Source: Planctomycetota bacterium (GTDB lineage: Bacteria; Planctomycetota; Brocadiia; SM23-32). Taken from it: 39,810 nt of DNA. The translations under genes were made by a program, and so were the position numbers. The stretch is from contig DAOVRD010000001.1 in the NCBI GenBank assembly GCA_030628375.1, forward strand, positions 1 to 39,810, given 5' to 3'. How positions within the stretch are numbered: the stretch's first letter is position 1; each line of letters begins with the position of its first letter. The notes under the pieces were generated by a model. The model was not told where the DNA came from. It saw only the letters and a program-made list of their open reading frames with translations, and did not search any database. Of the stretch, positions 1 through 39,810 are shown one piece after another.

Positions 1-1319
1 CGGTCCGTGACGATGGTGCGCAGCCGCAGGCCGAGCCGGTCCACGTCGTTCTCGATGTAGACCTCGTCGTGGGCTCGCGACGACTGCCCGGTGATCTGCC
101 GCAACAGGGACTGCCCCTGCGTCCCGTCCGGGACAGGCACCCCGGCCAGTTCGAGAATCGTCGGGAACAGATCAATAAGGCCGGCCAGTCCCTCTACGCA
201 ATGCCCGGCGGGGATGAGGGCAGGACAGCGCAGGATGAAGGGAACTCGCAGCACGCTCTCGTAGTGCATGGGGCCCTTGAGGACGAACCCATGGTCCCCC
301 AGAAACTCGCCGTGGTCGGAGACAAACACGACGACGGTGTTCTCCTCGACGCCTTTGGCGCGCAAGGCGTCAAGCAACCGGGCGACGTTGTCGTCAATCA
401 TGGCGACCATGCCGTAGTAGGCCGCCCTGATGAGACGCAGCCGCCGGTCGGTCAGGTTATGGCAACCGAGCAGGAAGCCGTCGGTGTCCACGTCCTTGTA
501 ATGTCCGTCGTAGTAGCCGCGGAAGTGCGGAGGCTTGTCCTCCAGCTCGCCCTCGCGTCGGGGCGGAAGCGGCATGTCCTCGGGGTTGAACATGTCCCAG
601 TACCGGCCGGGCGGGTTGAACGGATGGTGCGGATCGGGGATGCCACACCAGGCGAAGAACGGCTCATCGGCCTGCTCGATGAACTCGATGGCCCTGTCAA
701 CGATCCACGTCGTCGGGTAGAGCTCCTCCGGGATGGCCGTCTTGTAGGTCTGGATCTTGTCGGCCTCAAGAAGCCACGGATCGGGAGCGACCAGCGCGTG
801 GCGGGGGCCTCGCTTGGCGTAGACCTCCGGCGACTGCTCCTTCAGCCCGCGCGAGTGCAGCCCGGACACCACGTCGCCGCTGCCAACGCCAAGGGCAATA
901 GTCTGGAAGCCCAGGTAGGGACGCGTCAGGTCCGCATCGGAGGCGGCCATACGGCGGTTCTCGGGCCAGTAGCCCTGGGGCTCCGCGCTGGCCGGGTGGT
1001 AGTGTATCTTCCCCACCGCCCCCGTGCGGTAGCCGGCCGCCGCCAGCAACTCCGGCAGCAACGGCAGCCCGTCACGAGCGACGCAGCCATTGGTGCGAAC
1101 GCCCGTAACGCTCGGGTAGCGGCCCGTAAGGATACTTGCGCGCGAGGGCATGCATAGCGGATTGTTGCAGTAGCCTCGGCGGAAGACCACGCCCTCGGCC
1201 CCCATGCGATCAATGTTGGGGGTGGCGTCCAACGTGCACCCGTACGTCCCAAGTGTGTCCGCACGCTGCTGGTCCGTGATGATGAACAGGAAGTTCGGCC
1301 TTGTCGGCTCGCCCGCCAT
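1..1319 (-). CDS. Sulfatase (formylglycine-dependent arylsulfatase family); C-terminus lies beyond the window start
   Basis: Absent from the ORF track because it runs off the window. Manual reverse-strand translation starts at ATG (complement of 1317-1319) with GGAGGA just upstream. It gives MAGEPTRPNFLFIITDQQRADTLGTYG...CNNPLCMPSRASILTGRYP (C-x-P-x-R formylglycine motif)...VVVFVSDHGEFLGDHG. The frame stays open to base 1. Confidence 0.9.
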   Translation of the reverse strand, partial: MAGEPTRPNFLFIITDQQRADTLGTYGCTLDATPNIDRMGAEGVVFRRGYCNNPLCMPSRASILTGRYPSVTGVRTNGCVARDGLPLLPELLAAAGYRTGAVGKIHYHPASAEPQGYWPENRRMAASDADLTRPYLGFQTIALGVGSGDVVSGLHSRGLKEQSPEVYAKRGPRHALVAPDPWLLEADKIQTYKTAIPEELYPTTWIVDRAIEFIEQADEPFFAWCGIPDPHHPFNPPGRYWDMFNPEDMPLPPRREGELEDKPPHFRGYYDGHYKDVDTDGFLLGCHNLTDRRLRLIRAAYYGMVAMIDDNVARLLDALRAKGVEENTVVVFVSDHGEFLGDHGFVLKGPMHYESVLRVPFILRCPALIPAGHCVEGLAGLIDLFPTILELAGVPVPDGTQGQSLLRQITGQSSRAHDEVYIENDVDRLGLRLRTIVTD

Positions 1320-1378
1320 TCCGATCCTCCGCACGGGACAACCGCTCCGCTGTCGGGCACGAGTGCTGCGGCTCACGC

Positions 1379-1432
1379 GGCGGGTGCCGCCAGAACTGCC
1401 TCAACGGCGGGTGCCGCCGGAACCGCCTCAAC
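1379..1432. repeat. Tandem 27-bp direct repeat (2 copies, 2 mismatches) in a divergent intergenic region
   Basis: GGCGGGTGCCGCCAGAACTGCCTCAAC (1379-1405) is followed directly by GGCGGGTGCCGCCGGAACCGCCTCAAC (1406-1432). It lies between the divergent sulfatase start (1319) and the membrane-protein start (1591). Confidence 0.85.
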
Positions 1433-1525
1433 ATCCCGCGCAGCGGACGGGTCGCTTGCAGGGCCAGATTAGACCGCATCTCGCCCGGCCACGCAAGAGT
1501 TGCGGCGCGCTTGCCAGCCGTCAAC

Positions 1526-1555
1526 TTGACCCTTCGCCGACTTCCCTCCTATACT
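1526..1555 (+). promoter_or_regulatory. Candidate sigma70-type promoter for the membrane-protein gene
   Basis: TTGACC (1526-1531), 18 nt spacer, TATACT (1550-1555), about 35 nt upstream of the GTG at 1591. Hexamer match only. Confidence 0.4.
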
Positions 1556-1590
1556 GCCCGCTGTTTGATGCCTTCAGAGGGAGCCGGCGA

Positions 1591-3537
1591 GTGACCTGGC
1601 GGGCCTTCATCATCGGCATCCTGGGCGTGGCGGGGCTATGCCTGCTCGTGCCGGTCAACGACTACAGGGTCGGCAACACCTTCCTGACGGGCAACCACTT
1701 CCCCGTGGGAGTGTTCTTCTTCCTGTTCATCCTGACGCTGGGGGTGAACGCGGTTCTGAAGGTCATTCGGCGCGCCTGGATGCTCAGCCAGTCGGAGCTG
1801 ATGCTGGTCTGGTGCATGATGCTGGTGGCATCCACCGTGCCGGCCAGCGGGCTGATGCGCAACTTGCTGCCCGTGACGACGGCCGCACCGTACCTGTCGC
1901 AGCGGCCCGACCTGTTCTGGGAAGACGAGGTGCTGAAGGCCGCCCCCGAGGGCATCCTGGTGAGCAACGATCCCAAGAGCCCGGCCGCCAAGAAGTTCTT
2001 CGAGGGCACGCCCGCCGGCGAGCCAGTGCGGGTGCCCTGGGGACAATGGACGCGCACGTTTGTGACCTGGGGCGTCTACGTCTGGCTCTACTACCTGACG
2101 ACGTTCTTCATGTGCGGGCTCCTGCGCAGGCAATGGGTCGAGTCGGAGCGCCTCATCTTCGCCACGGCCCGGGTGCCGCTGGACTTCACGGAGGGGGCTC
2201 GTGAGGGCTTGGTGATACCCTCGTTGATGCGCAGCAAAGCATTCCTGGTGGGCACGCTCTTGATCATCCTGTTCGGGGTGATCCGTCTGTCGCCGCTCTC
2301 CTTCGGGGAAGACCAGGGATGGCGCGTGCTGATCCCCTTCTGGCAGATATTCTCCGAGACGGCGCTGGACTACGTGCACATCAGCGACGGCAAGATCTAC
2401 CCGCTGGCCATCGGGTTCGCGTTCCTGGTGCCAAGCGACGTGTCGCTGAGCATCTGGCTCTTCTACATCTTCATGTGCGTGCAGATCATCATCGCGCACA
2501 GCATGGGGCGGCCCCTGGAGGGCGGACGTTCGGGACCGTTCCTCCGGTGGCAGCAGGCGGGCACCCACCTGGTTCTGGCAGTGGGCATGCTCTACATGGC
2601 GCGCCGACACCTGTGGGCCGTCTTGAAGTCGGCGGTGGGGCGGCGCGGGGGCACGGACGACTCGGATGAGCCCATCGGCTACCGGTTTGCATTCTGGGGG
2701 CTGGTGGTGACCGTAGCGGGGCTGGTTGCCTGGAACATGCACTTCGGCCTGGGCGCGGGGACGGCCATCGCCGTGATCGCACTTACGTTCACCATAGTGC
2801 TGGTGCACTGCAGGATGGTGGCCCAGGGGGGGCTGTTCTTCACGCAGCAGACCTGGAGCCCCTCGTGGTTCCTGCACCGCATCACGGGCGGACGCATCTT
2901 CAGCGGACCCGCGGCTGTGGTTGCAACGCTGCAGGGCGCCGTGTTGATCCACGACTCCCGCGAGGTGCTGGGCCCACACATGATGAACGCCCTGCGGATC
3001 TCGTCCGTCTTCGAGAAGCGGCGGCGCCTGTTCTTGCCCATCATGCTGGTCACGTTGACCGTCGCGCTGGCGGCGGCGGGCTACTCAAGCATGAAGTGGG
3101 TCTACTACGATCGCGGGGCGCTGAATGTGCCCATCGGCCGCAGCCACGTCTACCACATGACCAATCTCTACAACGGCGTCCATACGATGATCTCCAAGCC
3201 GTGGCAGGGAGCCCGGCCGAGGTGGGGCGGGCTGGTCACAGGCGTGCTGGGCATGGCCGTGCTGATGGTGCTGCGGGGCACGTTCTACTGGTGGCCCGTC
3301 AATCCATTGGGGATCGCCATCGCGATGTCCTGGTGCACGCGGGAGCTGTGGTTCTCGTTCCTGCTGGGCTGGCTGGCGAAGGCCTTGATCCTGAAGTTCG
3401 GCGGCGGGCAGACGCTGCGGGGCGGGCGTCAGTTCTTCCTGGGCGTCATCATCGGCGAGAGCCTCATCATATGCGCCTCGACACTGATGAGCCTGCTGAC
3501 AGGTGTGCGAACGGGGCCCATCTTCCTGCCGTACTGA
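1591..3537 (+). CDS. Large polytopic integral membrane protein of unknown function (about 648 aa; possibly DUF6785/DUF6784-type, recalled not verified)
   Basis: 3' part of track ORF 1204-3537. The first 129 codons overlap the divergent sulfatase and intergenic DNA and are R/P-rich nonsense. An in-frame GTG at 1591 has AGAGGGAG 8 nt upstream. Many hydrophobic helices follow (FIIGILGVAGLCLLV, VGVFFFLFILTLGV, LMLVWCMMLVAS, and others). Confidence 0.8.
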   Translation: MTWRAFIIGILGVAGLCLLVPVNDYRVGNTFLTGNHFPVGVFFFLFILTLGVNAVLKVIRRAWMLSQSELMLVWCMMLVASTVPASGLMRNLLPVTTAAPYLSQRPDLFWEDEVLKAAPEGILVSNDPKSPAAKKFFEGTPAGEPVRVPWGQWTRTFVTWGVYVWLYYLTTFFMCGLLRRQWVESERLIFATARVPLDFTEGAREGLVIPSLMRSKAFLVGTLLIILFGVIRLSPLSFGEDQGWRVLIPFWQIFSETALDYVHISDGKIYPLAIGFAFLVPSDVSLSIWLFYIFMCVQIIIAHSMGRPLEGGRSGPFLRWQQAGTHLVLAVGMLYMARRHLWAVLKSAVGRRGGTDDSDEPIGYRFAFWGLVVTVAGLVAWNMHFGLGAGTAIAVIALTFTIVLVHCRMVAQGGLFFTQQTWSPSWFLHRITGGRIFSGPAAVVATLQGAVLIHDSREVLGPHMMNALRISSVFEKRRRLFLPIMLVTLTVALAAAGYSSMKWVYYDRGALNVPIGRSHVYHMTNLYNGVHTMISKPWQGARPRWGGLVTGVLGMAVLMVLRGTFYWWPVNPLGIAIAMSWCTRELWFSFLLGWLAKALILKFGGGQTLRGGRQFFLGVIIGESLIICASTLMSLLTGVRTGPIFLPY

Positions 3538-3564
3538 CGGCCGGGGCATTCGCGGCGAACTCGC

Positions 3565-3592
3565 TTGCGCTGGCGGGGTGAGTCGTCATAAT
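3565..3592 (+). promoter_or_regulatory. Candidate sigma70-type promoter
   Basis: TTGCGC (3565-3570), 16 nt spacer, CATAAT (3587-3592), upstream of the isomerase-like gene. Hexamer match only. Confidence 0.3.
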
Positions 3593-3712
3593 GGTCTGGC
3601 CGTCCCGGCGGCATGCGGGTCCGTCCGGGCCGGCTTGTGCGGTTGGCGCTTGCGCGCCCAGGGTTCCGTTTCGGTCGGATTGCACCCTATTGAGGGACAG
3701 GAGGGACGAGCG

Positions 3713-4585
3713 ATGGCGTACCACATCATCCTGCACGTGAACTACTGTGAGCAGGGCCAGACCGTCGAGGAAATGTGCCAGAAGGCCGTGGGCTGGGGCT
3801 TCGACGGGGTCGAATTCCGGCGCAAGCGAAGCGGCGTCAAGGAGACCACCGAGGACTACCTGGACGCGCTGGAGAAGGGCGTGAAGGCCTCCGGGCTGAA
3901 GCACGTGCTGTTCGGCTCTCCCGGGCCGCTCCTGGTGAAGGAAGACGCCGGCGAGCGAGAGCGCGAGGTCGAGGAAGCGATCGCCTTCTACAGGCACGTG
4001 GCCGAGCGATTCGGGGTCAGCATTATCAACCTGCTCACGGGCCCGCTTCACAACCCGGACAAGAGCATCCCCTACTTCGATTACACCAAGCACGGCTCGT
4101 TCGTCGCCACCGACGAACAGTGGGAGTGGCAGATAAAGGGTTGCCAGGACATGGCCGACGGCCTCCAGGCTGTGGACATCCGCTTCGGCTTCGAGACGAA
4201 CATGGCCTGCCTGCACGACACGGTGGAAGCCGTCCAGAAACTGACGGGGAAGATTGACCGTCCCTCGATCGGCGTGAACCTGGACTGGGGCAACCTCATC
4301 AACTTCCGAAAGCGGCCGTCGCTTGAGGAGGCCGTGAAGGGGCTCGGCGACAAGCTCCACTACATTCACCTCAAGAACTCGGCTCCCTTGCGCGGCGCCC
4401 CCGGCCGCATGCCCACGGGGCTCGGCGAAGGGGAGGTGAACAACCGCGAGTTCGTGCGTCTCCTGATGGAGATCGGCTACAAAGGCCCCCTGTGCATCGA
4501 GGCCCCCAGGCCCGGCGACCGCGAGTGGTACGCGCCGCAAGACATGGCCTACCTCCAGTCCCTGCTGGCCGACCTCGGGGCCTGA
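3713..4585 (+). CDS. Sugar phosphate isomerase/epimerase (xylose isomerase-like TIM barrel) family protein
   Basis: In-frame ATG at 3713 within track ORF 3503-4585, preceded by GGACAGGAGGGA. Sequence MAYHIILHVNYCEQGQTVEEMCQKAVGWGFDGVEFR...YIHLKNS...CIEAP fits the AP-endonuclease-2/xylose-isomerase-like TIM barrel pattern. Confidence 0.8.
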   Translation: MAYHIILHVNYCEQGQTVEEMCQKAVGWGFDGVEFRRKRSGVKETTEDYLDALEKGVKASGLKHVLFGSPGPLLVKEDAGEREREVEEAIAFYRHVAERFGVSIINLLTGPLHNPDKSIPYFDYTKHGSFVATDEQWEWQIKGCQDMADGLQAVDIRFGFETNMACLHDTVEAVQKLTGKIDRPSIGVNLDWGNLINFRKRPSLEEAVKGLGDKLHYIHLKNSAPLRGAPGRMPTGLGEGEVNNREFVRLLMEIGYKGPLCIEAPRPGDREWYAPQDMAYLQSLLADLGA

Positions 4586-4696
4586 GACAGCCGGCGGCTG
4601 AAGCGTGCCGTCCTCCTGTGCCGCAACGATTGCCTGTTGCCGGCCGGCCCATCCGCATGTCTGGCCGGCCGTGGCCCAGCGCTCGTACGGCCATTC

Positions 4697-4725
4697 TTGA
4701 CAAGGCCGAGTCGCAGTCGTATTGT
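4697..4725 (+). promoter_or_regulatory. Candidate sigma70-type promoter for the beta-propeller gene
   Basis: TTGACA (4697-4702), 17 nt spacer, TATTGT (4720-4725). Hexamer match only. Confidence 0.45.
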
Positions 4726-4789
4726 TCTGCATGTGCGATTCGCAGGACCGGGCCATGAACTCGACATGGCGAATAGGGGGAACGGTCGA

Positions 4790-7700
4790 ATGACCAAGAG
4801 GGAAGGACTCACAGTCAGTGGCCCTTTTGTGGCCCTGGTCCTGGGGTGTTTCTTTGCTCTGGCGCTTGTGTTTGATGCCGAGCCGACCTCGAGCGGTGCG
4901 GACGTGCCGGCTGCGCTGGCAAGGATCGGGATCCAGAACGGCATCTGCGTCGTTCTTGGTCTGCCGAGAGCGGATGAACCGGGTTTCGTGACGGATCTGG
5001 CGAGGGCAAGCCGTCTGCTGGTGTACTTTCAGTCTCCCAATGCCGGCGAAGTGGCCCTGGTGCAAGAGGCTGCTGAGTCGGCAGGCCTGCTGGGAGAGCG
5101 TATCTTCGTCAACCGGGGCGACTGGACGTCCATCCATCTGGCTGACAACCTTGCCGGTGCAGTCCTGGCGGCACCTTCCGCCCGAAGCGGCATCGCCGAG
5201 GAGGAACTCTTGCGCGTGCTGCACCCGGGCGGGAAAGCCGTCCTCGGCCGGAAAGAGATCGTCAAGCCCCGCCCGCGCGGCACGGACGCCTGGAGCCATC
5301 CCTACCACGGACCGGACAACAACCCGCAGTCGACCGATCAGATCGCGCGTGCGCCCTACCTGACCCAATTCCTGGCCGAACCCATGTTCTCCTGCATGCC
5401 ACAGGTAACGGTCGCGGCAGAGGGCAGGCTTTTCAAGGCATTCGGCCATCTGGCACACGGGGCCAACCAGAACCGCGTGTTGAACACCCTCTTGTGCGTC
5501 AACGCCTACAACGGTGCGATCCTCTGGGCGCGCAAGCTGCAGGAAGGCTTCATGATCCACCGCAATTCCATGATCGCCACACCAGAGACGTTGTATCTCG
5601 CCGACGCCGAGTCGTGCAAGCTGATAGATGCACTCACCGGCCAGATCAGGGAGGAAATAACGATCCCCGAAGGGATCGCGGACGGCCCCGTGTGGAAGTG
5701 GATGGCCTTGGAGGACGGCGTACTGTACGCCCTCGTCGGAGGGCAGGAGGTAAGGGCAGACACCGTGCGTTCGAGGTACCGCGGCCTGGGGCACTGGGGT
5801 TGGCGCATGTGGCAGGGCCACGCCTACGACGACCCGAAGACGAACTTCGGCTTTGGTCGCACGTTCGTCGCCATTGATCCCGGCACCAAGGCGATACTGT
5901 GGGACCATAGCGAGGAGGAAATCCTGGACAGCCGCGGCGTGTGCATGAAGAACGGGCGCATCTATTTCTACAGTCCGGGCGAGCTGCTGGGCTGTCTCGA
6001 TGGCGGGTCAGGCAAGGTCCTCTGGAAGACCTCCGATCCCGATCTGCTGGAAGCCATAGGGCCGGAGGGCCCGGCGCAGCACTGGGACACGGGTTTCGCC
6101 ACCTCGACTTACATCAAGTGCAACGACCGCTTCCTTTTCTTTGCAGGCCCCCAGAGGAGCCGTCTGGTCGCCGCATCCACGGAGGATGGACGACTCGTCT
6201 GGCAGATAGACCACGGCAATTACCAGCTGGTCTTGCATGAAGATGCCTTATATGCCGCAGGGCGGCAGAGGGTGAGCCTCAAGCTGGATTATGAAACGGG
6301 GAAGGTACTGGACCGGTTCGTGAACCGGAGCACGTGCACGCGGGCGACCGGCAGTATAGATTCCATTTTCTACCGTGGCGGGGGGACGTGGCGCGTTGAT
6401 ATGGCCTCCGGCAGGGAGCTGTCTATCACTCCCATGCGGCCCCCGTGCCAGGACGGCGTGCTGATATCCGACGGGCTCCTCTACTGGGGCCCGTGGATGT
6501 GCGGATGCCACCTGTCTCTTTACGGCCACGTCTGCCTGGCGCCGGCCGGGGAGCTTGGCACGGGAGCCGGCTCCGACGATGCCCGTCTCGAACCTGGTGA
6601 CGGCGACCCCGCACTGGTAGCGGAGTTCGAGGCCCATTCCGGCGACTGGCCGACCTATCGCGGCGACAACGCCAGGACGTCGGTTACCAGCGTCCGGCTC
6701 CCTCGGCGCGTGCTCGGGAAATGGACGTTCCAGCCGCCATCGCCAGTTCTTCCCACCGCGCCTATTGCCGTGGGTGATACGGTTTTCGTGGCGGATCGCA
6801 ACGGCGTCGTGCGTGCACTGAACGCTGCCGACGGTGAGCTTCGGTGGAAGGCATACACCGGCGGGCCGGTCTATTTCCCGCCTGCGTTCTGGAATGGGCG
6901 TCTCTACGTGGGCTCGGCGGACGGGTGGGTGTATGCCTACGAGGCGGCCACGGGGCGACGACTGTGGCGCTTCCGCGCGGCGCCCCGGCAGCGGCTGATC
7001 CCCGTCTATGGCAAACTCAGCTCCACCTGGCCGGTGGCCGGCGGAGTGGTTGCGGAGGACGGCGTTGTCTATGCGACCGCTGGCATCGCCAATTATGACG
7101 GCACCCACGTCTATGCCGTGGACGCCGTCACGGGACAGGTCAGGTGGCATAACGGCACTTCGGGCGAGGTGTCCTCAGGAGCGCGGACGGGCGCAAGCTT
7201 GCAGGGCAACTTGTACCTGCAGGAGGGAGAGCTGCGCTTCGCCGGCGGCAATGTCTGTGAGACGGCAAGATACGACCTGCGGACGGGGCGGTGCCTTAAC
7301 GAGCCCCGCAAGCGTGCCCGTGCTCTCTTCCGCACGGTCTTTTACGCTTACTACCCGCGGTACGGGCAGTACCTGCAGCTGGATCATGACCTTCCCGATG
7401 GCAACACGTTGAGCTACGACGTGAGCTATGACCGTCAGCGGCACTCGAGCCTGGCGCTGTTGGCCCCGTGGCCTGCGGGCGCGGCGGAGACCTCGGCCGA
7501 AGGCCGTTGGGTCGCGCCCAAACCGGGCCAGCCCAAACGTGAGGTCCTCTGGGAGAAAAAGGAGTGCCAGTTCCAGAGTTTCGTCGTGGCTCCGGGCGTG
7601 CTGGTGGCCGCCGGTCAGACCGGCTTCACAGATGAAGGGCGCTTCTTCCTGGCGGCCATCAATATTGAGGACGGCTCGGACATCTGGCGCATGCAGCTCC

Positions 7701-7807
7701 CGGCCGCACCGATCAAGGGCGGCACGGCCGTGGATCATGAGGGGCGCATTTTCGTATCCCTGGCGGATGGCCAGGTGCTGTGTTTCGCACCGACCCAGTG
7801 GCGGTGA
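4790..7807 (+). CDS. PQQ-like/BamB-like beta-propeller repeat protein with N-terminal signal anchor and a degenerate methyltransferase-like domain
   Basis: Track ORF 4637-7807. The likely start is ATG 4790 (AGGGGG 9 nt upstream), with ATG 4766 as an alternative. There is a hydrophobic anchor (FVALVLGCFFALALVF). Then comes GICVVLGLPRADEPGFV...LLRVLHPGGKAVL, followed by repeated propeller-like blades (LYVGSADGWVYAYEAATGRRLWRF, VYATAGIANYDGTHVYAVDAVTGQVRW). Confidence 0.8.
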   Translation: MTKREGLTVSGPFVALVLGCFFALALVFDAEPTSSGADVPAALARIGIQNGICVVLGLPRADEPGFVTDLARASRLLVYFQSPNAGEVALVQEAAESAGLLGERIFVNRGDWTSIHLADNLAGAVLAAPSARSGIAEEELLRVLHPGGKAVLGRKEIVKPRPRGTDAWSHPYHGPDNNPQSTDQIARAPYLTQFLAEPMFSCMPQVTVAAEGRLFKAFGHLAHGANQNRVLNTLLCVNAYNGAILWARKLQEGFMIHRNSMIATPETLYLADAESCKLIDALTGQIREEITIPEGIADGPVWKWMALEDGVLYALVGGQEVRADTVRSRYRGLGHWGWRMWQGHAYDDPKTNFGFGRTFVAIDPGTKAILWDHSEEEILDSRGVCMKNGRIYFYSPGELLGCLDGGSGKVLWKTSDPDLLEAIGPEGPAQHWDTGFATSTYIKCNDRFLFFAGPQRSRLVAASTEDGRLVWQIDHGNYQLVLHEDALYAAGRQRVSLKLDYETGKVLDRFVNRSTCTRATGSIDSIFYRGGGTWRVDMASGRELSITPMRPPCQDGVLISDGLLYWGPWMCGCHLSLYGHVCLAPAGELGTGAGSDDARLEPGDGDPALVAEFEAHSGDWPTYRGDNARTSVTSVRLPRRVLGKWTFQPPSPVLPTAPIAVGDTVFVADRNGVVRALNAADGELRWKAYTGGPVYFPPAFWNGRLYVGSADGWVYAYEAATGRRLWRFRAAPRQRLIPVYGKLSSTWPVAGGVVAEDGVVYATAGIANYDGTHVYAVDAVTGQVRWHNGTSGEVSSGARTGASLQGNLYLQEGELRFAGGNVCETARYDLRTGRCLNEPRKRARALFRTVFYAYYPRYGQYLQLDHDLPDGNTLSYDVSYDRQRHSSLALLAPWPAGAAETSAEGRWVAPKPGQPKREVLWEKKECQFQSFVVAPGVLVAAGQTGFTDEGRFFLAAINIEDGSDIWRMQLPAAPIKGGTAVDHEGRIFVSLADGQVLCFAPTQWR

Positions 7808-7825
7808 CACGAACCCTCCCCGCCG

Positions 7826-8398
7826 TCATTGGCCTGCGTCCGGGGAACGCGGCCAGCCCAGCGTTTCGCAGACCTTCTGCCAGCGCTCGGCCATGCCCTC
7901 GCAGAACAGGAACGGCTCGAAGCCGAGCTTCAGGTAACTCTTGATTGCCGGCAGGCGGCCGTCGTCCGTCTGGAGGTAGATGCGGCGGTAGCCGGCTTGC
8001 ACTAACCGACTGACGACCGCGGCGCAGACGGCCAGCCCCAGCCGCTTCCCCTTGTGTTCCGGGTCGCCGGCCACCCAGCCGAGCACGCCGCCGCAGGGAT
8101 GCAATTCGGACGGGCTATGCTGCGCCATGGCCGTTGCGACCGCTTTGCCCGTTGCGCGGTGGACGACGAGGAAGAAGCCGTCCGACAGGATGCTGGGCCG
8201 CTCCCGCTCCAGGCGATCGTGGTCCCAGTTGTCGAACCCGGCCCTGGCCATCAACTGCAAGTATTGGGACTCGTCGGTGTCCTCGTAGCAGCGAAGCTCA
8301 TACCCCTCCGGCAGTTCCGGCCTCGGCGGGCGGTCGAGCAACCTCTCCGGCCATATCATCTGCAGTTGCTTCTGGCGCCCGGCGCCTTCCCATGTCAT
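7826..8398 (-). CDS. GNAT family N-acetyltransferase
   Basis: 190-aa ORF with a GNAT motif A-like stretch (GWVAGDPEHKGKRLGLAVCAAVVSRLVQAGYRRIYLQTDD...AIKSYLKLGFEP). ATG at 8359 (MIWPERLL) is an alternative start, because the first 13 codons are a duplicated junction segment. Confidence 0.85.
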   Translation of the reverse strand: MTWEGAGRQKQLQMIWPERLLDRPPRPELPEGYELRCYEDTDESQYLQLMARAGFDNWDHDRLERERPSILSDGFFLVVHRATGKAVATAMAQHSPSELHPCGGVLGWVAGDPEHKGKRLGLAVCAAVVSRLVQAGYRRIYLQTDDGRLPAIKSYLKLGFEPFLFCEGMAERWQKVCETLGWPRSPDAGQ

Positions 8399-8428
8399 CT
8401 ACAGTTGCCTCTGGCGCCCGGCGCCTTC
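8356..8428. repeat. Tandem duplication (34-bp unit, period 39 bp) spanning the deacetylase stop / GNAT start junction
   Basis: TCATCTGCAGTTGCTTCTGGCGCCCGGCGCCTTC (8356-8389) versus TCATCTACAGTTGCCTCTGGCGCCCGGCGCCTTC (8395-8428), 2 mismatches. Minus-strand translation gives ...EGAGRQRQL* at the end of the deacetylase and MTWEGAGRQKQLQM at the start of the GNAT. Confidence 0.9.
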
Positions 8429-9247
8429 TCGCACCCGAGCGAGCAGGTCGCCGTACGTGCCGGCCCGCAGGCCGAGTCCGCGAACGTGGGAGAAGGTGAG
8501 GTCCAGCATCTCCATTTCCGAATCGAACCTGTTCAATGACCATGGGTGCCAGACGAGCGAGACGAAGCTCAACTCCTCGGAGACGGCCCGCTCGATGAAC
8601 AACCGGTAGATGGCAAACTCCTCTGCCGGGGTGGTGATGAAGGCCGGCGGGATGGCTTCGGGCATCTCCGGCGGCCAGAGGGTGAGCCGCCTCGGCCCCC
8701 ACGCATTGTTGTCCTTCAACAGGTTCTCGTGCCAGCCGTGCACCGGCAGCTCCCACAGGTCCGGGAATCCCTGCTCTTCGTAGCTGAAGGGCTGGTTGAG
8801 GGGCGCCGGCAGGGCGAAGTCCTTCGCCCAGGACATGCTGCTGACGTATCGGAAGCCCGCCTCACTGACGAACTCCAGGGCCCGCGGCGCGCCCTTGAGC
8901 CCGTCCGGCCATCCGCAGCCCGGCCGCAGTCCCAGGCAAGGCCGCTCGAACACACGCTCCACGGACTGCTTTCCGAGAAATATCTCGTCACGTATCTGCT
9001 GCTCGGAGGCGGCCGGCCCGCAGAAAGGGTGGTCGCGCAGCATCTTGTGCGAGTAGGTGTGCGAGGCGACCTCGAAAAGCGGATCGTCCAGCAGCCGGCG
9101 GTATTCCTCGGGATCCGCTTCGAGCACCTTGCCCGTTATGAAGAACGTGGCCGGCAGTTCGTGTCGGCGGTGCACCTGCACTATCTTGCGGCAGGCCGCC
9201 AGACACTCGGCCGATTCGGCGTCGTATGCGGCGATGTAGAGCGTCAT
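8399..9247 (-). CDS. Polysaccharide deacetylase (CE4-like) family protein
   Basis: 282-aa ORF: ATFFITGKVLEADPEEYRRLLDDPLFEVASHTYSHKML...WHPW. This matches the pattern of NodB-homology deacetylases. Confidence 0.8.
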   Translation of the reverse strand: MTLYIAAYDAESAECLAACRKIVQVHRRHELPATFFITGKVLEADPEEYRRLLDDPLFEVASHTYSHKMLRDHPFCGPAASEQQIRDEIFLGKQSVERVFERPCLGLRPGCGWPDGLKGAPRALEFVSEAGFRYVSSMSWAKDFALPAPLNQPFSYEEQGFPDLWELPVHGWHENLLKDNNAWGPRRLTLWPPEMPEAIPPAFITTPAEEFAIYRLFIERAVSEELSFVSLVWHPWSLNRFDSEMEMLDLTFSHVRGLGLRAGTYGDLLARVREGAGRQRQL

Positions 9248-9518
9248 CGGAGCAACTCCGTTCGGAAAGACGGTCGAATCTCGGATTCACCCGCGGCTTG
9301 TGCGCACCTGGAGGCCGCTGGCACTCGGCCGGTCGGTGTACCCCCGGGATTGTATGCACGCAGCCATTCTCTTGCAAGCCCCGCATCCGGCGGGCGCCAC
9401 CGACCGGCGTTGACATGGCCGGGTCCGCACGCATGTCCCGGGTTGATGCTGACCTCCGGCGAGGCCGCTCGTTCCTCAGCGGAAGCATGGGGGCGCCTTC
9501 TGCCTTCGCCAGGAGCGC

Positions 9519-9547
9519 TTGCGACCGCGAAGCCGGCATGGTATCGT
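9519..9547 (+). promoter_or_regulatory. Candidate promoter (extended -10) upstream of hicB-like gene
   Basis: TTGCGA (9519-9524), 17 nt spacer, TATCGT (9542-9547) with TG one base upstream. Hexamer match only. Confidence 0.3.
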
Positions 9548-9630
9548 GCAAAGCAGGATGAGCGTCTGCCTGCGCAACCGTTGGCATCCTTCTGAGGTGC
9601 CGAACGGCTCCTTGAGCAGAGGTAAGGAAG

Positions 9631-9855
9631 ATGACCACGCGGACCTTCACAGCCCTCGTGCAACGGGAGGGCGACGGATGGGTCGCCCTGTGCCCGGAGC
9701 TGGACGTGGCCAGCCAGGGGGAGAGCATTGAGGAGGCACGGGCCAACCTCCGCAAAGCGGTTGAACTCTTCCTGGAGACGGCGAGCGACTCGGAGGTCCA
9801 GCAGCGGCTCCACTCGGAGACGTACCTGACGTCCCTGGAGGTCGAGGTGGGGTAG
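9631..9855 (+). CDS. hicB: HicB-family (UPF0150) type II antitoxin-like protein, no adjacent HicA
   Basis: 74 aa: MTTRTFTALVQREGDGWVALCPELDVASQGESIEEARANLRKAVELFLE matches the short HicB/UPF0150 pattern. AAGGAAG RBS lies directly upstream. Confidence 0.8.
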   Translation: MTTRTFTALVQREGDGWVALCPELDVASQGESIEEARANLRKAVELFLETASDSEVQQRLHSETYLTSLEVEVG

Positions 9856-10148
9856 GCTCTGGCCCGTCCCCACCCCGCACGGCAGATCTCTGCTCTTCCC
9901 CATCCACCGTCCACCCACGCGGGTGCGGCGCGAGCTGGCTCAAGACGCCCAAGAAACACCAGACCTGCGCGGCCGCCACGTCGCTCTGCTGCATCGACCG
10001 GTCGCCGCCTTCCGGGGGGCCAACCGGCGCGCCGTTGACTGAGGGGGCAATCGTTCGTACCGTATGTGGTCGCTTCAGGCGGACCAAGGGTATCGTCGTG
10101 CGGCCACCTTTGGGGGAAAGGACTATATGTGCTGGAGGGCATGCGGAC

Positions 10149-11747
10149 ATGCGTGTGAGATCGAGCAGAGCTGAAGTGACGTTTCTGGTGGCCTCGTGCC
10201 TGGCGACTCTGATGTCTCTAGTCGGCTTGACGCCGGCCGACGCGAACGCAACAGCGGGGCAGGCAGCCCGTCGCATGATCGCGGCGGAAAGCTGCGCCCA
10301 GGACGACGTCCAGTCGGCCATAGACGCCGCGCAGGACGGGGACACGGTGCTCCTGCCGGCCGGCGAAGCAACCTGGACACCGCCCGACGCGCGAACGCCT
10401 TCCGTGATGATCAACGGCAAGACGATCACGCTTCAGGGGGCAGGCGTGGACAAGACCGTCATCACGGACGGGTCCCCGCATGCGTGGAACAGCCTGGCGC
10501 TGGTGGTCCGGGGGTCAGGCAAGCCGTTCCGGGTCACCGGCATGACCTTTCGGAAGGGCACTGAGGCCCGCGGTGCGAACGCCATTAGCATTTTCAACAG
10601 CCGCAACTGGCGCGTCGATCAGTGCAAGTTCGACTACAATGGGGTCGGCGGCGCCCTGTTCTCGTATGGCGATAGCTTCGGCGTCCTCGACAACTGCACG
10701 ATTGTCAGGGCGTATACGGCCGTCAACACGAAGGGTCGCGGCGACGCCTCATGGAAGATGCCCCTGAGCCTGGGCACGGCCGATGCGGTCTACATCGAGG
10801 ATTGCACGCTCATTGACGTGGGCCCCGACGGGCCGACCGACGGGTACGACGGCGCCCGTTACGTGTTCCGACACAACACGGTGACGCAGACGGATGCGGT
10901 GGACCGCATAGGGGGGGTGGGCCACCACGGCTTCGACAGCGGCGGCTACAGGTCCACGTTCAGTTGCGAGGTTTACGGGAACACTTTCACCGGCGACGGT
11001 TGGCTCTTCGGCCGGTCCCGGGGGGGAACCGGCGTCATCTTCGACAACACGGTGAAGGGCAACGTGGGCTTCTACCTGCTCGTCTATTACCGATCATCGG
11101 ATCGCGAAGACATCAAGAGACTGTGCGGCAGTTGGGGCCCCATGTGTGACGGCACCAATCCTCTGGACGGCAACGAAGACGCAACGGGCTACCCGGGCCG
11201 CGACCAGCCTGGTCGCGCCACCGATGCGGGCCGTGACACGCCTCAACTGCTCGAGCCCGTCTACGAGTGGGGCAACACCCTTAACGGTGAAGACGCGGAT
11301 CTGCATCCCCAGGACCTGGGCGGGAGGTCATTTGATCACATCAAAGAGGGCCGCGACCTCTACAACGACACCCGGCGCCCCGGCTACAGGCCCTATGCGT
11401 ATCCGCACCCATTGCGCGTCCAGTGGCCGCCGCTCCCTCCGTCGGATGTGCTGAGCCCTACCATCCCGCGGAATCTAGCCGCCCGTGCCGTCTGGGAAAG
11501 GCGCGTCGAGCTCGTCTGGGATCCGTCGAACGATGACGAAGCCCTCGCGGGATACCACGTCTGGCTCAACGGCCAGAGGGTCACGACCATCACGGACCCG
11601 GACCACACGCAGTACACCTTCCTGCGCTTGAAGCCGCCCCTGGCCGACTATGCATTCGCCGTCTCGGCCTTTGACGCGGCCGGCAACGAGAGCGAGCCCT
11701 GTCCGGCAGCGCAGCTTGGCGAAGCGGTCCCGATGGCGGCTCCCTGA
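10149..11747 (+). CDS. Secreted right-handed beta-helix-like protein with C-terminal fibronectin type III domain
   Basis: In-frame ATG at 10149 in track ORF 10035-11747 yields a signal-like N-terminus (MRVRSSRAEVTFLVASCLATLMSLVGLTPADA). The central region is rich in G/N/T turns. The C-terminus (LAARAVWERRVELVWDPSNDDEALAGYHVWLNGQRV...AVSAFDAAGNES) is FN3-like. Confidence 0.75.
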   Translation: MRVRSSRAEVTFLVASCLATLMSLVGLTPADANATAGQAARRMIAAESCAQDDVQSAIDAAQDGDTVLLPAGEATWTPPDARTPSVMINGKTITLQGAGVDKTVITDGSPHAWNSLALVVRGSGKPFRVTGMTFRKGTEARGANAISIFNSRNWRVDQCKFDYNGVGGALFSYGDSFGVLDNCTIVRAYTAVNTKGRGDASWKMPLSLGTADAVYIEDCTLIDVGPDGPTDGYDGARYVFRHNTVTQTDAVDRIGGVGHHGFDSGGYRSTFSCEVYGNTFTGDGWLFGRSRGGTGVIFDNTVKGNVGFYLLVYYRSSDREDIKRLCGSWGPMCDGTNPLDGNEDATGYPGRDQPGRATDAGRDTPQLLEPVYEWGNTLNGEDADLHPQDLGGRSFDHIKEGRDLYNDTRRPGYRPYAYPHPLRVQWPPLPPSDVLSPTIPRNLAARAVWERRVELVWDPSNDDEALAGYHVWLNGQRVTTITDPDHTQYTFLRLKPPLADYAFAVSAFDAAGNESEPCPAAQLGEAVPMAAP

Positions 11748-11817
11748 CCTGCTCTGCGGCCAGCGGAGATGTCTGGCGCCGTGACCTCGGCTCGACGGTG
11801 GCCGCCGGCGGCGGCTT

Positions 11818-13125
11818 TCAGCGGGCGAACTGCGGGAGCCATTGAGCCTGCGCTTCCAGCATCTCCGCCATCATGAGCTTCGCCTCGGGGAGCGAGTCCA
11901 CCAGCGGGTCGGCCATCAGGGCGTAGAGGAGCGTGTCCTTGTCGCCGCTCAGGGCAGCGTCCACGGCGAGCTTGCGGCTGCGCGCGAGCATCTCCGTCAT
12001 CGGCAGCACGGCGTCCGGCAGGTCGCCCACGGCAAGCGGGAGCGCCCCGAAGGCGCCGACCAGGGCCGACGACTCGACGATCTCCCCGCGCGGCATGTTC
12101 GTGATCTGCCCCTCGTTCGGCATGTTCACGGCGAACACCTTCCGCCCGTCGTTCGCGATGGCGATCACCAGGTCCGCGGCCAGGTCGCTGACCGAGCCGA
12201 CCAGGTGGTGCATGCCGGCGATGGACATGTCGAACTGCGGGTCGTCGGCTTTCGCCAGCTCCTCATAGTGTTGCCACACGGCGGAGTGCCGCTCGCCGCG
12301 TCCGGTCGTCAGCCCCCAGTGGCCGTCCGCCTTCGCGTGGGCCACGGACTCCCGTCGGAAGAAGTAGTCCGCCATGTGACCGCCGGTGATCGGCACGATG
12401 CCGTAGGTGCGGGCGATCTCCACGCCCCGCTGCCAGCCCCAGGAGGAATGGCTCGTGTCCGATTCGCACAGCTTGCGGAGCAGGTCGGGCGCCACGTCCT
12501 TGCCATCCACGTAGGCGTGCAGCAGCCAGGTGTAGTGATTGACGCCCGCCGTGATGGGCACGACGTCCTCCGCCGGCAGGCCGAGGAACTGCGCCACCTG
12601 GCGGGCGACGCCGAGGAACCCGCTGCAGATGCTCAGTTGCGTGACGGCGCTTGTGCGGCGCACGGCGTCGGCGATGAACGAGGTGGGATTGGCGTAGTTG
12701 ACCAGGAAGGCGTCGGGGCAGAGCCGCTCCATGCGCTTGACGACGTCCACTACGACGGGGATCGTGCGGCAAGCGAAGAATATGCCGCCCGGGCCGGATG
12801 TCTCGTCGCCGTAGATGCCGTGCTTCAGTGGGATCGAGACGTCCAGGTTCAGGGCCTCGAAGCTGCCGATGCGGAAACAGGTGATGACGAAGTCGGCGCC
12901 CTCCAGCGCCTCGTCCAGGTCGAGCGTGGCGCTGATCTTCAGGTCCGCTCCCCGCGCACGAATCAGGTTTCGCCCCAGCGCGAGCATCGTCTCCTGCCGC
13001 TCCGGCCGGATGTCCTCCAGAACGAGGCTTGCGCCGGCCATCTCCTCGGCACGCTCGACGAGCGTGCGCACGATCCCGGCCACGTAGGCGCTTCCCCCTC
13101 CGATGACGGCTATCTTCTTCCCCAT
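11818..13125 (-). CDS. Glycoside hydrolase family 4 (NAD-dependent 6-phospho-glycosidase/alpha-glycosidase-like)
   Basis: ATG at 13125 (GGGAGTCAGGAA upstream) within track ORF 11818-13308. Sequence MGKKIAVIGGGSAYV...DFVITCFRIGS...VNYANPTS...ICSG is consistent with GH4 signatures. Confidence 0.85.
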   Translation of the reverse strand: MGKKIAVIGGGSAYVAGIVRTLVERAEEMAGASLVLEDIRPERQETMLALGRNLIRARGADLKISATLDLDEALEGADFVITCFRIGSFEALNLDVSIPLKHGIYGDETSGPGGIFFACRTIPVVVDVVKRMERLCPDAFLVNYANPTSFIADAVRRTSAVTQLSICSGFLGVARQVAQFLGLPAEDVVPITAGVNHYTWLLHAYVDGKDVAPDLLRKLCESDTSHSSWGWQRGVEIARTYGIVPITGGHMADYFFRRESVAHAKADGHWGLTTGRGERHSAVWQHYEELAKADDPQFDMSIAGMHHLVGSVSDLAADLVIAIANDGRKVFAVNMPNEGQITNMPRGEIVESSALVGAFGALPLAVGDLPDAVLPMTEMLARSRKLAVDAALSGDKDTLLYALMADPLVDSLPEAKLMMAEMLEAQAQWLPQFAR

Positions 13126-13461
13126 TTCCTGACTCCCACCAGAGACTCCCGACGGCGCTCTGCCGTCGGCTTTCCGAAACAGCCGGGGCCCGCCATGCAC
13201 CAACCGTGACGATGGTCGGCCCGGCAAGGTGCCCCAGCATAGCACCTGCGCCGCTGCTGCGCCAATGCTCCGCTCGGGTCCGGGCACATTTCGGCAGCCG
13301 CGCCTCATTGAACCGAAGGCCGGGGGCCAGCACGTTGCTCGGACCTGTGAGCCAATTGCGCTGTTCGTAAGCCGCCTGGCCTCAAGGGCTTACGGGCAGC
13401 GCCGATTTGGTCTTACCCCAGCGGCAGACTGGAGGACACCGGCAAATGTGGCAAGAAGCAT

Positions 13462-13496
13462 AGGATGTCATCCTGAGGCGCCTCACCTCAGGCGCC
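13462..13496. repeat. Nested palindromes in the GH4/oxidoreductase divergent region
   Basis: AGGATGTCATCCT (13462-13474) overlaps the perfect palindrome TGAGGCGCCTCA (13474-13485), followed by CCTCAGGCGCC (13486-13496). A related CCTCAGGCGCC also occurs at about 17689-17699. Confidence 0.7.
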
Positions 13497-13546
13497 GAAG
13501 GATCTCGTTGTTGCGCAAGGAGTTACGACGAGATTCCCGCCGGAGG

Positions 13547-13583
13547 CGGACAAGCCCTCCAGAGACGGACAAGCCCTCCAGAG
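13547..13583. repeat. Perfect 18-bp direct repeat, period 19 bp (candidate operator)
   Basis: CGGACAAGCCCTCCAGAG at 13547-13564 and again at 13566-13583, in non-coding DNA between divergent genes. Confidence 0.85.
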
Positions 13584-13653
13584 GCGGGTAAACTTCGTGG
13601 GCCTTCCGCCGACGCCCTTTGGGAACGCTAACATCGCAAATGCCTCCTGTCAC

Positions 13654-13683
13654 TTGCCGCGCTTGCGGGGGGCCGGTCATAAT
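13654..13683 (+). promoter_or_regulatory. Candidate sigma70-type promoter for the oxidoreductase gene
   Basis: TTGCCG (13654-13659), 18 nt spacer, CATAAT (13678-13683). Hexamer match only. Confidence 0.3.
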
Positions 13684-13756
13684 GCTGCCGCGTGTCCTGG
13701 CGCAAACCGTGCAGATGCGCCCGTATCTTGTTCCTGGAGTCCGGAAGGAGCTGACA

Positions 13757-14812
13757 GTGGAACCGGTGCGATTGGGAGTGGTCGGTTGCGGCGTGATGGG
13801 TAATCGGCACCTGGCGGGAGCGGCGGAATCGCCGTTGCTGGAGCCGGTTGCCGTGGCGGACCTCGTCAGGGAGCGGGCCGAGGCTTCGGCCGAGAAGTTC
13901 GGCGTAGCTAAGGCGTACGACGACGGCAAGGAGCTGATCGCCGACCCGGACGTGGACGCCGTCGTGTTTGCGACGGTCACGGCTCACAGGAACGAGCTGG
14001 CGATCGAGGCCCTCAAAGCAGGCAAGCACGTTCTGGTGGAGAAGCCCGTCGCGCTGACGGCGGGGGACGTGCAACGCATGATTGATGTGCGCGGCGACCG
14101 GGTGGCAGCCTGCTGCTCGGGCCGCTTTCATTTCTTTGACTCCGCCCGTAAAGCCACCGAGTTCATAGCCACCGGCGCCCTGGGCGAGCTGCGCGTGATC
14201 CACTGTCGCGTGCACGAGGGGGCGCGCGGCACGCCCAAGAAGTCGCCTCCGAACTGGCGGATGAATAAGTCCTTGAACGGCGGCGGCATCCTGGTGAACT
14301 GGGGCTGCTACGACCTGGATTACCTGCTGGGAATCACCGGCTGGACGCTGAAGCCTCGCATGGTGCTGGCGCAGACGTGGACGGTGCCGGCGCGCTCGGT
14401 GCCGAACGTGGCCGAGGGCTCGGACGCCGAATCGCACCTGGCCGCGCTGATCCGCTGCGAGAACGGCGCCGTCATCAGCTATGAGCGCGGCGAATATACG
14501 TCCGCCCATAGCCAAAAGGCCTGGCAGATCGTCGGCACGGACGGGTCGCTCAACCTGATCATGACGCCCTACGACCCAAAGGTCATCACGCACGACGACA
14601 CAAGCACGGAACAGGGCGTGCTGAGCCGCACCATCTGGGAGAGCGGGGACAAAGGGGAGAGGACGACGCAACAGATGGTCGTGGATTTCGCCGAGGCCAT
14701 CGTGGAGGGGCGGGAACCCCAGACGACGCTGGAGAAGTCGCTCCTGATCCAGAAGATCACGGACGCCATATACGAATCGGCCGACACGGGCCGCGCCGTG
14801 GAGATCCAGTAG
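13757..14812 (+). CDS. Gfo/Idh/MocA family oxidoreductase
   Basis: In-frame GTG at 13757 (GGAAGGAG 7 nt upstream) within track ORF 13619-14812. Sequence VEPVRLGVVGCGVMGNRH...GKHVLVEKPVA shows a Rossmann N-terminus and the EKP motif. Confidence 0.85.
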   Translation: MEPVRLGVVGCGVMGNRHLAGAAESPLLEPVAVADLVRERAEASAEKFGVAKAYDDGKELIADPDVDAVVFATVTAHRNELAIEALKAGKHVLVEKPVALTAGDVQRMIDVRGDRVAACCSGRFHFFDSARKATEFIATGALGELRVIHCRVHEGARGTPKKSPPNWRMNKSLNGGGILVNWGCYDLDYLLGITGWTLKPRMVLAQTWTVPARSVPNVAEGSDAESHLAALIRCENGAVISYERGEYTSAHSQKAWQIVGTDGSLNLIMTPYDPKVITHDDTSTEQGVLSRTIWESGDKGERTTQQMVVDFAEAIVEGREPQTTLEKSLLIQKITDAIYESADTGRAVEIQ

Positions 14813-14964
14813 CCGCGTCCCCCTGCAAGCGGACACCTTCGGCGGCGCGCGCCATCAAGTGCGCTTCACGGCGTTACCCGGGTCCGCGGGGCGTAGAATC
14901 GGGGGCGGCGTGGGTGTCTGATTGACACGGCTCAAGATGCGAGCGCAGGACGAGGAGGTGGGCT

Positions 14965-15561
14965 ATGTGGGAGCCAGTTGACGCACGGTTTTATGTTAAG
15001 CGACATCCCGTGGACATCGTGGATATCGGCGGGGTTGGCAATGACGGCCGCTTAACTCGCGCGTTGTTCGAAGCGTTGAATGCAGTGACTCAGTTACACC
15101 TCTGCGGGACGCCGGGCGACTTCCTGCAAGTAATCAGCCAGGGCCAGGATGCAGCGCCGCACATGCTAATCTGTTGCCATGGCGACGACAATGGACTTGT
15201 CTTCGGGGAGTTCGGCCCGGGAATCGACGCGTCGATGCTCGTGGAAGGTAGCATGCCACCAGAATGTATTGCGGAGAACATCCACCTGCCAGGCTGCGTA
15301 GTAATCAATGACGGGTGCGCCTGTGGTGAGAAGGCGATGGCTGAGGCATTCATGTCAGGGAATCTGAAGGCATACATGGGAACCGTCGATCCCGTGCCGG
15401 AACACCGAGCGGACCTCATGTTCTTAGCGCATTTCTTCTATAAGCTGTTCCGCACCGGCTGTTCGGAGCGAGAAGCCTGGGCGCAGGCGGCGTCCTACGA
15501 TAGCGAGAGCCGGTTGTGGGTGTTCTGGGATGAGGACGGCTGTCACCGCCTGGCCGACTGA
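14965..15561 (+). CDS. Stand-alone mini CHAT/caspase-like domain protein (hypothetical)
   Basis: 198-aa ORF with GAGGAGG RBS in a lower-G+C patch. PHMLICCHGDDNG (His-Gly after a beta-strand), LPGCVVINDGCACGEKA (Cys after a hydrophobic strand) and SGNLKAYMGTVDPVPEHRADLMFLAHFFYKLFRTGCSEREAWAQA follow the CHAT/caspase-fold order of motifs. Confidence 0.55.
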   Translation: MWEPVDARFYVKRHPVDIVDIGGVGNDGRLTRALFEALNAVTQLHLCGTPGDFLQVISQGQDAAPHMLICCHGDDNGLVFGEFGPGIDASMLVEGSMPPECIAENIHLPGCVVINDGCACGEKAMAEAFMSGNLKAYMGTVDPVPEHRADLMFLAHFFYKLFRTGCSEREAWAQAASYDSESRLWVFWDEDGCHRLAD

Positions 15562-15625
15562 TCCCCCCTGAGACTGGCACCTACCGCCCTCACGCATTGC
15601 CACCCGGGGCCGCAGGGCGCTCGCG

Positions 15626-16456
15626 TCACATTCGGGACCCGCCGCCCACATAGACAAGCTGTCCGGTGATCCAACGGGCCTGCTCAGATGCAACAAGCAC
15701 AACCGCGTCTGCTATGTCTTGGGGCTGGCCGATCCGACCCATCGGACAAGCTGCAGACTCACGCTCAACGGCTTCAGCCCCGTAGCCCCCGGTCTGGACG
15801 GGCCCCGGAGAAACGACATTCACTGTGACGCCGTAGGGGCCAAGCTCCTTGGCGGCAACCCGGCTAATGCTCTCCATCGCATACTTGCTGGCCCCATACC
15901 AGACGCTTCCGCCAAAGGCGTCTGCCGCATCAGTGCTCACGTTGATGATACGTCCCCATCTGGCAGCGCGTTCGATGTGCCGCCGCCCATACTCCTGTAT
16001 CATCAGGGCTACCGCGCGCGTGTTCACCGCGAAATGCCTGTCCATGCTCGCGGCGTTTGCCTCCAAGACCCGGCTGGGGTACTCACAGTGAGCGGCATTG
16101 TTCACCAGCACGTCCACTGCCCCAAAGGCGGATTCGGCGCGGTCGAAAAGCAGAGGGATGTTGGCTGGATCCGCAAGGTCGGTTTCCCATGCCTCAGCGC
16201 TGCCGCCTGCATCGCGGATCGATTTCACAACATGATCGGCAGACTTCGCCCGCATAGCAGCATAAAGAGCTTCGGCCGATTCGCTAAGCCCCCGAGCGAC
16301 ATCCTCGCCCCAACCGGTGTCCTGTGGTCGCACGCGCAGATAGGTGAGGAACAGCTTCGCGCCTTCAGCCGCCAGACCCTTTGCGACGGCCGCACCGATC
16401 CCGTGGTTCGCCCCGGTCACCAAAGCGACTCTGCCCTGGAGTCCTGTATCCATCAT
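15626..16456 (-). CDS. Short-chain dehydrogenase/reductase (SDR)
   Basis: VALVTGANHGIGAA (TGxxxGxG) and YGASKYA (YxxxK). The start overlaps the upstream stop (ATGA at 16453-16456). Confidence 0.9.
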   Translation of the reverse strand: MMDTGLQGRVALVTGANHGIGAAVAKGLAAEGAKLFLTYLRVRPQDTGWGEDVARGLSESAEALYAAMRAKSADHVVKSIRDAGGSAEAWETDLADPANIPLLFDRAESAFGAVDVLVNNAAHCEYPSRVLEANAASMDRHFAVNTRAVALMIQEYGRRHIERAARWGRIINVSTDAADAFGGSVWYGASKYAMESISRVAAKELGPYGVTVNVVSPGPVQTGGYGAEAVERESAACPMGRIGQPQDIADAVVLVASEQARWITGQLVYVGGGSRM

Positions 16457-16956
16457 CTGTTCTCCCGAATGGCGATCAGACGCTCAAGGTCCTCCTTGTC
16501 CCCCGCGCGGTTGGATGCCTTCTTGCTGATGATCAAATCCTCAAGACCGATGAAGTTCACATCCAGATCGGCCATCGTCGCTCGCACACGGCGCTGGTAA
16601 CAGTCTTCGAACGTCCCATCCGAAACCCAAAGGAGGACCTCCATTCCAAAGGGCGGGTCACCTATCGTGGCCACCTCGTCCTTCTGTCTCACCACAAATG
16701 GCGGCTGCCCTATCTGGAGAAGATCCTGCACCAGGACCATCTGTGGCGTAAGAGTCCGGTCGTCAACGCCAAGAGCACGAAGGGCCTGCACGAGCTTCTC
16801 TGCCGTTTCGGGCTCACGGGGGATCCAGACGTCCAGGTCCTTGGGATCGCGGCGGTAACCATAATACACCACGGCATGGCCGCCGGTAACCAGATAACGA
16901 ACGCCTGCAGCGTTCAGGAGAGCCAGAAACCGCCGCAAGTCCCTTGAGACCTCCAT
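16453..16956 (-). CDS. Nucleotidyltransferase-fold protein (DUF6036/AbiEii-like minimal NTase; assignment tentative)
   Basis: 167 aa with GGGAGGG RBS. N-terminal LLNAAGVRYLVTGGHAVVYYGYRRDPKDLDVWI and C-terminal FIGLEDLIISKKASNRAGDKEDLERL match the pattern of small NTase-fold proteins. Confidence 0.6.
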   Translation of the reverse strand: MEVSRDLRRFLALLNAAGVRYLVTGGHAVVYYGYRRDPKDLDVWIPREPETAEKLVQALRALGVDDRTLTPQMVLVQDLLQIGQPPFVVRQKDEVATIGDPPFGMEVLLWVSDGTFEDCYQRRVRATMADLDVNFIGLEDLIISKKASNRAGDKEDLERLIAIRENR

Positions 16957-16977
16957 GCAGACCCTCCCGCCGTTCGG

Positions 16978-17643
16978 CTATTGATTATCTGGTTTCTGCA
17001 TCACCAGGCATGTATAGCCCTTCGAGTCCTTGTGGACCGGCATGACGTCTTCGCACACGATGAAACGACGGAACTCATAACGTAGTTCCTGCGTGTCGAA
17101 CTGGTGGTGAGGGACGCCCTTCTCGTGACCTTCGAGAGGAACGTACGTATGCGGTTCCACTTCCACTGCCTTCGGCGCACCCGGCCGCGGGGGACGTCGC
17201 TCCGTCGCAACCGTCAAGAACAGAAGCCCCCCCTCCCGAAGCACCCGGTGGATCTCGGCGACCGTCTGCCGGATCTGGCGGATGCGATGATGATTGACGA
17301 CCTGGATGCACAACATCGCGTCGAAAGAGGCGTCCGGCCAGCGAATGTGCGTCATGTCACCCGCCTTCAGGTCAGCAGACAGGTTCTCCCCCGCCAGCCA
17401 CTCGTCCGCGAGGCGAATTGCCGTAGGCGCGATGTCCTGTCCGTGCATCAGGTACCCGCGCCGGGCAAAGAAGACCAGATGTCTCCCATCGCCACAGCCA
17501 AGGTCAAGTATGGCGCGCACATTCCGATCGCGGAAGACGCGATCGAGGGCCTGGCAGTCTTCATGTTGGCTGGCCTTGCGATATCCGCCCGAAGGCCGCT
17601 TTCGATAGGCCGCCTCCCATCCGGTTGCGTCTTCTCCCGTCAT
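16978..17643 (-). CDS. Class I SAM-dependent methyltransferase
   Basis: ATG at 17643 (AAGAAGGAA upstream); the track start at 17664 is a TTG. Motif I is ILDLGCGDGRH. Confidence 0.85.
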   Translation of the reverse strand: MTGEDATGWEAAYRKRPSGGYRKASQHEDCQALDRVFRDRNVRAILDLGCGDGRHLVFFARRGYLMHGQDIAPTAIRLADEWLAGENLSADLKAGDMTHIRWPDASFDAMLCIQVVNHHRIRQIRQTVAEIHRVLREGGLLFLTVATERRPPRPGAPKAVEVEPHTYVPLEGHEKGVPHHQFDTQELRYEFRRFIVCEDVMPVHKDSKGYTCLVMQKPDNQ

Positions 17644-17785
17644 GATTTCCTTCTTAGAACCCAACCTTGCGCCTCAGGCGCCGCGTGGCCGTCGGCCGGA
17701 GCGTCGGGCTTGAGTGGTCAATGCCAGTCCAGCGTACGATCACCAGCCCCGTTCACTGCGTCCGGCACGTACGCCTCTCGGCTGG

Positions 17786-18574
17786 TTATGCATCACGCAG
17801 CACGCATGCCAGACTGCCGACGTGCTGGCGGTCGTGGTAGATCACGCGGAAGCCCGCTCGCCCCAACTCCTCCACCAACGCCTGCGGTTTCAGATGCCTT
17901 CTATGGGGCAGATACCATCTGCCGCTGATTCGTACCGCATCTGGGAAGTCCCCGGGCGCCTCATCCAGTGGGCTATACACGATGCCCGTCTTGAGGTCTA
18001 TGAGCCTATTTCCATAGCGACTGTACGCAGTTCCTGTCGAGGCATCCAGGACAGGCCCGTTCTCCCGGACCAGGGCTTCATGCTCCGCATCCATCACGGC
18101 GCTGCTGACGAGGTAGTACCCCTGGCTTTTCAAGCGTGCGCGGACCGCAGAGAAGACCCTCCCACGATCCTCGTCAAAGACAATGCACTGAAGGCAGTAG
18201 CTATCGACGATCATGTCATACTTCTTGCCCTCGGGGGGCAAGTCGCACACGTCCATGACCTCGTAGTGGATGTCCAGGCCTCGTTGGGATGCAAACTGTC
18301 TTGCCATCTCGATGGCGGCAGGGACCAAGTCGACGGCGTCGACACGGAAGCCTCTTTCCGCCAGGAAGCAGGCATCTGGACCGGTGCCACACCCGTAGTC
18401 CAGCACGGTAGGCTCCGCCGTCTGAAAACTCAGTTTGGGCAGGACTGCTTCTAAGAATGGCCGTGAGCAGAAGTTCTCGAATCCAACTCCACCATGGATC
18501 TCAGCCCAAGCTGTCTTGCCCTCGGCCCGGATCCTATCGTAGCCGCGGACGTGTTCTGGATAGTAGTACTTCAC
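17786..18574 (-). CDS. Class I SAM-dependent methyltransferase
   Basis: In-frame GTG at 18574 (AGGAGAG 8 nt upstream) within track ORF 17786-18673. Motif I is VLDYGCGTGPDACFLAERGFRVDAVD. Confidence 0.8.
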   Translation of the reverse strand: MKYYYPEHVRGYDRIRAEGKTAWAEIHGGVGFENFCSRPFLEAVLPKLSFQTAEPTVLDYGCGTGPDACFLAERGFRVDAVDLVPAAIEMARQFASQRGLDIHYEVMDVCDLPPEGKKYDMIVDSYCLQCIVFDEDRGRVFSAVRARLKSQGYYLVSSAVMDAEHEALVRENGPVLDASTGTAYSRYGNRLIDLKTGIVYSPLDEAPGDFPDAVRISGRWYLPHRRHLKPQALVEELGRAGFRVIYHDRQHVGSLACVLRDA

Positions 18575-18608
18575 GGTATCGCTCTCCTGGTTCGCCTGGG
18601 CAGGGAAC

Positions 18609-19397
18609 TCACCGGCACGGCCGGTCCGTGTCCGGCGGACGCTGCTGTTGCACGTCCGCCTTCCGACCCACAATCAGCAAGTACGCGGGCAGCTTGTCCA
18701 GGTTCGCCTTCATCCAGAACTCGTCCTCTACGTGCTCCCCGTGCTCATCGACTTCCACCAGGGCGCAACCGGCGTCCAGCACAGCCTGGATGTGATCGGC
18801 GACCGTCCAGTGGAACTCAAATTGAGGCTGGCCTTCGTCAGACCGATACTCGTAAGGCCCGCGGTTGAAATACCGGTGGCGTGGCGCGGGACCGTCGCTG
18901 TCGAGCCACATCCGCCTGATCGGGTGGTAGTCGTTGACGACAAGAATGCCTCCCGGCCTCAGCACACGCACGGCCTCCGCGTAGTACTTCCGAACATCGG
19001 AGACCCAGACCGACATGTGGCCACCCGTGTAGACGAGGTCGAAGGTGCTATCCCCCACACTGCTCAGGTCGGTAACGTCGGCCCTCAAGAAGGTCACCTC
19101 CAGCCCGAGAGCGCGTGCCCTCTCCTCGGCGATCTCCAGTCGCCTCTCGGATATGTCCACCGAGGTGACTTTGCCGCCCATTCCGGCCAGGGCGAAGACG
19201 ACCTCGTTGTCCCCGCTGCCCAGCACGCAGACATCCTTTCCCTGGACGTCCGTCAGGAACGGCATTTCGGCGGGGGAGAGGACCAGTGTCGGGTCCCGAT
19301 GACACCTCATCCAGAGGCCCCTCTTATCCTCCCTCTCCTTCCACCACTGGGCCGAAGCATTCCAGGCGGCCCGATTTGCCTCATGCATCTCGTTCAT
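18609..19397 (-). CDS. Class I SAM-dependent methyltransferase
   Basis: ATG at 19397 (MNEMHEANRAAW) within track ORF 18609-19640. Motif I is VCVLGSGDNEVVFALAGMGGKVTSVD, with LRPGGILVV downstream. Confidence 0.8.
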   Translation of the reverse strand: MNEMHEANRAAWNASAQWWKEREDKRGLWMRCHRDPTLVLSPAEMPFLTDVQGKDVCVLGSGDNEVVFALAGMGGKVTSVDISERRLEIAEERARALGLEVTFLRADVTDLSSVGDSTFDLVYTGGHMSVWVSDVRKYYAEAVRVLRPGGILVVNDYHPIRRMWLDSDGPAPRHRYFNRGPYEYRSDEGQPQFEFHWTVADHIQAVLDAGCALVEVDEHGEHVEDEFWMKANLDKLPAYLLIVGRKADVQQQRPPDTDRPCR

Positions 19398-19561
19398 TTC
19401 ACTCGTCCGGCTATTGATTGCCTCGTTTCCGCATAAGACCCGCTGAGTTCCATCATTCAACGCCTGCCGGCCGAACCGCCGAGCTTGAGTCGTCAACGCC
19501 TTCCAGCGGCGCCGCTCACGCGGGCAGTTTGCCGCTTGGCCATGCAACCGCGGCTGTAAGT

Positions 19562-19951
19562 TCAGTAGTCCCTGATGACCATGCCTACCGAAGGCTGCAT
19601 CCCGAACCTCGAGTAGAAAGGCTGCAATGCAGGATAGCATGTCAGGTCAATACAGGGAATGCCCCGCAGCTTCTCAAGAATCCGCCTCATCAATCCGGTC
19701 CCGATACCTTGATTCTGGTATTCGGGGAGCACTTCGAGAAGGTAGATGAAGGCCTGCTGAACATGGTCCGTGAGCGCCACAGCGAAACCCACGACTCGAT
19801 GCTCGTCGGGGTCCACCGCGACGATCTTGACGCCACTGTTCGCGAGAATCTTGAGATGCGTTTCAGGGTCATGGGGCCTCTTCCACCCCACAAAGAATCC
19901 CTGCAGCATGCCGGGCGTAATCGCGTCACTCGTGTCCGTGTATTCGATCAT
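19562..19951 (-). CDS. GNAT family N-acetyltransferase
   Basis: 129 aa: IYLLEVLPEYQNQGIGTGLMRRILEKL (motif A). The start overlaps the upstream stop (ATGA at 19948-19951). Confidence 0.85.
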   Translation of the reverse strand: MIEYTDTSDAITPGMLQGFFVGWKRPHDPETHLKILANSGVKIVAVDPDEHRVVGFAVALTDHVQQAFIYLLEVLPEYQNQGIGTGLMRRILEKLRGIPCIDLTCYPALQPFYSRFGMQPSVGMVIRDY

Positions 19952-20538
19952 TGCCTATCGTCCGGAACGAGAAGTTCGGCAACGAGTGCCTTTCCTTGGG
20001 CCAACTCCGCCGGGGGGAACTCGCCGCCCCGGATCATGTCAACAAGTTCCTGCGTGCTGTCTAACGCTGCGGCCAGTTGCGAGCCCGAAATGAGACCGAT
20101 GCCAAGAGCCATTCCCAGGTCGCTCAGGTCCAGCACGCTGTGCGTGCGGAGGTCTTCCTGAACGATCACGTCGCAGAAAAGGTCGGTGAAGAGCCAACAG
20201 CCAAGCGTCTCCTCGTGGCAAATGCTGCCAATGTGAACGTACCACGGCCAGTCCTCTCCGAGATTTGGGAAGCAGGCATTCTCGATGATGGCCCACTTCT
20301 TTCGTGGCAAGTAGTAGAGGAGCGACTTCGGGCCATAGCCGATCCCTGGATGGGGCCTCTCCACAATCAACTCGTCGCTGATCTGCCACCAACGCCAGTC
20401 CTCGTCCGGCGTCTCCCGGGATGCCACGACTTTCTGCTGGATGTGCGCGGAGACAACTTCGGGCGGATTGACCTTGAATCCCCGCCCTTCGCCATGCTCC
20501 TTGCCCAACCTTCGCCACACGACAAGGGTCCTTTCCAA
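19948..20538 (-). CDS. DUF402-like protein (FomD/Ntdp-type nucleoside phosphatase fold; tentative)
   Basis: 196 aa with a TTG start at 20538 and GGAGG 6 nt upstream. WYVHIGSICHEE...LFTDLFCDVIVQEDLRTHSVLDLSDL resembles the DUF402 acidic motif. Confidence 0.6.
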   Translation of the reverse strand: MERTLVVWRRLGKEHGEGRGFKVNPPEVVSAHIQQKVVASRETPDEDWRWWQISDELIVERPHPGIGYGPKSLLYYLPRKKWAIIENACFPNLGEDWPWYVHIGSICHEETLGCWLFTDLFCDVIVQEDLRTHSVLDLSDLGMALGIGLISGSQLAAALDSTQELVDMIRGGEFPPAELAQGKALVAELLVPDDRQ

Positions 20539-20609
20539 GGCTTGCCTCCGTTCCGCATGCGCTCTCCGTGCAATCGGGATTGATCATTCAACGCCAGGGG
20601 ACCGAACCG

Positions 20610-21344
20610 TCAGGCTTGAGGCGGTTGAAAGTGCGGTTGCTGGCCACTCTTGTATCCCCAGACGAGGCAACCTCGCTTGGTCACCGTAAGCGGCGCGCCC
20701 AAACGACGGGCGGCCTCCTGGCACTCACCTGCGTCCATTCCTCTGCCGAATAGATACTCCGCCACGGCCTCCACATCCGGCAGATGGATCATGGGAGCGT
20801 CCCACGCCTCCACCTCGACGTTCGCGAAGAACCTGGCGACAAGGTCCGGCGCATCCTCGGCGTCGAACGTCGAAGGTCGTGTGGGCATCACTTCGGCCAA
20901 CTCCGGATCGTTGTGCCGGCTGGGGGCCGCCGCAACGAAGAGCCCACCGGCACGCAGAACACGGCAACTCTCGCTGAGAGCCTTCTCGGGCTCCGACAGA
21001 TGGTAAAGCACGTACAGCGCGGCGACCGCTCCGAACCAGCCGGTTCGAAACGGAAGCGATGATGCGTCGCCGAGGACTCGCGACCCCGGCACGGCCGACA
21101 GCATCGTTGCGGAGTTGTCAAGCCCCACGACTTGAATCCCTTGATCTTGCAGGAGCCGGCACAATCTGCCTTCGCCACATCCAACGTCCAGGACGGGCTG
21201 CAAGCCCTCCCTCACGATTCGTTCTGCGACGGATTCATGAACATCGCCCTTGCCGTACTTGCGGGGGCATTCGCTGCCAACGCGGAAGCGCTCGGGATTC
21301 GTGTCATAATCTGCTGGAGCCGCTTGCGCTCGTTCTTCATCCAT
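20610..21344 (-). CDS. Class I SAM-dependent methyltransferase
   Basis: ATG at 21344 (MDEERAQ); the track start at 21377 is a TTG without an RBS. Motif I is VLDVGCGEGRLCRLLQDQGIQVVGLD, with LRAGGLFV downstream. Confidence 0.8.
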   Translation of the reverse strand: MDEERAQAAPADYDTNPERFRVGSECPRKYGKGDVHESVAERIVREGLQPVLDVGCGEGRLCRLLQDQGIQVVGLDNSATMLSAVPGSRVLGDASSLPFRTGWFGAVAALYVLYHLSEPEKALSESCRVLRAGGLFVAAAPSRHNDPELAEVMPTRPSTFDAEDAPDLVARFFANVEVEAWDAPMIHLPDVEAVAEYLFGRGMDAGECQEAARRLGAPLTVTKRGCLVWGYKSGQQPHFQPPQA

Positions 21345-21582
21345 TCTTGTCTGGCTCACACGAAGCGTAGTCGCCAACTAGCGCGCCAACCGCCGGTCGG
21401 TCGGACACCGAACCCGAGGAGCTTGAAACGTAGTCTGGCAGATCCTCGTACTGCCACATTCGCCGGCACTCGCTCTCGGCGTCCGTCGCCTTGCCCGCCT
21501 CGAAGCGTATTGTAACCGCGCCGTAGAGGTCTTCCAAGATAAGTCGAGTCAGGAATCTCAACAGTCTCGCGCCTTCCCGCAT
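21337..21582 (-). CDS. Small DUF2292 (YezD)-like protein
   Basis: LILEDLYGAVTIRFEAGKATDAESECRRMW resembles the DUF2292 core (YGSV-x-I-x-x-x-x-G-K-V). Start is ATG 21582, or 21621 as an alternative. It overlaps the next methyltransferase start by 8 nt. Confidence 0.5.
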   Translation of the reverse strand: MREGARLLRFLTRLILEDLYGAVTIRFEAGKATDAESECRRMWQYEDLPDYVSSSSGSVSDRPAVGALVGDYASCEPDKNG

Positions 21583-21655
21583 TCGTGCGTCCTGGCGATG
21601 AGGGGCAGGGGGGCCAGACATGCTGTGCCTGCGCCAGGCGCTTAATAAAGAAAGC

Positions 21656-21684
21656 TTGACTAAGCCGAACCAGCAGATTAAGAT
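21656..21684 (+). promoter_or_regulatory. Candidate sigma70-type promoter upstream of the Fic remnant
   Basis: TTGACT (21656-21661), 17 nt spacer, TAAGAT (21679-21684), in an AT-rich patch. Hexamer match only. Confidence 0.45.
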
Positions 21685-21728
21685 GTCTTCACTAACGCCT
21701 CACGCTGGGAAAGGCGGCCTGACCAGCG

Positions 21729-21875
21729 ATGGCACGGGTCATCGGCTCCTGCTGCCAGATGAATGTCGAAGGAGAGACGGTCCGCGCCTTCATCCCGCGT
21801 CCTTTGCCTCCCGAGAAGCCGCCCCTTCGCATCGAGGGCGCGCTGGGCGAGCGCCCCGCCGAGAGTGACCGTTAG
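21729..21875 (+). pseudogene. Fic-family protein, N-terminal remnant (48 codons)
   Basis: Manual translation: MARVIGSCCQMNVEGETVRAFIPRPLPPEKPPLRIEGALGERPAESDR*. The AF(I/V)PxPLPP...L segment is typical of the Fic_N region. The TAG stop lies inside GTTAGGC at 21871-21877. Confidence 0.6.
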
Positions 21876-22333
21876 GCCGCATCACGTACATCCGTCACAA
21901 CACACAAGAAAAGTGCGCGGACATGAAGCAAAACACCGTCATTCACATCCTGCTTGGCATGGCAGTTCTGGCAGCCATTCCACTACTTTACCTTCTGCTG
22001 GCTCCTCACGGCCAGACCAAGCTCTCGCCTTCGCAGTGGGCCATGTTCGGTGGACTGGCCCTGGCCTTAGTGCTGGCAGTCTTCGTTTCGAGCCTGCTGC
22101 GCCGGTTGAGAGGCCCAGTTCCGCCGCAGCTTCTATCGCCTGCGGACATCAGGTTTTGCGTTCTGGTGACAGTAGTGACGTGTGCTCTCGTATTCTTCGG
22201 AGTCTGGGCATGCGGGCCGCTCGGTTCGTTGGCCATGATGCTTGTACCGCTATCATTCACGTTCCGCTTCCGCAGGCCACGCGTGCAACGAGACGATCAG
22301 TAGAGTTAGCTGAGGAGACCCATGCCGCCTAAC
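21871..22333. mobile_element. 463-bp lower-G+C insert bounded by 12-bp imperfect terminal inverted repeats, carrying one small membrane-protein ORF
   Basis: The left end GTTAGGCCGCAT (21871-21882) matches the reverse complement of the right end ATGCCGCCTAAC (22322-22333) at 11 of 12 positions. The ends coincide exactly with where the two Fic remnants stop and resume. No transposase is present. Confidence 0.5.
21923..22303 (+). CDS. Small integral membrane protein (126 aa, about 4 predicted helices), unknown function
   Basis: ORF inside the insert with hydrophobic segments ILLGMAVLAAIPLLYLLL, FGGLALALVLAVFVSSLL, FCVLVTVVTCALVFFGVWA and LAMMLVPLSF. Confidence 0.6.
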   Translation: MKQNTVIHILLGMAVLAAIPLLYLLLAPHGQTKLSPSQWAMFGGLALALVLAVFVSSLLRRLRGPVPPQLLSPADIRFCVLVTVVTCALVFFGVWACGPLGSLAMMLVPLSFTFRFRRPRVQRDDQ

Positions 22334-22671
22334 ACGGCGCTGGAGCCAACAGCCGCGCCGTTTCTCCGTTGCCGAGCGGCGTGGTCACCGACGAAGAGAC
22401 CGGACAGGTCGTCGTAAACGATGCGGTCGCCTCGGTCACGGCCATCAGGTTGTTCGATCTCCTGCCGGAGCATCGCATCGTCACCCTGTCGAACGCGGCG
22501 GAGCTTCTCAAGGCTTCGAAGCCCACAGCCAGCAAAGCCATTGACGCGCTGACCTCGGCGGGCGTGCTGGGCGAGATCACCGGCAGACGCCGGGACCGCG
22601 TCTTCGCCTACCGGGCCTACCTCGACGTGCTTGCCGAGGACACCGAAGTGGAACGCCCCCAGGGAGGGTAG
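22334..22671 (+). pseudogene. Fic-family protein, C-terminal winged-helix remnant
   Basis: The frame opens right after the TAA inside GCCTAAC. LFDLLPEHRIVTLSNAAELLKASKPTASKAIDALTSAGVLGEITGRRRDRVFAYRAYLDVL is the typical C-terminal wHTH of Fic/DOC proteins. No HxFx(D/E)GNGRxxR catalytic motif lies between the two remnants. Confidence 0.6.
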
Positions 22672-22706
22672 GGGCGAAGCCGGGAACGGGCGCAGTTTGT
22701 CCCGCG

Positions 22707-22733
22707 TATCCTGCCTATCCTGTACATCCTGTT
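22707..22733. repeat. Three ATCCTG hexamers at 9-bp periodicity between convergent genes
   Basis: TATCCTGCC TATCCTGTA CATCCTGTT, with ATCCTG at 22708, 22717 and 22726. Confidence 0.8.
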
Positions 22734-22781
22734 AAGGTCGTTGCATTCCCGGCCATGCCATGCCCTCCTTCCGGTTGTCGG

Positions 22782-23756
22782 TCAGGGCTCGCTGTCTATG
22801 CGCGCCACGTAGTCCTTGACGCGCATCACATTCTCCGGCGGCGTCTCGTAGGGCAGGGCGCCGGTGCCCAGACACACGTTGTCCCTACCGGCCGTCAGAT
22901 TCAGGATGCGATCAACTTCGGCACGGATCTCGTCCCACGTCCCCCTGGCGATCACTTCGGGAGACGTGTTCACGCGGACCGTCACCTCGGTCCGATCCCA
23001 AACGCGCTCCATGAATGCCTGCTGGTCCGTCTCGGTCGGACAGATGACGTAGCCGGTGCCCGTCTCCAGGATCGCGTCCAGGATCGGCGTCGTGTCCCCG
23101 CCGATGATGCAGGGAACCGGATGCCCCACGATCGAGGCCGCCCCCTTCATGATGCTCTTCAGGGGCGGCAGCTCCACCTGCCTGAACTGCCCCGGCGACA
23201 GAAGCGGAGGCGCGGCTCCCGACTCGAAGAACGCGATGTCCAGACCGCGACGGCGGATCTCCTGGCAGAACGGCATCTGCCCGTCCACCAGATGCTCGAG
23301 CGCCCTTATCGTGCCGTCGGGATTGAGCAGCACCTCGGCGAGCAGGACGTCGGCCCCCAGCAGGTTCATGGCTATCGAGAACGGGCCGCTCAGAGGAATG
23401 CGCACGTCCGCCCCGGGGAACTCCCGCGCCAGGCACACGCCCACCTCAATCACCATGGGAATGCGCCCGGCCACCCGGGGGTCCGGCGCCTCCAGCGTCG
23501 CCAGCTCTTCGACACTGCGACACACGTGACGCGTGATGGCCGGGATGCCGCTGCCGCCCGGCTCGTCAACGGGAGCGCCGTAGGCCTCCGCCTCCAGGTT
23601 GTATATGTCTATGCCGACGACGACGGGCGAGTGACCGTACAGGCGGTAGGCTTCGGCATGGCCCAGGAACATCAGGTCCGCATCCCGCGACACCTCCCAC
23701 GGGCTGCGGTCTATCAACTGGGCTGCGTGTTCGTAGACGGACGGCGCGAAATCCAT
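22782..23756 (-). CDS. Uroporphyrinogen decarboxylase (URO-D)/MtaA-CmuA-like family protein
   Basis: ATG at 23756 (GGGGAGGG upstream; ATG at 23762 also possible) within track ORF 22782-23906. The length and sequence (YGHSPVVVGIDIYNLEAEAYG...FFESGAAPPLLSP...GHPVPCIIGGDTTPIL) fit the URO-D fold family. Confidence 0.7.
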   Translation of the reverse strand: MDFAPSVYEHAAQLIDRSPWEVSRDADLMFLGHAEAYRLYGHSPVVVGIDIYNLEAEAYGAPVDEPGGSGIPAITRHVCRSVEELATLEAPDPRVAGRIPMVIEVGVCLAREFPGADVRIPLSGPFSIAMNLLGADVLLAEVLLNPDGTIRALEHLVDGQMPFCQEIRRRGLDIAFFESGAAPPLLSPGQFRQVELPPLKSIMKGAASIVGHPVPCIIGGDTTPILDAILETGTGYVICPTETDQQAFMERVWDRTEVTVRVNTSPEVIARGTWDEIRAEVDRILNLTAGRDNVCLGTGALPYETPPENVMRVKDYVARIDSEP

Positions 23757-23839
23757 CCGCATCCCTCCCCTTGGAGTCCCCGGAAGCAGCCGTAGGATAA
23801 TGCCGATCCCACGGACAGTCAACGTGACGGGCGGCTGCT

Positions 23840-23867
23840 GTAGGGGCACGGCGCGCCGTGCCCTTAC
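23840..23867. repeat. REP-like element: GTAG + 20-bp perfect palindrome (intergenic copy)
   Basis: GTAGGGGCACGGCGCGCCGTGCCCTTAC, in the divergent region between the URO-D-like and DUF1284 genes. Confidence 0.85.
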
Positions 23868-24073
23868 GGCTCGGCACCACGCACCACCAGCGCAATGCAA
23901 GAACACAACACGACTTTCTTACCGATACCTGCGTCCCGGAGTCCGGCCTCTCCGATTGCCGCGCGCGGGCGACCATCGGGCGTTTGCCTGCGCGGCGCCC
24001 ATTGCTTATGATCTTTCCGGAAGCGGCGCACGGTCGTCGCAGTTCCTTCCTTCCCTTTGCGGCGGGCAGAGCT

Positions 24074-24541
24074 ATGGACCCGATCAGGCTGCGGCCCCAT
24101 CACCTTCTGGATATCGTGACTCGCTACAAGCCGGACGACGACCCGGACTACGTGCGGGAGCCCGGAGGGAACAACGTCAGGACTTTCACCCGGATGTTCA
24201 GCAAGGACCTGGACATCCCCGCGGAGTTCATCGTCGGGTGGGACTTCATCTGCGAACCCTGCTCGCACCTCCAGCCGGACGGATCCTGCGACCAGGTACT
24301 GACACGCCACGATCCGCCCCTGCGCATGGACGATTACAACGACCCGCTCGACACGCGGCTGCTGAAGTATCTGGACATGGAGCCCGGCACCGTAATGACC
24401 GTCCGGCAGTTCCTGGAACTCGTCAACGAGCACGTGCCCGGCATCGAGGAGGCCTACGCGCAGCCGACCGAAGCGAAGGAAGCGCGGCGCGCCGGCCTCA
24501 TCAACGGCCTGGTCCAGCTCGGCATCAGGTCGGCAGAGTAG
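24074..24541 (+). CDS. DUF1284-like protein
   Basis: ATG at 24074 within track ORF 23858-24541. MDPIRLRPHHLLDIV...GWDFICEPCSHLQPDGSC resembles the DUF1284 pattern (RPHHLLC...D-x-I-C-x-x-C). Confidence 0.6.
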   Translation: MDPIRLRPHHLLDIVTRYKPDDDPDYVREPGGNNVRTFTRMFSKDLDIPAEFIVGWDFICEPCSHLQPDGSCDQVLTRHDPPLRMDDYNDPLDTRLLKYLDMEPGTVMTVRQFLELVNEHVPGIEEAYAQPTEAKEARRAGLINGLVQLGIRSAE

Positions 24542-24601
24542 TACACAGAAGCCGGCGCGCGCGGCCGCATCGCCGGATGGTTTGCGGCCCGGGGAGGTGT
24601 C

Positions 24602-25981
24602 ATGATCGAGATCGCTTACCGCGAGCTGTACGCGCCCGCCCACTTCGGCAACTCCTACGAGGTCATGTATCCCGGCGAGATGCGCGAGCTGCTGGCCGAA
24701 GCGAAGTTCTGGGGGTTCAACGCCTACGGCGATTGGTTCGACGCCGCCGACCTGCGCAATCCTGCGAACAATCCGCGCAACGAATACCTTCAGCCGCAAG
24801 CGTTCCGTGACCGCAAGGTGTCGCACTTCCGCACGGCGGGCGAGCTTGGATTCGACCTCGGCCTGGTGCTGACACCCAATCACGTATACCTGGATCAACT
24901 GCGCGAGGACCTGCGCGCCGAAACGACCGACGAGCGCTACTTCGGGCAGCTTCTCTGCCCCTCAAAGCCCGAAGCTCGGGGCATCATCCTCGAAAACCAC
25001 CGCTACCTCTTTGAAACGCTTCGCGACGCGGGCGTCGCCATCGGCTCACTGGCGGCGTGTCCCTACGACTACGGCGGCTGCGGCTGCGAAGCATGTCGGC
25101 CCTGGATCGTCACCTTCGGCAAGCTGTGCCTGGAGATCGCCGAGCTGGCCGAGGAGTACTTCCCCGGCGTCGCGGCGCGTCTGGTCGGGTGGTGGTGGAC
25201 GGATGAGGACCACGCGGCCTTCACCGCATGGGCCGATGGGGAAGCGCCGGGGCGCTTCGCTTCTATCGCCCGCTACATTAAGTACGGACAGTGCGCGCCC
25301 AACACAAGCCAGCCCATCCCGCGCGGGTGCGCCTCGTTCGCCTTCGTGCACATCGGCTACGCCGACGCCGCCACGCCAAGGGACGTATACGGGCCCTGGG
25401 GGCCCACCATCGCGCCGAATCGCCTCGCGAAGACGGCCAGCAGCTTGTGCGAGGGGGGCGTGCAAGGCTACATGGCCTATTCCGAGGGAGCGTTCGACGA
25501 CGTCAACAAGGCGCTCCTGGCAGGGCTGACGTCGGGAAGATTCGGGCAGCCGCGCGAAGTGCTGGAAGCCTACGCCGAGCGATACCTCGGCGCGCACGGA
25601 ACCGGGCGCACCGCGTGGGCCGAATGGATGATGCAGTGGGGCGAGCCCTTTCAGACCAATACCGCAGAAGCTCGCCGGCAGTTCGACCGTCTCGTGAAGG
25701 GCGCCAGGCGGACGTGGCGGCTGGAGCAGCTCGAGTCGAAACTCCGGCTCTTCGAGGCGCACAACGAGGTCAAGCACAGGAGCGCGTGGGACGCGGAACG
25801 GCTGGCCGCCGCTTCCCGATTCTTCGCCGAGCAGGAGCGCCTGCAGAGGGGGATATGGGGACTCGGCCTCGTCCGCCACGTGCTGAACGAGCGTTTCCAC
25901 CGCCCCGATTGGTACGCGGAGTGGGCGGCCCTCCAGTCGAAGGGCCAGGCAGACACGGCAACGGCCGTGTCGGAGGCATGA
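24602..25981 (+). CDS. Hypothetical protein with Cys cluster, possibly a glycoside-hydrolase-like TIM barrel (function unknown)
   Basis: 459-aa ORF with GGGGAGG RBS. Protein-like composition, with the motif AACPYDYGGCGCEACRPW. No confident family assignment. Confidence 0.7.
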   Translation: MIEIAYRELYAPAHFGNSYEVMYPGEMRELLAEAKFWGFNAYGDWFDAADLRNPANNPRNEYLQPQAFRDRKVSHFRTAGELGFDLGLVLTPNHVYLDQLREDLRAETTDERYFGQLLCPSKPEARGIILENHRYLFETLRDAGVAIGSLAACPYDYGGCGCEACRPWIVTFGKLCLEIAELAEEYFPGVAARLVGWWWTDEDHAAFTAWADGEAPGRFASIARYIKYGQCAPNTSQPIPRGCASFAFVHIGYADAATPRDVYGPWGPTIAPNRLAKTASSLCEGGVQGYMAYSEGAFDDVNKALLAGLTSGRFGQPREVLEAYAERYLGAHGTGRTAWAEWMMQWGEPFQTNTAEARRQFDRLVKGARRTWRLEQLESKLRLFEAHNEVKHRSAWDAERLAAASRFFAEQERLQRGIWGLGLVRHVLNERFHRPDWYAEWAALQSKGQADTATAVSEA

Positions 25982-26023
25982 CTGCGGGACGCCGTCCGAT
26001 TCCCATCGTCGGCCCGCTCCCGG

Positions 26024-27268
26024 TCAGGCGGACGGCGGCTCCGGGGGACGGGGCACGTCGCTCGGGAAGACGGCCCGGAGGACGCGCAGCACATTGCCTC
26101 CGACGATCTTCCGGATGTCCTCGTCCGAATAGCCGCGCTGAACGAGGCCGACGGTGATGTAGGGCCAGTTGGTCCAGTAGCAACTCGCCATGCCCGGAAG
26201 ATCGTGCTCGGGCGGACTGCCTTCCGGGCCCGGCTGCCAGAGCCAGCGCCAGCGCTTCCGCCCATGGAGCCTGCCCATCTTCTTCAGCTCCGAGTGGTAG
26301 GTGGAGGAGGTGGCGCAGTAGTCCATCCCGATGGCCACGTGGTCGGCGCCGAACGTCTTGGCCGCGTACTCGATGTGGTCGAGCATGGCGCTCAGGTCGT
26401 CGCTCATGCCCAGGAAGCCCGGCACGGCGTAGACGCCGATGTAGCCGCCGGTGTCGCAGATGGCCCGGATGACGCCGTCCGGCTTGGAGCGCATGTGGGG
26501 GAACAGGGCGGCGCAGCTCGTATGGCTGGCCACCATCGGCTTCTGGCTGACCTGGGCCGCCTCCAGCGAGGTCTGCCAGCCGCAGTGGGCCACGTCCACC
26601 AGGACGCCGACACGGTTCATCTCCGCCACCACGGCGCGGCCGAAATCGCTCAGGCCCGCGTTGGCCGTCTCGCCGGCGCCGTCGCCGATCATGTTCCGAC
26701 GCTGGTAGGTCAGGTGCATCATCCGGACGCCCAGCTCGAAGAAGATGCGGATGTATTGAAGCTCCTCCTCGACCGACTCCCAGTTCTGCGTGAGGGGGAC
26801 GCCGTTGGTGATCATGGTGAAGCAGGGCCGGCCCTTCTGCTTCGCGGCGACGATGTCGTCGGGAGTGACGGCCCGGTCCACCACGTCGCTCATGTCCGCC
26901 GCGAACGTCATGTGGGCCAGGCGGTGCATGAGGCGCAAGGGCGACTGGCACTCCTCTCCCGCCGTCGCCAGCATGCAGGTGACGCCGGAAGCGTCCCACG
27001 ACTCGGCGTACTCGGCGCGCTCGCGGGCGTCGGTCACCATGCGCGTCATCTGCATCTGTTCGAGCATCTCGCGCACCTCGGTGGCCGGCGCGCCCTCCTC
27101 GGCGGCCGCCTTGAGCGCGTCGCCGTCCGGCGCTGCCCGGGGCGGCAGGCCGTAGGACTCCACCACCAGGGAGTCGGCGTGCAGTTCGAGCCCGTGTTCC
27201 AGGTCCTTCGTGCTGGGCTTCAGGACTGCCAGCGCAGCATCCCGTGCGTTCTGGATCTTTTCGTTCAT
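26024..27268 (-). CDS. Membrane (renal)-type dipeptidase, peptidase family M19
   Basis: ATG at 27268 (GGAGGGG upstream) in track ORF 26024-27289. LELHADSLVVES, LVDVAHCG, MVASHTS and HVAIGMDY are consistent with M19 metal-ligand motifs. Confidence 0.85.
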   Translation of the reverse strand: MNEKIQNARDAALAVLKPSTKDLEHGLELHADSLVVESYGLPPRAAPDGDALKAAAEEGAPATEVREMLEQMQMTRMVTDARERAEYAESWDASGVTCMLATAGEECQSPLRLMHRLAHMTFAADMSDVVDRAVTPDDIVAAKQKGRPCFTMITNGVPLTQNWESVEEELQYIRIFFELGVRMMHLTYQRRNMIGDGAGETANAGLSDFGRAVVAEMNRVGVLVDVAHCGWQTSLEAAQVSQKPMVASHTSCAALFPHMRSKPDGVIRAICDTGGYIGVYAVPGFLGMSDDLSAMLDHIEYAAKTFGADHVAIGMDYCATSSTYHSELKKMGRLHGRKRWRWLWQPGPEGSPPEHDLPGMASCYWTNWPYITVGLVQRGYSDEDIRKIVGGNVLRVLRAVFPSDVPRPPEPPSA

Positions 27269-27325
27269 CCGAGCCCCTCCAAAGTGCATGCTCTCGAGCC
27301 GTCCGGACGTGCCGCGGATCGTGAG

Positions 27326-27622
27326 TCAGACGCGGCAACTGTAATCGAAAAAGCCGACGCGCTCCAGGTCAGCCCGGAGCTTCCGACAGCGAGACTCGTC
27401 CAGGGCGGGCAGCGGCAGGCGCGGCACTCCGCAGTCCACGCCCATCAGCCTCATTATGGGCTTGACGGCAGCCAGCCCACCGGACCCGGCAAGGACGTTC
27501 ACCATCTCCCTGGCGCGCGACTGCCCCGCCTGCGCCGTCGCCATGTCTCCGGCCCGGTAGGCCTCCATAATGCGCACGTAGAGCGGCGCGGCCAGCAGAC
27601 CCTCCAGGTGTTCCCTCGGCAT
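27326..27622 (-). pseudogene. Dihydrodipicolinate synthase/N-acetylneuraminate lyase family, C-terminal remnant only (about 98 of about 300 aa)
   Basis: YRAGDMATAQAGQSRAREMVNVL...AAVKPIMRLMGVDCGVPRLPLPALDESRCRKLRADLERVGF matches the C-terminal helices of DapA-family lyases. An in-frame TAA lies 11 codons upstream of the ATG. There is no room for the N-terminal barrel before the divergent sulfatase. Confidence 0.55.
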
Positions 27623-27778
27623 CGCTCTCTCCGCGCAGTAGAAGGACGCCGTGCATTATATGTCCGGCCGAAGCGAACCGCCATCACAGGCGCCGGGGCG
27701 AAGCCCCAACTTGCCGCACCTCCAGGCCCGGGTTACAATCGGCCATCGTCACTCAACAACAAGGGGAGGAACGGACAG

Positions 27779-29281
27779 GTGAACGAACGACCGCACATCG
27801 TCATCTTCAATCCCGACCAATGGCGCGGCGAGGCGCTCGCGCACGTGGGGAACCCGTGCGTGGTGACGCCCAACCTGGACCGCATCACCGAGACGGACGG
27901 CGTCTCGTTCCGCCGGGCCTTCACCCAGAACCCCGTCTGCACGCCCAGCCGCTGCTCGTTCATGACGGGCTGGTATCCGCACGTGCGCGGCCATCGGACG
28001 ATGTACCACATGCTGCGGGAGGACGAACCCGTCCTGCTCAAGATTCTCAAGGACGCCGGCTACTTCGTCTGGTGGGGCGGCAAGAACGACCTGACGCCTG
28101 CCCAGAATCCCCAGGACCCCTACTGCGACGTGCGCTATCAACCCGACCGCCGGCCCAAACCGACGTGGCAGACGGACCGGGCGGACAGGTGGCGAGGACC
28201 GAAAGACGGCGACGCGTTCTTCTCCTTCTACGTGGGCAAACTCGACACGGGGGCAGGGGACATCTACTACGACAGCGATTGGGCCGTAGTCGAGGGAGCG
28301 GTTGATTTCCTCAAGAACGCTCCGAAGGACCGGCCGCTGTGCCTCTTCCTGGCCCTGACGTATCCCCATCCTCCCTACGCCGTCGAGGAGCCCTGGTACT
28401 CCCTCATTGACCGGGGCAAGGTGCCTCCCCGCATCCCGACGCCGGAGGGCTGGCAAGGCAAGCCCAGCCTGCTCAAAGGCATATGCGAGAACCAGAGGCT
28501 GCAAGGCTGGACCGAGGAACGCTGGACGGAACTGCGCGCCACCTACTACGGCATGTGCGCGCGGCTGGACCATCAGTTCGGCATGGTGATGGAAGCGCTC
28601 AGAGAACTCGGCATCTACGACGACACCGCCGTCTTCTTCTTCAGCGATCACGGCGACTTCACCGGGGATTACGGCCTGGTGGAAAAGACGCAGAACACGT
28701 TCGAAGACTGCCTCACCCGCGTGCCGTTCGTCATCAAGCCGCCGTCATGGGTCGGCCCAAAGGCTCGCGTCAGCGACGCCCTGATCGAACTGGTGGATTT
28801 CCCGGCCACCGTCTACGAGCTGACGGGCATTGAGCCCGGCTACACGCATTTCGGCCGTTCACTGGTGCCGCTGCTGAAGGGCGGAACGGACGAGCACCGG
28901 GACGCCGTCTTCTGTGAGGGCGGGCGGCTGCACGGGGAGAGGCACTGCATGGAGCTGGAGAGCGGCAGCGATCCGGGCGGCCTCTACTGGCCCCGCATCT
29001 CCCTGCAGCGGCAGGAGGGCCCGGAACACACCAAGGCCCTGATGTGCCGGACCGGGGACTTCAAGTACGTGCGACGCCTCTACGAGAGCGACGAGCTTTA
29101 CGACTTGCGGGCGGACCCGATGGAATTGACCAACCTTGCGCACGATCCGGGTCATTCCGCGGTCCTTGCGCGGATGAAAGATCGCATGTTGACGTTCTTC
29201 CTGGAGACCGGCGACGTCGTTCCGCACGACGCGGACAAGAGATGGTCCGGTCAGAGACTCCCGCGCGAGCAGCGGAAGTAA
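27779..29281 (+). CDS. Sulfatase (formylglycine-dependent)
   Basis: In-frame GTG at 27779 (GGGGAGGA upstream). Only the last 500 codons of track ORF 26204-29281 are protein-like: VNERPHIVIFNPDQWRGE...NPVCTPSRCSFMTGWYPHVRGHR (C-x-P-S-R)...FFFSDHGDFTGDYG. Confidence 0.9.
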   Translation: MNERPHIVIFNPDQWRGEALAHVGNPCVVTPNLDRITETDGVSFRRAFTQNPVCTPSRCSFMTGWYPHVRGHRTMYHMLREDEPVLLKILKDAGYFVWWGGKNDLTPAQNPQDPYCDVRYQPDRRPKPTWQTDRADRWRGPKDGDAFFSFYVGKLDTGAGDIYYDSDWAVVEGAVDFLKNAPKDRPLCLFLALTYPHPPYAVEEPWYSLIDRGKVPPRIPTPEGWQGKPSLLKGICENQRLQGWTEERWTELRATYYGMCARLDHQFGMVMEALRELGIYDDTAVFFFSDHGDFTGDYGLVEKTQNTFEDCLTRVPFVIKPPSWVGPKARVSDALIELVDFPATVYELTGIEPGYTHFGRSLVPLLKGGTDEHRDAVFCEGGRLHGERHCMELESGSDPGGLYWPRISLQRQEGPEHTKALMCRTGDFKYVRRLYESDELYDLRADPMELTNLAHDPGHSAVLARMKDRMLTFFLETGDVVPHDADKRWSGQRLPREQRK

Positions 29282-29423
29282 GAGGGCCTCCTGCGCTCAC
29301 CTCCAGCATAGTCGTTTTGCGGCGTGCGTCAAGCCCCATGTCGGGGAGCACCTCCCAGAATGGACTCGCACAGTCTTGATTCTTGTGCATTCAGCATGCC
29401 ATACTGAAGTTCAGTCCATTCAC

Positions 29424-29433
29424 GGGGGGGGGG
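29424..29433. repeat. Homopolymeric G10 tract 5 nt upstream of an ATG
   Basis: CAC GGGGGGGGGG TCGCC ATG. It lies inside the longer alternative reading frame that starts at 29376. Confidence 0.9.
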
Positions 29434-29438
29434 TCGCC

Positions 29439-30023
29439 ATGAAAGTGGCGCTTTGTGCTGTTGTTCTAGCCGTTGTCGTTCTTTGCGCTCTTGACCCTAC
29501 GGCGGTCGCGTGGGCCTTGCCCGCGTTGATCGCGCTCCTCGGTGCTCTCGTGGGCTGCGAGGTGACAGTATGGCTCTGCAGATGTCAGGCCGAGACGGAG
29601 CTCAGGCAGGCACTCAAGGAGTTCCCTCTCTGGCTGGCTAGCACACTTGATGTATCCCGACTGGCGCGGGTGGGCATTAAGAGTGACATGGGTCGCCGAG
29701 AACTCCTTTCATCTTCACCCCATGCCGACAAGCATGCCAATGCCTTCGTGGACCTGACCTTCCTCGTCAAGGGGCAATGGCTCTCGCAAGTCGAAAGGTG
29801 CCGCGGGACGCTTCTGGCGTATGCGTCGAAGCGAGCCCTGGCACGCATTGATAAGCAGTTGGCAGCGGACTACCAGCAGGTAGAGCAGTCGCGTCAGAAT
29901 TCGCTCAACAAGTTCCACGACGAAACGGCAGCAGATCTGGAGAAGATCGACGCGAGCTGTGCCAAGTGGTTTCGAGAAGCCGTGTCCACACGTTTGGGGT
30001 CGGACTGGAGAACGTCACTCTAG
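29439..30023 (+). CDS. Hypothetical membrane-anchored protein with helical/coiled C-terminal region
   Basis: ATG at 29439 in track ORF 29376-30023. Two hydrophobic helices (VALCAVVLAVVVLCAL, ALPALIALLGALVGCEVTVWL) are followed by a charged helical region. Lower-G+C patch, no recognisable family. Confidence 0.55.
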   Translation: MKVALCAVVLAVVVLCALDPTAVAWALPALIALLGALVGCEVTVWLCRCQAETELRQALKEFPLWLASTLDVSRLARVGIKSDMGRRELLSSSPHADKHANAFVDLTFLVKGQWLSQVERCRGTLLAYASKRALARIDKQLAADYQQVEQSRQNSLNKFHDETAADLEKIDASCAKWFREAVSTRLGSDWRTSL

Positions 30024-30127
30024 GGGCACAAGAAGGGCGCGTCCCGGACATCACTCGCCTTTCTGCGGCCCGCCACACGAGGGGCCCTAGCCCGCGCCCG
30101 CCGACGCTGTCCGACCGGGCGGAACAG

Positions 30128-30156
30128 TTGATTCGCATGGGCCGGCAGGCTATATA
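30128..30156 (+). promoter_or_regulatory. Candidate sigma70-type promoter for the nitroreductase gene
   Basis: TTGATT (30128-30133), 17 nt spacer, TATATA (30151-30156). Hexamer match only. Confidence 0.45.
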
Positions 30157-30257
30157 TGCGGTGCCGGTGGGGCACCGGGGCAAACCGGGCGGACAGAGGC
30201 GGCGTGTCCGTGCCTGTTCCCCGTCCGGATGAATCTCAAACGTGGAAGAGGATCGTC

Positions 30258-30911
30258 ATGGGTACGAAGTTGGTTTTGGCTCTTCGTCTGGTGTGTGTCG
30301 CCCTGCTGATCGGCGTGGCCTTCGCATCCGCACAGGAGGCCAAGCAACTCGAACTGCCGGAGCCGCAGACCGACGGCGGCAGGCCCCTCATGCAGGTGCT
30401 GAAGGACAGGAAATCCTTGCGTTCGTACAGCAGCCGGGCCCTGCCCCCGCAGGAGCTTTCCAACCTGCTCTGGGCGGCGTGTGGCGTCAACCGGCCCGAT
30501 TCCGGCAAGCGCACGGCGCCCACCGCGAGGAACATGCAACAGATAGACGTCTATGTCGCGACCGCAGAGGGGCTCTACCTGTTCGACGCAAAGGCCCACG
30601 CGCTGAACCTCGTTCTGGAGAAAGACATCCGGGCCATGACGGGGACCCAGAGCTTCGTTGCAGAGGCCCCCGTGAACCTGGTCTTCGTGTCGGACCACGC
30701 CCGGATGGGCGGCTCCTCGCAGGCCAGTAAGGACTTCTATTCAGCCACTGACACGGGCTTCATCAGCCAGAACGTCTATCTCTACTGCGCCTCGGAGGGT
30801 CTGGCGACCGTCGTGCGCGGGCTGGTAGATCGCCCCAAGCTCGCAAAAGAAATGGGCCTGCGAGCGAACCAGAAGATCATCCTCGCGCAGTCGGTCGGCT
30901 ATCCCAGGTAG
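30258..30911 (+). CDS. Nitroreductase family protein with N-terminal signal peptide
   Basis: ATG at 30258 in track ORF 30156-30911. Signal-like MGTKLVLALRLVCVALLIGVAFASAQ, then LKDRKSLRSYS...LLWAACGVNR...VGYP, typical of the nitroreductase fold. Confidence 0.85.
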   Translation: MGTKLVLALRLVCVALLIGVAFASAQEAKQLELPEPQTDGGRPLMQVLKDRKSLRSYSSRALPPQELSNLLWAACGVNRPDSGKRTAPTARNMQQIDVYVATAEGLYLFDAKAHALNLVLEKDIRAMTGTQSFVAEAPVNLVFVSDHARMGGSSQASKDFYSATDTGFISQNVYLYCASEGLATVVRGLVDRPKLAKEMGLRANQKIILAQSVGYPR

Positions 30912-31075
30912 GGGGTTCCGCAGAGGCCGCGATCACATGACCCCGCGTCTGCCTGCTAAGCCTATTCGTACGTGACCCCGTTCCGACTGCGATTATACTT
31001 GAGCGATCAAGCACCGTCCAGAGAGGAATCCTGGGAAGCTTGCAAGATTCTTCAGAACACGGCCAACACCAATGT

Positions 31076-31285
31076 CTATCGGCCGAGATGGACCGTACGG
31101 GGATCGGCCTTTCCCCCCTCGGTGGCCTGGAGGGTGCGAGAGAATGGAAGCGACAGGTCATAGCCGGATCTCTTGACACCTTGCTTTTCAAGCTCCTTGA
31201 TCAAAGCCAGGCTCTGTTCGAGCAAGCGGGTGTCGATGAGAGGGTTCGCTTTCACCAGTTCTTTCTTGTTTGGTTTCTTGCCCAT
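31076..31285 (-). CDS. Small hypothetical protein (69 aa) immediately downstream of the protease
   Basis: ATG at 31285 lies 5 nt after the protease TGA. MGKKPNKKELVKANPLIDTRLLEQSLALIKELEKQGVKRSGYDLSLPFSR is K/E-rich and protein-like. The last roughly 20 codons run into high-G+C flanking DNA. Confidence 0.5.
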   Translation of the reverse strand: MGKKPNKKELVKANPLIDTRLLEQSLALIKELEKQGVKRSGYDLSLPFSRTLQATEGGKADPRTVHLGR

Positions 31286-31290
31286 TCTTA

Positions 31291-32193
31291 TCACGCCCTC
31301 TTGTGAAAGCTCAGGGGGATAAACCGTAAGCGGGTGTGAATCACGCCCTCTGCAGCGCGTTTGTCCCTGTAATCCTTGAGAAGAAGGTAATATCTTGTGA
31401 TTCTCTCCTTCAACTCGTCGTTGGCCCCGAAGTCTTCAACGCGAAGCCCGACTTTGCGCCTCAGGATTTCCATGGAAATACCGCGTGAGTGGGAGTGCCA
31501 CTTCTTGGTGTCATTCAGCAATTCGGCGATTTGCGCAGCGCGCCGCACTTTCATCTGCCGGGTTACCTTAACCCCGCGAGTCTCGGTGCTTTTCCATGTT
31601 CTAAACTTATAGCGAACAAGCCAGTCTTTGAGCAAGGTGATAGTCAAATTCCGCGACTGTTCATATTGGTGCATCTCGGCGGGATCAAAACGTTCTATCA
31701 AATACGCCGCTTCTACAGCCGTCAGCTTGCCTTCTCTTGATTTGTCAAGCAGTTCCTCGTATTTCGCTAAGTACCCCAGCGCTGGCACCATTTTGCCATC
31801 GGGCTTTTCAATCTGTGGGTCAATTGGCCCCAGCACCGAAAAGTAGTCCATGTGGAGAGCATCGCCGGACATCACAAGAACCGTCCCGGCAGACTTGGCA
31901 AAATTCGGGATTATGAACTCTACTCGCCTATAATGGTGTCGAAGGAGAGCTACAAGGCGCTCGACCACGTCGATGTACCCCCCCGGCGTCTCCAACACCA
32001 AGCAGAGCTTCTTGCCCCGGCGTTTCCTAGTATGGAGCTCCTCTATAGCACTCCGAACCATATCATCCGCGCCGTACGCCAGTAATCCCACAAACGACAA
32101 CACATCGCCGCCGACAGTGGATTCGAGCGCCGTTATGTGGCCCTTGAGTTGCGCTTCAACGACGATGTTGGCGCTGGGTGCGGGCTTTGCCAC
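31291..32193 (-). CDS. SDH-family (PF01972-like) ClpP/crotonase-fold serine protease
   Basis: In-frame GTG at 32193 (AGGAGA 6 nt upstream) within track ORF 31291-32514. The upstream part of that ORF overlaps a better small gene in another frame. KLCLVLETPGGYIDVVERLVALL...IPNFAKSAGTVLVMSGDALHM is the S49/SDH-type nucleophile region. Confidence 0.75.
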   Translation of the reverse strand: MAKPAPSANIVVEAQLKGHITALESTVGGDVLSFVGLLAYGADDMVRSAIEELHTRKRRGKKLCLVLETPGGYIDVVERLVALLRHHYRRVEFIIPNFAKSAGTVLVMSGDALHMDYFSVLGPIDPQIEKPDGKMVPALGYLAKYEELLDKSREGKLTAVEAAYLIERFDPAEMHQYEQSRNLTITLLKDWLVRYKFRTWKSTETRGVKVTRQMKVRRAAQIAELLNDTKKWHSHSRGISMEILRRKVGLRVEDFGANDELKERITRYYLLLKDYRDKRAAEGVIHTRLRFIPLSFHKRA

Positions 32194-32263
32194 AACCTTT
32201 CTCCTGAAACCGCAGCGCGAGGAGCCAATTGGCCTATAATAAGGTGATGGGGCCAGAGCAGGT

Positions 32264-32488
32264 TCATCGCTGTTTGGACCAGCGCGCTTGGGCAGCTTTT
32301 CGCGCGATCTCTTTGCGTCTTTCAGCGGAAAGCCTTTGCGCCCGCGCTGGCCCGCCCTTGAGTCCACCAAGCCGCCCGAGTGCGACAGCCGCAGGATTCC
32401 TCTCGTCGCCGGTTGCTTCTGCGACGATCCGTTTGGCGGTAAGGTTCTCGGCTTCCGCCCTCTTATGCGTGGTTTCCTTCTTCGCCAT
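32264..32488 (-). CDS. Small basic protein with KGG/histone-H1-like C-terminal motif (putative nucleic-acid binding)
   Basis: ATG at 32488 in track ORF 32264-32518: MAKKETTHKRAEAENLTAKRIVAEATGDERNPAAVALGRLGGLKGGPARAQRLSAERRKEIARKAAQARWSKQR. Confidence 0.65.
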   Translation of the reverse strand: MAKKETTHKRAEAENLTAKRIVAEATGDERNPAAVALGRLGGLKGGPARAQRLSAERRKEIARKAAQARWSKQR

Positions 32489-32494
32489 GCCATC

Positions 32495-32522
32495 ATCATA
32501 CCATGCTTGACCACACAAGCAA
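32495..32522 (-). promoter_or_regulatory. Candidate sigma70-type promoter giving a leaderless or near-leaderless transcript
   Basis: Minus strand: TTGCTT (32522-32517), 16 nt spacer, TATGAT (32500-32495), then only 6 nt before the ATG at 32488. Confidence 0.45.
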
Positions 32523-32548
32523 GCAGAAAGTCTAGTAAAACTGACCCA

Positions 32549-33439
32549 CTACCCGCAGGGCCCCTGATTCGAGTTGACCAGGGGCACGATCCGGCTGCGG
32601 CCAGCGGGGCGGACCCCTTCCCTTAGCTGACGCCGGCTGCACGCGGGGAGGCGGGCGAACTGTCGCCGCAGGCGGGCGCGCGCCCACGCTTCGATAGGCG
32701 CGGGACCGGCAGGGATGAGGGGCTGGGCCTCGCCGAAGTCCTGGTTCCGCGCGCCGAAGGCTCGATGGCTCCGCACGTTATCGCCGCCGCCGCTGATGTG
32801 GTGCAGGCCCCCGGCCCAGCGATAGATGTAGCTGATGTCCCGGTCGGCCGGGTTCCAGGCGTAAAGCTCCCCGGCCTTGCGGAACTTCGCGAGCAAGGCC
32901 TTGGCCTGCCCGCTGACCTTCGGCGGGTAGCCGCCCAGCTCGAGGGCGCGCCGCCGGCCGAACACCATCTGCCCCTCGAAGACGTTGTGGCAGGGACCAC
33001 GCAACTCAAATCCTTCACGCGGGCCGACGCCCCACCACGCGGCGCCCGGCTTGACGCATCCCGTCCCGCATTGCGCGGGAGGACCCCCGCGCTCCAGAAG
33101 CGCCGAAACACACTGTCGGAGATGCCAGGGGAGGTAAAGGTCGTCGTCATCCCAGTGGGCGACCAACGGTGTCTCGGCCAACTCCAGAAGGGCCTGGCGT
33201 TTGTGGCCCAGAGTCGGGTAACGGGTCGGCGCATTTCGAACCTGCACGAACGGCAGATGAGGGCCCGTCAGAAGCGGAACCGGCGCGTCGTTCAGGATCA
33301 ACAGGCGCTTCTCGCCCGAGTAGTCCTGGAGCAGGAAGCAGGCGATGGCGTCGCGCAGTCGCTCGAAGCGGCCGTAAGTGGGGCAGAGGCACGTCACAGC
33401 AGGCCAGAGGCTGGAGACTGGAGGCTGCAGGTCAGACAT
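32549..33439 (-). CDS. Glycosyltransferase (GT2-like) with a repeat-encoded N-terminus
   Basis: ATG at 33439 (GGAGGA 8 nt upstream). MSDLQPPVSSLWP is encoded by repeat DNA, then AVTCLCPTYGRFERL...LILNDAP...HWDDDDLYLP (DxD). The start overlaps the upstream stop by 8 nt. Confidence 0.75.
   Translation of the reverse strand: MSDLQPPVSSLWPAVTCLCPTYGRFERLRDAIACFLLQDYSGEKRLLILNDAPVPLLTGPHLPFVQVRNAPTRYPTLGHKRQALLELAETPLVAHWDDDDLYLPWHLRQCVSALLERGGPPAQCGTGCVKPGAAWWGVGPREGFELRGPCHNVFEGQMVFGRRRALELGGYPPKVSGQAKALLAKFRKAGELYAWNPADRDISYIYRWAGGLHHISGGGDNVRSHRAFGARNQDFGEAQPLIPAGPAPIEAWARARLRRQFARLPACSRRQLREGVRPAGRSRIVPLVNSNQGPCG
33401..33434. repeat. GC-rich GGCTGGAG/CTGCAG-family repeat (copy a)
   Basis: Contains GGCTGGAGACTGGAGGCTG at 33409-33427, an identical 19-mer to 38119-38137. 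Confidence 0.85.
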
Positions 33440-34265
33440 CGGAACGGTCCTCCTCATGATCTACGCGGTCTACGGGCTTGCCATCACGGTAGACGATCTC
33501 GAAGCGCTGCGGACGGTGCCTCAAGGCGGTGGGTCGCTCCGGGGCACCCTGGACCCATCGCCGCAGCTTGTCCTGTCGGCTGCGCAGGAGCATGTTGACA
33601 GCGCGCCGGTGGATATCGTCCTCGTCCATTTCTGCCAGGCCCGCGAAGTCCTCCAGCCGCCCCGGCGCGCCGGCGCGCAGCCACTTGCGCACATACTGGC
33701 GCTCAACGAGCCGCCGGTCCGGCTTGACGCCCTTGACGTGGAACAGCAGGGGCCCGCCGCTCCTGGCCGGCTTCAGCTTGCCATCGAGCTGGTACTTCGC
33801 GGTGCTCCCCCCGCGCCAGGCGACATCCTTCAAGAGGCGGCGGTTCCAGTAGACGTGGCAGCGGTCGTAGTGGCGCAGGCGCTGGGTGGTGTGGTCGAAG
33901 TCGCCCCACATCTCGCACAGCTCCAGGCGCACGAGCGGCCGGGGGCCTTTGGCGATCTCGCGCAGCCGGTGGGCGGCGTACTCGCAGAGCACGTCATCCG
34001 CGTCGAGCCAGAACAGGTGGTCGGAGTCGGTCGCCTCAAGCAGGCGGTTGCGGGCCCGCACCCAGCCGAGTTGCTGCGCGCCTTCGTAACGGATCAGGCG
34101 CACGTGCCGATGCCGGGCGGCCGCATCGAGGGCCACGTCGGCCGTGTGGTCGCTCGAACAGTCGTCCAGCACGACGATCTCGTCGAAGTGGTCGGCGATG
34201 CTGCGCAGGCAGAAGCCGAGCGTGTAGTCGTCGTTGTGCGCGGGGATCAGGGCGGTGAGCTTCAT
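33432..34265 (-). CDS. Glycosyltransferase family 2
   Basis: ATG at 34265 within track ORF 33432-34424. MKLTALIPAHNDD...VVLDDCSSDHT...FWLDADD. ATGA overlap with the upstream gene at 34262-34265. Confidence 0.85.
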   Translation of the reverse strand: MKLTALIPAHNDDYTLGFCLRSIADHFDEIVVLDDCSSDHTADVALDAAARHRHVRLIRYEGAQQLGWVRARNRLLEATDSDHLFWLDADDVLCEYAAHRLREIAKGPRPLVRLELCEMWGDFDHTTQRLRHYDRCHVYWNRRLLKDVAWRGGSTAKYQLDGKLKPARSGGPLLFHVKGVKPDRRLVERQYVRKWLRAGAPGRLEDFAGLAEMDEDDIHRRAVNMLLRSRQDKLRRWVQGAPERPTALRHRPQRFEIVYRDGKPVDRVDHEEDRSDV

Positions 34266-34951
34266 GATGCGCTTCCGGTGGGCATCCCGCAGTCGCGGGA
34301 CCGTGCCCCTACGGCAACGGGTTCGCGGCGGTCGTCGTTGTGGGCGGGGGAAAACGGGACAGGCACCCCAGGGTCGGGATTGCCAGTCCCTGTTTTCCCG
34401 TTCTTGTCCACCCACCAGACCCACGCCGGGCCGACCTTCACCAGCTCCCCGAACGCCTCATCCACGGCGCGTTTGACGCCCCAGGCGTGGCACCAGCGCC
34501 CGTAGTCGTGTCCGAGCAGCGTGCCCCCTGCGCGCACCTTGGGCCACCAGAGCGCGATGTCCGCCCGCACGTACTCGTAGGCGTGGTTCGCATCCACGAA
34601 GACGAAGTCCAGGGCGCCGTCGGCGATCGTGCCGGCTGCCTCGCGGCTGAAGGCACGCACCACTACGACGCGGTCCCGGAAAGGCGCAACGCGCCTGGAG
34701 AACCTGCGGTAGGCCCGATCGAGCAGGCGCTGCGACGGCCACTCGATCCTGCGCCCGGCCCTGTCCGAGTCGTAGCCGGGGTAGTGCTGCCACGGGTCCA
34801 CGCAGTACAGCGTCCTCAGTCCCGGCAGGCGCGTGAGGAGCACCGCAGAGGTCTGGCCCTCCTTGACGCCGATCTCGGCGCCGACCGAATGCGGCCGGCT
34901 CGCCAGGACCTCGGCCACCACTCCCCACCGGCGCTTCGCCCTGATGGTCAT
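34262..34951 (-). CDS. Class I SAM-dependent methyltransferase (Methyltransf_24-like) with a repeat-derived C-terminal tail
   Basis: ATG at 34951 within track ORF 34262-35353, with ATGA overlap to the upstream GT8 stop. GAEIGVKEGQTSAVLL...LDFVFVDANHAYEYV. The tail ...REPVAVGARSRDCGMPTGSAS reads through a half REP. Confidence 0.8.
   Translation of the reverse strand: MTIRAKRRWGVVAEVLASRPHSVGAEIGVKEGQTSAVLLTRLPGLRTLYCVDPWQHYPGYDSDRAGRRIEWPSQRLLDRAYRRFSRRVAPFRDRVVVVRAFSREAAGTIADGALDFVFVDANHAYEYVRADIALWWPKVRAGGTLLGHDYGRWCHAWGVKRAVDEAFGELVKVGPAWVWWVDKNGKTGTGNPDPGVPVPFSPAHNDDRREPVAVGARSRDCGMPTGSAS
34297..34312. repeat. Half REP-like element
   Basis: GGGACCGTGCCCCTAC, whose reverse complement is GTAGGGGCACGGTCCC. 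Nearly identical to the half copy at 36929-36946. Confidence 0.7.
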
Positions 34952-35697
34952 CGCAGGGGGTCCTCCCATCGCCTGGCCCCGGTGTGGTGGATCAAGCCCG
35001 GCACCTCGCCCTTCCAGCCGAAACTGTGCTCCGCGCGCGACCAGAGGCGCACGCGGCAGCCGATCTCCGCAACGGCCAGCGCCAGCGCGTACTGGTCCAG
35101 CATCCACCAGGGGGATTTTGCGGGCTGCAGCTGCGGGTCGCTCACGCCGGCATGCCGGATGGCTTCCATCCAGCGGGGCCAGGATTGCGCCAGCGAACGG
35201 GCAACCTGGCCGCGGCACAAGAACGCGCCGGAGTTGAAGCCCTGGACCGGCGGGAGCCCGAAGTGGGAACAGAGGGCGGCCCAGCGCCGCCGGCTCAGGA
35301 ATCCGCCCGCCAGCCAGGCCGTCGCAACGCGGGCGCTGAAGTCGGCGTCGCACGCAAGAAGCTCGCCCAGCGACCCACGCACGACCGTGTCTGCATCCAG
35401 GAACAAGACCGAGGCCGCCGTCACATCTGCCAGGGCCGCAGGCTTGATCCCGGGGGGGTAGTCGCCGCCCTCGACCTCGACCACGCGGACGCGCACTCCG
35501 GGATTGTGCCGCACGGCCGTGTAGATGCTGCCGGCCGCCATCCGGCGGTACTTCTGGTCGGGCGTGACGGCGTAGACAACCGTCAGGCTGCAGGCTGCAG
35601 ACTGCAGGCTGGAGGTACCTCCGGCCTCCGGCCTCCCGTCTCCGGCCTGCTGCCTCCGGCCTCCAGTCTCCAGCCTGCCGTTCGTTCCGTCAGGCAT
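34948..35697 (-). CDS. Glycosyltransferase family 8-like with a 35-aa repeat-encoded N-terminal extension
   Basis: ATG at 35697 (8-nt overlap with the upstream stop) within track ORF 34948-35859. MPDGTNGRLETGGRRQQAGDGRPEAGGTSSLQSAACS is followed by LTVVYAVTPDQKY...LFLDADTVV...FNSGAFL. No canonical start codon lies nearer to the GT8 core. Confidence 0.75.
   Translation of the reverse strand: MPDGTNGRLETGGRRQQAGDGRPEAGGTSSLQSAACSLTVVYAVTPDQKYRRMAAGSIYTAVRHNPGVRVRVVEVEGGDYPPGIKPAALADVTAASVLFLDADTVVRGSLGELLACDADFSARVATAWLAGGFLSRRRWAALCSHFGLPPVQGFNSGAFLCRGQVARSLAQSWPRWMEAIRHAGVSDPQLQPAKSPWWMLDQYALALAVAEIGCRVRLWSRAEHSFGWKGEVPGLIHHTGARRWEDPLR
35584..35680. repeat. GC-rich GGCTGGAG/CTGCAG-family repeat (copy b), hairpin-capable
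   Basis: CAGGCTGCAGGCTGCAGACTGCAGGCTGGAGGTACCTCCGGCCTCCGGCC...CCTCCAGTCTCCAGCCTG. It has a central GGAGGTACCTCC palindrome and contains the family core in reverse orientation. Confidence 0.85.
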
Positions 35698-36517
35698 AGC
35701 CCAGGGCCTCCAGCTTCTGCCCGGTCGTCTCCTGCTCGAGGCGGGAGCCCTCGAGGCACAGCCAGGGCACGCGCCAGAGTTCTTCGTAACCGGTGTAGCC
35801 GCATTCGTGGCCGAACTTGCCGTCTTCGCCGAGCAGCTCGCCGTGGTCCGACGTGACAATCACCCGGCGCGGGGCGAGCTGCGAGGCCAGCAAGCGGGCC
35901 GCGTGCCAGACCAGCTCGAGGTTCGCGCGGTAGGCGGCGCGGAGCTGCTCCCAGGTGATCTCGCCACGCTTGACGGCGCGTCCCGGCCGGCGCAGCTTGT
36001 GGCAGGCCTCGCCGAACTCACCGCCGGCGGGGGCCCCTGCGCCTCCCCATCGGGCGAAGGCCAGGGGCACCGCGCCGATGTAGGGCGAGTGCGGCTGCAC
36101 GTAGTGGACGACGAGGGGGCGGCCCTCCAGCCTGCCCATCTGCACGTGCGCGGCGACGACGCCGTTGACGCTCAGCGGATGCACGCTCGGGATCTGGTGC
36201 GCCGTGAATCGCCCCCACTGGCTCTGCCAGACGGGCACCATCTCGATCCCCGCCTGCCGGCCGGCGGGCAGGTCCAGCCCGCACTTGCGCACTTCGCGGT
36301 CCACCACGGGATTGGCGCTGAAGTAGACGGCGCCGCGTTCCTGGAGGAGCGGGCCGGCAGCGCGGATCCAGGCGGGCGTGCACGGCCCGGCCGCGCGCAC
36401 GACCTCCGCGACGGCGCACGTCTCGGCGAAGGTGTCGGCGCGGCAGGCGTCCAGGACGATCAGCACATCCCAGTCCTCCTCGCGCAGCGCTATCAACTGC
36501 TCGCGCACGTCCACCAC
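35690..36517 (-). CDS. Alkaline-phosphatase-superfamily (sulfatase/phosphotransferase-like) protein
   Basis: 275 aa: DVLIVLDACRADTF...VVHYVQPHSPY...VIVTSDHGELLGEDGKFGH follows the metal-site order of the alkaline phosphatase superfamily. Confidence 0.75.
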   Translation of the reverse strand: MVDVREQLIALREEDWDVLIVLDACRADTFAETCAVAEVVRAAGPCTPAWIRAAGPLLQERGAVYFSANPVVDREVRKCGLDLPAGRQAGIEMVPVWQSQWGRFTAHQIPSVHPLSVNGVVAAHVQMGRLEGRPLVVHYVQPHSPYIGAVPLAFARWGGAGAPAGGEFGEACHKLRRPGRAVKRGEITWEQLRAAYRANLELVWHAARLLASQLAPRRVIVTSDHGELLGEDGKFGHECGYTGYEELWRVPWLCLEGSRLEQETTGQKLEALGYA

Positions 36518-36562
36518 CTTTCGTAGGGGCCCGGCAAGTTCATCCCGAGCGAAGTCGAGGGG

Positions 36563-36696
36563 CCGTGCCCACAGCAGTCAGCAGACAGTAGGTAGCAGAC
36601 TGCAGGCCGTAGGCTGCAGGCTGGAGGCTTGTGCGCCTCTGGCGCATACCTGCCGTCTGCAGCCACCAGCCTCCAGTCTGACTTCTGCCGTCCTAC
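36563..36696. repeat. GC-rich repeat (copy c): imperfect ~100-nt inverted repeat (REPIN-like) filling an intergenic gap
   Basis: Centre is TGCGCCtctGGCGCA (36632-36646). By hand alignment the flanking arms match about 24 of 32 positions as reverse complements. The minus-strand GTAG at 36693-36696 supplies the stop of the small membrane ORF. Confidence 0.75.
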
Positions 36697-36878
36697 TTCT
36701 CCTTCGCGGGCGAGCGCATGCCCAGCTTGAGTGCGGCATCCTCGACGGTGATCGCGCCGACTTCCGCCATGATGATGCCCGGAATCCAGAACGGGTGTCC
36801 CGTCAGGGCGGCGCTCACGCACGCGCCGACGGTCAGCCAGAACTTCCTCGACTGCAACAGTGCCTTGATGAAGCCCAT
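36693..36878 (-). CDS. Small membrane protein (61 aa), unknown function
   Basis: ATG at 36878 with a strong GAGGAGG RBS 6 nt upstream, within track ORF 36693-36959. MGFIKALLQSRKFWLTVGACVSAALTGHPFWIPGIIMAEVGAITV has two hydrophobic segments. Confidence 0.65.
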   Translation of the reverse strand: MGFIKALLQSRKFWLTVGACVSAALTGHPFWIPGIIMAEVGAITVEDAALKLGMRSPAKEK

Positions 36879-36928
36879 GATGGACCTCCTCTTCCTGAAG
36901 GAAGGGCATCCGCCGTCGCCAAGGCTAT

Positions 36929-36946
36929 GGCGGACCGTGCCCCTAC
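36929..36946. repeat. Half REP-like element whose GTAG provides the stop codon of the 884-codon ORF
   Basis: GGCGGACCGTGCCCCTAC. Minus strand reads ...ACG TAG GGGCACGGTCCGCC. Confidence 0.75.
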
Positions 36947-39597
36947 GTGCGACTGGCAAGCCATTCCTTGATGAGGGTGATGTAGCGGTCGCGGCGTTGA
37001 TAGTGGCCCGACTCAGACGATGCGCTCGACCCGCCCTGCGACAGCTCCTTCCACCGGTGCCCCAGCCGTGCGGGCACCAGGTGGTGGTCCTTCCGGCCGC
37101 CGCTGATGCAGAGGCTCAGGTAGACGTCGTCCTCGCGGTGGCTCAGTCCCTCGATCCCGGCGAGCAGCGGGATCTCCAGCGGCACCTTCGCCAGCAGCGC
37201 CCGACGCAGCAGCATGAAGCGACCCTTGATGATGTCGCACCTGGTGCCCTTGTGCGTGCCGTTGTGGTGGCGGCCGCGCCCGTAGTCCTTGCCCTCCACC
37301 TGGCTCCACCCGAAGAAGCCGACGATGCCGTCCGGGCACTCCTCGCCGCTGGCGGCCATCGCGTCCTCCAGCACGCGCTTGTCCTTGAACGTCAGGTCGT
37401 CGTCCATCGAGCAGACGTAGTCCGTCTCGGCCAGGCTGGCCAGCCACCAGCGCGGGAAGCAGCCCAGGTTCCGGCCGGCCTGCACCTCCAGGGCCACCAG
37501 CGGGTTCTCGACGATGGGCCGCTGCGGCCCGCCGTTCTGGCTGAACTGCACGGGGTCACCGTTGTTCCAGAGAAACACCTGCGCCTTGACGGTCTGCGCG
37601 GCGATGCTGTCCAGGACCCGGCCGATATTCTCCGGCCGCTGCCAGTTCAGAAGACACACAGTCACGAGGGGCTTCCCGTTGCCGTGGGCGCTTCGCGAAG
37701 CGCCCCTACTGCCTGCGGCCTGCTGTCTGCTGCCTGCTGTCTGTTTGCGCTCCTTCTTCAGCTCCTCGTCCACGATCTGCATGCGGTCGGCCGAGGGGTT
37801 GACGAGGATGCGCCCCCCGGGTCTCAGCAGGCCCTGTGCAGCGGCCTTGCACCGGTCCTGCATCTCGCCTGCAATCAGCACCAGGTCGAAGCCGTCCCCC
37901 CGCCACTTGGCCGGACAACTGGCGTAGGGGCACGGCGCGCCGTGCCCTGCCGTGAGTTTCACCTGTGCCAGCTTGATGCCGTTCGCCTGGCAGATGTCGT
38001 GCCAGTTGCCGGCGCGGTGGCCGGGCATCTCGATGCAGAAGACCTCCGCCTTCGGCAGCAGGCGCCGCACCAGCAGCGTGGACTCCCCCGGCCGCCATTG
38101 CAGAACACGCAGACGGCAGGCTGGAGACTGGAGGCTGGAGACCGCAGGTACAGCTTGCTTCTTGGCCGTACCTCCTGCCCGCAGCCTACGGACTGCGGCC
38201 TCGATTTCTGGTAGCCATGCGTGCTCGGGATGCGGCTCGGTGATGGGGGCCCGCTTGCCGCAGAGGTGCGTGAACACCTCCTGGACGGGGCGCACCCACG
38301 GCCGAGCGCCGGGCACGGCGCGCCGTGCCCCTACAGTCTCCAGCCTCCGGTCTCCAGCCTTCCGCGCGTCCTGCGCGCGGAACGCCTCCGTGCTGATGCG
38401 GCGCGTCTCCTCGGGGCCCAGCCACTTGCGGCACCAGGGTTTGAAACGCTGCTCCCAGACCTTGCGCCCGAACAGCGTGGCCGTGCCGTGGCAGACGTTG
38501 CGCCAGTTCTCGCGCCCGGCGTCCGGCACGGGGTTCTTGCTGCGCTCGCCCTTGCCGCAGCGGTACCAGTGGCGGAACACCACGTCGCGGCTGAAGTAGA
38601 TGGGGATGTCCATCAGGAACGCCTTGATGGCCAGCACCTGCTCGCTGAATCCCCAGCGCCCGGCGATGTCATCCCAGAGGTGGCCCGTGGCGGCTTCGAG
38701 CTTCTCGGCGGTGACGCGGCTCATGGCGTAGCCGGCCCCCATCGGCGCCGGCGAGCGCGTCCACTCCTGCGGCAGCGTCTTCGCCAGGTGCAGCCACTTC
38801 GGCTGGAAGCCGTCGTTCCGGTTGGTGAACAGGTCGCAGCAGAACAGGCGGCTGCCGATCAGCACGTCCTTGCCGTCCTCGACCTTCAGCCCGTTGCTGC
38901 CGGCGCAGACGATGCACGTGTCCTGCAGTGCGCGCCGCGCCAGCGTCTCCAGGCCCCCCTCCTTCGCCGAGGCTTCGGCGGGCAGGCCCTCGGGCTTGCC
39001 CGCCATAGTCCCGCCCTGCGGGACGACGGCGGGGAACCGCATGTGGGCGTCGTGGAAGGTGACCACGTCCCCCCGGGCCGCTTTCCAGCCCGCGTTGCGT
39101 GCGCGGCCGACGCCCTGAGGTTTTTTGTGCCGCACCAGAACCACACCCTTCACCCCGGCCGCGAAGTCGCAGGAGCCGTCCGTCGAGCCGTCGTCCACCA
39201 GCACGATCTCAAGCAGGGGCGGTTCGCGAACTTTAGCCGCCTTGGCGACCGCCCCTACCGACGCGCGGAGGGACTCGACGGTGCGGCGGACCTCGGCGCC
39301 CTCGTTGAAGGCGATGATCACCGCGCTGATGCGCGGTGAGGCCGGAGGCCGGGGGCTGGAGGCCGGAGGTACGGCGCGCGGCTCGTAGAACTCACAGCCG
39401 GGGCCGCAGCGCCTGGCCGGGACGGTGGCGCCCTTGCGGGTCGGGTGGCGGCAGACGATCCGCTCGCCGCAGCAACTCGTGTGCTGCCGCACTCCCGCGT
39501 GGCGGCAGTCGAACTTGCTGGGCACGGCACGCCGTGCCCCTACGGAACGCTTCGCGCTCTCTTCTGCCCTTCGCAACTTGTTACGCAGGTTCGGCAT
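36943..39597 (-). CDS. 884-codon multidomain ORF with repeat-encoded linkers: Cys-rich N-terminus + GT2 (DxH type) + methyltransferase-like domain + second GT2-like domain. It may instead be 2-3 adjacent genes.
   Basis: Domain A: SAVIIAFNEGAE...VLVDDGSTDGS...VTFHDAHMRF. Domain B: RVLQWRPGESTLLVRRLLPKAEVFCIEMPG...GFDLVLIAGE...LLRPGGRILV. Domain C: VTVCLLNWQRPEN...CSMDDDLTF. The domains are separated by REP-like and GC-rich repeats with no stop codon, and no convincing internal RBS plus start was found. Confidence 0.7.
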   Translation of the reverse strand: MPNLRNKLRRAEESAKRSVGARRAVPSKFDCRHAGVRQHTSCCGERIVCRHPTRKGATVPARRCGPGCEFYEPRAVPPASSPRPPASPRISAVIIAFNEGAEVRRTVESLRASVGAVAKAAKVREPPLLEIVLVDDGSTDGSCDFAAGVKGVVLVRHKKPQGVGRARNAGWKAARGDVVTFHDAHMRFPAVVPQGGTMAGKPEGLPAEASAKEGGLETLARRALQDTCIVCAGSNGLKVEDGKDVLIGSRLFCCDLFTNRNDGFQPKWLHLAKTLPQEWTRSPAPMGAGYAMSRVTAEKLEAATGHLWDDIAGRWGFSEQVLAIKAFLMDIPIYFSRDVVFRHWYRCGKGERSKNPVPDAGRENWRNVCHGTATLFGRKVWEQRFKPWCRKWLGPEETRRISTEAFRAQDARKAGDRRLETVGARRAVPGARPWVRPVQEVFTHLCGKRAPITEPHPEHAWLPEIEAAVRRLRAGGTAKKQAVPAVSSLQSPACRLRVLQWRPGESTLLVRRLLPKAEVFCIEMPGHRAGNWHDICQANGIKLAQVKLTAGHGAPCPYASCPAKWRGDGFDLVLIAGEMQDRCKAAAQGLLRPGGRILVNPSADRMQIVDEELKKERKQTAGSRQQAAGSRGASRSAHGNGKPLVTVCLLNWQRPENIGRVLDSIAAQTVKAQVFLWNNGDPVQFSQNGGPQRPIVENPLVALEVQAGRNLGCFPRWWLASLAETDYVCSMDDDLTFKDKRVLEDAMAASGEECPDGIVGFFGWSQVEGKDYGRGRHHNGTHKGTRCDIIKGRFMLLRRALLAKVPLEIPLLAGIEGLSHREDDVYLSLCISGGRKDHHLVPARLGHRWKELSQGGSSASSESGHYQRRDRYITLIKEWLASRT
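37686..37709. repeat. REP-like element, variant hairpin (inside ORF)
   Basis: GGGCGCTTCGCGAAGCGCCCCTAC, whose reverse complement is GTAG + GGGCGCTTCGCGAAGCGCCC (perfect 20-bp palindrome). Confidence 0.85.
37710..37747. repeat. GC-rich repeat (copy d) with internal CCTGCTGTCTG duplication
   Basis: TGCCTGCGGCCTGCTGTCTGCTGCCTGCTGTCTGTTTG. Encodes KQTAGSRQQAAGS on the minus strand. Confidence 0.75.
37924..37947. repeat. REP-like element (inside the methyltransferase-like domain)
   Basis: GTAGGGGCACGGCGCGCCGTGCCC on the plus strand. Translated on the minus strand as TAGHGAPCPYAS. Confidence 0.9.
38109..38200. repeat. GC-rich GGCTGGAG/CTGCAG-family repeat (copy e)
   Basis: Contains GGCTGGAGACTGGAGGCTG (38119-38137) and the inverted pair GCAGGTAC...GTACCTCCTGC. 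Encodes ...GGTAKKQAVPAVSSLQSPACRL. Confidence 0.85.
38311..38334. repeat. REP-like element (inside ORF, opposite orientation to 37924)
   Basis: GGGCACGGCGCGCCGTGCCCCTAC. Translated on the minus strand as VGARRAVP. Confidence 0.9.
38335..38360. repeat. GC-rich repeat (copy f), abutting a REP-like element
   Basis: AGTCTCCAGCCTCCGGTCTCCAGCCT, the reverse orientation of the family core. Confidence 0.8.
39338..39372. repeat. GC-rich repeat (copy g)
   Basis: GAGGCCGGAGGCCGGGGGCTGGAGGCCGGAGGTAC. Encodes VPPASSPRPPASP just before the GT2 core. Confidence 0.7.
39520..39544. repeat. REP-like element (one central mismatch), codons 19-26 of the 884-codon ORF
   Basis: GGGCACGGCACGCCGTGCCCCTAC. Translated on the minus strand as VGARRAVP. 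Confidence 0.85.
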
Positions 39598-39810
39598 CCA
39601 GCTTCAGCCCCTTCTCCATTGCAATCTCGCCAGCCAGCTGCGCCGAGATGAAACCCATCTCGACCAGTTGGACCAACAAGCCCTCCTTCGAAATCACTAC
39701 CGCGATGCGGTTCACAGCAGCCTCTACAATCGGCTTCTTCTCTGCCCGCTCGCGTTCGAGCCGGGCGGCCTGCTGCGCCTCGGCCTCGGCCTCCAGGTCC
39801 ACTGGGTCCA
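39581..39810 (-). CDS. Hypothetical protein, probably N-terminally incomplete (frame open to window end)
   Basis: ...DLEAEAEAQQAARLERERAEKKPIVEAAVNRIAVVISKEGLLVQLVEMGFISAQLAGEIAMEKGLKLDAEPA. The track start at 39802 is a GTG and the frame stays open to 39810. It overlaps the next start by 17 nt. Confidence 0.5.
   Translation of the reverse strand, partial: DPVDLEAEAEAQQAARLERERAEKKPIVEAAVNRIAVVISKEGLLVQLVEMGFISAQLAGEIAMEKGLKLDAEPA

Follow-up and report, generated by a model that had tools for sequence, protein, structure and literature searches.

What became of this Fic gene, and where did the DNA that now occupies its middle come from? The locus lies in a 39,810-nucleotide stretch of a contig from a deep-sea Planctomycetota bacterium (hereafter the window). 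A first reading of the letters alone (the sequence-only reading) had recognized the two ends of a Fic gene around a short insert, and had suggested that the insert is a cassette-like or MITE-like element. Our analysis indicates that the locus is probably a Fic pseudogene whose core was exchanged, in a single event, for a small foreign gene, which is to say ordinary gene decay, and that the resemblance of the insert ends to integron sites is most likely coincidental. The features discussed below are listed in Table 1.

The assembly, a MAG of 3.9 Mb that is 86% complete, is broken into 412 contigs, and fragmentation of this kind gives some scope for a metagenome mis-assembly that joined a membrane-protein gene to Fic ends. 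Such a chimera is nevertheless highly improbable, because two further contigs show the identical sequence over both junctions, namely JAGMDX010000308.1 of an independent NCBI MAG and a Logan contig of SRR13892593, a run that sampled the Site-F cold seep of the South China Sea (PMC9357000), and because neither junction contains a repeat able to mislead an assembler. The arrangement is thus base-for-base identical in three assemblies, and JAGMDX010000308.1 departs from the window only at position 27208.

Table 1. Features of the interrupted Fic locus (positions in the window)
Feature	Position	Strand	Remarks
Retained Fic promoter and operator-like region	21642..21695	+	Promoter scan; block conserved upstream of 21 intact homologues
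N-terminal Fic remnant	21729..21875	+	48-codon ORF; TAG at 21873-21875; homologous residues 1-42
Left repeat arm, GTTAGGCCGCAT	21871..21882	.	Holds TAG 21873-21875 and GTTAGGC
Membrane-protein gene, 126 aa	21923..22303	+	Four predicted helices; relatives' DNA homology 21895-22313
Right repeat arm, ATGCCGCCTAAC	22322..22333	.	19 nt past the membrane gene stop; TAA at 22330-22332
G+C-rich hairpin, CGGCGCTGG-agccaacag-CCGCGCCG, then TTTCTCC	22335..22360	+	dG -8.2 kcal/mol (DNA)
C-terminal Fic remnant (winged-helix part)	22371..22671	+	In-frame homology 22402-22653; stop at 22669-22671

Remnants of the Fic gene

A profile was built from nine intact homologues of 390 to 430 amino acids, and hmmsearch of this profile against the six frames of positions 21500-22800 returned two matches only. 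The N-terminal piece, at 21729-21854, corresponds to profile positions 1-42 (47 bits, E 8e-17), and the C-terminal piece, at 22402-22653, to profile positions 304-387 (112 bits, E 2e-36); Fic-like sequence for profile positions 43-303 was not found in any of the six frames between them. Two matches to one profile with nothing between them indicate that both remnants derive from the same kind of protein, and they lie in the correct order and orientation. The proposal that a single Fic gene had been cut down to its two ends is borne out by these matches, which place both in one protein and not in different, unrelated ones. The N remnant is 64% identical to its relative at L005 (tblastn), and the NCBIfam model SoFic (NF046030) gives a weak match to the C piece, at model positions 282-359 of 361.

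The missing part amounts to about 261 aa, more than the 230 or so first estimated, and includes both Pfam domains (Fic_N and Fic). In the intact homologous proteins Fic_N occupies aa 42-119 and Fic aa 131-233, and the intact relatives carry the motifs SSQIEGT and HPFLDGNGRIGR. Pfam Fic (PF02661; motif HPFx[D/E]GN[G/K]R) matched no ORF of 21729-22671, and Pfam Fic_N (PF13784; inhibitory helix SxxxEG) did not match the N piece, which stops at residue 42. The description of this fragment as Fic_N-like is therefore mistaken, since its residues 1-42 precede that domain. On this evidence the locus is likely a dead Fic gene; the product of its ancestor would have been an AMP-transferase of class II, SoFic-like and about 390-430 aa long.

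The limits of the remnants are known within a certain precision. As had been observed, the N fragment is closed by the TAG inside GTTAGGC; its homology is clear to 21854 and possible to about 21866, where an A-E pair is in register. The C fragment had been said to resume directly after the TAA at 22330-22332. That stop does open a 112-codon frame closing at 22671, but recognizable Fic homology begins only at about 22371-22402, 40-70 bp on. The DNA alignment marks GCCGAGCGGC (22371-22380) as Fic-like with an offset of two bases, apparently in another frame, and this loss of register suggests a frameshift near 22400. Because the best intact relative is only 72% identical in the C-terminal part, the left breakpoint is placed within about 5-17 bp and the right one within 40-70 bp, rather than at single bases. 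The left repeat arm thus lies about 5-17 bp from the left breakpoint, whereas Fic sequence follows the end of the right arm, at 22333, only after 40-70 bp.

No other member of the family has this structure among those we recovered. A search of 60 related genomes with the C piece showed that in 22 others it forms the last part of frames of 390-430 codons, at no more than 66% identity, and the relatives from genomes (n=9) and metagenomes (n=22) are full-length save for contig-end cuts and two frameshifts. Identity of the C part to intact members of the same bacterial family is 60-72%. Both remnants score within the ranges of intact, held-out relatives (N, 47 bits against 41-58; C, 111 bits against 108-123), suggesting that the event is recent, or else that the pieces are under constraint; the replacement appears to be private to this lineage and, on the first alternative, young.

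The surroundings were searched in the same way. With the remnants and the insert as queries, blastn and tblastn recovered no paralogue from the genome itself, the three other Fic domains of which are unrelated at this level, and no second copy of the insert in the 3.9-Mb assembly. In same-genus genomes the adjoining URO-D gene is conserved at 77-78% DNA identity and has other neighbours, which places the locus in a variable region; URO-D was the only gene shared, and an empty site was not recovered by synteny. The locus also adjoins a lower-G+C run of accessory enzymes. An upstream ORF, at 21337-21621, was considered as a conserved partner of the Fic gene and dropped, having a single short match (L008).

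The insert and its membrane-protein gene

The 463 bp of the insert have a G+C content of 0.577 against a mean of 0.650 for the window, a value that places them in the lowest 3.7% of 463-bp windows and confirms the low G+C reported at first sight. Third codon positions follow the same pattern, GC3 being 0.66 in the insert gene and 0.79-0.83 in the Fic remnants. The 126-aa membrane ORF described earlier was found again, with helices predicted at residues 2-29, 36-63, 73-95 and 101-116 in a low-confidence model (pLDDT 62). Searches of Pfam and NCBIfam gave sub-threshold matches only (DUF2231 and DUF4233, 14 bits each). Relatives do exist, in four clusters at 48-64% identity in alignment A1, and the family as a whole comprises 52 representative clusters, without a name, among 1.84 billion proteins; the two members that come from named genome records are both from Planctomycetota MAGs. 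As judged by this conservation, the ORF is a genuine gene of a small uncharacterized family, and the recognition of a four-helix membrane-protein family, found in Planctomycetota MAGs wherever the organism is named, is a by-product of this work.

Genes related to the membrane-protein gene occupy at least three other contexts, for example with a CarboxypepD_reg protein on one side and an ECF sigma factor on the other, or beside NucS_C-like and DUF1501 genes. None is near a Fic gene, their ends do not match those of the insert, and the 7-mers GTTAGGC and GCCTAAC were not found in their flanks. In the relative at L052, TAGGCCGCA..GTACAT stands about 58 nt upstream of the gene, as it does here (4 of 500 shuffles score equally), and this similarity hints that the left arm may be native upstream sequence of the imported gene. 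Downstream of the gene, the hairpin at 22335-22360 is in the top 0.84% of 26-nt windows by dG. A terminator scan did not call it, and it may act as a weak terminator for the imported gene or make up the inner stem of a hypothetical circular-junction hairpin (see below).

These observations are consistent with a simple history. Replacement rather than simple insertion had been proposed, and we agree, given that residues about 43-303 are gone and foreign filler is present. The loss would have taken about 780 bp, and with them the inhibitory-helix domain (Fic_N), the catalytic core with its HPFxDGNGR motif and the linker. About 0.5 kb of DNA of foreign composition would have been substituted, in which one complete small gene is preceded by a leader of its own, some 50 bp long, and followed on its 3' side by a short hairpin. 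The most likely mechanism, we infer, is one illegitimate event in the course of DNA uptake or repair, a replacement of the end-joining or microhomology type, rather than site-specific recombination or transposition. The 12-bp inverted repeat would be coincidental, as would its resemblance to the integron core, or both would represent native flanks of the imported gene.

The ends of the insert

The ends of the insert had been read as terminal inverted repeats that are at the same time textbook matches to the R' and R'' sites of integrons. The arms GTTAGGCCGCAT and ATGCCGCCTAAC are indeed complementary at 11 of 12 positions, but within the same 1.3 kb three inverted repeats of 12 nt reach 92% and many others, of 11 nt, reach 91%, so that the repeat is not more than chance would provide. 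An 11/12 repeat near both breakpoints is what would be expected of a MITE, or of a decayed IS with 12-bp terminal inverted repeats that carried the membrane-protein gene as cargo and deleted the adjacent Fic DNA. The insert is single-copy in the genome, however, and the window contains its termini only once; a target-site duplication is absent, ...GAGTGACC and ACGGCGCT... on either side having no direct repeat in common, and no frame contains a remnant of a transposase. The right arm, moreover, lies inside non-Fic filler, away from the breakpoint. Together with the frequency of such repeats, these findings make an origin from a MITE or IS element very improbable.

An integron origin has more to recommend it. 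The attC site of an integron cassette consists of an R box, an unpaired spacer, an L box and a variable terminal structure of 20-100 nt, and cassette insertion at secondary sites has been documented (PMC4889954). Under this reading, positions 21872-22360 would be a cassette with an unusually small attC-like site, inserted at a secondary G/TT site in the Fic gene (the slash marks the junction) by an integrase acting in trans or since lost, and a later recombination would have removed the Fic core. The free circle would then have joined its ends as GCCTAAC-A-hairpin-G/TTAGGC. In line with this model, the R''-like GCCTAAC and the R'-like GTTAGGC are perfectly complementary, in a pairing that reaches 11/12; G/TT is present at both putative junctions, 21871/21872 and 22360/22361; and the ORF has short flanks and points toward the R''-like site, which lies 3' of it. 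Joined as a circle, the ends ATGCCGCCTAAC-A-hairpin-G/TTAGGCCGCAT form a 50-nt stem-loop, with a dG of -16.4 kcal/mol for the top strand and -18.0 kcal/mol for the bottom strand, around the G+C-rich hairpin described above. Several of these details are individually improbable, and they fit a cassette insertion at a secondary site of the kind already on record. Within the same class, moreover, integron integrases are present in another family, in 12 of its genomes.

Against this stands, first, the architecture of the putative site. Once the ends are joined, the R boxes are separated by only 26 nt, which make one 8-bp stem and a 9-nt loop; in a known attC the corresponding interval holds both spacers, the L box and 20-100 nt of variable terminal structure (PMC4889954). 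Both 7-mers are present as described, but because the arms that contain them are complementary to each other they count as a single coincidence, and core 7-mers of the GTTRRRY/RYYYAAC type occur 32 times in the window over both strands. The two are separated by 449 bp that include the ORF, so that a site forms only if the ends of the insert are joined, and no RYYYAAC...GTTRRRY pair at the attC spacing of 40-130 bp was found on either strand of the window. Complementary pairs at spacings of 12-135 bp number 88 in the genome as against 160 in a shuffled genome; six of the genomic pairs fold well, compared with two in the shuffle, and none of them are clustered. The junction regions fold no better than shuffled sequence (z = -1.0 to +1.25; hairpin region, z = -1.0). 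An Rfam scan of 20500-24000, with a collection that does not include the attC covariance model, gave no match. A pattern search of 132 genomes of the class found no intact attC-like site with these R boxes, and the authors of IntegronFinder regard isolated single attC matches as false positives (PMC4889954).

Nor is there a sign of the enzyme. The best match to the integron integrase model (TIGR02249) in this genome, which is 86% complete, reached 75 bits against a cut-off of 265, and no integron integrase was found in 31 genomes of the same family. A partial match of 111 bits in a same-genus genome (G001:C357) proved to lie on an AT-rich contig with an IS91-like transposase and is not an integron integrase. 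The 12 integrase-bearing genomes of the other family have a G+C content of about 43%, and their attC sites, which we considered as a comparison, are not comparable. In addition, the relatives of the membrane-protein gene are ordinary chromosomal genes without such ends, the loss of 780 bp is not explained by simple insertion, and the circular-junction model was devised after the sequence had been seen. We therefore regard this cassette history as quite unlikely.

The sequence-only reading had itself held that a lack of further copies together with the lack of an integrase would make coincidence likely, and that rejection by attC structural models would also speak against its idea. The insert is single-copy and its relatives are without these ends, no integrase and no attC cluster were found in the genome and no attC-type pair in the window, and neither junction has a significant fold; the idea of a cassette-like or MITE-like element is thus not upheld by the standard that it had set itself. 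Slightly less likely again is a truly mobile cassette of one gene, with a miniature attC-like site of about 40 bp, taken up at a secondary G/TT in a lineage free of integrons. Were this true, either an attC could be smaller than any in the known size range or a different recombinase would serve such cassettes, and the case would bear on the minimum size of attC and on the spread of cassettes outside integrons. A match of 7-mers to the integron core and a 12-bp inverted repeat carry little weight unless accompanied by an attC fold, an array or an integrase.

The retained promoter and comparison with known systems

The near-consensus promoter reported at 21656-21684 is intact (TTGACT-17-TAAGAT by promoter scan), and it belongs to a block that is conserved upstream of the 21 homologues. 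The block is made up of TTAATAAAG (21642-21650), the -35 element TTGACT (21656-21661), the -10 element TAAGAT (21679-21684) and CTTCACTAA (21687-21695), and a Shine-Dalgarno-like AAAGGCGG follows at about 21710-21717. The consensus of the 21 homologues is TAGTAAAG-N4-CTTGACTAAC-N~13-TAAGATATCTTTACTA, then AAAGGAGG and ATG, and its outer 8-mers, TAGTAAAG and TAAGATATCTTTACTA, are exact reverse complements; the window departs from it at three points, once in either outer arm and once in the ribosome-binding site. This conserved promoter with nested palindromes suggests that members of the Fic subfamily may regulate their own expression through the predicted C-terminal winged helix.

Since the promoter, ribosome-binding site and start codon have been kept and the membrane-protein gene is co-oriented, the Fic promoter probably now transcribes the 48-codon stub, the membrane-protein gene and the winged-helix fragment. 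It is conceivable that this arrangement has been exapted as a mini-operon, in which the Fic promoter and operator drive the membrane-protein gene and the winged-helix fragment, of 96-100 aa from a GTG at 22381 or a TTG at 22369, is still made and acts as a repressor. Consistent with this suggestion, the operator-like inverted repeat survives with the other signals, the C fragment has a 112-codon open frame with a GC3 of 0.83 and a profile score within the range of its intact relatives, and the NCBI record, on the strength of gene callers, annotates all three ORFs. All of this comes from a single sequence, however, identical in the three assemblies, and a recent event would explain the undecayed state equally well. 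Neither candidate start of the C fragment is preceded by a Shine-Dalgarno sequence, each operator arm is one base off the family consensus, and DNA binding by the winged helix is itself a prediction. On balance, we consider a functional mini-operon unlikely, and continue to favour a pseudogene.

Three known systems provide a frame for this interpretation. The first is the class II AMP-transferases of the SoFic type (PF13784, PF02661 and a C-terminal winged helix; NF046030). The locus shares with them homology over the first 42 and the last 85 or so residues and the characteristic upstream promoter block, but the SxxxEG helix, the HPFxDGNGR loop and both Pfam domains are missing, which makes it a remnant and not a working member.

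The second is the integron cassette with its attC site, including cassettes that have entered secondary sites (CALIN; Cury et al. 2016, PMC4889954). Like a cassette, the insert is a short unit with a single ORF, with GTTRRRY at its 5' edge and a complementary RYYYAAC 3' of the ORF, G/TT junctions and a hairpin that would arise from its joined ends. Unlike a cassette, it has too little between its R boxes, 26 nt, for the R-UCS-L-VTS order, whose VTS measures 20-100 nt (PMC4889954); it has no second attC, integrase or array, nor related sites in the 132 genomes; and its insertion was accompanied by the 780-bp deletion.

The third, and in our view the most apt, is the class of replacement-indel pseudogenes, in which illegitimate recombination produces a deletion with filler DNA. 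As in these, the event is unique and private to its lineage, lies in a variable, lower-G+C accessory region, and involves no recombinase, target duplication or other copies, and the flanking parts of the gene are intact. The filler here is unusually tidy, being one complete co-oriented gene with minimal flanks, and it is this tidiness that gives it the appearance of a cassette. The locus may therefore serve as a cautionary case of how a tidy single-gene replacement in a toxin-like gene can mimic one.

Intergenic repeats beside the Fic remnant

The intergenic region separating the decayed Fic gene from its neighbor URO-D contains three ATCCTG motifs; they belong to a dispersed repeat, of which they are the core and whose consensus reads ...ATCCTGtAtATCCTGTACATCCTGTTAAGGcCGTTGTATT... 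A search of the window's own genome returned 59 matches to this repeat distributed over 49 contigs, 14 of them lying no more than 150 nt from a contig end. Because of this number of copies, the triple motif is a genome-wide intergenic repeat, and its interpretation as a locus-specific binding array is ruled out. A REP-like palindromic sequence near URO-D occurs at dozens of sites on both strands of the same-genus genome G003, at 94 to 100% identity, and also has matches in the genomes G001 and G002.

Sequence features around the Fic remnant
Feature	Window position	Strand	Content or location
Gene run	16453-21377	minus	NTase-fold protein, four class I methyltransferases, GNAT, DUF402-like protein
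Fic promoter block	21642-21695
Outer palindrome pair			TAGTAAAG...CTTTACTA, Fic promoter block
Inner palindrome pair			ACTAAC...GTTAGG, Fic promoter block
ATCCTG x3 motif	22690-22750		Intergenic, Fic remnant to URO-D
REP-like palindrome, ~30 nt	23838-23868		Upstream of URO-D

Flanking genes and related contigs

Genes in the stretch from 14926 to 21377 have GC3 values of 0.68 to 0.77, whereas most other genes in the window fall between 0.81 and 0.92. The minus-strand gene run within it, at 16453-21377, looks like an acquired accessory island with a boundary at the Fic remnant; an attC-pair scan of the window found no attC-like sites between its genes. [quoted passage not shown] Either the strains differ by a rearrangement here, or one of the two assemblies is mis-joined. 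Separately, the AT-rich, 2,616-bp contig C357 of the same-genus MAG G001 carries a tyrosine recombinase gene adjoining an IS91-like transposase gene; its composition makes contamination, or else a foreign element, the probable explanation for this contig.

The Fic promoter block

The promoter block, with its nested palindromes, is strongly conserved and is also found 5' of the Fic genes at the homologous loci in related genomes and metagenomes (L005-L014 and L054-L074). In this Fic subfamily, the nested palindrome pairs flank a -35 element (CTTGACT) and a -10 element (TAAGAT). The block resembles an operator, whose ligand may be the C-terminal winged helix of the Fic protein itself.

Follow-up and report, generated by a model that had tools for sequence, protein, structure and literature searches.

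A truncated IS1-family element in a Planctomycetota contig retains an intact gene pair coding for a ClpP-fold protease and a small protein

The window analysed here, a stretch of 39,810 nt from a Planctomycetota bacterium (contig DAOVRD010000001.1), contains an islet at ~30916-32553 in which three intact minus-strand genes code for polypeptides of 74, 300 and 69 aa, referred to as g1, the protease and g3, respectively (Table 1). The three compact ORFs had been recognised in an earlier note, which judged the region by eye to be lower in G+C, and windowed composition bears this out, G+C being 0.548 at 30915-32553 as against 0.649 on average in the window (sd 0.032, equal-sized windows), the minimum for a stretch of this size within the window. 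GC3 is likewise reduced, at 0.61-0.69 in the three islet genes versus 0.76-0.89 in the flanking genes. The horizontal acquisition proposed in that note is supported, the islet being the remnant of a mobile element; however, the end of the foreign DNA, previously placed inside g3, lies ~160 nt beyond that gene, at roughly 30916. The islet is adjoined on one side by a nitroreductase gene, whose product aligns over the entire Pfam profile, up to its residue 249 of 251, and on the other by an ORF at 32549-33457 that had been placed in a glycosyltransferase cluster. This ORF itself has no glycosyltransferase match, whereas the gene following it does.

Table 1. Coordinates of the islet features in the window
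Feature	Coordinates	Strand	Remarks
Left terminal inverted repeat (IRL), GGTAGTGGGTCAGTTTTA	32536..32553	-	17/18 match to the sibling repeat GGTAGTGGGTCAGTTTGA
Putative g1 promoter	32495..32522	-	TTGCTT 32522-32517, 16-nt spacer, TATGAT 32500-32495; read from the sequence
g1, 74-aa basic protein, assigned to the IS backbone	32264..32488	-	ATG start; all 25 invariant family positions kept
300-aa ClpP-fold, SDH-type serine protease	31291..32193	-	GTG start, preceded by AGGAGA
g3, 69-aa protease partner	31076..31285	-	ATG 5 nt past the protease TGA
Leftover transposase promoter/operator	30992..31020	-	TGGACG, 17-nt spacer, TATAAT; promoter scan 10/12
Decayed 5' end of IS1-family transposase gene	30916..30969	-	TNRLSRQTRGHVIAASAE versus consensus MNRLSxxxRAQIIxCLVEG
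Deletion junction with host DNA	30907..30917	.	adjoins the nitroreductase stop codon (30909-30911)

The islet is a truncated, transposase-less IS1-family element of the transporter IS (tIS) type, still carrying an intact two-gene cargo. What survives is the left repeat, followed by g1, both cargo genes and the promoter of the transposase with ~17 decayed codons; no further transposase sequence and no recognisable right end are left. As the deletion took the rest of the transposase, the window copy is immobile by itself, and since the IS1-type DDE transposase is reduced to its promoter and these few codons, the islet is classed as the remnant of an IS1-family member, not as a functional one.

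At the left end, the IRL is the sole match to the sibling repeat within the window, and its TAG (32551-32549) also terminates the host ORF upstream. The spacer of the g1 promoter contains the palindrome CTTGTGTGGTCAAG at 32519-32506 and the g1 ATG lies only 6 nt past the -10 box, so that the g1 mRNA is probably leaderless. All three islet genes are probably transcribed from this promoter just inside the left repeat, and no obvious terminator is observed between the g1 and protease genes. A second promoter remains downstream of g3, its spacer containing the palindrome CTTGATCGCTCAAG at 31011-30998, and this region matches by blastn the intergenic regions between g3 and the transposase gene (tnp) of five sibling loci (L004, L019, L056, L059 and L066). 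Sibling elements have a matching promoter layout upstream of both g1 and tnp.

At the opposite end, the start codon of the transposase remnant is altered from ATG to ACG and preceded by a 15-nt insertion, all downstream sequence being deleted. A profile built from 34 intact regions spanning the promoter and 5' end of tnp detected a single match in the window by nhmmer (31021-30925, E=6.5e-7), and several transposases gave weak tblastn matches to the remnant in the same frame as the decayed codons. The putative right boundary is based on this decayed 97-nt match. No right inverted repeat is present in the window at ≤4 mismatches, and no second copy of GCCCTGCG, the sequence adjoining the left repeat, occurs at the opposite boundary to indicate a target-site duplication. 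A 9/11-nt stretch at the junction, GGTAGGGGGTT, is possibly a vestige of the right repeat, an uncertain assignment given that 13 such 9/11 matches occur in the window versus 9.1 expected by chance.

Intact siblings of this element, such as those at L027 and L034, are ~2.1-4.8 kb in size and share one order, consisting of left repeat, g1, variable cargo, a single-ORF DDE transposase and right repeat. The repeat GGTAGTGGGTCAGTTTGA and its inverse flank the whole unit, the inverse following the transposase, and perfect 8-bp target duplications were identified around 20 or more complete elements, with the protease as cargo in ten of these. The sibling transposases score 28-39 bits against PF03400 (cut-off 24.1) and are named 'IS1 family transposase' in RefSeq. 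IS1-family ends conform to GGnnnTG. The lineage resembles the single-ORF, passenger-carrying IS1 members in that its repeats begin with GGTAGTG, the duplications are of 8 bp and the passengers lie between the ends. It differs in that a conserved 75-aa basic gene, g1, which has no detectable similarity to InsA, stands in place of InsA, and in that g1 and tnp are apparently leaderless with a palindrome common to both promoters; the window copy differs further in the loss of the transposase and of a recognisable right end. The concept of the tIS, an IS with passenger genes, has been established previously (PMC7986276, PMC9330008), but our search of the literature on IS1 elements with passenger genes and on ISMhu11 returned no paper on the g1 lineage or its defence-rich cargo.

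Cargo carried by the siblings includes genes matching RmrA (1e-58), dGTPase (1.5e-119) and SoFic (3e-91), as well as PD-Lambda-2_B, PDC-S04/S24/S45, HigB/Gp49 with HTH_3, Fic and NYN genes. Elements with a g1 homologue behind the left repeat can hold wholly different cargo, whether RosmerTA-like, dGTPase, SoFic, HigBA or PD-Lambda-2, the enrichment of this cargo bay in defence and toxin-antitoxin genes being illustrated by example only.

The g1 polypeptide contains the motif NPAAVALGRLGGLKGG...RKEIARKAAQARW reported in the earlier note, but its assignment there to the KGG family did not hold, as there is no PF10685 match at E≤1 and no Pfam family scores above threshold. The likeness to the KGG, or stress-induced, proteins of PF10685 is limited to a glycine- and lysine-rich basic sequence with 'LKGG'; unlike these, g1 forms a single-copy family of its own that is strongly conserved and linked to the IS. 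Its core is NPAAVALGRLGGLKGGxARAxxLSxxxRxEIAxKAAxARW, shared by at least 7,943 homologues of ~75 aa each, which directly follow the IRL in IS1-family elements of differing cargo. One homologue is annotated 'histone H1' (M. loti CP050295). A match to the basic region of bHLH/HIF1A was rejected as compositional (17 bits versus a cut-off of 27; PDB E ~2). When 80 g1 homologues were sampled independently, the left repeat preceded most of them and, on contigs of sufficient length, the transposase was located -12 to 1,957 nt downstream. The protease accompanied g1 in five of the 80, the other 75 having different cargo or none. These observations show that g1 belongs to the IS backbone and not to the protease system, and our guess is that it is a DNA-binding regulator of the IS. 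Combined, we consider it likely that the islet is an IS remnant with g1 as backbone and protease-g3 as cargo pair, and the structural identification, taken on its own, is close to certain.

The protease contains the ETPGGY and FAKSAGT motifs noted previously and passes the PF01972 profile (46.9 bits versus a gathering threshold of 31.3) in a partial match of 70 positions, residues 61-130 aligning with profile positions 92-161 of 286. ETPGG constitutes an oxyanion-type motif and Ser101 in FAKSAGT is the predicted nucleophile, aligning with the serine motifs of ClpP and the 1510-N protease as S-x-G on a ClpP-like fold. The window protease retains all columns that are invariant among 35 homologues, Ser101 included. 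Its AF2 model (pLDDT 89.4) has ClpP and the 1510-N protease as best Foldseek matches. These closest structural neighbours, ClpP and the NfeD/1510-N stomatin-specific protease, are matched with Foldseek E ~1e-5 and a target-normalised TM of 0.45-0.65, but identity is 10-20% and the query-normalised TM only 0.3-0.41; in contrast to them the window protease has an extra C-terminal domain and lacks a ClpX/ClpA partner and a membrane or stomatin context. The C-terminal domain, helical and ~150 residues in length, contains an invariant WHSH.RG motif and has no structural match by Foldseek. With the SDH-type, S49-like peptidases (PF01972; NF047768) the protein shares an N-terminal ClpP/crotonase-like domain bearing ETxGG and SAGT, whereas the PF01972 family as described has no obligate small partner gene. 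Against the equivalog NF047768 ('SDH family Clp fold serine proteinase') it scores 59 bits versus a cut-off of 250, and it represents a subfamily related to but distinct from this one. The best PHROG is 11747, a family of unknown function (5.7e-50).

The g3 polypeptide is modelled by AF2 as two helices, at residues 7-13 and 19-34, the remainder being coil with an unstructured tail of ~35 residues. The N-terminal part is conserved across the family, and the family alignment contains two conserved tail motifs, Y-x-L-x-x-P-F-S-R and D-P-R-T-V-H-L-G-R, although tail length varies from 5 to 30 residues and the C-terminal motif is absent from many members. Neither a signal peptide nor a membrane or hydrophobic segment is observed in g3. 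Exhaustive search recovered 65 small proteins as relatives, whereas word-indexed protein search returned g3 alone. Seemingly strong matches to designer pentatricopeptide proteins in the PDB were rejected as spurious, a 20-residue amphipathic-helix match having been summed over nine repeats with E ~5-14 for each.

Distribution of the pair was investigated at 80 protease loci, one sample of loci and genomes drawn from many phyla. At 74 of the 80, with or without the IS, the next gene downstream of the protease is a co-oriented g3 homologue, a few nt away. In contrast, a co-oriented g1 is located ahead of the protease at 47 loci and is missing from the other 33. The left repeat GGTAGTGGGTCAGTTTGA lies upstream of g1 at 25/47 loci containing g1 versus 0/33 without it, and either left repeat or transposase is seen only where g1 is present. 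The protease ORF is intact at 75 of the 80 loci, while an intact transposase is kept in only ~12 of the 47 IS-borne copies; in the nearest relative of the window copy, L171, the transposase is likewise internally deleted. No gene other than the transposase recurs as a fourth conserved member, and the 33 non-IS loci, whose neighbours are mostly housekeeping or metabolic genes, have no conserved partners, DUF6810 occurring four times. The pair has thousands of relatives, with the protease patchily distributed across phyla at ~50-58% identity between distant lineages. The protease and g3 form a self-contained two-gene module across bacterial phyla, with the layout of a type II toxin-antitoxin system, that is, adjacent, tightly coupled, co-oriented and co-travelling genes.

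Homologues also occur in phages and prophages, where they are located in accessory or immunity regions. In E. coli, a homologue named 'SDH family Clp fold serine proteinase' is present in 20 of 5,426 genomes, and in all four lambdoid prophages examined a 39%-identical protease and a small ORF are positioned directly downstream of a cI-like repressor. The native E. coli pair is WP_021518647.1 with WP_167851737.1, and strains UTAK-3 and 2018-166 are examples of the lambdoid lysogens. Lambda carries rexAB in the slot adjoining its repressor. As the likeness of the E. coli small ORF to g3 is marginal (4-5 bits), it is taken as a positional equivalent, and the prophage evidence bears on the protease more than on the pair. 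The view in the earlier note that no system of this composition has been characterised is in agreement with PADLOC-DB 2.0.0, in which g1, the protease and g3 have no match at E≤1; the homologues from E. coli, Acidiphilium and Methylosinus likewise have no PADLOC match at E≤0.1. Searches of the literature on PF01972/SDH proteases and on ClpP-like proteins in toxin-antitoxin or abortive infection systems returned nothing relevant, and the pair appears in none of the papers searched.

The addiction or abortive-infection-like role proposed previously remains our best guess for the protease with g3, but not for the three genes as a single system. Tentatively, we propose that the pair consists of a protease effector or toxin restrained by its small partner according to toxin-antitoxin or abortive-infection logic. 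The ClpP-fold cytoplasmic protease would act as the effector, with g3 docking on it and holding it inactive as a pseudo-substrate or labile inhibitor. Loss or titration of the partner, for which infection by a phage, a halt in translation or disappearance of the element are possible triggers, would release the protease to cleave proteins of the host or phage and arrest growth, with the result that the carrier element is stabilised and/or the infection aborted. The pair resembles the toxin-antitoxin and defence cargo of transposons and prophages (toxin-antitoxin pairs on Tn3-family transposons, defence genes on Tn7-like ones, rexAB of lambda, RosmerTA) as a compact, coupled and patchily distributed two-gene module, and sister copies of the same IS carry RosmerTA-like, HigBA, SoFic and dGTPase genes; it differs in having no homology to a known toxin, antitoxin or defence protein in PADLOC. 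To our knowledge there is no characterised precedent for a ClpP-fold protease as effector, while precedents for transposon-borne defence and toxin-antitoxin cargo exist (PMC8649781, PMC9330008).

The pair could instead perform an ordinary cellular function, the protease serving in regulation or quality control together with an adaptor or substrate, and be present on the IS by chance. Protein turnover is the usual role of ClpP-fold proteases, and the lack of a defence-model match and the mostly housekeeping or metabolic neighbours of non-IS copies are consistent with this. We nevertheless regard it as unlikely, as the protease is patchy across phyla at the identities given above and rare in E. 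coli, the other cargo of the carrier lineage is mostly defence or toxin-antitoxin genes and the homologue occupies the repressor-adjacent slot in E. coli prophages. A reversal of roles, in which g3 or a tail peptide would be the toxic or signalling species and the protease its antidote or processing enzyme, would account for the conserved N-terminal part of g3, for its predicted unstructured tail and for Y-x-L-x-x-P-F-S-R as a possible cleavage site beside the conserved DPRTVHLGR. The absence of a hydrophobic or membrane segment and of a signal peptide, the wide variation in tail length (5-30 residues), and the lack of the C-terminal motif in many members make this improbable.

Much less credence is given to a tripartite system in which g1 would serve the protease as a dedicated partner or regulator, perhaps as a repressor that it cleaves in the way that ImmA cleaves ImmR. 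The gene order does resemble ImmR/ImmA and the cI-protease order of E. coli prophages, and g1 precedes the protease at more than half of the loci with no obvious terminator between them. However, g1 follows the IS and not the protease, with left repeat and transposase found only where g1 is present, 75/80 sampled g1 homologues lacking the protease and 33/80 protease-g3 pairs lacking g1; the single three-gene operon or system envisaged previously is not supported, g1 being an IS backbone gene found also with unrelated cargo. Finally, a fragment of a prophage morphogenesis or head-maturation module, as the earlier note had also raised, with a ClpP-like prohead protease and scaffold-like small proteins, is suggested by weak matches of the protease to NF045542 (1.5e-5) and phrog_1684 (7e-4). 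This can almost be dismissed, as the scores are far under the cut-offs (25 bits versus 120 for NF045542), the top PHROG has no assigned function, genes for a portal, capsid or terminase are absent around the islet in the window and at the 80 loci, and phage and prophage homologues occupy accessory or immunity regions.

Returning to the pair as a restrained protease effector, a broader proposal is that protease-g3 is a new protease-based abortive-infection or addiction system distributed across phyla and that the IS1 lineage is a dedicated miniature shuttle for small defence and toxin-antitoxin systems whose cargo tends to outlive the transposase, a possibility we take seriously while holding it short of probable. 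An anonymous three-gene islet is resolved here into two separable, testable things, an IS1-family lineage and a protease/small-protein pair. The lineage combines a fixed backbone with a cargo bay whose contents are exchangeable and, in many phyla, include known defence and toxin-antitoxin genes. Defence systems travel on transposons such as Tn7; a plain IS doing this with one or two genes at a time would be a vehicle of very small size and very high mobility, and inspection of its cargo bay would be a cheap route to the discovery of new systems. As the pair recurs in this cargo bay and in the repressor-adjacent slot of E. coli prophages, there is good reason to consider it a candidate for a new mechanism of defence or addiction in which the effector has a ClpP fold, and the E. 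coli version is ready for experiments.

The islet is a truncated insertion sequence of the IS1 family belonging to the transporter IS (tIS), the term for insertion sequences with passenger genes (PMC7986276, PMC9330008), and its protease and g3 genes form a conserved mobile pair. The three minus-strand genes of 74, about 300 and 69 aa reported in the earlier note are all intact ORFs in which every residue invariant in the respective family is retained. G+C, previously judged to be low by eye, is 0.548 at 30915-32553 against a window mean of 0.649 (sd 0.032, equal-sized windows), the minimum of the window, and third-position G+C is 0.61-0.69 in the islet genes compared with 0.76-0.89 in flanking genes. 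The composition is still unameliorated, which suggests that the islet arrived fairly recently, and the acquired origin proposed earlier is borne out by identification of the IS.

Features of the islet and of other regions of the window
Feature	Position	Strand	Details
Left repeat	32553-32536	minus	17/18 match
g1 promoter and palindrome	32522-32495	minus	sequence reading
g1	32488-32264	minus	74 aa, ATG start
Protease gene	32193-31291	minus	300 aa, GTG start six nt past AGGAGA
g3	31285-31076	minus	69 aa, ATG five nt past protease stop
Transposase promoter	31020-30992	minus	TGGACG, 17 nt with CTTGATCGCTCAAG, then TATAAT
Upstream host ORF	32549-33457	minus	302 aa, no Pfam match
Nitroreductase	30156-30911		longest ORF begins 34 codons upstream of signal-peptide-like MGTKLVLALRLVCVALLIGVAFASA; shorter 217-aa form in public gene calls
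Sulfatase-domain protein	26204-29281		1,025 aa
Lower-G+C region	15626-21377	minus	G+C moderately lower, ~0.60 vs 0.65-0.68; four class-I SAM methyltransferases, short-chain dehydrogenase, nucleotidyltransferase-like gene; resembles a small cluster for tailoring or modification

At least 4,454 proteins are related to the protease. Neighbourhoods of 80 protease loci spread over many phyla (among them Acidobacteriota, Planctomycetota, Chloroflexota, Actinomycetota, Alpha- and Betaproteobacteria, Nitrospirota and Patescibacteria) were examined with an iterated profile search for small genes. A g3 homologue lies directly downstream of the protease on the same strand in 74 loci and a g1 homologue directly upstream in 47; most of the six loci without g3 keep a small ORF at that position and one stops at the contig end. 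The small genes do therefore co-occur with the protease, albeit unequally, and the reason was given by a fourth recurrent gene, an IS1-type DDE transposase (PF03400 above threshold) found right after g3 in about one quarter of the loci. An 18-nt repeat, GGTAGTGGGTCAGTTTGA, occurs just upstream of g1 and its reverse complement just past the transposase gene, tnp. The left repeat is present in 25 and at least a transposase fragment in 23 of the 47 g1-containing loci, compared with 0/33 and 1/33 (on the opposite strand), respectively, in loci without g1. Complete elements span 2.1-4.8 kb; perfect 8-bp direct target duplications border at least 20 of them, ten of which have the protease as cargo (L008, L020, L027, L034, L050, L051, L056, L059, L077 and L120). 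The RefSeq name of the transposase is 'IS1 family transposase', and GGnnnTG ends and 8-9-bp duplications are hallmarks of this family.

At least 7,943 proteins of about 75 aa are related to g1, and 25 positions are invariant in the family. When 80 homologues were drawn independently from metagenomes, with three more found by identity, most were situated just inside the left repeat. A transposase fragment follows g1 on 29 of the 80 contigs which, together with two looked-up loci, gives 31 elements with a g1-to-transposase gap of -12 to 1,957 nt, while the protease is present in only 5 of the 80 independently sampled loci. Thus, g1 is a backbone gene of the IS and not part of the protease system, and the earlier framing of a three-gene system was mistaken, protease and g3 being a separate pair. 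The KGG-like label given to g1 also fails, as g1 matched no Pfam family, KGG included. In 34 elements (L013-L156) both g1 and tnp are preceded by TTGACA, 17 nt and (C/T)ATAAT, with the ATG 6-8 nt past the -10 box, implying that their mRNAs are leaderless. A palindrome common to both genes, ATGCTTGA-N4-TCAAGCAT, lies in the promoter spacer or at the g1 start, and 47 of its 74 near-matches in about 1 Mb fall at g1 and tnp control positions; our guess is that g1 regulates the IS itself. A Mesorhizobium loti plasmid (CP050295; L168 1575-1784) carries a g1 homologue annotated 'histone H1', followed by two cargo genes and an IS1 family transposase, and g1 is not called in the public gene calls for the window's contig (L169), indicating that this abundant family is largely unannotated or misnamed.

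Sister elements carry other cargo between g1 and tnp, including both established and candidate genes of defence and toxin-antitoxin systems. In the 31 elements scanned (L081, L085, L093-L163), Pfam detects HigB/Gp49 with an HTH_3 antitoxin, XRE-M78 (ImmA/IrrE-type) proteins, Fic/DOC, NYN, P63C, HNH, a ParA-like ATPase and an HD-domain phosphohydrolase (HD + HD_assoc), and PADLOC detects RmrA (twice, 1e-58), dGTPase (1.5e-119), SoFic (3e-91), PD-Lambda-2_B (5e-40), capP, PDC-S04/S24/S45 and HEC-09. The RmrA-like cargo is of the XRE-M78 type. Some cargo ORFs have no match and may be further unknown systems.

In the window, the tnp start is decayed, ATG having changed to ACG with a 15-nt insertion ahead, and translates as TNRLSRQTRGHVIAASAE, the consensus being MNRLSxxxRAQIIxCLVEG. 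A nucleotide profile built from 34 intact tnp promoter and 5' regions has one window match, at 31021-30925 (E=6.5e-7), and IS similarity ends at ~30916, where the stop codon of the complete nitroreductase gene is five nt away. No right repeat is detected in the window at up to 4 mismatches, a 9/11 repeat match at the junction does not exceed chance level for the window, and the flank beside the left repeat, GCCCTGCG, has no second copy. With tnp lost apart from its decayed start and no recognisable right repeat, the window copy is immobile. The TAG stop of the upstream host ORF falls inside the left repeat, indicating that insertion replaced or clipped the natural 3' end; any missing 3' part was lost in the deletion at the opposite end of the islet. 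Decayed insertion sequences are in themselves ordinary, and the remnant is typical in having decayed transposase and intact cargo: transposase is intact in only ~12 of 47 IS-borne copies, compared with intact protease genes in 75 of 80 loci. In the closest relative (L171 2045-2518; protease identity 70%), tnp has a large internal deletion, the pair is intact and the right repeat is kept, the element being non-autonomous like the window copy. Persistence of the cargo beyond the transposase is consistent with selection for the cargo or with difficulty in losing it.

The window protease passes PF01972, over the central 70 residues only, and to this extent the SDH-family ClpP-fold label stands. 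In the structure model (pLDDT 89.4, pTM 0.87), the alpha/beta N-terminal domain best matches ClpP and the archaeal 1510-N (NfeD) protease, with TM of 0.45-0.65 on target but only 0.3-0.41 on query; the helical C-terminal domain (~150 residues) had no match in the structure search. Ser101 (FAKSAGT) is invariant and falls, in alignment, on the serine motif that supplies the nucleophile in both ClpP and 1510-N, and invariant K196, H235 (WHSH.RG), D125, D254 and D274 could complete a triad or dyad. As no hydrophobic leader or membrane-spanning stretch was seen on reading the sequence, the protease is probably cytoplasmic. g3 matched nothing in Pfam or the other profile models searched. Its model consists of two short helices (7-13, 19-34) followed by ~35 unstructured residues; the tail motif Y-x-L-x-x-P-F-x-R is conserved and many members end in D-P-R-T-V-H-L-x-R. 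Such a predicted docking element with an extended conserved tail would be expected of a groove binder or an enzyme substrate. A 427-aa protein, P0288, contains about five tandem g3-like units (…ANPQIDRRVLAQQLE…SPYYPLAAQFR…) and may be related to the g3 fold as a repeat protein or resemble it by chance.

Outside the IS, 33 protease-g3 pairs (L003-L080) have mostly ordinary genes as neighbours. The 130 nearest ORFs include matches to defence models (PifA, DrmD, MADS components, E1-E2, QatA and AriA), an uncontrolled record of occurrence only. DUF6810 is found four times and ThiF/JAB/DUF6527 (E1-E2-type) genes twice among the same ORFs, again as uncontrolled counts. More telling is the position in Escherichia coli, where a 39%-identical protease, 'SDH family Clp fold serine proteinase', occurs in 20 of 5,426 complete genomes and is directly followed by a 56-aa ORF. 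In each of the four copies examined, the pair sits immediately downstream of the cI-like repressor (LexA family) of a lambdoid prophage and in the same orientation; the copies represent two different repressor proteins and two different prophage backbones, and one copy is inside an IncI2 plasmid. The pair thereby occupies the position held in lambda by rexA-rexB, which lie downstream of cI and are transcribed with it in lysogens, and this repressor-adjacent slot is a classic site of exclusion or defence genes. Similarity of the E. coli small ORF to g3 is marginal, making it a positional equivalent whose homology is unproven. One prophage type also carries a 53-aa 'transmembrane anchored protein' between repressor and protease and a convergent hicAB toxin-antitoxin pair after the protease pair (L175 4691-5280; L178 3691-4280). 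On an Acidiphilium plasmid, another IS1-type element carries as its cargo a more distantly related protease together with a 68-aa partner.

Tentatively, and at somewhat less than an even chance, we favour a protease effector restrained by g3, whose release stops growth or infection. g3 would hold the protease in check; partner loss, infection or element loss could release it, and the freed protease would stop growth or infection in a toxin-antitoxin- or abortive-infection-like manner. The addiction or abortive-infection-like guess of the earlier note is reasonable. The E. coli prophage position fits less readily with an ordinary cellular protease and its adaptor, an unlikely explanation which the ordinary neighbours of non-IS pairs would suit. 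Reversed polarity, g3 or its tail being the active species, would give the conserved tail a role; we consider it improbable. A true three-gene system, or g1 under ImmR/ImmA-like control, has the frequent g1-protease adjacency in its favour and the scarcity of protease at sampled g1 loci against it, and is very improbable. Least probable is a prophage head protease, the E. coli prophage copies examined lying at a repressor rather than among head genes. These rival mechanisms leave the structural conclusion, an IS remnant with g1 as backbone and a mobile pair, unchanged.

No description of an IS1 lineage that combines a conserved g1 with a cargo bay in which defence and toxin-antitoxin genes abound was found in the models and literature searched, nor of the protease/small-protein pair in PADLOC models and the literature searched. 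None of the three window genes matched a PADLOC model, in agreement with the uncharacterised composition claimed previously. The protease pair is a concrete lead, testable in E. coli.

Follow-up and report, generated by a model that had tools for sequence, protein, structure and literature searches.

The window analysed here (the whole stretch of 39,810 nucleotides from a Planctomycetota bacterium) consists of about 32.5 kb of host DNA and a 7.3-kb phage part. The latter carries a group of glycosyltransferase (GT) genes that had been taken for a biosynthetic cluster on a sequence-only reading, and that is instead the conserved right-end module of a Mu-like prophage in a Planctomycetota-type host. 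Genes A to E (32549-36517) are tightly packed, their starts and stops overlapping as ATGA or ATGNCTGA. The module also encodes an 884-aa protein and, where the contig ends, the 3' part of an orthologue of a 133-aa protein, which in related Mu-like phages sits between the tail genes and the big GT. The nearest relative of the locus has about 53% protein identity, and a blastn search of 50,697 phage records found nothing. The genes are as follows.

32549-33439, minus strand: gene A, GT
33432-34265, minus strand: gene B, GT2
34262-34951, minus strand: gene C, Methyltransf_24
34948-35697, minus strand: gene D, GT8-like
35690-36517, minus strand: gene E, sulfatase-like
36943-39597, minus strand: 884-aa multidomain protein, GC3 0.89
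39581-39810, minus strand: 3' part of the 133-aa protein orthologue

The 884-codon ORF is a genuine multidomain protein. It is laid out as a Cys-rich N-terminus, a GT2 domain with a ppGalNAc-T-like fold (polypeptide GalNAc-transferases are its best structural matches, E = 1e-15), a helical region, a Rossmann/MT-like domain and a second GT (GT2/GT64-like), and this architecture is kept in more than 60 full-length homologues of 37-55% identity. The GT8-like product of gene D begins with an extension for which no canonical start nearer the core had been seen, and we confirmed this: no in-frame ATG, GTG or TTG occurs from the ATG at 35697 to the conserved core, and the next start, M53, is already within the core. 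In the orthologue at the related locus L003 the start (GTG with a Shine-Dalgarno sequence) is at the core, and a 285-nt non-coding spacer lies where the window has the extension.

Arrays of one heptanucleotide

Seven GC-rich patches had been reported at the gene and domain junctions of this module, and all seven are present where they had been placed. Each is an imperfect tandem array of a single heptanucleotide, 5'-SAGRCYG-3', and together they comprise ten arms, five per strand. (The 7-nt tandem structure had been overlooked in the earlier description of the patches.) The arrays are listed here with two of the GTAG palindromes of the phage part.

33400-33434, plus strand: array a, CAGGCCA GAGGCTG GAGACTG GAGGCTG CAGGTCA, antisense to gene A
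35584-35618, plus strand: left arm of array b, CAGGCTG twice, CAGACTG, CAGGCTG, GAGGTAC; GT8-like protein text ..GTSSLQSAACS
35615-35684, minus strand: right arm of array b, 10 units, the last GAGGTAC; translated as GRLETGGRRQQAGDGRPEAGG
36575-36694: copy c, left arm 36575-36630 (plus) and right arm 36646-36694 (minus) around the small GC hairpin GTGCGCC TCT GGCGCAT
37702-37750, minus strand: array d, CAGRCAG sub-type, continuing into the GTAG of palindrome GGGCGCTTCGCGAAGCGCCC (37684-37709)
37924-37951: GTAG REP-like palindrome in the 884-codon ORF, GHGAPCPY, a 6-aa excess over homologues
38110-38151, plus strand: left arm of array e, CAGACGG CAGGCTG GAGACTG GAGGCTG GAGACCG CAGGTAC; translated as AVPAVSSLQSPAC
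38168-38202, minus strand: array-like 'right arm' of e, coding for the conserved helix EAAVRRLRAGGTA (helix 462-481, pLDDT 95/71)
38335-38361, minus strand: array f (38308-38361 with its palindrome), AGDRRLET; abuts the perfect GTAG palindrome GTAGGGGCACGGCGCGCCGTGCCC (38308-38334, VGARRAVPG)
39338-39372, plus strand: array g, GAGGCCG twice, GGGGCTG, GAGGCCG, GAGGTAC; translated as PPASSPRPPASP
39517-39544: GTAG REP-like palindrome in the 884-codon ORF, VGARRAVPS

TRF found period-7 repeats at 33407-33431, 35584-35615, 35618-35676, 36571-36629, 37705-37743, 38121-38142, 38334-38357 and 39338-39369; nine of the ten period-7 rows fall within the phage part (p = 2e-6), and a single weak row lies elsewhere in the 39.8 kb. 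The tracts are short (3-10 units; 3-8 by TRF) and imperfect (67-88% matches, TRF). Among 62 phased units, 30 agree exactly with SAGRCYG and 47 do so with at most one mismatch. The two-unit pattern SAGRCYGSAGRCYG, allowing one mismatch, matches 33 times in the window, 32 of these within 33400-39365, as compared to 2.33 +/- 1.43 times in dinucleotide-preserving shuffles, none of 100 of which attained 33 matches. This excess argues against the idea that the patches arose by chance, from the codon usage of a GC-rich genome, or through faulty assembly, as might be suspected from metagenomic contigs and a GC content of 68-71% in the cluster stretch. Nor does that idea sit well with the host DNA of the window, which is equally GC-rich and in which no heptamer arrays were found, or with the agreement of three assemblies and the intact ORFs with orthologues. 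We give it virtually no credence. (Note that the lack of stop codons in the units was rejected as a sign of selection, given that six-frame absence of stops is a property of 50% of all heptamers and, with weighting by base composition, of 71%. The fit of SAGRC to the Mu Mom target motif (C/G)A(C/G)N(C/T) was judged a low-information coincidence.)

The arms have more in common than their unit. Patches a and e have an identical 19-20-mer in common; the 19-mer noticed earlier, GGCTGGAGACTGGAGGCTG, occurs exactly at 33409 and 38119 and at no third site in the window. Its reverse complement does recur in copies b, c and f, over 17, 13 and 12 nt, respectively, rather than the 13-16 nt first given. 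All ten arms can be aligned in register, from a common start, RACGG-CAGGCTG-GAGACTG-GAGGCYG, to a polar end, formed either by SAGGTAC or by the GTAG with which a perfect REP-like palindrome begins. The right arm of b and the left arm of e are 92% complementary across 36 nt, the flank ACGGCAGG included. SAGGTAC matches 12 times in the window as compared to 4.2 expected, and all five matches in the phage part are array ends, whereas arrays d and f terminate in GTAGGGGC, the start of the palindrome. The common start, the unit order and the polar end argue that the arms are copies of one element with a variable number of units rather than independent products of slippage. Thus, judged by their sequences, copies have spread between sites.

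The opposing view, that polymerase slippage, which favours 7-nt units in many bacteria, generated each array locally and that nothing was copied from site to site, would account for the related phages L003/L126 and L132, in which the unit differs from array to array, as it predicts. It also accords with the length of patch a, which equals that of orthologous N-termini, with the array-like character of the conserved helix at 38168-38202, and with the finding that in many prokaryotes no class of long SSR is more abundant than heptamers (Mrazek 2007, summarised in PMC4679880 and PMC4692102). It does not account for one unit family, one start and order, and a terminal SAGGTAC or GTAG in all ten window arms, nor for the one-family pattern of CAAGCCT in L002 and GAAGGCA in L128, and we consider it decidedly improbable. 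The earlier description of the repeat as mobile or expanding is half borne out: the common start, unit order and end speak for copying between sites, and the variable unit number (5-10) for expansion, with several candidate routes for the copying.

The locus has a second GC-rich family, the GTAG palindromes, to which the heptamer arrays are physically joined; these palindromes occur at 23840, 37684, 37924, 38308 and 39517, and thus in both the host and the phage parts. (The contig of a metagenome-assembled genome, L005, ends at the palindrome at 39517-39544.) GTAG REPs, imperfect palindromes of 20-40 nt with the tag at one end, and REPINs are mobilised by RAYT (TnpA-REP), a Y1 transposase whose gene usually has REPs on its flanks (PMC3733652). 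The companion palindromes fit the definition of such REPs, with GTAG and a 10-bp GC-rich stem; the heptamer arrays differ in that they do not have the body of GTAG plus a short palindrome. In Opitutus terrae and other PVC bacteria some REPs lie inside genes, and the palindromes here are likewise translated in frame in a real protein, as described for O. terrae (PMC3733652). Term searches of the text of PMC3733652 brought up no composite of array and REP. In copies b, c and e two inverted arms are set tail-to-tail and fold, as REPINs are long hairpins from inverted pairs; here, however, the hairpins stem from inverted arrays of variable length, not REPs, and no Y1 transposase/RAYT was detected among the 28 window ORFs scanned against Pfam. 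The likening of b and c to REPIN doublets is not supported, the REP-like elements proper being the neighbouring GTAG palindromes. We also rejected the notion that arrays are generally followed by GTA and then a hairpin: in 120 GTDB arrays among the matches listed, the 50 nt downstream fold no better than those upstream (p = 0.33), and GTA is not enriched (5 versus 4).

Translation and folding of the copies

The peptides quoted in the sequence-only reading are correct: in translation the patches supply one N-terminal segment, one N-terminal extension and linkers between domains. Array a supplies residues 4-13 of gene A, LQPPVSSLWP, beginning directly after the coupled start ATGTCTGA; it brings no gain in length, taking the place of an N-terminal segment of similar length in orthologues, which have other sequences there. 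The two arms of array b meet tail-to-tail around GGTACC and together form a hairpin of about 100 nt. Copy c is clearly intergenic, as had been claimed: it separates gene E from the 61-codon ORF F, some of its units contain TAG, and it has 6 stops in 4 frames.

Linker patches had also been recognised in the 884-codon ORF, where there are four (d, e, f and g) and not three. Array d is translated as QTAGSRQQAAGSRGASRS in the linker preceding the C-terminal GT domain (pLDDT <50 at residues 626-640); this linker is hypervariable among homologues, and L002, L128 and L132 carry other heptamer arrays there. The left arm of e is an insertion relative to homologues (pLDDT <50 at residues 481-493), array f is missing from them (residues 422-429), and array g separates the Cys-rich N-terminal domain from the first GT2 domain (residues 77-85). 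Patch e had been treated as a repeat insert throughout, which holds for the left arm. Its distal half (38165-38202) codes for the conserved, confidently modelled helix; the 'right arm' of e is no insert but resident coding sequence with a likeness to the unit. Patches d, e-left, f and g and the palindromes are missing from most of 22 aligned homologues, and the 884-aa patches are lineage-specific insertions in variable linkers. As judged by AlphaFold pLDDT, the insertions lie in surface or linker segments off the fold core, as with Rickettsia palindromic elements (RPEs) and intragenic REPs: segments with pLDDT <50 at residues 15-27, 77-85, 422-429, 481-493 and 626-640 overlap patches or palindromes, which explain five of the ten such segments of the protein. 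Together with the b extension, the 884-aa patches show the features of an in-frame selfish repeat, lying in a conserved gene, keeping the frame and lacking in orthologues.

Because the unit is read both ways, it gives two unrelated peptide series, ..SSLQPPV.. and ..RLETGG(R/W)... These two series, with five arms per strand, indicate that the repeat exists at the level of DNA and not of peptide. This is what had been proposed, and orthologues without the patches, or with different ones, bear it out. The peptides might nonetheless have been selected, as flexible spacers or as Ser/Pro-rich O-glycosylation acceptors for the ppGalNAc-T-like first GT domain. The position of the patches in low-pLDDT linkers, the structural matches of that domain and the SSLQPPV- and PPASSPRPPASP-type peptides of antisense-read arrays are consistent with such a role. 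On the other hand, half of the arms have the other orientation and yield Arg/Gly/Glu-rich peptides, copy c has the same DNA in non-coding sequence, and homologues are without these peptides or have unrelated ones. Moreover, a search of 5.8 billion proteins with translated-array peptides revealed no conserved family, long translated arrays being present only in short domain-less, spurious ORFs. Selection on the peptides is, we believe, highly improbable.

The long imperfect hairpins claimed for copies b and c were borne out: the RNA of copy b folds with -63.8 kcal/mol (z -5.2; DNA z -3.7) and that of copy c with -79.9 kcal/mol (z -4.8; DNA z -4.0). Copy e folds more weakly (RNA z -2.95, DNA z -0.5). 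A terminator scan found no T-runs 3' of hairpins b or c, and no Rfam family scored above threshold, patch b having a sub-threshold match to P26 sRNA (27 bits, threshold 36 bits).

Related phages and the origin of the arrays

Sister phages have different heptamer families at the same junctions. L003 has a CCTATCA array at the site of array a, in the N-terminus of its gene A orthologue, and its heptamers are unrelated. CAAGCCT arrays and a CCCCG..CGGGG hairpin are found in L002 and L129, GAAGGCA arrays in L128, and mixed heptamers with GGGGACAGGACCC hairpins in L132; L127, L133 and L134 are without arrays. An inverted-repeat scan for conserved hairpins at orthologous junctions gave lineage-specific repeats with no structure in common.

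This distribution bears on whether selection keeps the arrays, notably the inverted pairs b and c, as hairpins in mRNA or DNA at gene junctions of the phage operon, serving as processing or stability elements or modulating translational coupling or transcription. If only 7-nt periodicity and pairing mattered, the unit could differ in each lineage, and arrays or hairpins of unrelated sequence do occur at the orthologous junctions F/E, E/D and p659/p687 and in the last-GT linker (window, L002, L003, L128 and L132). The strong folding of b and c and the restriction of the arrays to the phage part also speak for a functional structure. However, L127, L133, L134, L130 and L131 have few or no arrays at these junctions, the single-arm copies a, d, f and g make no local hairpin, e folds weakly, and neither the terminator scan nor Rfam lends support. 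In addition, junctions and linkers are also simply places that tolerate insertions. We consider a functional structure unlikely.

Arrays of a 7-nt unit, which is not a multiple of three, could also act as contingency loci, with the gain or loss of one unit shifting the frame and switching prophage glycan modification on or off at GT genes A and D and the 884-aa gene. Prophage glycan-modification operons are often phase variable. Arrays directly 3' of the ATG in two GT genes reproduce the classic layout of phase-variable LOS genes, and the SSR contingency loci in GT genes of Haemophilus, Neisseria and Campylobacter likewise have a non-triplet repeat near the start codon (PMC2651432). Those repeats are long, perfect and visibly polymorphic, whereas the window arrays are short, imperfect and identical in three assemblies that differ by SNPs. 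In particular, comparisons of consensus assemblies, to which our view of array stability is confined, gave 6 SNPs and no gaps over 12.9 kb between the window and L001, 2 SNPs and no gaps between L001 and L005, and 17 SNPs and no gaps between L003 and L126 (the L003/L004/L126 set, with 17 and 2 SNPs, is from three samples), with no SNP or indel within any array. Half of the arms, moreover, lie in linkers of a gene that a shift would destroy, and one copy is intergenic. A contingency function is accordingly very unlikely.

The type of unit is widespread: among the matches listed in a GTDB scan with AGRCTGSAGRCTGSAGRCTG, many phyla carried (GGAGGCT)n, (GGAGACT)n or (GCAGGCT)n arrays, and an array was often accompanied by an inverted one. 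The source genome was absent from the 85 stretches whose contig names were compared, out of at least 120. Open-frame length was uninformative as a measure of coding versus intergenic location of these arrays (median 315 codons as compared to 454 in controls), GC-rich genomes having long open frames everywhere. In IMG/VR, no match combined an array with the SAGGTAC end, and the 19-mer was found in four unrelated contigs with ordinary (GGAGGCT/GGAGACT)n arrays.

Dispersed heptameric SSRs are known as GGGAATC in Xanthomonas, GGGGA(C/T)T in Nostoc and the cyanobacterial STRR of Calothrix and Anabaena (PMC4692102), and TAACTGA arrays occur in Beggiatoaceae, cyanobacteria and Bacteroidetes (PMC4679880). 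As in these, the window has 7-nt units in head-to-tail tandem, in short arrays (2 to about 26 units in the known cases), with several arrays of the same unit on both strands (ten arms in 6 kb), some of them inverted pairs; many dispersed copies of one unit per genome and lineage-specific units are further points of likeness. The known repeats are mainly intergenic and genome-wide, with 32% of copies intragenic in Nostoc (PMC4692102) and ten intragenic sets in the BOGUAY genome (PMC4679880). Here, by contrast, copy c alone is intergenic, eight or nine of the ten arms lie in ORFs with orthologues, and all observed copies are in the prophage module. The window unit is also not G4-forming, and its arrays have defined ends and junctions with GTAG palindromes, unlike the known repeats.

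RPEs, reportedly described by Ogata et al. in 2000 (a work cited in PMC3733652) as selfish DNA placed in frame in protein-coding genes, offer a second parallel: a dispersed repeat in frame in unrelated genes, translated as an extra surface segment and tolerated off catalytic cores. They are, however, palindromic elements of 100-150 bp with no internal 7-nt periodicity, found chromosome-wide in an intracellular bacterium. The earlier view that such an arrangement is unusual was not upheld: there is precedent for REPs and RPEs within genes and for heptamer arrays in the same position (PMC3733652, PMC4679880, PMC4692102). The uncommon feature is the density, with eight or nine of ten arms inside ORFs within 6 kb.

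Taken together, the patches are probably copies of one small, dispersed heptameric repeat, STRR-like in type, that is coupled to GTAG REPs and tolerated within reading frames as RPEs and intragenic REPs are; it is a tidy case of a selfish or neutral repeat of a familiar sort and not a new system. The element would be a small non-coding repeat whose body is an imperfect SAGRCYG tandem array of 5-10 units with a common 5' start. Its 3' end would be SAGGTAC, often set tail-to-tail against a second, inverted copy so that a long hairpin results, or else GTAG, where a perfect palindrome of the REP type follows. Copies may have spread by recombination or gene conversion between arrays, or by the single-strand hairpin route of GTAG REPs, with unit number then presumably drifting through replication slippage. 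The element would have accumulated in the right-end glycosyltransferase module at low-harm sites only: one intergenic spacer, positions directly after two translationally coupled start codons, and interdomain linkers or loops of the 884-aa protein. Within genes, the survivors would be those copies that keep the frame and are stop-free in the frame used, and their translation would yield disordered filler, rich in Ser/Pro/Ala or in Arg/Gly/Glu/Gln, that serves no function in itself. If hairpins b and c affect mRNA or translation, this would be a by-product, not the cause of their presence.

Several observations weigh against this reading. Four phage lineages have arrays at the same junctions, which may point to function and not mere tolerance, and hairpin b (-64 kcal/mol), over codons 7-38 of a gene with no alternative start, should cost expression. 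We found no target-site duplication, transposase or high-identity pair of empty and filled sites. Since the arrays are confined to the phage part, with none in host DNA, a host-wide selfish repeat needs an extra assumption, either that selection on the prophage is relaxed or that the arrays were acquired in a different host.

A more speculative possibility, to which we attach little probability, is that the arrays are an active small mobile repeat of this Mu-like phage family and not of the host. Such a repeat would prefer gene and domain boundaries, often near GTAG palindromes, and would provide in-frame linker cassettes and shared homologous joints for the shuffling of GT genes and domains between phages. 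If this is true, phage-borne joints would explain the different heptamer families at the same junctions across phage lineages, and boundary-seeking arrays would bear on how modular phage genes are reshuffled.

With the arrays taken as a tolerated dispersed repeat, the locus is a compact natural case of short non-coding repeats colonising protein-coding DNA. In about 6 kb, the heptamer element and the GTAG REP family account for a 35-residue N-terminal extension, one N-terminal segment and half of the disordered segments of the 884-aa protein. For assembly, the locus shows a contig break at a palindrome. As regards annotation, repeat DNA rather than evolved peptide may underlie low-complexity linkers and N-terminal extensions of GC-rich MAG proteins, and in this phage protein family repeat insertions explain the wide range of lengths (about 740-990 aa).

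Heptanucleotide arrays and the palindromes at their ends

The seven GC-rich patches (a to g, 33401-39372) that the sequence-only reading had singled out are present in the sequence where it placed them, and TRF shows that all seven are tandem arrays with a 7-nt period, a periodicity which that reading had missed.

Period-7 rows found by TRF
33407-33431, patch a
35584-35615, patch b
35618-35676, patch b
36571-36629, patch c
37705-37743, patch d
38121-38142, patch e
38334-38357, patch f
39338-39369, patch g

Only one weak period-7 row was found by TRF in the remaining 33 kb of the window, and the arrays are restricted to its prophage part (9 of 10 TRF period-7 rows in 7.3 of 39.8 kb, p = 2e-6). 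Moreover, the two-unit pattern SAGRCYGSAGRCYG, allowing at most one mismatch, has 33 matches (32 of them within 33400-39365) against 2.3 +/- 1.4 in dinucleotide-preserving shuffles. Chance or artefact is an extremely improbable source of the arrays.

Phasing the patches by hand gave ten arms, five per strand, comprising 62 units, 47 of which lie within one mismatch of SAGRCYG. These arms can be aligned in register, beyond mere unit similarity. Three of them (bR, eL and cR, each one half of a paired patch) share the start RACGG-CAGGCTG-GAGACTG-GAGGCYG, and bR and eL are 92% complementary across 36 nt, the RACGG flank included. The identical 19-mer GGCTGGAGACTGGAGGCTG reported earlier has exact matches at 33409 and 38119 and nowhere else in the window; its reverse complement does recur in b, c and f, over 17, 13 and 12 nt rather than the 13-16 nt claimed. 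The arrays are polar. Five arms terminate in SAGGTAC, a motif with 12 matches in the window against 4.2 expected, and all five matches in the prophage region are array ends. Arms d and f terminate in TAGGGGC, the GTAG start of a perfect palindrome, and thus the heptamer family is physically coupled to the window's other GC-rich repeat family, the GTAG palindromes. In many prokaryotes, heptamers outnumber every other class of long SSR, with polymerase slippage as a possible cause (Mrazek 2007, as cited in PMC4679880 and PMC4692102); that the arms arose here by slippage independently at each site is unlikely, because they align in register and share a start and SAGGTAC or GTAG ends.

GTAG-tagged perfect palindromes of the REP type, GTAGGGGCACGGCGCGCCGTGCCC(CTAC)
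23840-23867
37684-37709, at the end of array d (GTAGGGGCGCTTCGCGAAGCGCCC)
37924-37951
38308-38334, at the end of array f (GTAGGGGCACGGCGCGCCGTGCCC)
39517-39544

The palindrome family is found in the host as well as the prophage part. The pattern GTAGGGGC has 11 matches in the window against 1.1 expected, three in the host part (15833, 22668 and 23840) and eight in the prophage region; further positions are 34305, 36523, 36939 and 39251. Four GTAG palindromes lie in frame in the 884-codon ORF and are translated into VGARRAVP or GHGAPCPY. Because the MAG contig L005, a near-identical assembly of the locus, begins exactly at one, the palindromes are also assembly breakers.

Patches b and e are tail-to-tail arm pairs, around GGTACC or a 16-nt loop, and c is an arm pair flanking a small GC hairpin. 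Consistent with what had been proposed, b and c fold into long imperfect hairpins (RNA -63.8 and -79.9 kcal/mol, z -5.2 and -4.8; DNA z -3.7 and -4.0); folding of e is weak in both RNA and DNA prediction. (Note that b, at 35578-35627 on the plus strand, has a sub-threshold Rfam match to the Pseudomonas sRNA P26, with 27 bits, a gathering score of 36 and E = 0.023, which probably reflects shared low-complexity hairpin sequence; (GGAGGCT)n and (GCAGGCT)n arrays do occur in Pseudomonas genomes L031, L037, L038 and L059.) The SAGRC core of the unit is also compatible with (C/G)A(C/G)N(C/T), the consensus reported for sites that Mu Mom modifies in DNA, and the arrays are located at the position of mom in Mu; we regard this fit as a coincidence, the motif being of very low information.

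Translation of a DNA-level repeat

The claim that a DNA repeat is read as peptide in either orientation holds. The sense reading gives ..RLETGG(R/W).., AGDRRLET and AGSRQQAAGS, and the antisense reading ..SSLQPPV.., PPASSPRPPASP and AVPAVSSLQSPA. Conservation of either series was not found in homologues, and a search of 5.8 billion proteins with the translated arrays matched only domain-less ORFs of 49-146 aa. Since the unit is read both ways, one copy does not code, and the peptides are unconserved and match only such ORFs, the family is defined at the DNA level; that the linkers are selected as peptides, or glycosylated, is very unlikely on the same grounds. (Stops in the six frames are absent from b, d, f and g and number six in the intergenic copy c; we rejected stop-free arrays as a sign of filtering, because 71% of heptamers at the same composition are stop-free.)

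The 884-codon ORF (36943..39597, minus strand) codes for a single genuine protein. Its homologues, more than 60 with lengths of 740-990 aa, span 90-100% of the sequence and are 37-55% identical to it; the GC3 of the ORF is 0.89, and AlphaFold models the protein with a mean pLDDT of 82 and four or five folded domains. In a 23-sequence alignment, most homologues lack the insertions g, f (together with the adjoining palindrome) and e (left half only), and d sits within a linker that is hypervariable across all of them. Five of the ten segments with pLDDT <50 match palindromes or heptamer patches (residues 15-27, 77-85, 422-429, 481-493 and 626-640). The right half of e (38168-38202) encodes a conserved, confidently modelled helix and is thus part of the resident gene, only similar to the unit in sequence. 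The closest structures to the first GT2 domain of the 800-950-aa family protein are eukaryotic polypeptide GalNAc-transferases (Foldseek E = 1e-15), a likeness of fold that raises the question whether the substrate might be protein (for example virion proteins) rather than polysaccharide.

At the N-terminus of gene A (GT), the array stands in for a segment of the same length, and the orthologue in the related phage contig L003 carries a different heptamer array, CCTATCA, at the equivalent place. The L003 orthologue of the GT8-like gene D begins right at the core LTVCYAVTPD, with GTG and an upstream GGAGG, behind a 285-nt non-coding spacer carrying its own repeats. In the window, the conserved core is preceded in frame by just one canonical start, ATG 35697, which overlaps the stop of the sulfatase-like gene E, so that hairpin b must be translated if the GT8-like protein is made.

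A Mu-like prophage module and its relatives

The glycosyltransferase genes are the conserved right-end module of a Mu-like prophage, and not the biosynthetic cluster supposed earlier, because in all related contigs recovered (nine of them IMG/VR viral contigs) the module follows Mu-type portal, protease, gpT capsid, Gp36, tube and large tail genes. Homologues are labelled as Planctomycetota or Brocadiia MAGs.

Gene content of the window
1-31 kb, ordinary cellular genes: DUF6785, xylose-isomerase-like TIM barrel, PQQ propeller, GH4, GFO/IDH/MocA, URO-D, M19 dipeptidase, methyltransferases
32549-39810, module, in the order p133, 884-aa multidomain GT, small ORF, sulfatase-like, GT8-like, Methyltransf_24, GT2, GT

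Genes A to E (32549-36517, minus strand) form a tightly coupled operon, as their stop and start codons overlap (ATGA, ATGNCTGA). A conserved seven-gene glycosyltransferase/methyltransferase/sulfatase-like module lies right behind the tail genes in Planctomycetota-type Mu-like phages (the window, L002, L003 and L126-L134). Immediately past the last module gene, GC drops to 0.53 (31001-32548), near a terminator-like hairpin at 32559-32545 (minus strand), and this interval is likely the prophage/host boundary; beyond it lies a ClpP-like SDH-type serine protease gene without a counterpart in the related phage contigs. The host segment 16978-21377 (minus strand; GC 0.60 vs 0.65-0.68, GC skew negative) holds four class I SAM-methyltransferase paralogues in series (228, 295, 343 and 255 aa), whose paralogy accounts for the direct repeats D10 and D16, together with a nucleotidyltransferase-like ORF and an SDR. 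Two unrelated tandem duplications, 27 nt x2 at 1378-1432 and 39 nt x2 at 8351-8428, have unit lengths divisible by three and probably lie in coding sequence; a (GCCTCG)n hexamer at 39777-39793 is read as EAEAEA in the p133 orthologue.

The window is 99.95% identical to the ENA metagenome scaffold ZHAN22-2 scaffold_361 over the 12.9 kb compared, and it also matches contig JAGMDX010000103.1 (MAG GCA_023128475.1), which breaks at a GTAG palindrome. Pairwise alignments contained 6 SNPs (window and L001), 2 (L001 and L005), 17 (L003 and L126) and 2 (L003 and L004), the L003 comparisons spanning three samples, and no gaps in any of the four; the SNPs listed, for all pairs other than L003 and L004, lie outside the arrays. 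As the tracts are moreover short and imperfect, hypermutable phase variation is disfavoured and, we think, quite unlikely.

Other lineages carry heptamer arrays of their own. L002/L129 have ten CAAGCCT arrays (complement AGGCTTG, near the window's AGGCTGG), interleaved with a CCCCG..CGGGG hairpin and read through six times within the big GT, as SLKPHAS/PENNGVN-type peptides. L128 has ten (unit GAAGGCA/AACGGCA), L003/L126 eight, each with a different unit, and L132 nine of mixed unit plus a hairpin family, GGGGACAGGACCC...GGGTCCTGTCCCC, at gene junctions (1493, 9768, 12963 and 14316); none were found in L127, L133 or L134. Four lineages have heptamer arrays, each of a different unit, in the linker that precedes the C-terminal GT domain. 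Thus, the same junctions and linkers are repeatedly taken by each lineage's current small repeat, which is what tolerance predicts. Such occupation in several lineages is also compatible with function, which is possible at these sites; a functional junction structure is a minor possibility.

Known systems and the origin of the arrays

Among the GTDB matches listed are (GGAGGCT)n, (GGAGACT)n and (GCAGGCT)n arrays with 3-13 units from Acidobacteriota, Planctomycetota, Chloroflexota, Gemmatimonadota, Pseudomonas and other groups, and many of them are followed by an inverted array. Bacteria therefore commonly carry such arrays. The window's array ends (RACGG..., and ...SAGGTAC or a GTAG palindrome) are not a general feature of such arrays. 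Among the dispersed heptamer families already described are STRR of Calothrix, GGGAATC of Xanthomonas, which has paired inverted copies, GGGGAYT of Nostoc, 32% of it within genes, and TAACTGA of Beggiatoaceae, of which 10 sets lie in ORFs (PMC4692102, PMC4679880). GTAG-tagged REPs of the PVC superphylum, most often in Opitutus terrae, can be in frame within genes (PMC3733652), and Rickettsia RPEs, which that paper cites, are the classic in-frame repeat case. The present locus brings together traits already familiar from these systems.

What stands of the sequence-only reading is a DNA repeat that is translated into linker peptide, has been copied from site to site and varies in its number of units; a likeness to REPINs is at most tentative, and the genes around it belong to a prophage module and not to a biosynthetic cluster of the cell. 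We favour, as the most likely account and with moderate confidence, a lineage-specific dispersed heptameric repeat that is coupled to GTAG REPs and persists only at permissive sites. Big-GT homologues (P0006, P0009, P0028, P0030, P0010 and P0002) have their own repeat-derived inserts (TEGTEN/HRGTES-type, duplicated DGDVAATRP..SAVLGG blocks, GSGIGDRGSG), and colonisation by repeats is the probable reason for much of the variation in length (740-990 aa) within this protein family.

Follow-up and report, generated by a model that had tools for sequence, protein, structure and literature searches.

Probable GTAG REP hairpins lying in frame within an intact glycosyltransferase gene of a Planctomycetota genome

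Among described systems, the one closest to the elements analyzed here is subclass 2.4 of the TnpA_REP transposases, which is characterized by long and double-foot REPs and by REPs lying in frame inside tnpA_REP itself (Quentin, Siguier, Chandler & Fichant 2018, PMC6006769). Its members are about 194 aa long and share the signature NH[IFV]H, WQ and YIxNNP; the stretch from HuH to Y contains a variable insertion in which a REP resides. In the corresponding REPs, a 5' GT[AG]G foot abuts a GC-rich hairpin, and the form with three G-C pairs at the bottom of the stem was termed “long canonical”; Cyanobacteria and Bacteroidetes were stressed in that study (PMC6006769). Intragenic GTAG REPs have also been reported as the source of “REP-decorated proteins”, in which coding regions are left undisrupted, sometimes with two REPs per ORF (Di Nocera, De Gregorio & Rocco 2013, PMC3733652). 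Such intragenic REPs were most numerous in Opitutus terrae, of the PVC superphylum, and their tolerance in flexible regions was argued (PMC3733652). Because these in-frame REPs are already published (PMC3733652, PMC6006769), the premise of the initial annotation of our locus, that REPs are “extragenic by definition”, was wrong. Two further systems offer a comparison. In REPINs, two REPs face each other in inverted orientation across a spacer; these doublets are extragenic, lineage-specific and vertically inherited (Bertels & Rainey 2011, PMC3116915). RPEs (refs 13 and 14 in PMC3733652) are palindromic repeats lying in frame in surface-exposed segments of proteins that apparently remain functional.

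We analyzed a 39.8-kb window, by which we mean the whole stretch of DNA under study, and found in it five copies of a GTAG-tagged hairpin together with three remnants. We propose, with a probability of roughly 0.85, that these palindromes are genuine GTAG REPs of the long/double-foot, subclass 2.4 type, mobilized by a RAYT, which landed in frame in an intact glycosyltransferase gene. The palindrome GGGCACGGCGCGCCGTGCCC occurs exactly at 23844-23863, 37928-37947 and 38311-38330, and with one central mismatch at 39520-39539; a sister palindrome, GGGCGCTTCGCGAAGCGCCC, occupies 37686-37705, where it had first been noted. GTAG (CTAC on the opposite strand) flanks each copy on one side only, the nearest to an exception being the plus-strand copy at 23840-23867, which is almost two-sided (GTAG...TTAC). 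The combination of GTAG and GGGCACGGCGCGCCGTGCCC was encountered four times in the window, compared with 0.01 occurrences expected by chance, and none of 100 shuffles reached four. The repeat and its one-sided foot, as initially annotated, are therefore real, and the starts given there for two of the copies (23840 and 37924) include the foot. In all five copies, the foot is followed by a stem of 8-10 bp with GGG...CCC at its base. The foot is unpaired in the DNA fold, and each 24-mer, folded as single-stranded DNA, forms an 8-bp stem at -9.9 to -10.1 kcal/mol (z about -3.2 to -3.7). Rfam provided no match to the window.

The remnants are GTAGGGGCACGGTCCGCC, a degenerate copy at 36929-36946 on the minus strand (repeat family D4; 13-nt core 36934-36946), GTAGGGGCACGGT at 34300-34312 on the minus strand, inside the 3' end of a Methyltransf_24 gene, and GTAGGGGCCCGGC at 36523-36535 on the plus strand, in the spacer upstream of a 272-aa gene (repeat family D11). 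Those near 34300-34312 and 36934-36946 each preserve, over 13 nt and with a single mismatch, the 3' arm and the foot. Half copies had been proposed at 34297, 36929 and 30020; the first two correspond to these real remnants, while the third was not recovered within two mismatches. The elements are unevenly distributed: four full copies and three remnants crowd the last 5.5 kb of the window, versus a single copy among the flanking cellular genes, which span 31 kb. The latter, at 23840-23867, lies in a probable divergent intergenic region bordered by ordinary cellular genes, including a URO-D-like gene.

Four of the five elements, namely three copies of the main palindrome and the sister, fall inside one 884-codon ORF (36943-39597, minus strand), whose stop codon is the TAG of the remnant GTAGGGGCACGGTCCGCC. 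Its frame is uninterrupted, and the hairpins translate as first described, to VGARRAVP, GHGAPCPY and SRGASRSA(H). The encoded protein comprises a Cys-rich N-terminus, a GT2 domain, a Rossmann-like middle domain and a C-terminal GT domain. High GC makes spurious long ORFs common, classical REPs are mainly intergenic, and separate Methyltransf_24 and GT2 genes lie downstream in the same cluster, all of which would fit a frame that several genes share by chance, or a pseudogene in decay, the REPs then occupying spacers that are not translated. We regard this as very improbable. More than 45 homologues, drawn from independent assemblies, have the three-domain architecture in one polypeptide; these are 700-990 aa long, cover at least 85% of the 884-aa protein at 36-62% identity, and include the MPxLRxxL helix that precedes the first REP. 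Conservation is continuous across the supposed junctions, and every invariant residue of a 24-sequence alignment (about 100 residues, including the DD, DAHMR and DDD motifs) is kept, with a GC3 of 0.89 for the gene. The first hairpin peptide (aa 19-26) comes after a conserved N-terminal helix that starts at the ATG, and the one at aa 551-558 is flanked on both sides by secondary-structure elements belonging to a single folded domain. The 884-codon ORF is one genuine conserved protein. In its AlphaFold model (mean pLDDT 79), the closest structural match of the GT domain was to polypeptide GalNAc-transferases, and the middle domain adopts a Rossmann-like beta-alpha-beta fold. The methyltransferase label originally given to this middle domain found no confirmation: aa 430-610 had no Pfam match, and the domain showed neither a PDB match by sequence nor similarity to the cluster's own Methyltransf_24 protein. 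PF13578 is present in a few distant homologues of the 884-aa protein.

Inspecting the four sites revealed where the protein accommodates the hairpins. Copy 1 (39520-39543, minus strand), a single-foot GTAG followed by GGGCACGGCGTGCCGTGCCC, with its one central mismatch, encodes VGARRAVP at aa 19-26, past the conserved N-terminal helix and ahead of the Cys-rich domain, where homologues vary. Copy 2 (38311-38334, minus strand), a single-foot GTAG with the exact 20-nt palindrome, encodes the same peptide at aa 422-429, in the linker joining the N-terminal GT domain and the middle domain. It is absent from most homologues, although P0022 also has VGARRAVP in this variable linker. Copy 3 (37924-37947, plus strand) is the sole antisense copy, with its foot on the plus strand and the gene on the minus strand, and encodes GHGAPCPY at aa 551-558. 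Here, the foot's TAC encodes the nearly invariant Tyr558, and homologues read LGPD------Y where the 884-aa protein reads LTAGHGAPCPY, so that the net gain at this site is six residues rather than eight. In the model, aa 551-557 form a coil between a strand (541-545) and a helix (557-564). The sister REP (37686-37709, minus strand; GTAG plus GGGCGCTTCGCGAAGCGCCC) encodes SRGASRSAH at aa 630-638, in a highly variable linker preceding the C-terminal GT domain. Overall, pLDDT falls below 50 at aa 14-27, 417-430 and 622-640, that is, at three of the four hairpin-peptide sites.

Homologues carry REP copies at other positions, four in P0022 and one in P0010, with near-copies in P0024, P0025 and P0008; in the homologues' genes at loci L120, L121 and L152, the copies were confirmed at the DNA level. 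Orthologues do not conserve these peptides at these positions and bear the same nucleotide element elsewhere, in different frames, as the initial annotation had reasoned for an inserted element. The databases searched held no close relative with an empty site, the next homologue being 53-62% identical, and the insert boundaries are approximate. The insertions are lineage-specific and lie in variable or unstructured segments, and the same REP struck orthologous genes independently in different lineages. The inverted simple-repeat arms at 38114-38148 and 38330-38364 were also considered as MITE ends; since a conserved segment of the protein is encoded by the 181 nt between them, they represent short insertions that arose independently.

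The repeat extends far beyond this genome. We found the exact 24-mer, with unrelated flanks, at no fewer than 118 genome loci, spread over well over ten named groups of phylum rank, and 30 viral contigs carry the REP as well. Its usual form elsewhere is a 28-nt “double-foot” palindrome, GTAG...CTAC, to which about half or more of the copies outside this genome belong, and many of the flanks there are apparently non-coding. Several copies occur in other MAGs, among them a Brocadiaceae MAG with at least five loci. Single-foot copies make up 84% of those in viral contigs, compared with 47% in genome loci. A rule pairing intragenic sites with single-foot and intergenic sites with double-foot copies did not hold, since a crude spanning-ORF test placed 12 double-foot and 10 single-foot copies in mid-ORF. 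When the ORFs located up to 2.5 kb from the motif in the 118 loci were compared by all-vs-all BLASTP, no recurrent neighbor emerged that could be a cargo gene traveling with the 28-mer, and an association with flanking “four-helix-bundle / 23S IVS protein” genes received no support. As a separate observation, heptamer tandem arrays abut two REP copies in the window. A general tie between the REP and such arrays was rejected: a period-7 array lies within 40 nt at 3 of 123 REP sites elsewhere, which by a rough estimate is about chance.

Elsewhere, the REP and RAYT genes are physically linked. A combination of a profile HMM and a HUH-motif scan detected such genes in four unrelated genomes (L047, L060, L083 and L086), with the identical REP lying within the RAYT gene just past the HUH motif in three and just past the stop codon in the fourth, in line with the link to RAYT suggested at the outset. 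The four proteins match Pfam Y1_Tnp and NCBIfam REP_Tyr_transpos (E 1e-15 to 1e-20), the latter with scores of 55-71 bits, under the curated NCBIfam cut-off of 80. Their ORFs span about 200-220 aa and place the REP peptide in the loop; read by eye, they contain MPNHFH, WQRNYYEH or WQPNYWEH, and YIHNNP, YIVENP or YVQTNP. They thereby agree with subclass 2.4 in the HuH, WQ and Y motifs, in length, and in the REP-bearing insertion. RAYT proteins carrying the REP are only 46-88% identical to each other, although the REP itself has exactly the same sequence across well over ten phylum-level groups. Among the 120 RAYT homologues listed, at least 76 have a GTAG-hairpin-like peptide in the loop, and 28 encode this exact REP there, in two different frames.

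This last result bears on whether VGARRAVP and GHGAPCPY could be ordinary conserved motifs of the glycosyltransferase family, their palindromy being incidental. The peptide does recur in several family members, but its alignment position differs from member to member. Moreover, the 884-aa protein alone uses three different reading frames of the same DNA, besides the two in RAYT loops, and the identical 24-28-mer appears in many phyla between flanks that are often non-coding in appearance. The protein-motif explanation has next to no probability left and is effectively already refuted. The reading of the hairpins as REPs inserted in frame in a real protein is supported.

A RAYT gene was found neither in the window, as already annotated, nor in the related module or prophage loci, nor in the 30 viral loci. 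For this reason, a trans-acting enzyme is assumed for this organism. Under the mechanism we propose, the REP unit, a 4-nt GTAG guide “foot” adjoining a 20-nt GC-rich hairpin, would be recognized on single-stranded DNA by a Y1/HUH transposase that would be encoded elsewhere in the host chromosome and would copy or insert the units in trans. Units of 24 nt (eight codons) with a single foot would have landed inside the intact glycosyltransferase gene, relatives of which lie in Mu-like prophages. The inserts would persist because the 6-8 residues they add, to a loop or to linkers between domains, are presumably harmless, and because they contain no stop and keep the frame; for the same reasons, they would be translated as “REP decorations”.

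The prophage setting rests on synteny with three relatives (L120, L152 and L153), in which the gene directly follows Mu-like phage genes; a PHROGs search of the cluster returned only weak, “moron”-type glycosyltransferase matches. The related locus L120 contains 13 REP copies in about 9 kb. This density, together with that in the window's last 5.5 kb, could indicate that the hairpins are retained for an RNA or DNA role, such as stabilizing or processing mRNA, acting as pause sites, or serving as recombination or diversification hot spots of the glycosylation module. A 21:2 ratio of sense to antisense single-foot copies points in the same direction, as do the GTAG REP arrays that flank exopolysaccharide genes in Thauera (PMC3733652). 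We nevertheless consider such a role unlikely. REP positions differ between homologues, and L152 and L153 have few or no copies in the module, so no site is under purifying selection. In addition, the palindrome gives the same RNA fold in both orientations, so that a bias in strand is better explained by how the units insert than by a function of the RNA.

If the hairpins are in-frame REP insertions, as we favor, the locus shows with great clarity, in a natural setting, how a mobile DNA hairpin can extend a working multi-domain enzyme by short peptides without breaking it, and it bears on the contribution of REPs and RAYTs to variation in protein length. For annotation, VGARRAVP, RGTARRAPT and GHGAPCPY in predicted proteins can be read as signatures of REP DNA and not as protein motifs. 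The identity of the REP across phyla and its presence in prophages and viruses bear on the role of RAYTs for their hosts and on how RAYTs spread. A more far-reaching, and in our view doubtful, possibility is that the REP is more than passive junk, given its cross-phylum identity and its unusual density and strong strand bias in the glycosylation module of the window and of L120. (Pro)phages might be vehicles or preferred substrates of subclass 2.4 RAYT/REP, for example if RAYT acts on phage ssDNA during replication, or REP insertion might routinely diversify linkers and loops of phage-borne glycosyltransferases.

Compared with known systems, RPEs resemble these elements in their in-frame behavior, which is the part of the originally suggested Rickettsia likeness that stood; the RPE consensus, length and host did not fit. 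RPE-1 is far longer than the REP unit here, about 100-150 bp. RPE hosts are obligate intracellular Alphaproteobacteria, whereas our units are 24-28 nt long, GTAG-tagged and in a Planctomycetota host, and membership in the RPEs was rejected; the mechanism is analogous, but the family is not the same. The REPIN-RAYT systems of Pseudomonas and E. coli (RAYT Groups 2 and 3) are alike in combining a GTAG foot and hairpin, a single-copy Y1 transposase and multi-copy short repeats. Unlike them, the elements here are singletons, several of them intragenic, with identical sequence across phyla. A REPIN was likewise rejected, as just one pair is inverted (37924-37950 and 38308-38334) and 357 nt of conserved coding sequence lie between its members. 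The REPs of Di Nocera and colleagues differ in that DNA replication and repair genes and REP dimers of 20-30 aa were emphasized, whereas we observed four 8-codon singletons in one gene. The string “gtagggg” has no occurrence in the main text of PMC3733652, and in the collection of papers searched by text, neither the full palindrome nor its peptides occurred. The closest likeness is to TnpA_REP subclass 2.4, or Bertels RAYT Group 4, with which the elements share the foot, the three G-C pairs at the stem bottom, the double-foot form and a scatter over many phyla. They differ in their setting, a Brocadiia-type Planctomycetota MAG and a glycosyltransferase gene with relatives in Mu-like prophages, and in that the window copies are single-foot, the 23840 copy being nearly double, in a window without a RAYT. 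The modest novelties are the Mu-like prophage setting in three relatives, the strong preference for the sense strand and the fact that an identical REP is shared across phyla; the locus presents a clean further example of a documented phenomenon rather than a new kind of element.

The window contains a 20-nt perfect palindrome, GGGCACGGCGCGCCGTGCCC, which occurs exactly at 23844, 37928 and 38311 and with one central mismatch at 39520, accompanied by a sister palindrome, GGGCGCTTCGCGAAGCGCCC, at 37686. The initial annotation had listed these four places and the sister element, and both were recovered at matching positions; only 0.01 matches are expected by chance in the window, and none of 100 shuffles reached four. 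GTAG flanks every copy on a single side; that at 23840-23867 is nearly two-sided (GTAG...TTAC). Folded as single-stranded DNA, each 24-mer forms an 8-bp stem with the GTAG foot unpaired (about -10 kcal/mol, z about -3.2 to -3.7). This anatomy of GTAG foot plus hairpin is that of the known substrates of RAYTs, the Y1/HUH transposases linked to REPs. Remnants of 13 nt, comprising the 3' arm plus the foot, lie at 34300, 36523 and 36934. Half copies near 34300 and 36934 had been proposed and are indeed present, and a weak copy proposed at 30020 was sought in the window and not recovered.

Four of the elements lie in one ORF of 884 codons (36943-39597, minus strand), and this ORF is one real gene. 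It is called as a single 884-aa product on an ENA metagenome scaffold (ERZ23498673, scaffold_361), and a partial protein, 100% identical, has been deposited from a 'Candidatus Brocadiae' MAG. The uninterrupted frame is borne out by homologues, more than 45 in number and 700-990 aa long, which are 36-62% identical to the query and cover at least 85% of it, and by the retention of all ~100 invariant residues of a 24-sequence alignment, including the DD, DAHMR and DDD motifs. Since an N-terminal MPxLRxxL helix is common to the query and its homologues in this alignment, the gene truly begins at the ATG at 39597, which places the first REP copy within the coding sequence. The GC3 of the gene is 0.89. 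An AlphaFold model built on the same alignment has a mean pLDDT of 79. The structures nearest to its N-terminal GT domain are polypeptide GalNAc-transferases, a likeness that hints at a protein target of glycosylation. The middle domain is modeled as a Rossmann-like alpha/beta fold; its identity as a methyltransferase was checked and not confirmed. N-terminal to GT2, aa 27-66 (window 39400-39520) hold a family-conserved Cys-rich segment, C-x(11)-CC-x(6)-C-x-H ... C-x(3)-C, which may be a zinc-binding module. The ORF ends in a TAG stop codon that comes from the GTAG foot of a degenerate REP remnant (36929-36946).

Within this protein the elements encode VGARRAVP (aa 19-26 and aa 422-429), GHGAPCPY (aa 551-558) and SRGASRSAH (aa 630-638), in agreement with the initial translations, where the last read SRGASRSA. 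At aa 551-558 the alignment places LTAGHGAPCPY in the query against LGPD------Y in the homologues; the nearly invariant Tyr558 is encoded by TAC of the REP foot, and the net gain is six residues, not eight. In the model this site is a coil between a strand (541-545) and a helix (557-564). The remaining three copies fall in linkers of variable length in the alignment, coinciding with segments of pLDDT below 50 (aa 14-27, 417-430 and 622-640). Homologues carry the element at alignment positions other than those of the query. Homologue P0022 has four copies of VGARRAVP, one within the middle domain, P0010 has one, within the GT2 domain, and near-copies occur in P0024, P0025 and P0008. In the DNA of the P0022 locus (L120), GTAG+GGGCACGGCG[C/T]GCCGTGCCC occurs eight times, including four copies within the orthologous gene, together with further GTAG hairpins having different interiors; more are present in two related loci, L121 and L152. 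Because one and the same DNA appears in three reading frames and at positions that are not homologous, the element exists at the level of nucleotides and is not a conserved protein motif. The alignment, read with the predicted structure, shows independent, lineage-specific and frame-preserving insertions in permissive protein segments.

The motif also recurs far beyond this gene. The exact 24-mer was found in at least 118 stretches of GTDB species-representative genomes, with multiple loci within several MAGs, and in 30 IMG/VR viral contigs. The host genomes belong to well over ten named phylum-level groups, among them Chloroflexota, Nitrospirota, Acidobacteriota, Gemmatimonadota, Poribacteria, Omnitrophota, Desulfobacterota, Planctomycetota (including Brocadiaceae), Pseudomonadota, Bacteroidota, Methylomirabilota, Latescibacterota and a CPR Uhrbacteria MAG. 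The commonest form is a 28-nt double-foot palindrome, GTAG-hairpin-CTAC, whose flanks are wholly unrelated and often AT-rich; sister hairpins in the 118 loci keep the GTAG-GGGC...GCCC-CTAC frame with differing interiors. No recurrent neighbor gene was found beside the motif across these loci, and REP sites are rarer in long ORFs than random positions, yet not excluded from them. By sequence comparison, the REP is a discrete unit. Its identity across phyla may stem from RAYT recognition constraining the sequence, or from horizontal transfer. Single-foot copies make up 84% of those in viral contigs versus 47% in genome loci.

Four of the 118 loci contain Y1-transposase ORFs by both an HUH-motif scan and a profile HMM, against a roughly estimated chance expectation of ~0.35. 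These RAYT genes resemble TnpA_REP subclass 2.4 and lie in L047 (3881-4504, minus strand), L083 (2606-3037, minus), L086 (~7300-7907, plus) and L060 (860-1519, plus). In the first three, the REP lies within the transposase ORF, in frame and directly past the HUH motif; the L060 copy sits directly past the stop codon, with two other GTAG hairpins occupying the post-HUH loop. All four proteins match Pfam Y1_Tnp and, below the curated cut-off, NCBIfam REP_Tyr_transpos (E 1e-15 to 1e-20), and their family comprises more than 7,900 clusters under the JGI name 'REP element-mobilizing transposase RayT'. Of 120 listed homologues, at least 76 encode, by simple pattern match, a GTAG-GGGC...GCCC-CTAC-like hairpin in the loop after MPNHxHGII, read in one of several frames; the search was word-seeded and hence biased towards loops resembling the query's. 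The exact REP stands in the loop of 28 of these 120 (11 in one frame, 19 in another, two in both), which share only 46-88% identity in their core sequences. In many homologues the loop also contains partial copies of the REP 3' arm duplicated in tandem, such as APTSTPCAPTSTPC and RAPTVHRAPTVRRAPT. This REP is physically linked to RAYT genes. As the initial annotation had stated for the window, no RAYT gene was detected there by HMM/HUH scan, nor in the related module loci or the 30 viral loci.

By analogy with IS200/IS605 and TnpA_REP enzymes, as summarized in PMC6006769, a host RAYT would recognize the hairpin and GTAG on single-stranded DNA, for example at replication forks, and would disseminate the REP unit in trans. 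With 24 nt, the single-foot unit spans eight codons; none of the frames through its hairpin contains a stop codon, and TAG arises only from a sense-strand GTAG in one frame, so most insertions would be readable. Those in structured regions would be removed by purifying selection. Single-foot copies favor the sense orientation, in which GTAG is 5' on the coding strand, by 21:2 (window 37686-39543; L120 568-17702; L152 8831-10106; L121 2580-2603). Since selection against in-frame TAG would favor the opposite orientation, this bias suggests strand-specific insertion.

Positions 1 to ~31,000 of the window carry ordinary cellular genes, including sulfatase, GH4, GFO/IDH/MocA and PQQ propeller genes, and the right end is a glycosylation module, in which the 884-aa gene is followed by Methyltransf_24 and GT2 genes. 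In three relatives (L120 1-9500, L152 1-10000 and L153 1-10000, compared with window 31300-39810), the orthologous gene stands immediately behind Mu-like genes for prohead protease, gpT capsid, Gp36, tail tube and very large tail-fiber-like proteins; downstream come the same kind of module and then non-phage genes. Given this synteny, on which the assignment rests, PHROGs support being weak, the module probably represents the right-hand end of a Mu-like prophage truncated where the contig stops. The module is REP-rich in the window and L120, and not in L152 or L153. GC is 0.53 at 31001-32000 versus 0.60-0.71 elsewhere in the window; this stretch adjoins an SDH_protease-like gene and is a possible boundary between module or prophage and chromosome. 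The window yielded no tRNA gene. At 8351-8428, two tandem copies of a 39-nt unit (92% match) straddle the junction of the minus-strand ORFs 7826-8398 and 8399-9247.

Period-7 tandem arrays (CTGGAGR, CCTGCTG, GAGGCCG, CAGGCTG and similar), which resemble cyanobacterial STRR heptamer repeats, cluster in the module between 33407 and 39369 (at 33407, 35584, 35618, 36571, 36595, 37705, 38121, 38334 and 39338), with only one elsewhere in the window. Four are in frame in the 884-aa ORF (~aa 77-87, 414-422, 486-493 and 619-631), mostly in low-confidence segments of the model, and two directly abut a REP foot. No link between arrays and REPs was seen in other genomes (3 of 123 REP sites).

Overall, the observation is confirmed and its interpretation as REPs supported; the accompanying premise that REPs are by definition extragenic no longer holds, as intragenic REPs are already documented, with the highest numbers in Opitutus terrae and with some ORFs containing two (PMC3733652). 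Di Nocera et al. (2013) described a GTAG-tagged REP superfamily whose tagged REPs occur in eight phyla, Planctomycetes and the wider PVC group among them (PMC3733652), and Bertels et al. (2017) reported RAYT Group 4 in 17 bacterial classes (PMC5581495). This group equals TnpA_REP subclass 2.4 of Quentin, Siguier, Chandler and Fichant (2018), defined by the signature NH[IFV]H / WQ / YIxNNP and a length of ~194 aa, and hosted by Cyanobacteria, Bacteroidetes and various other phyla (PMC6006769). The REPs of this subclass comprise 'canonical long' hairpins, in which three G-C pairs form the bottom of the stem, and 'double-foot' REPs, 5' GT[AG]G ... C[TC]AC 3'; in-frame REPs inside tnpA_REP are described there too (PMC6006769), and the present analysis recovered precisely this picture. 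With the phenomenon already described in published work, the window provides a further example of it.
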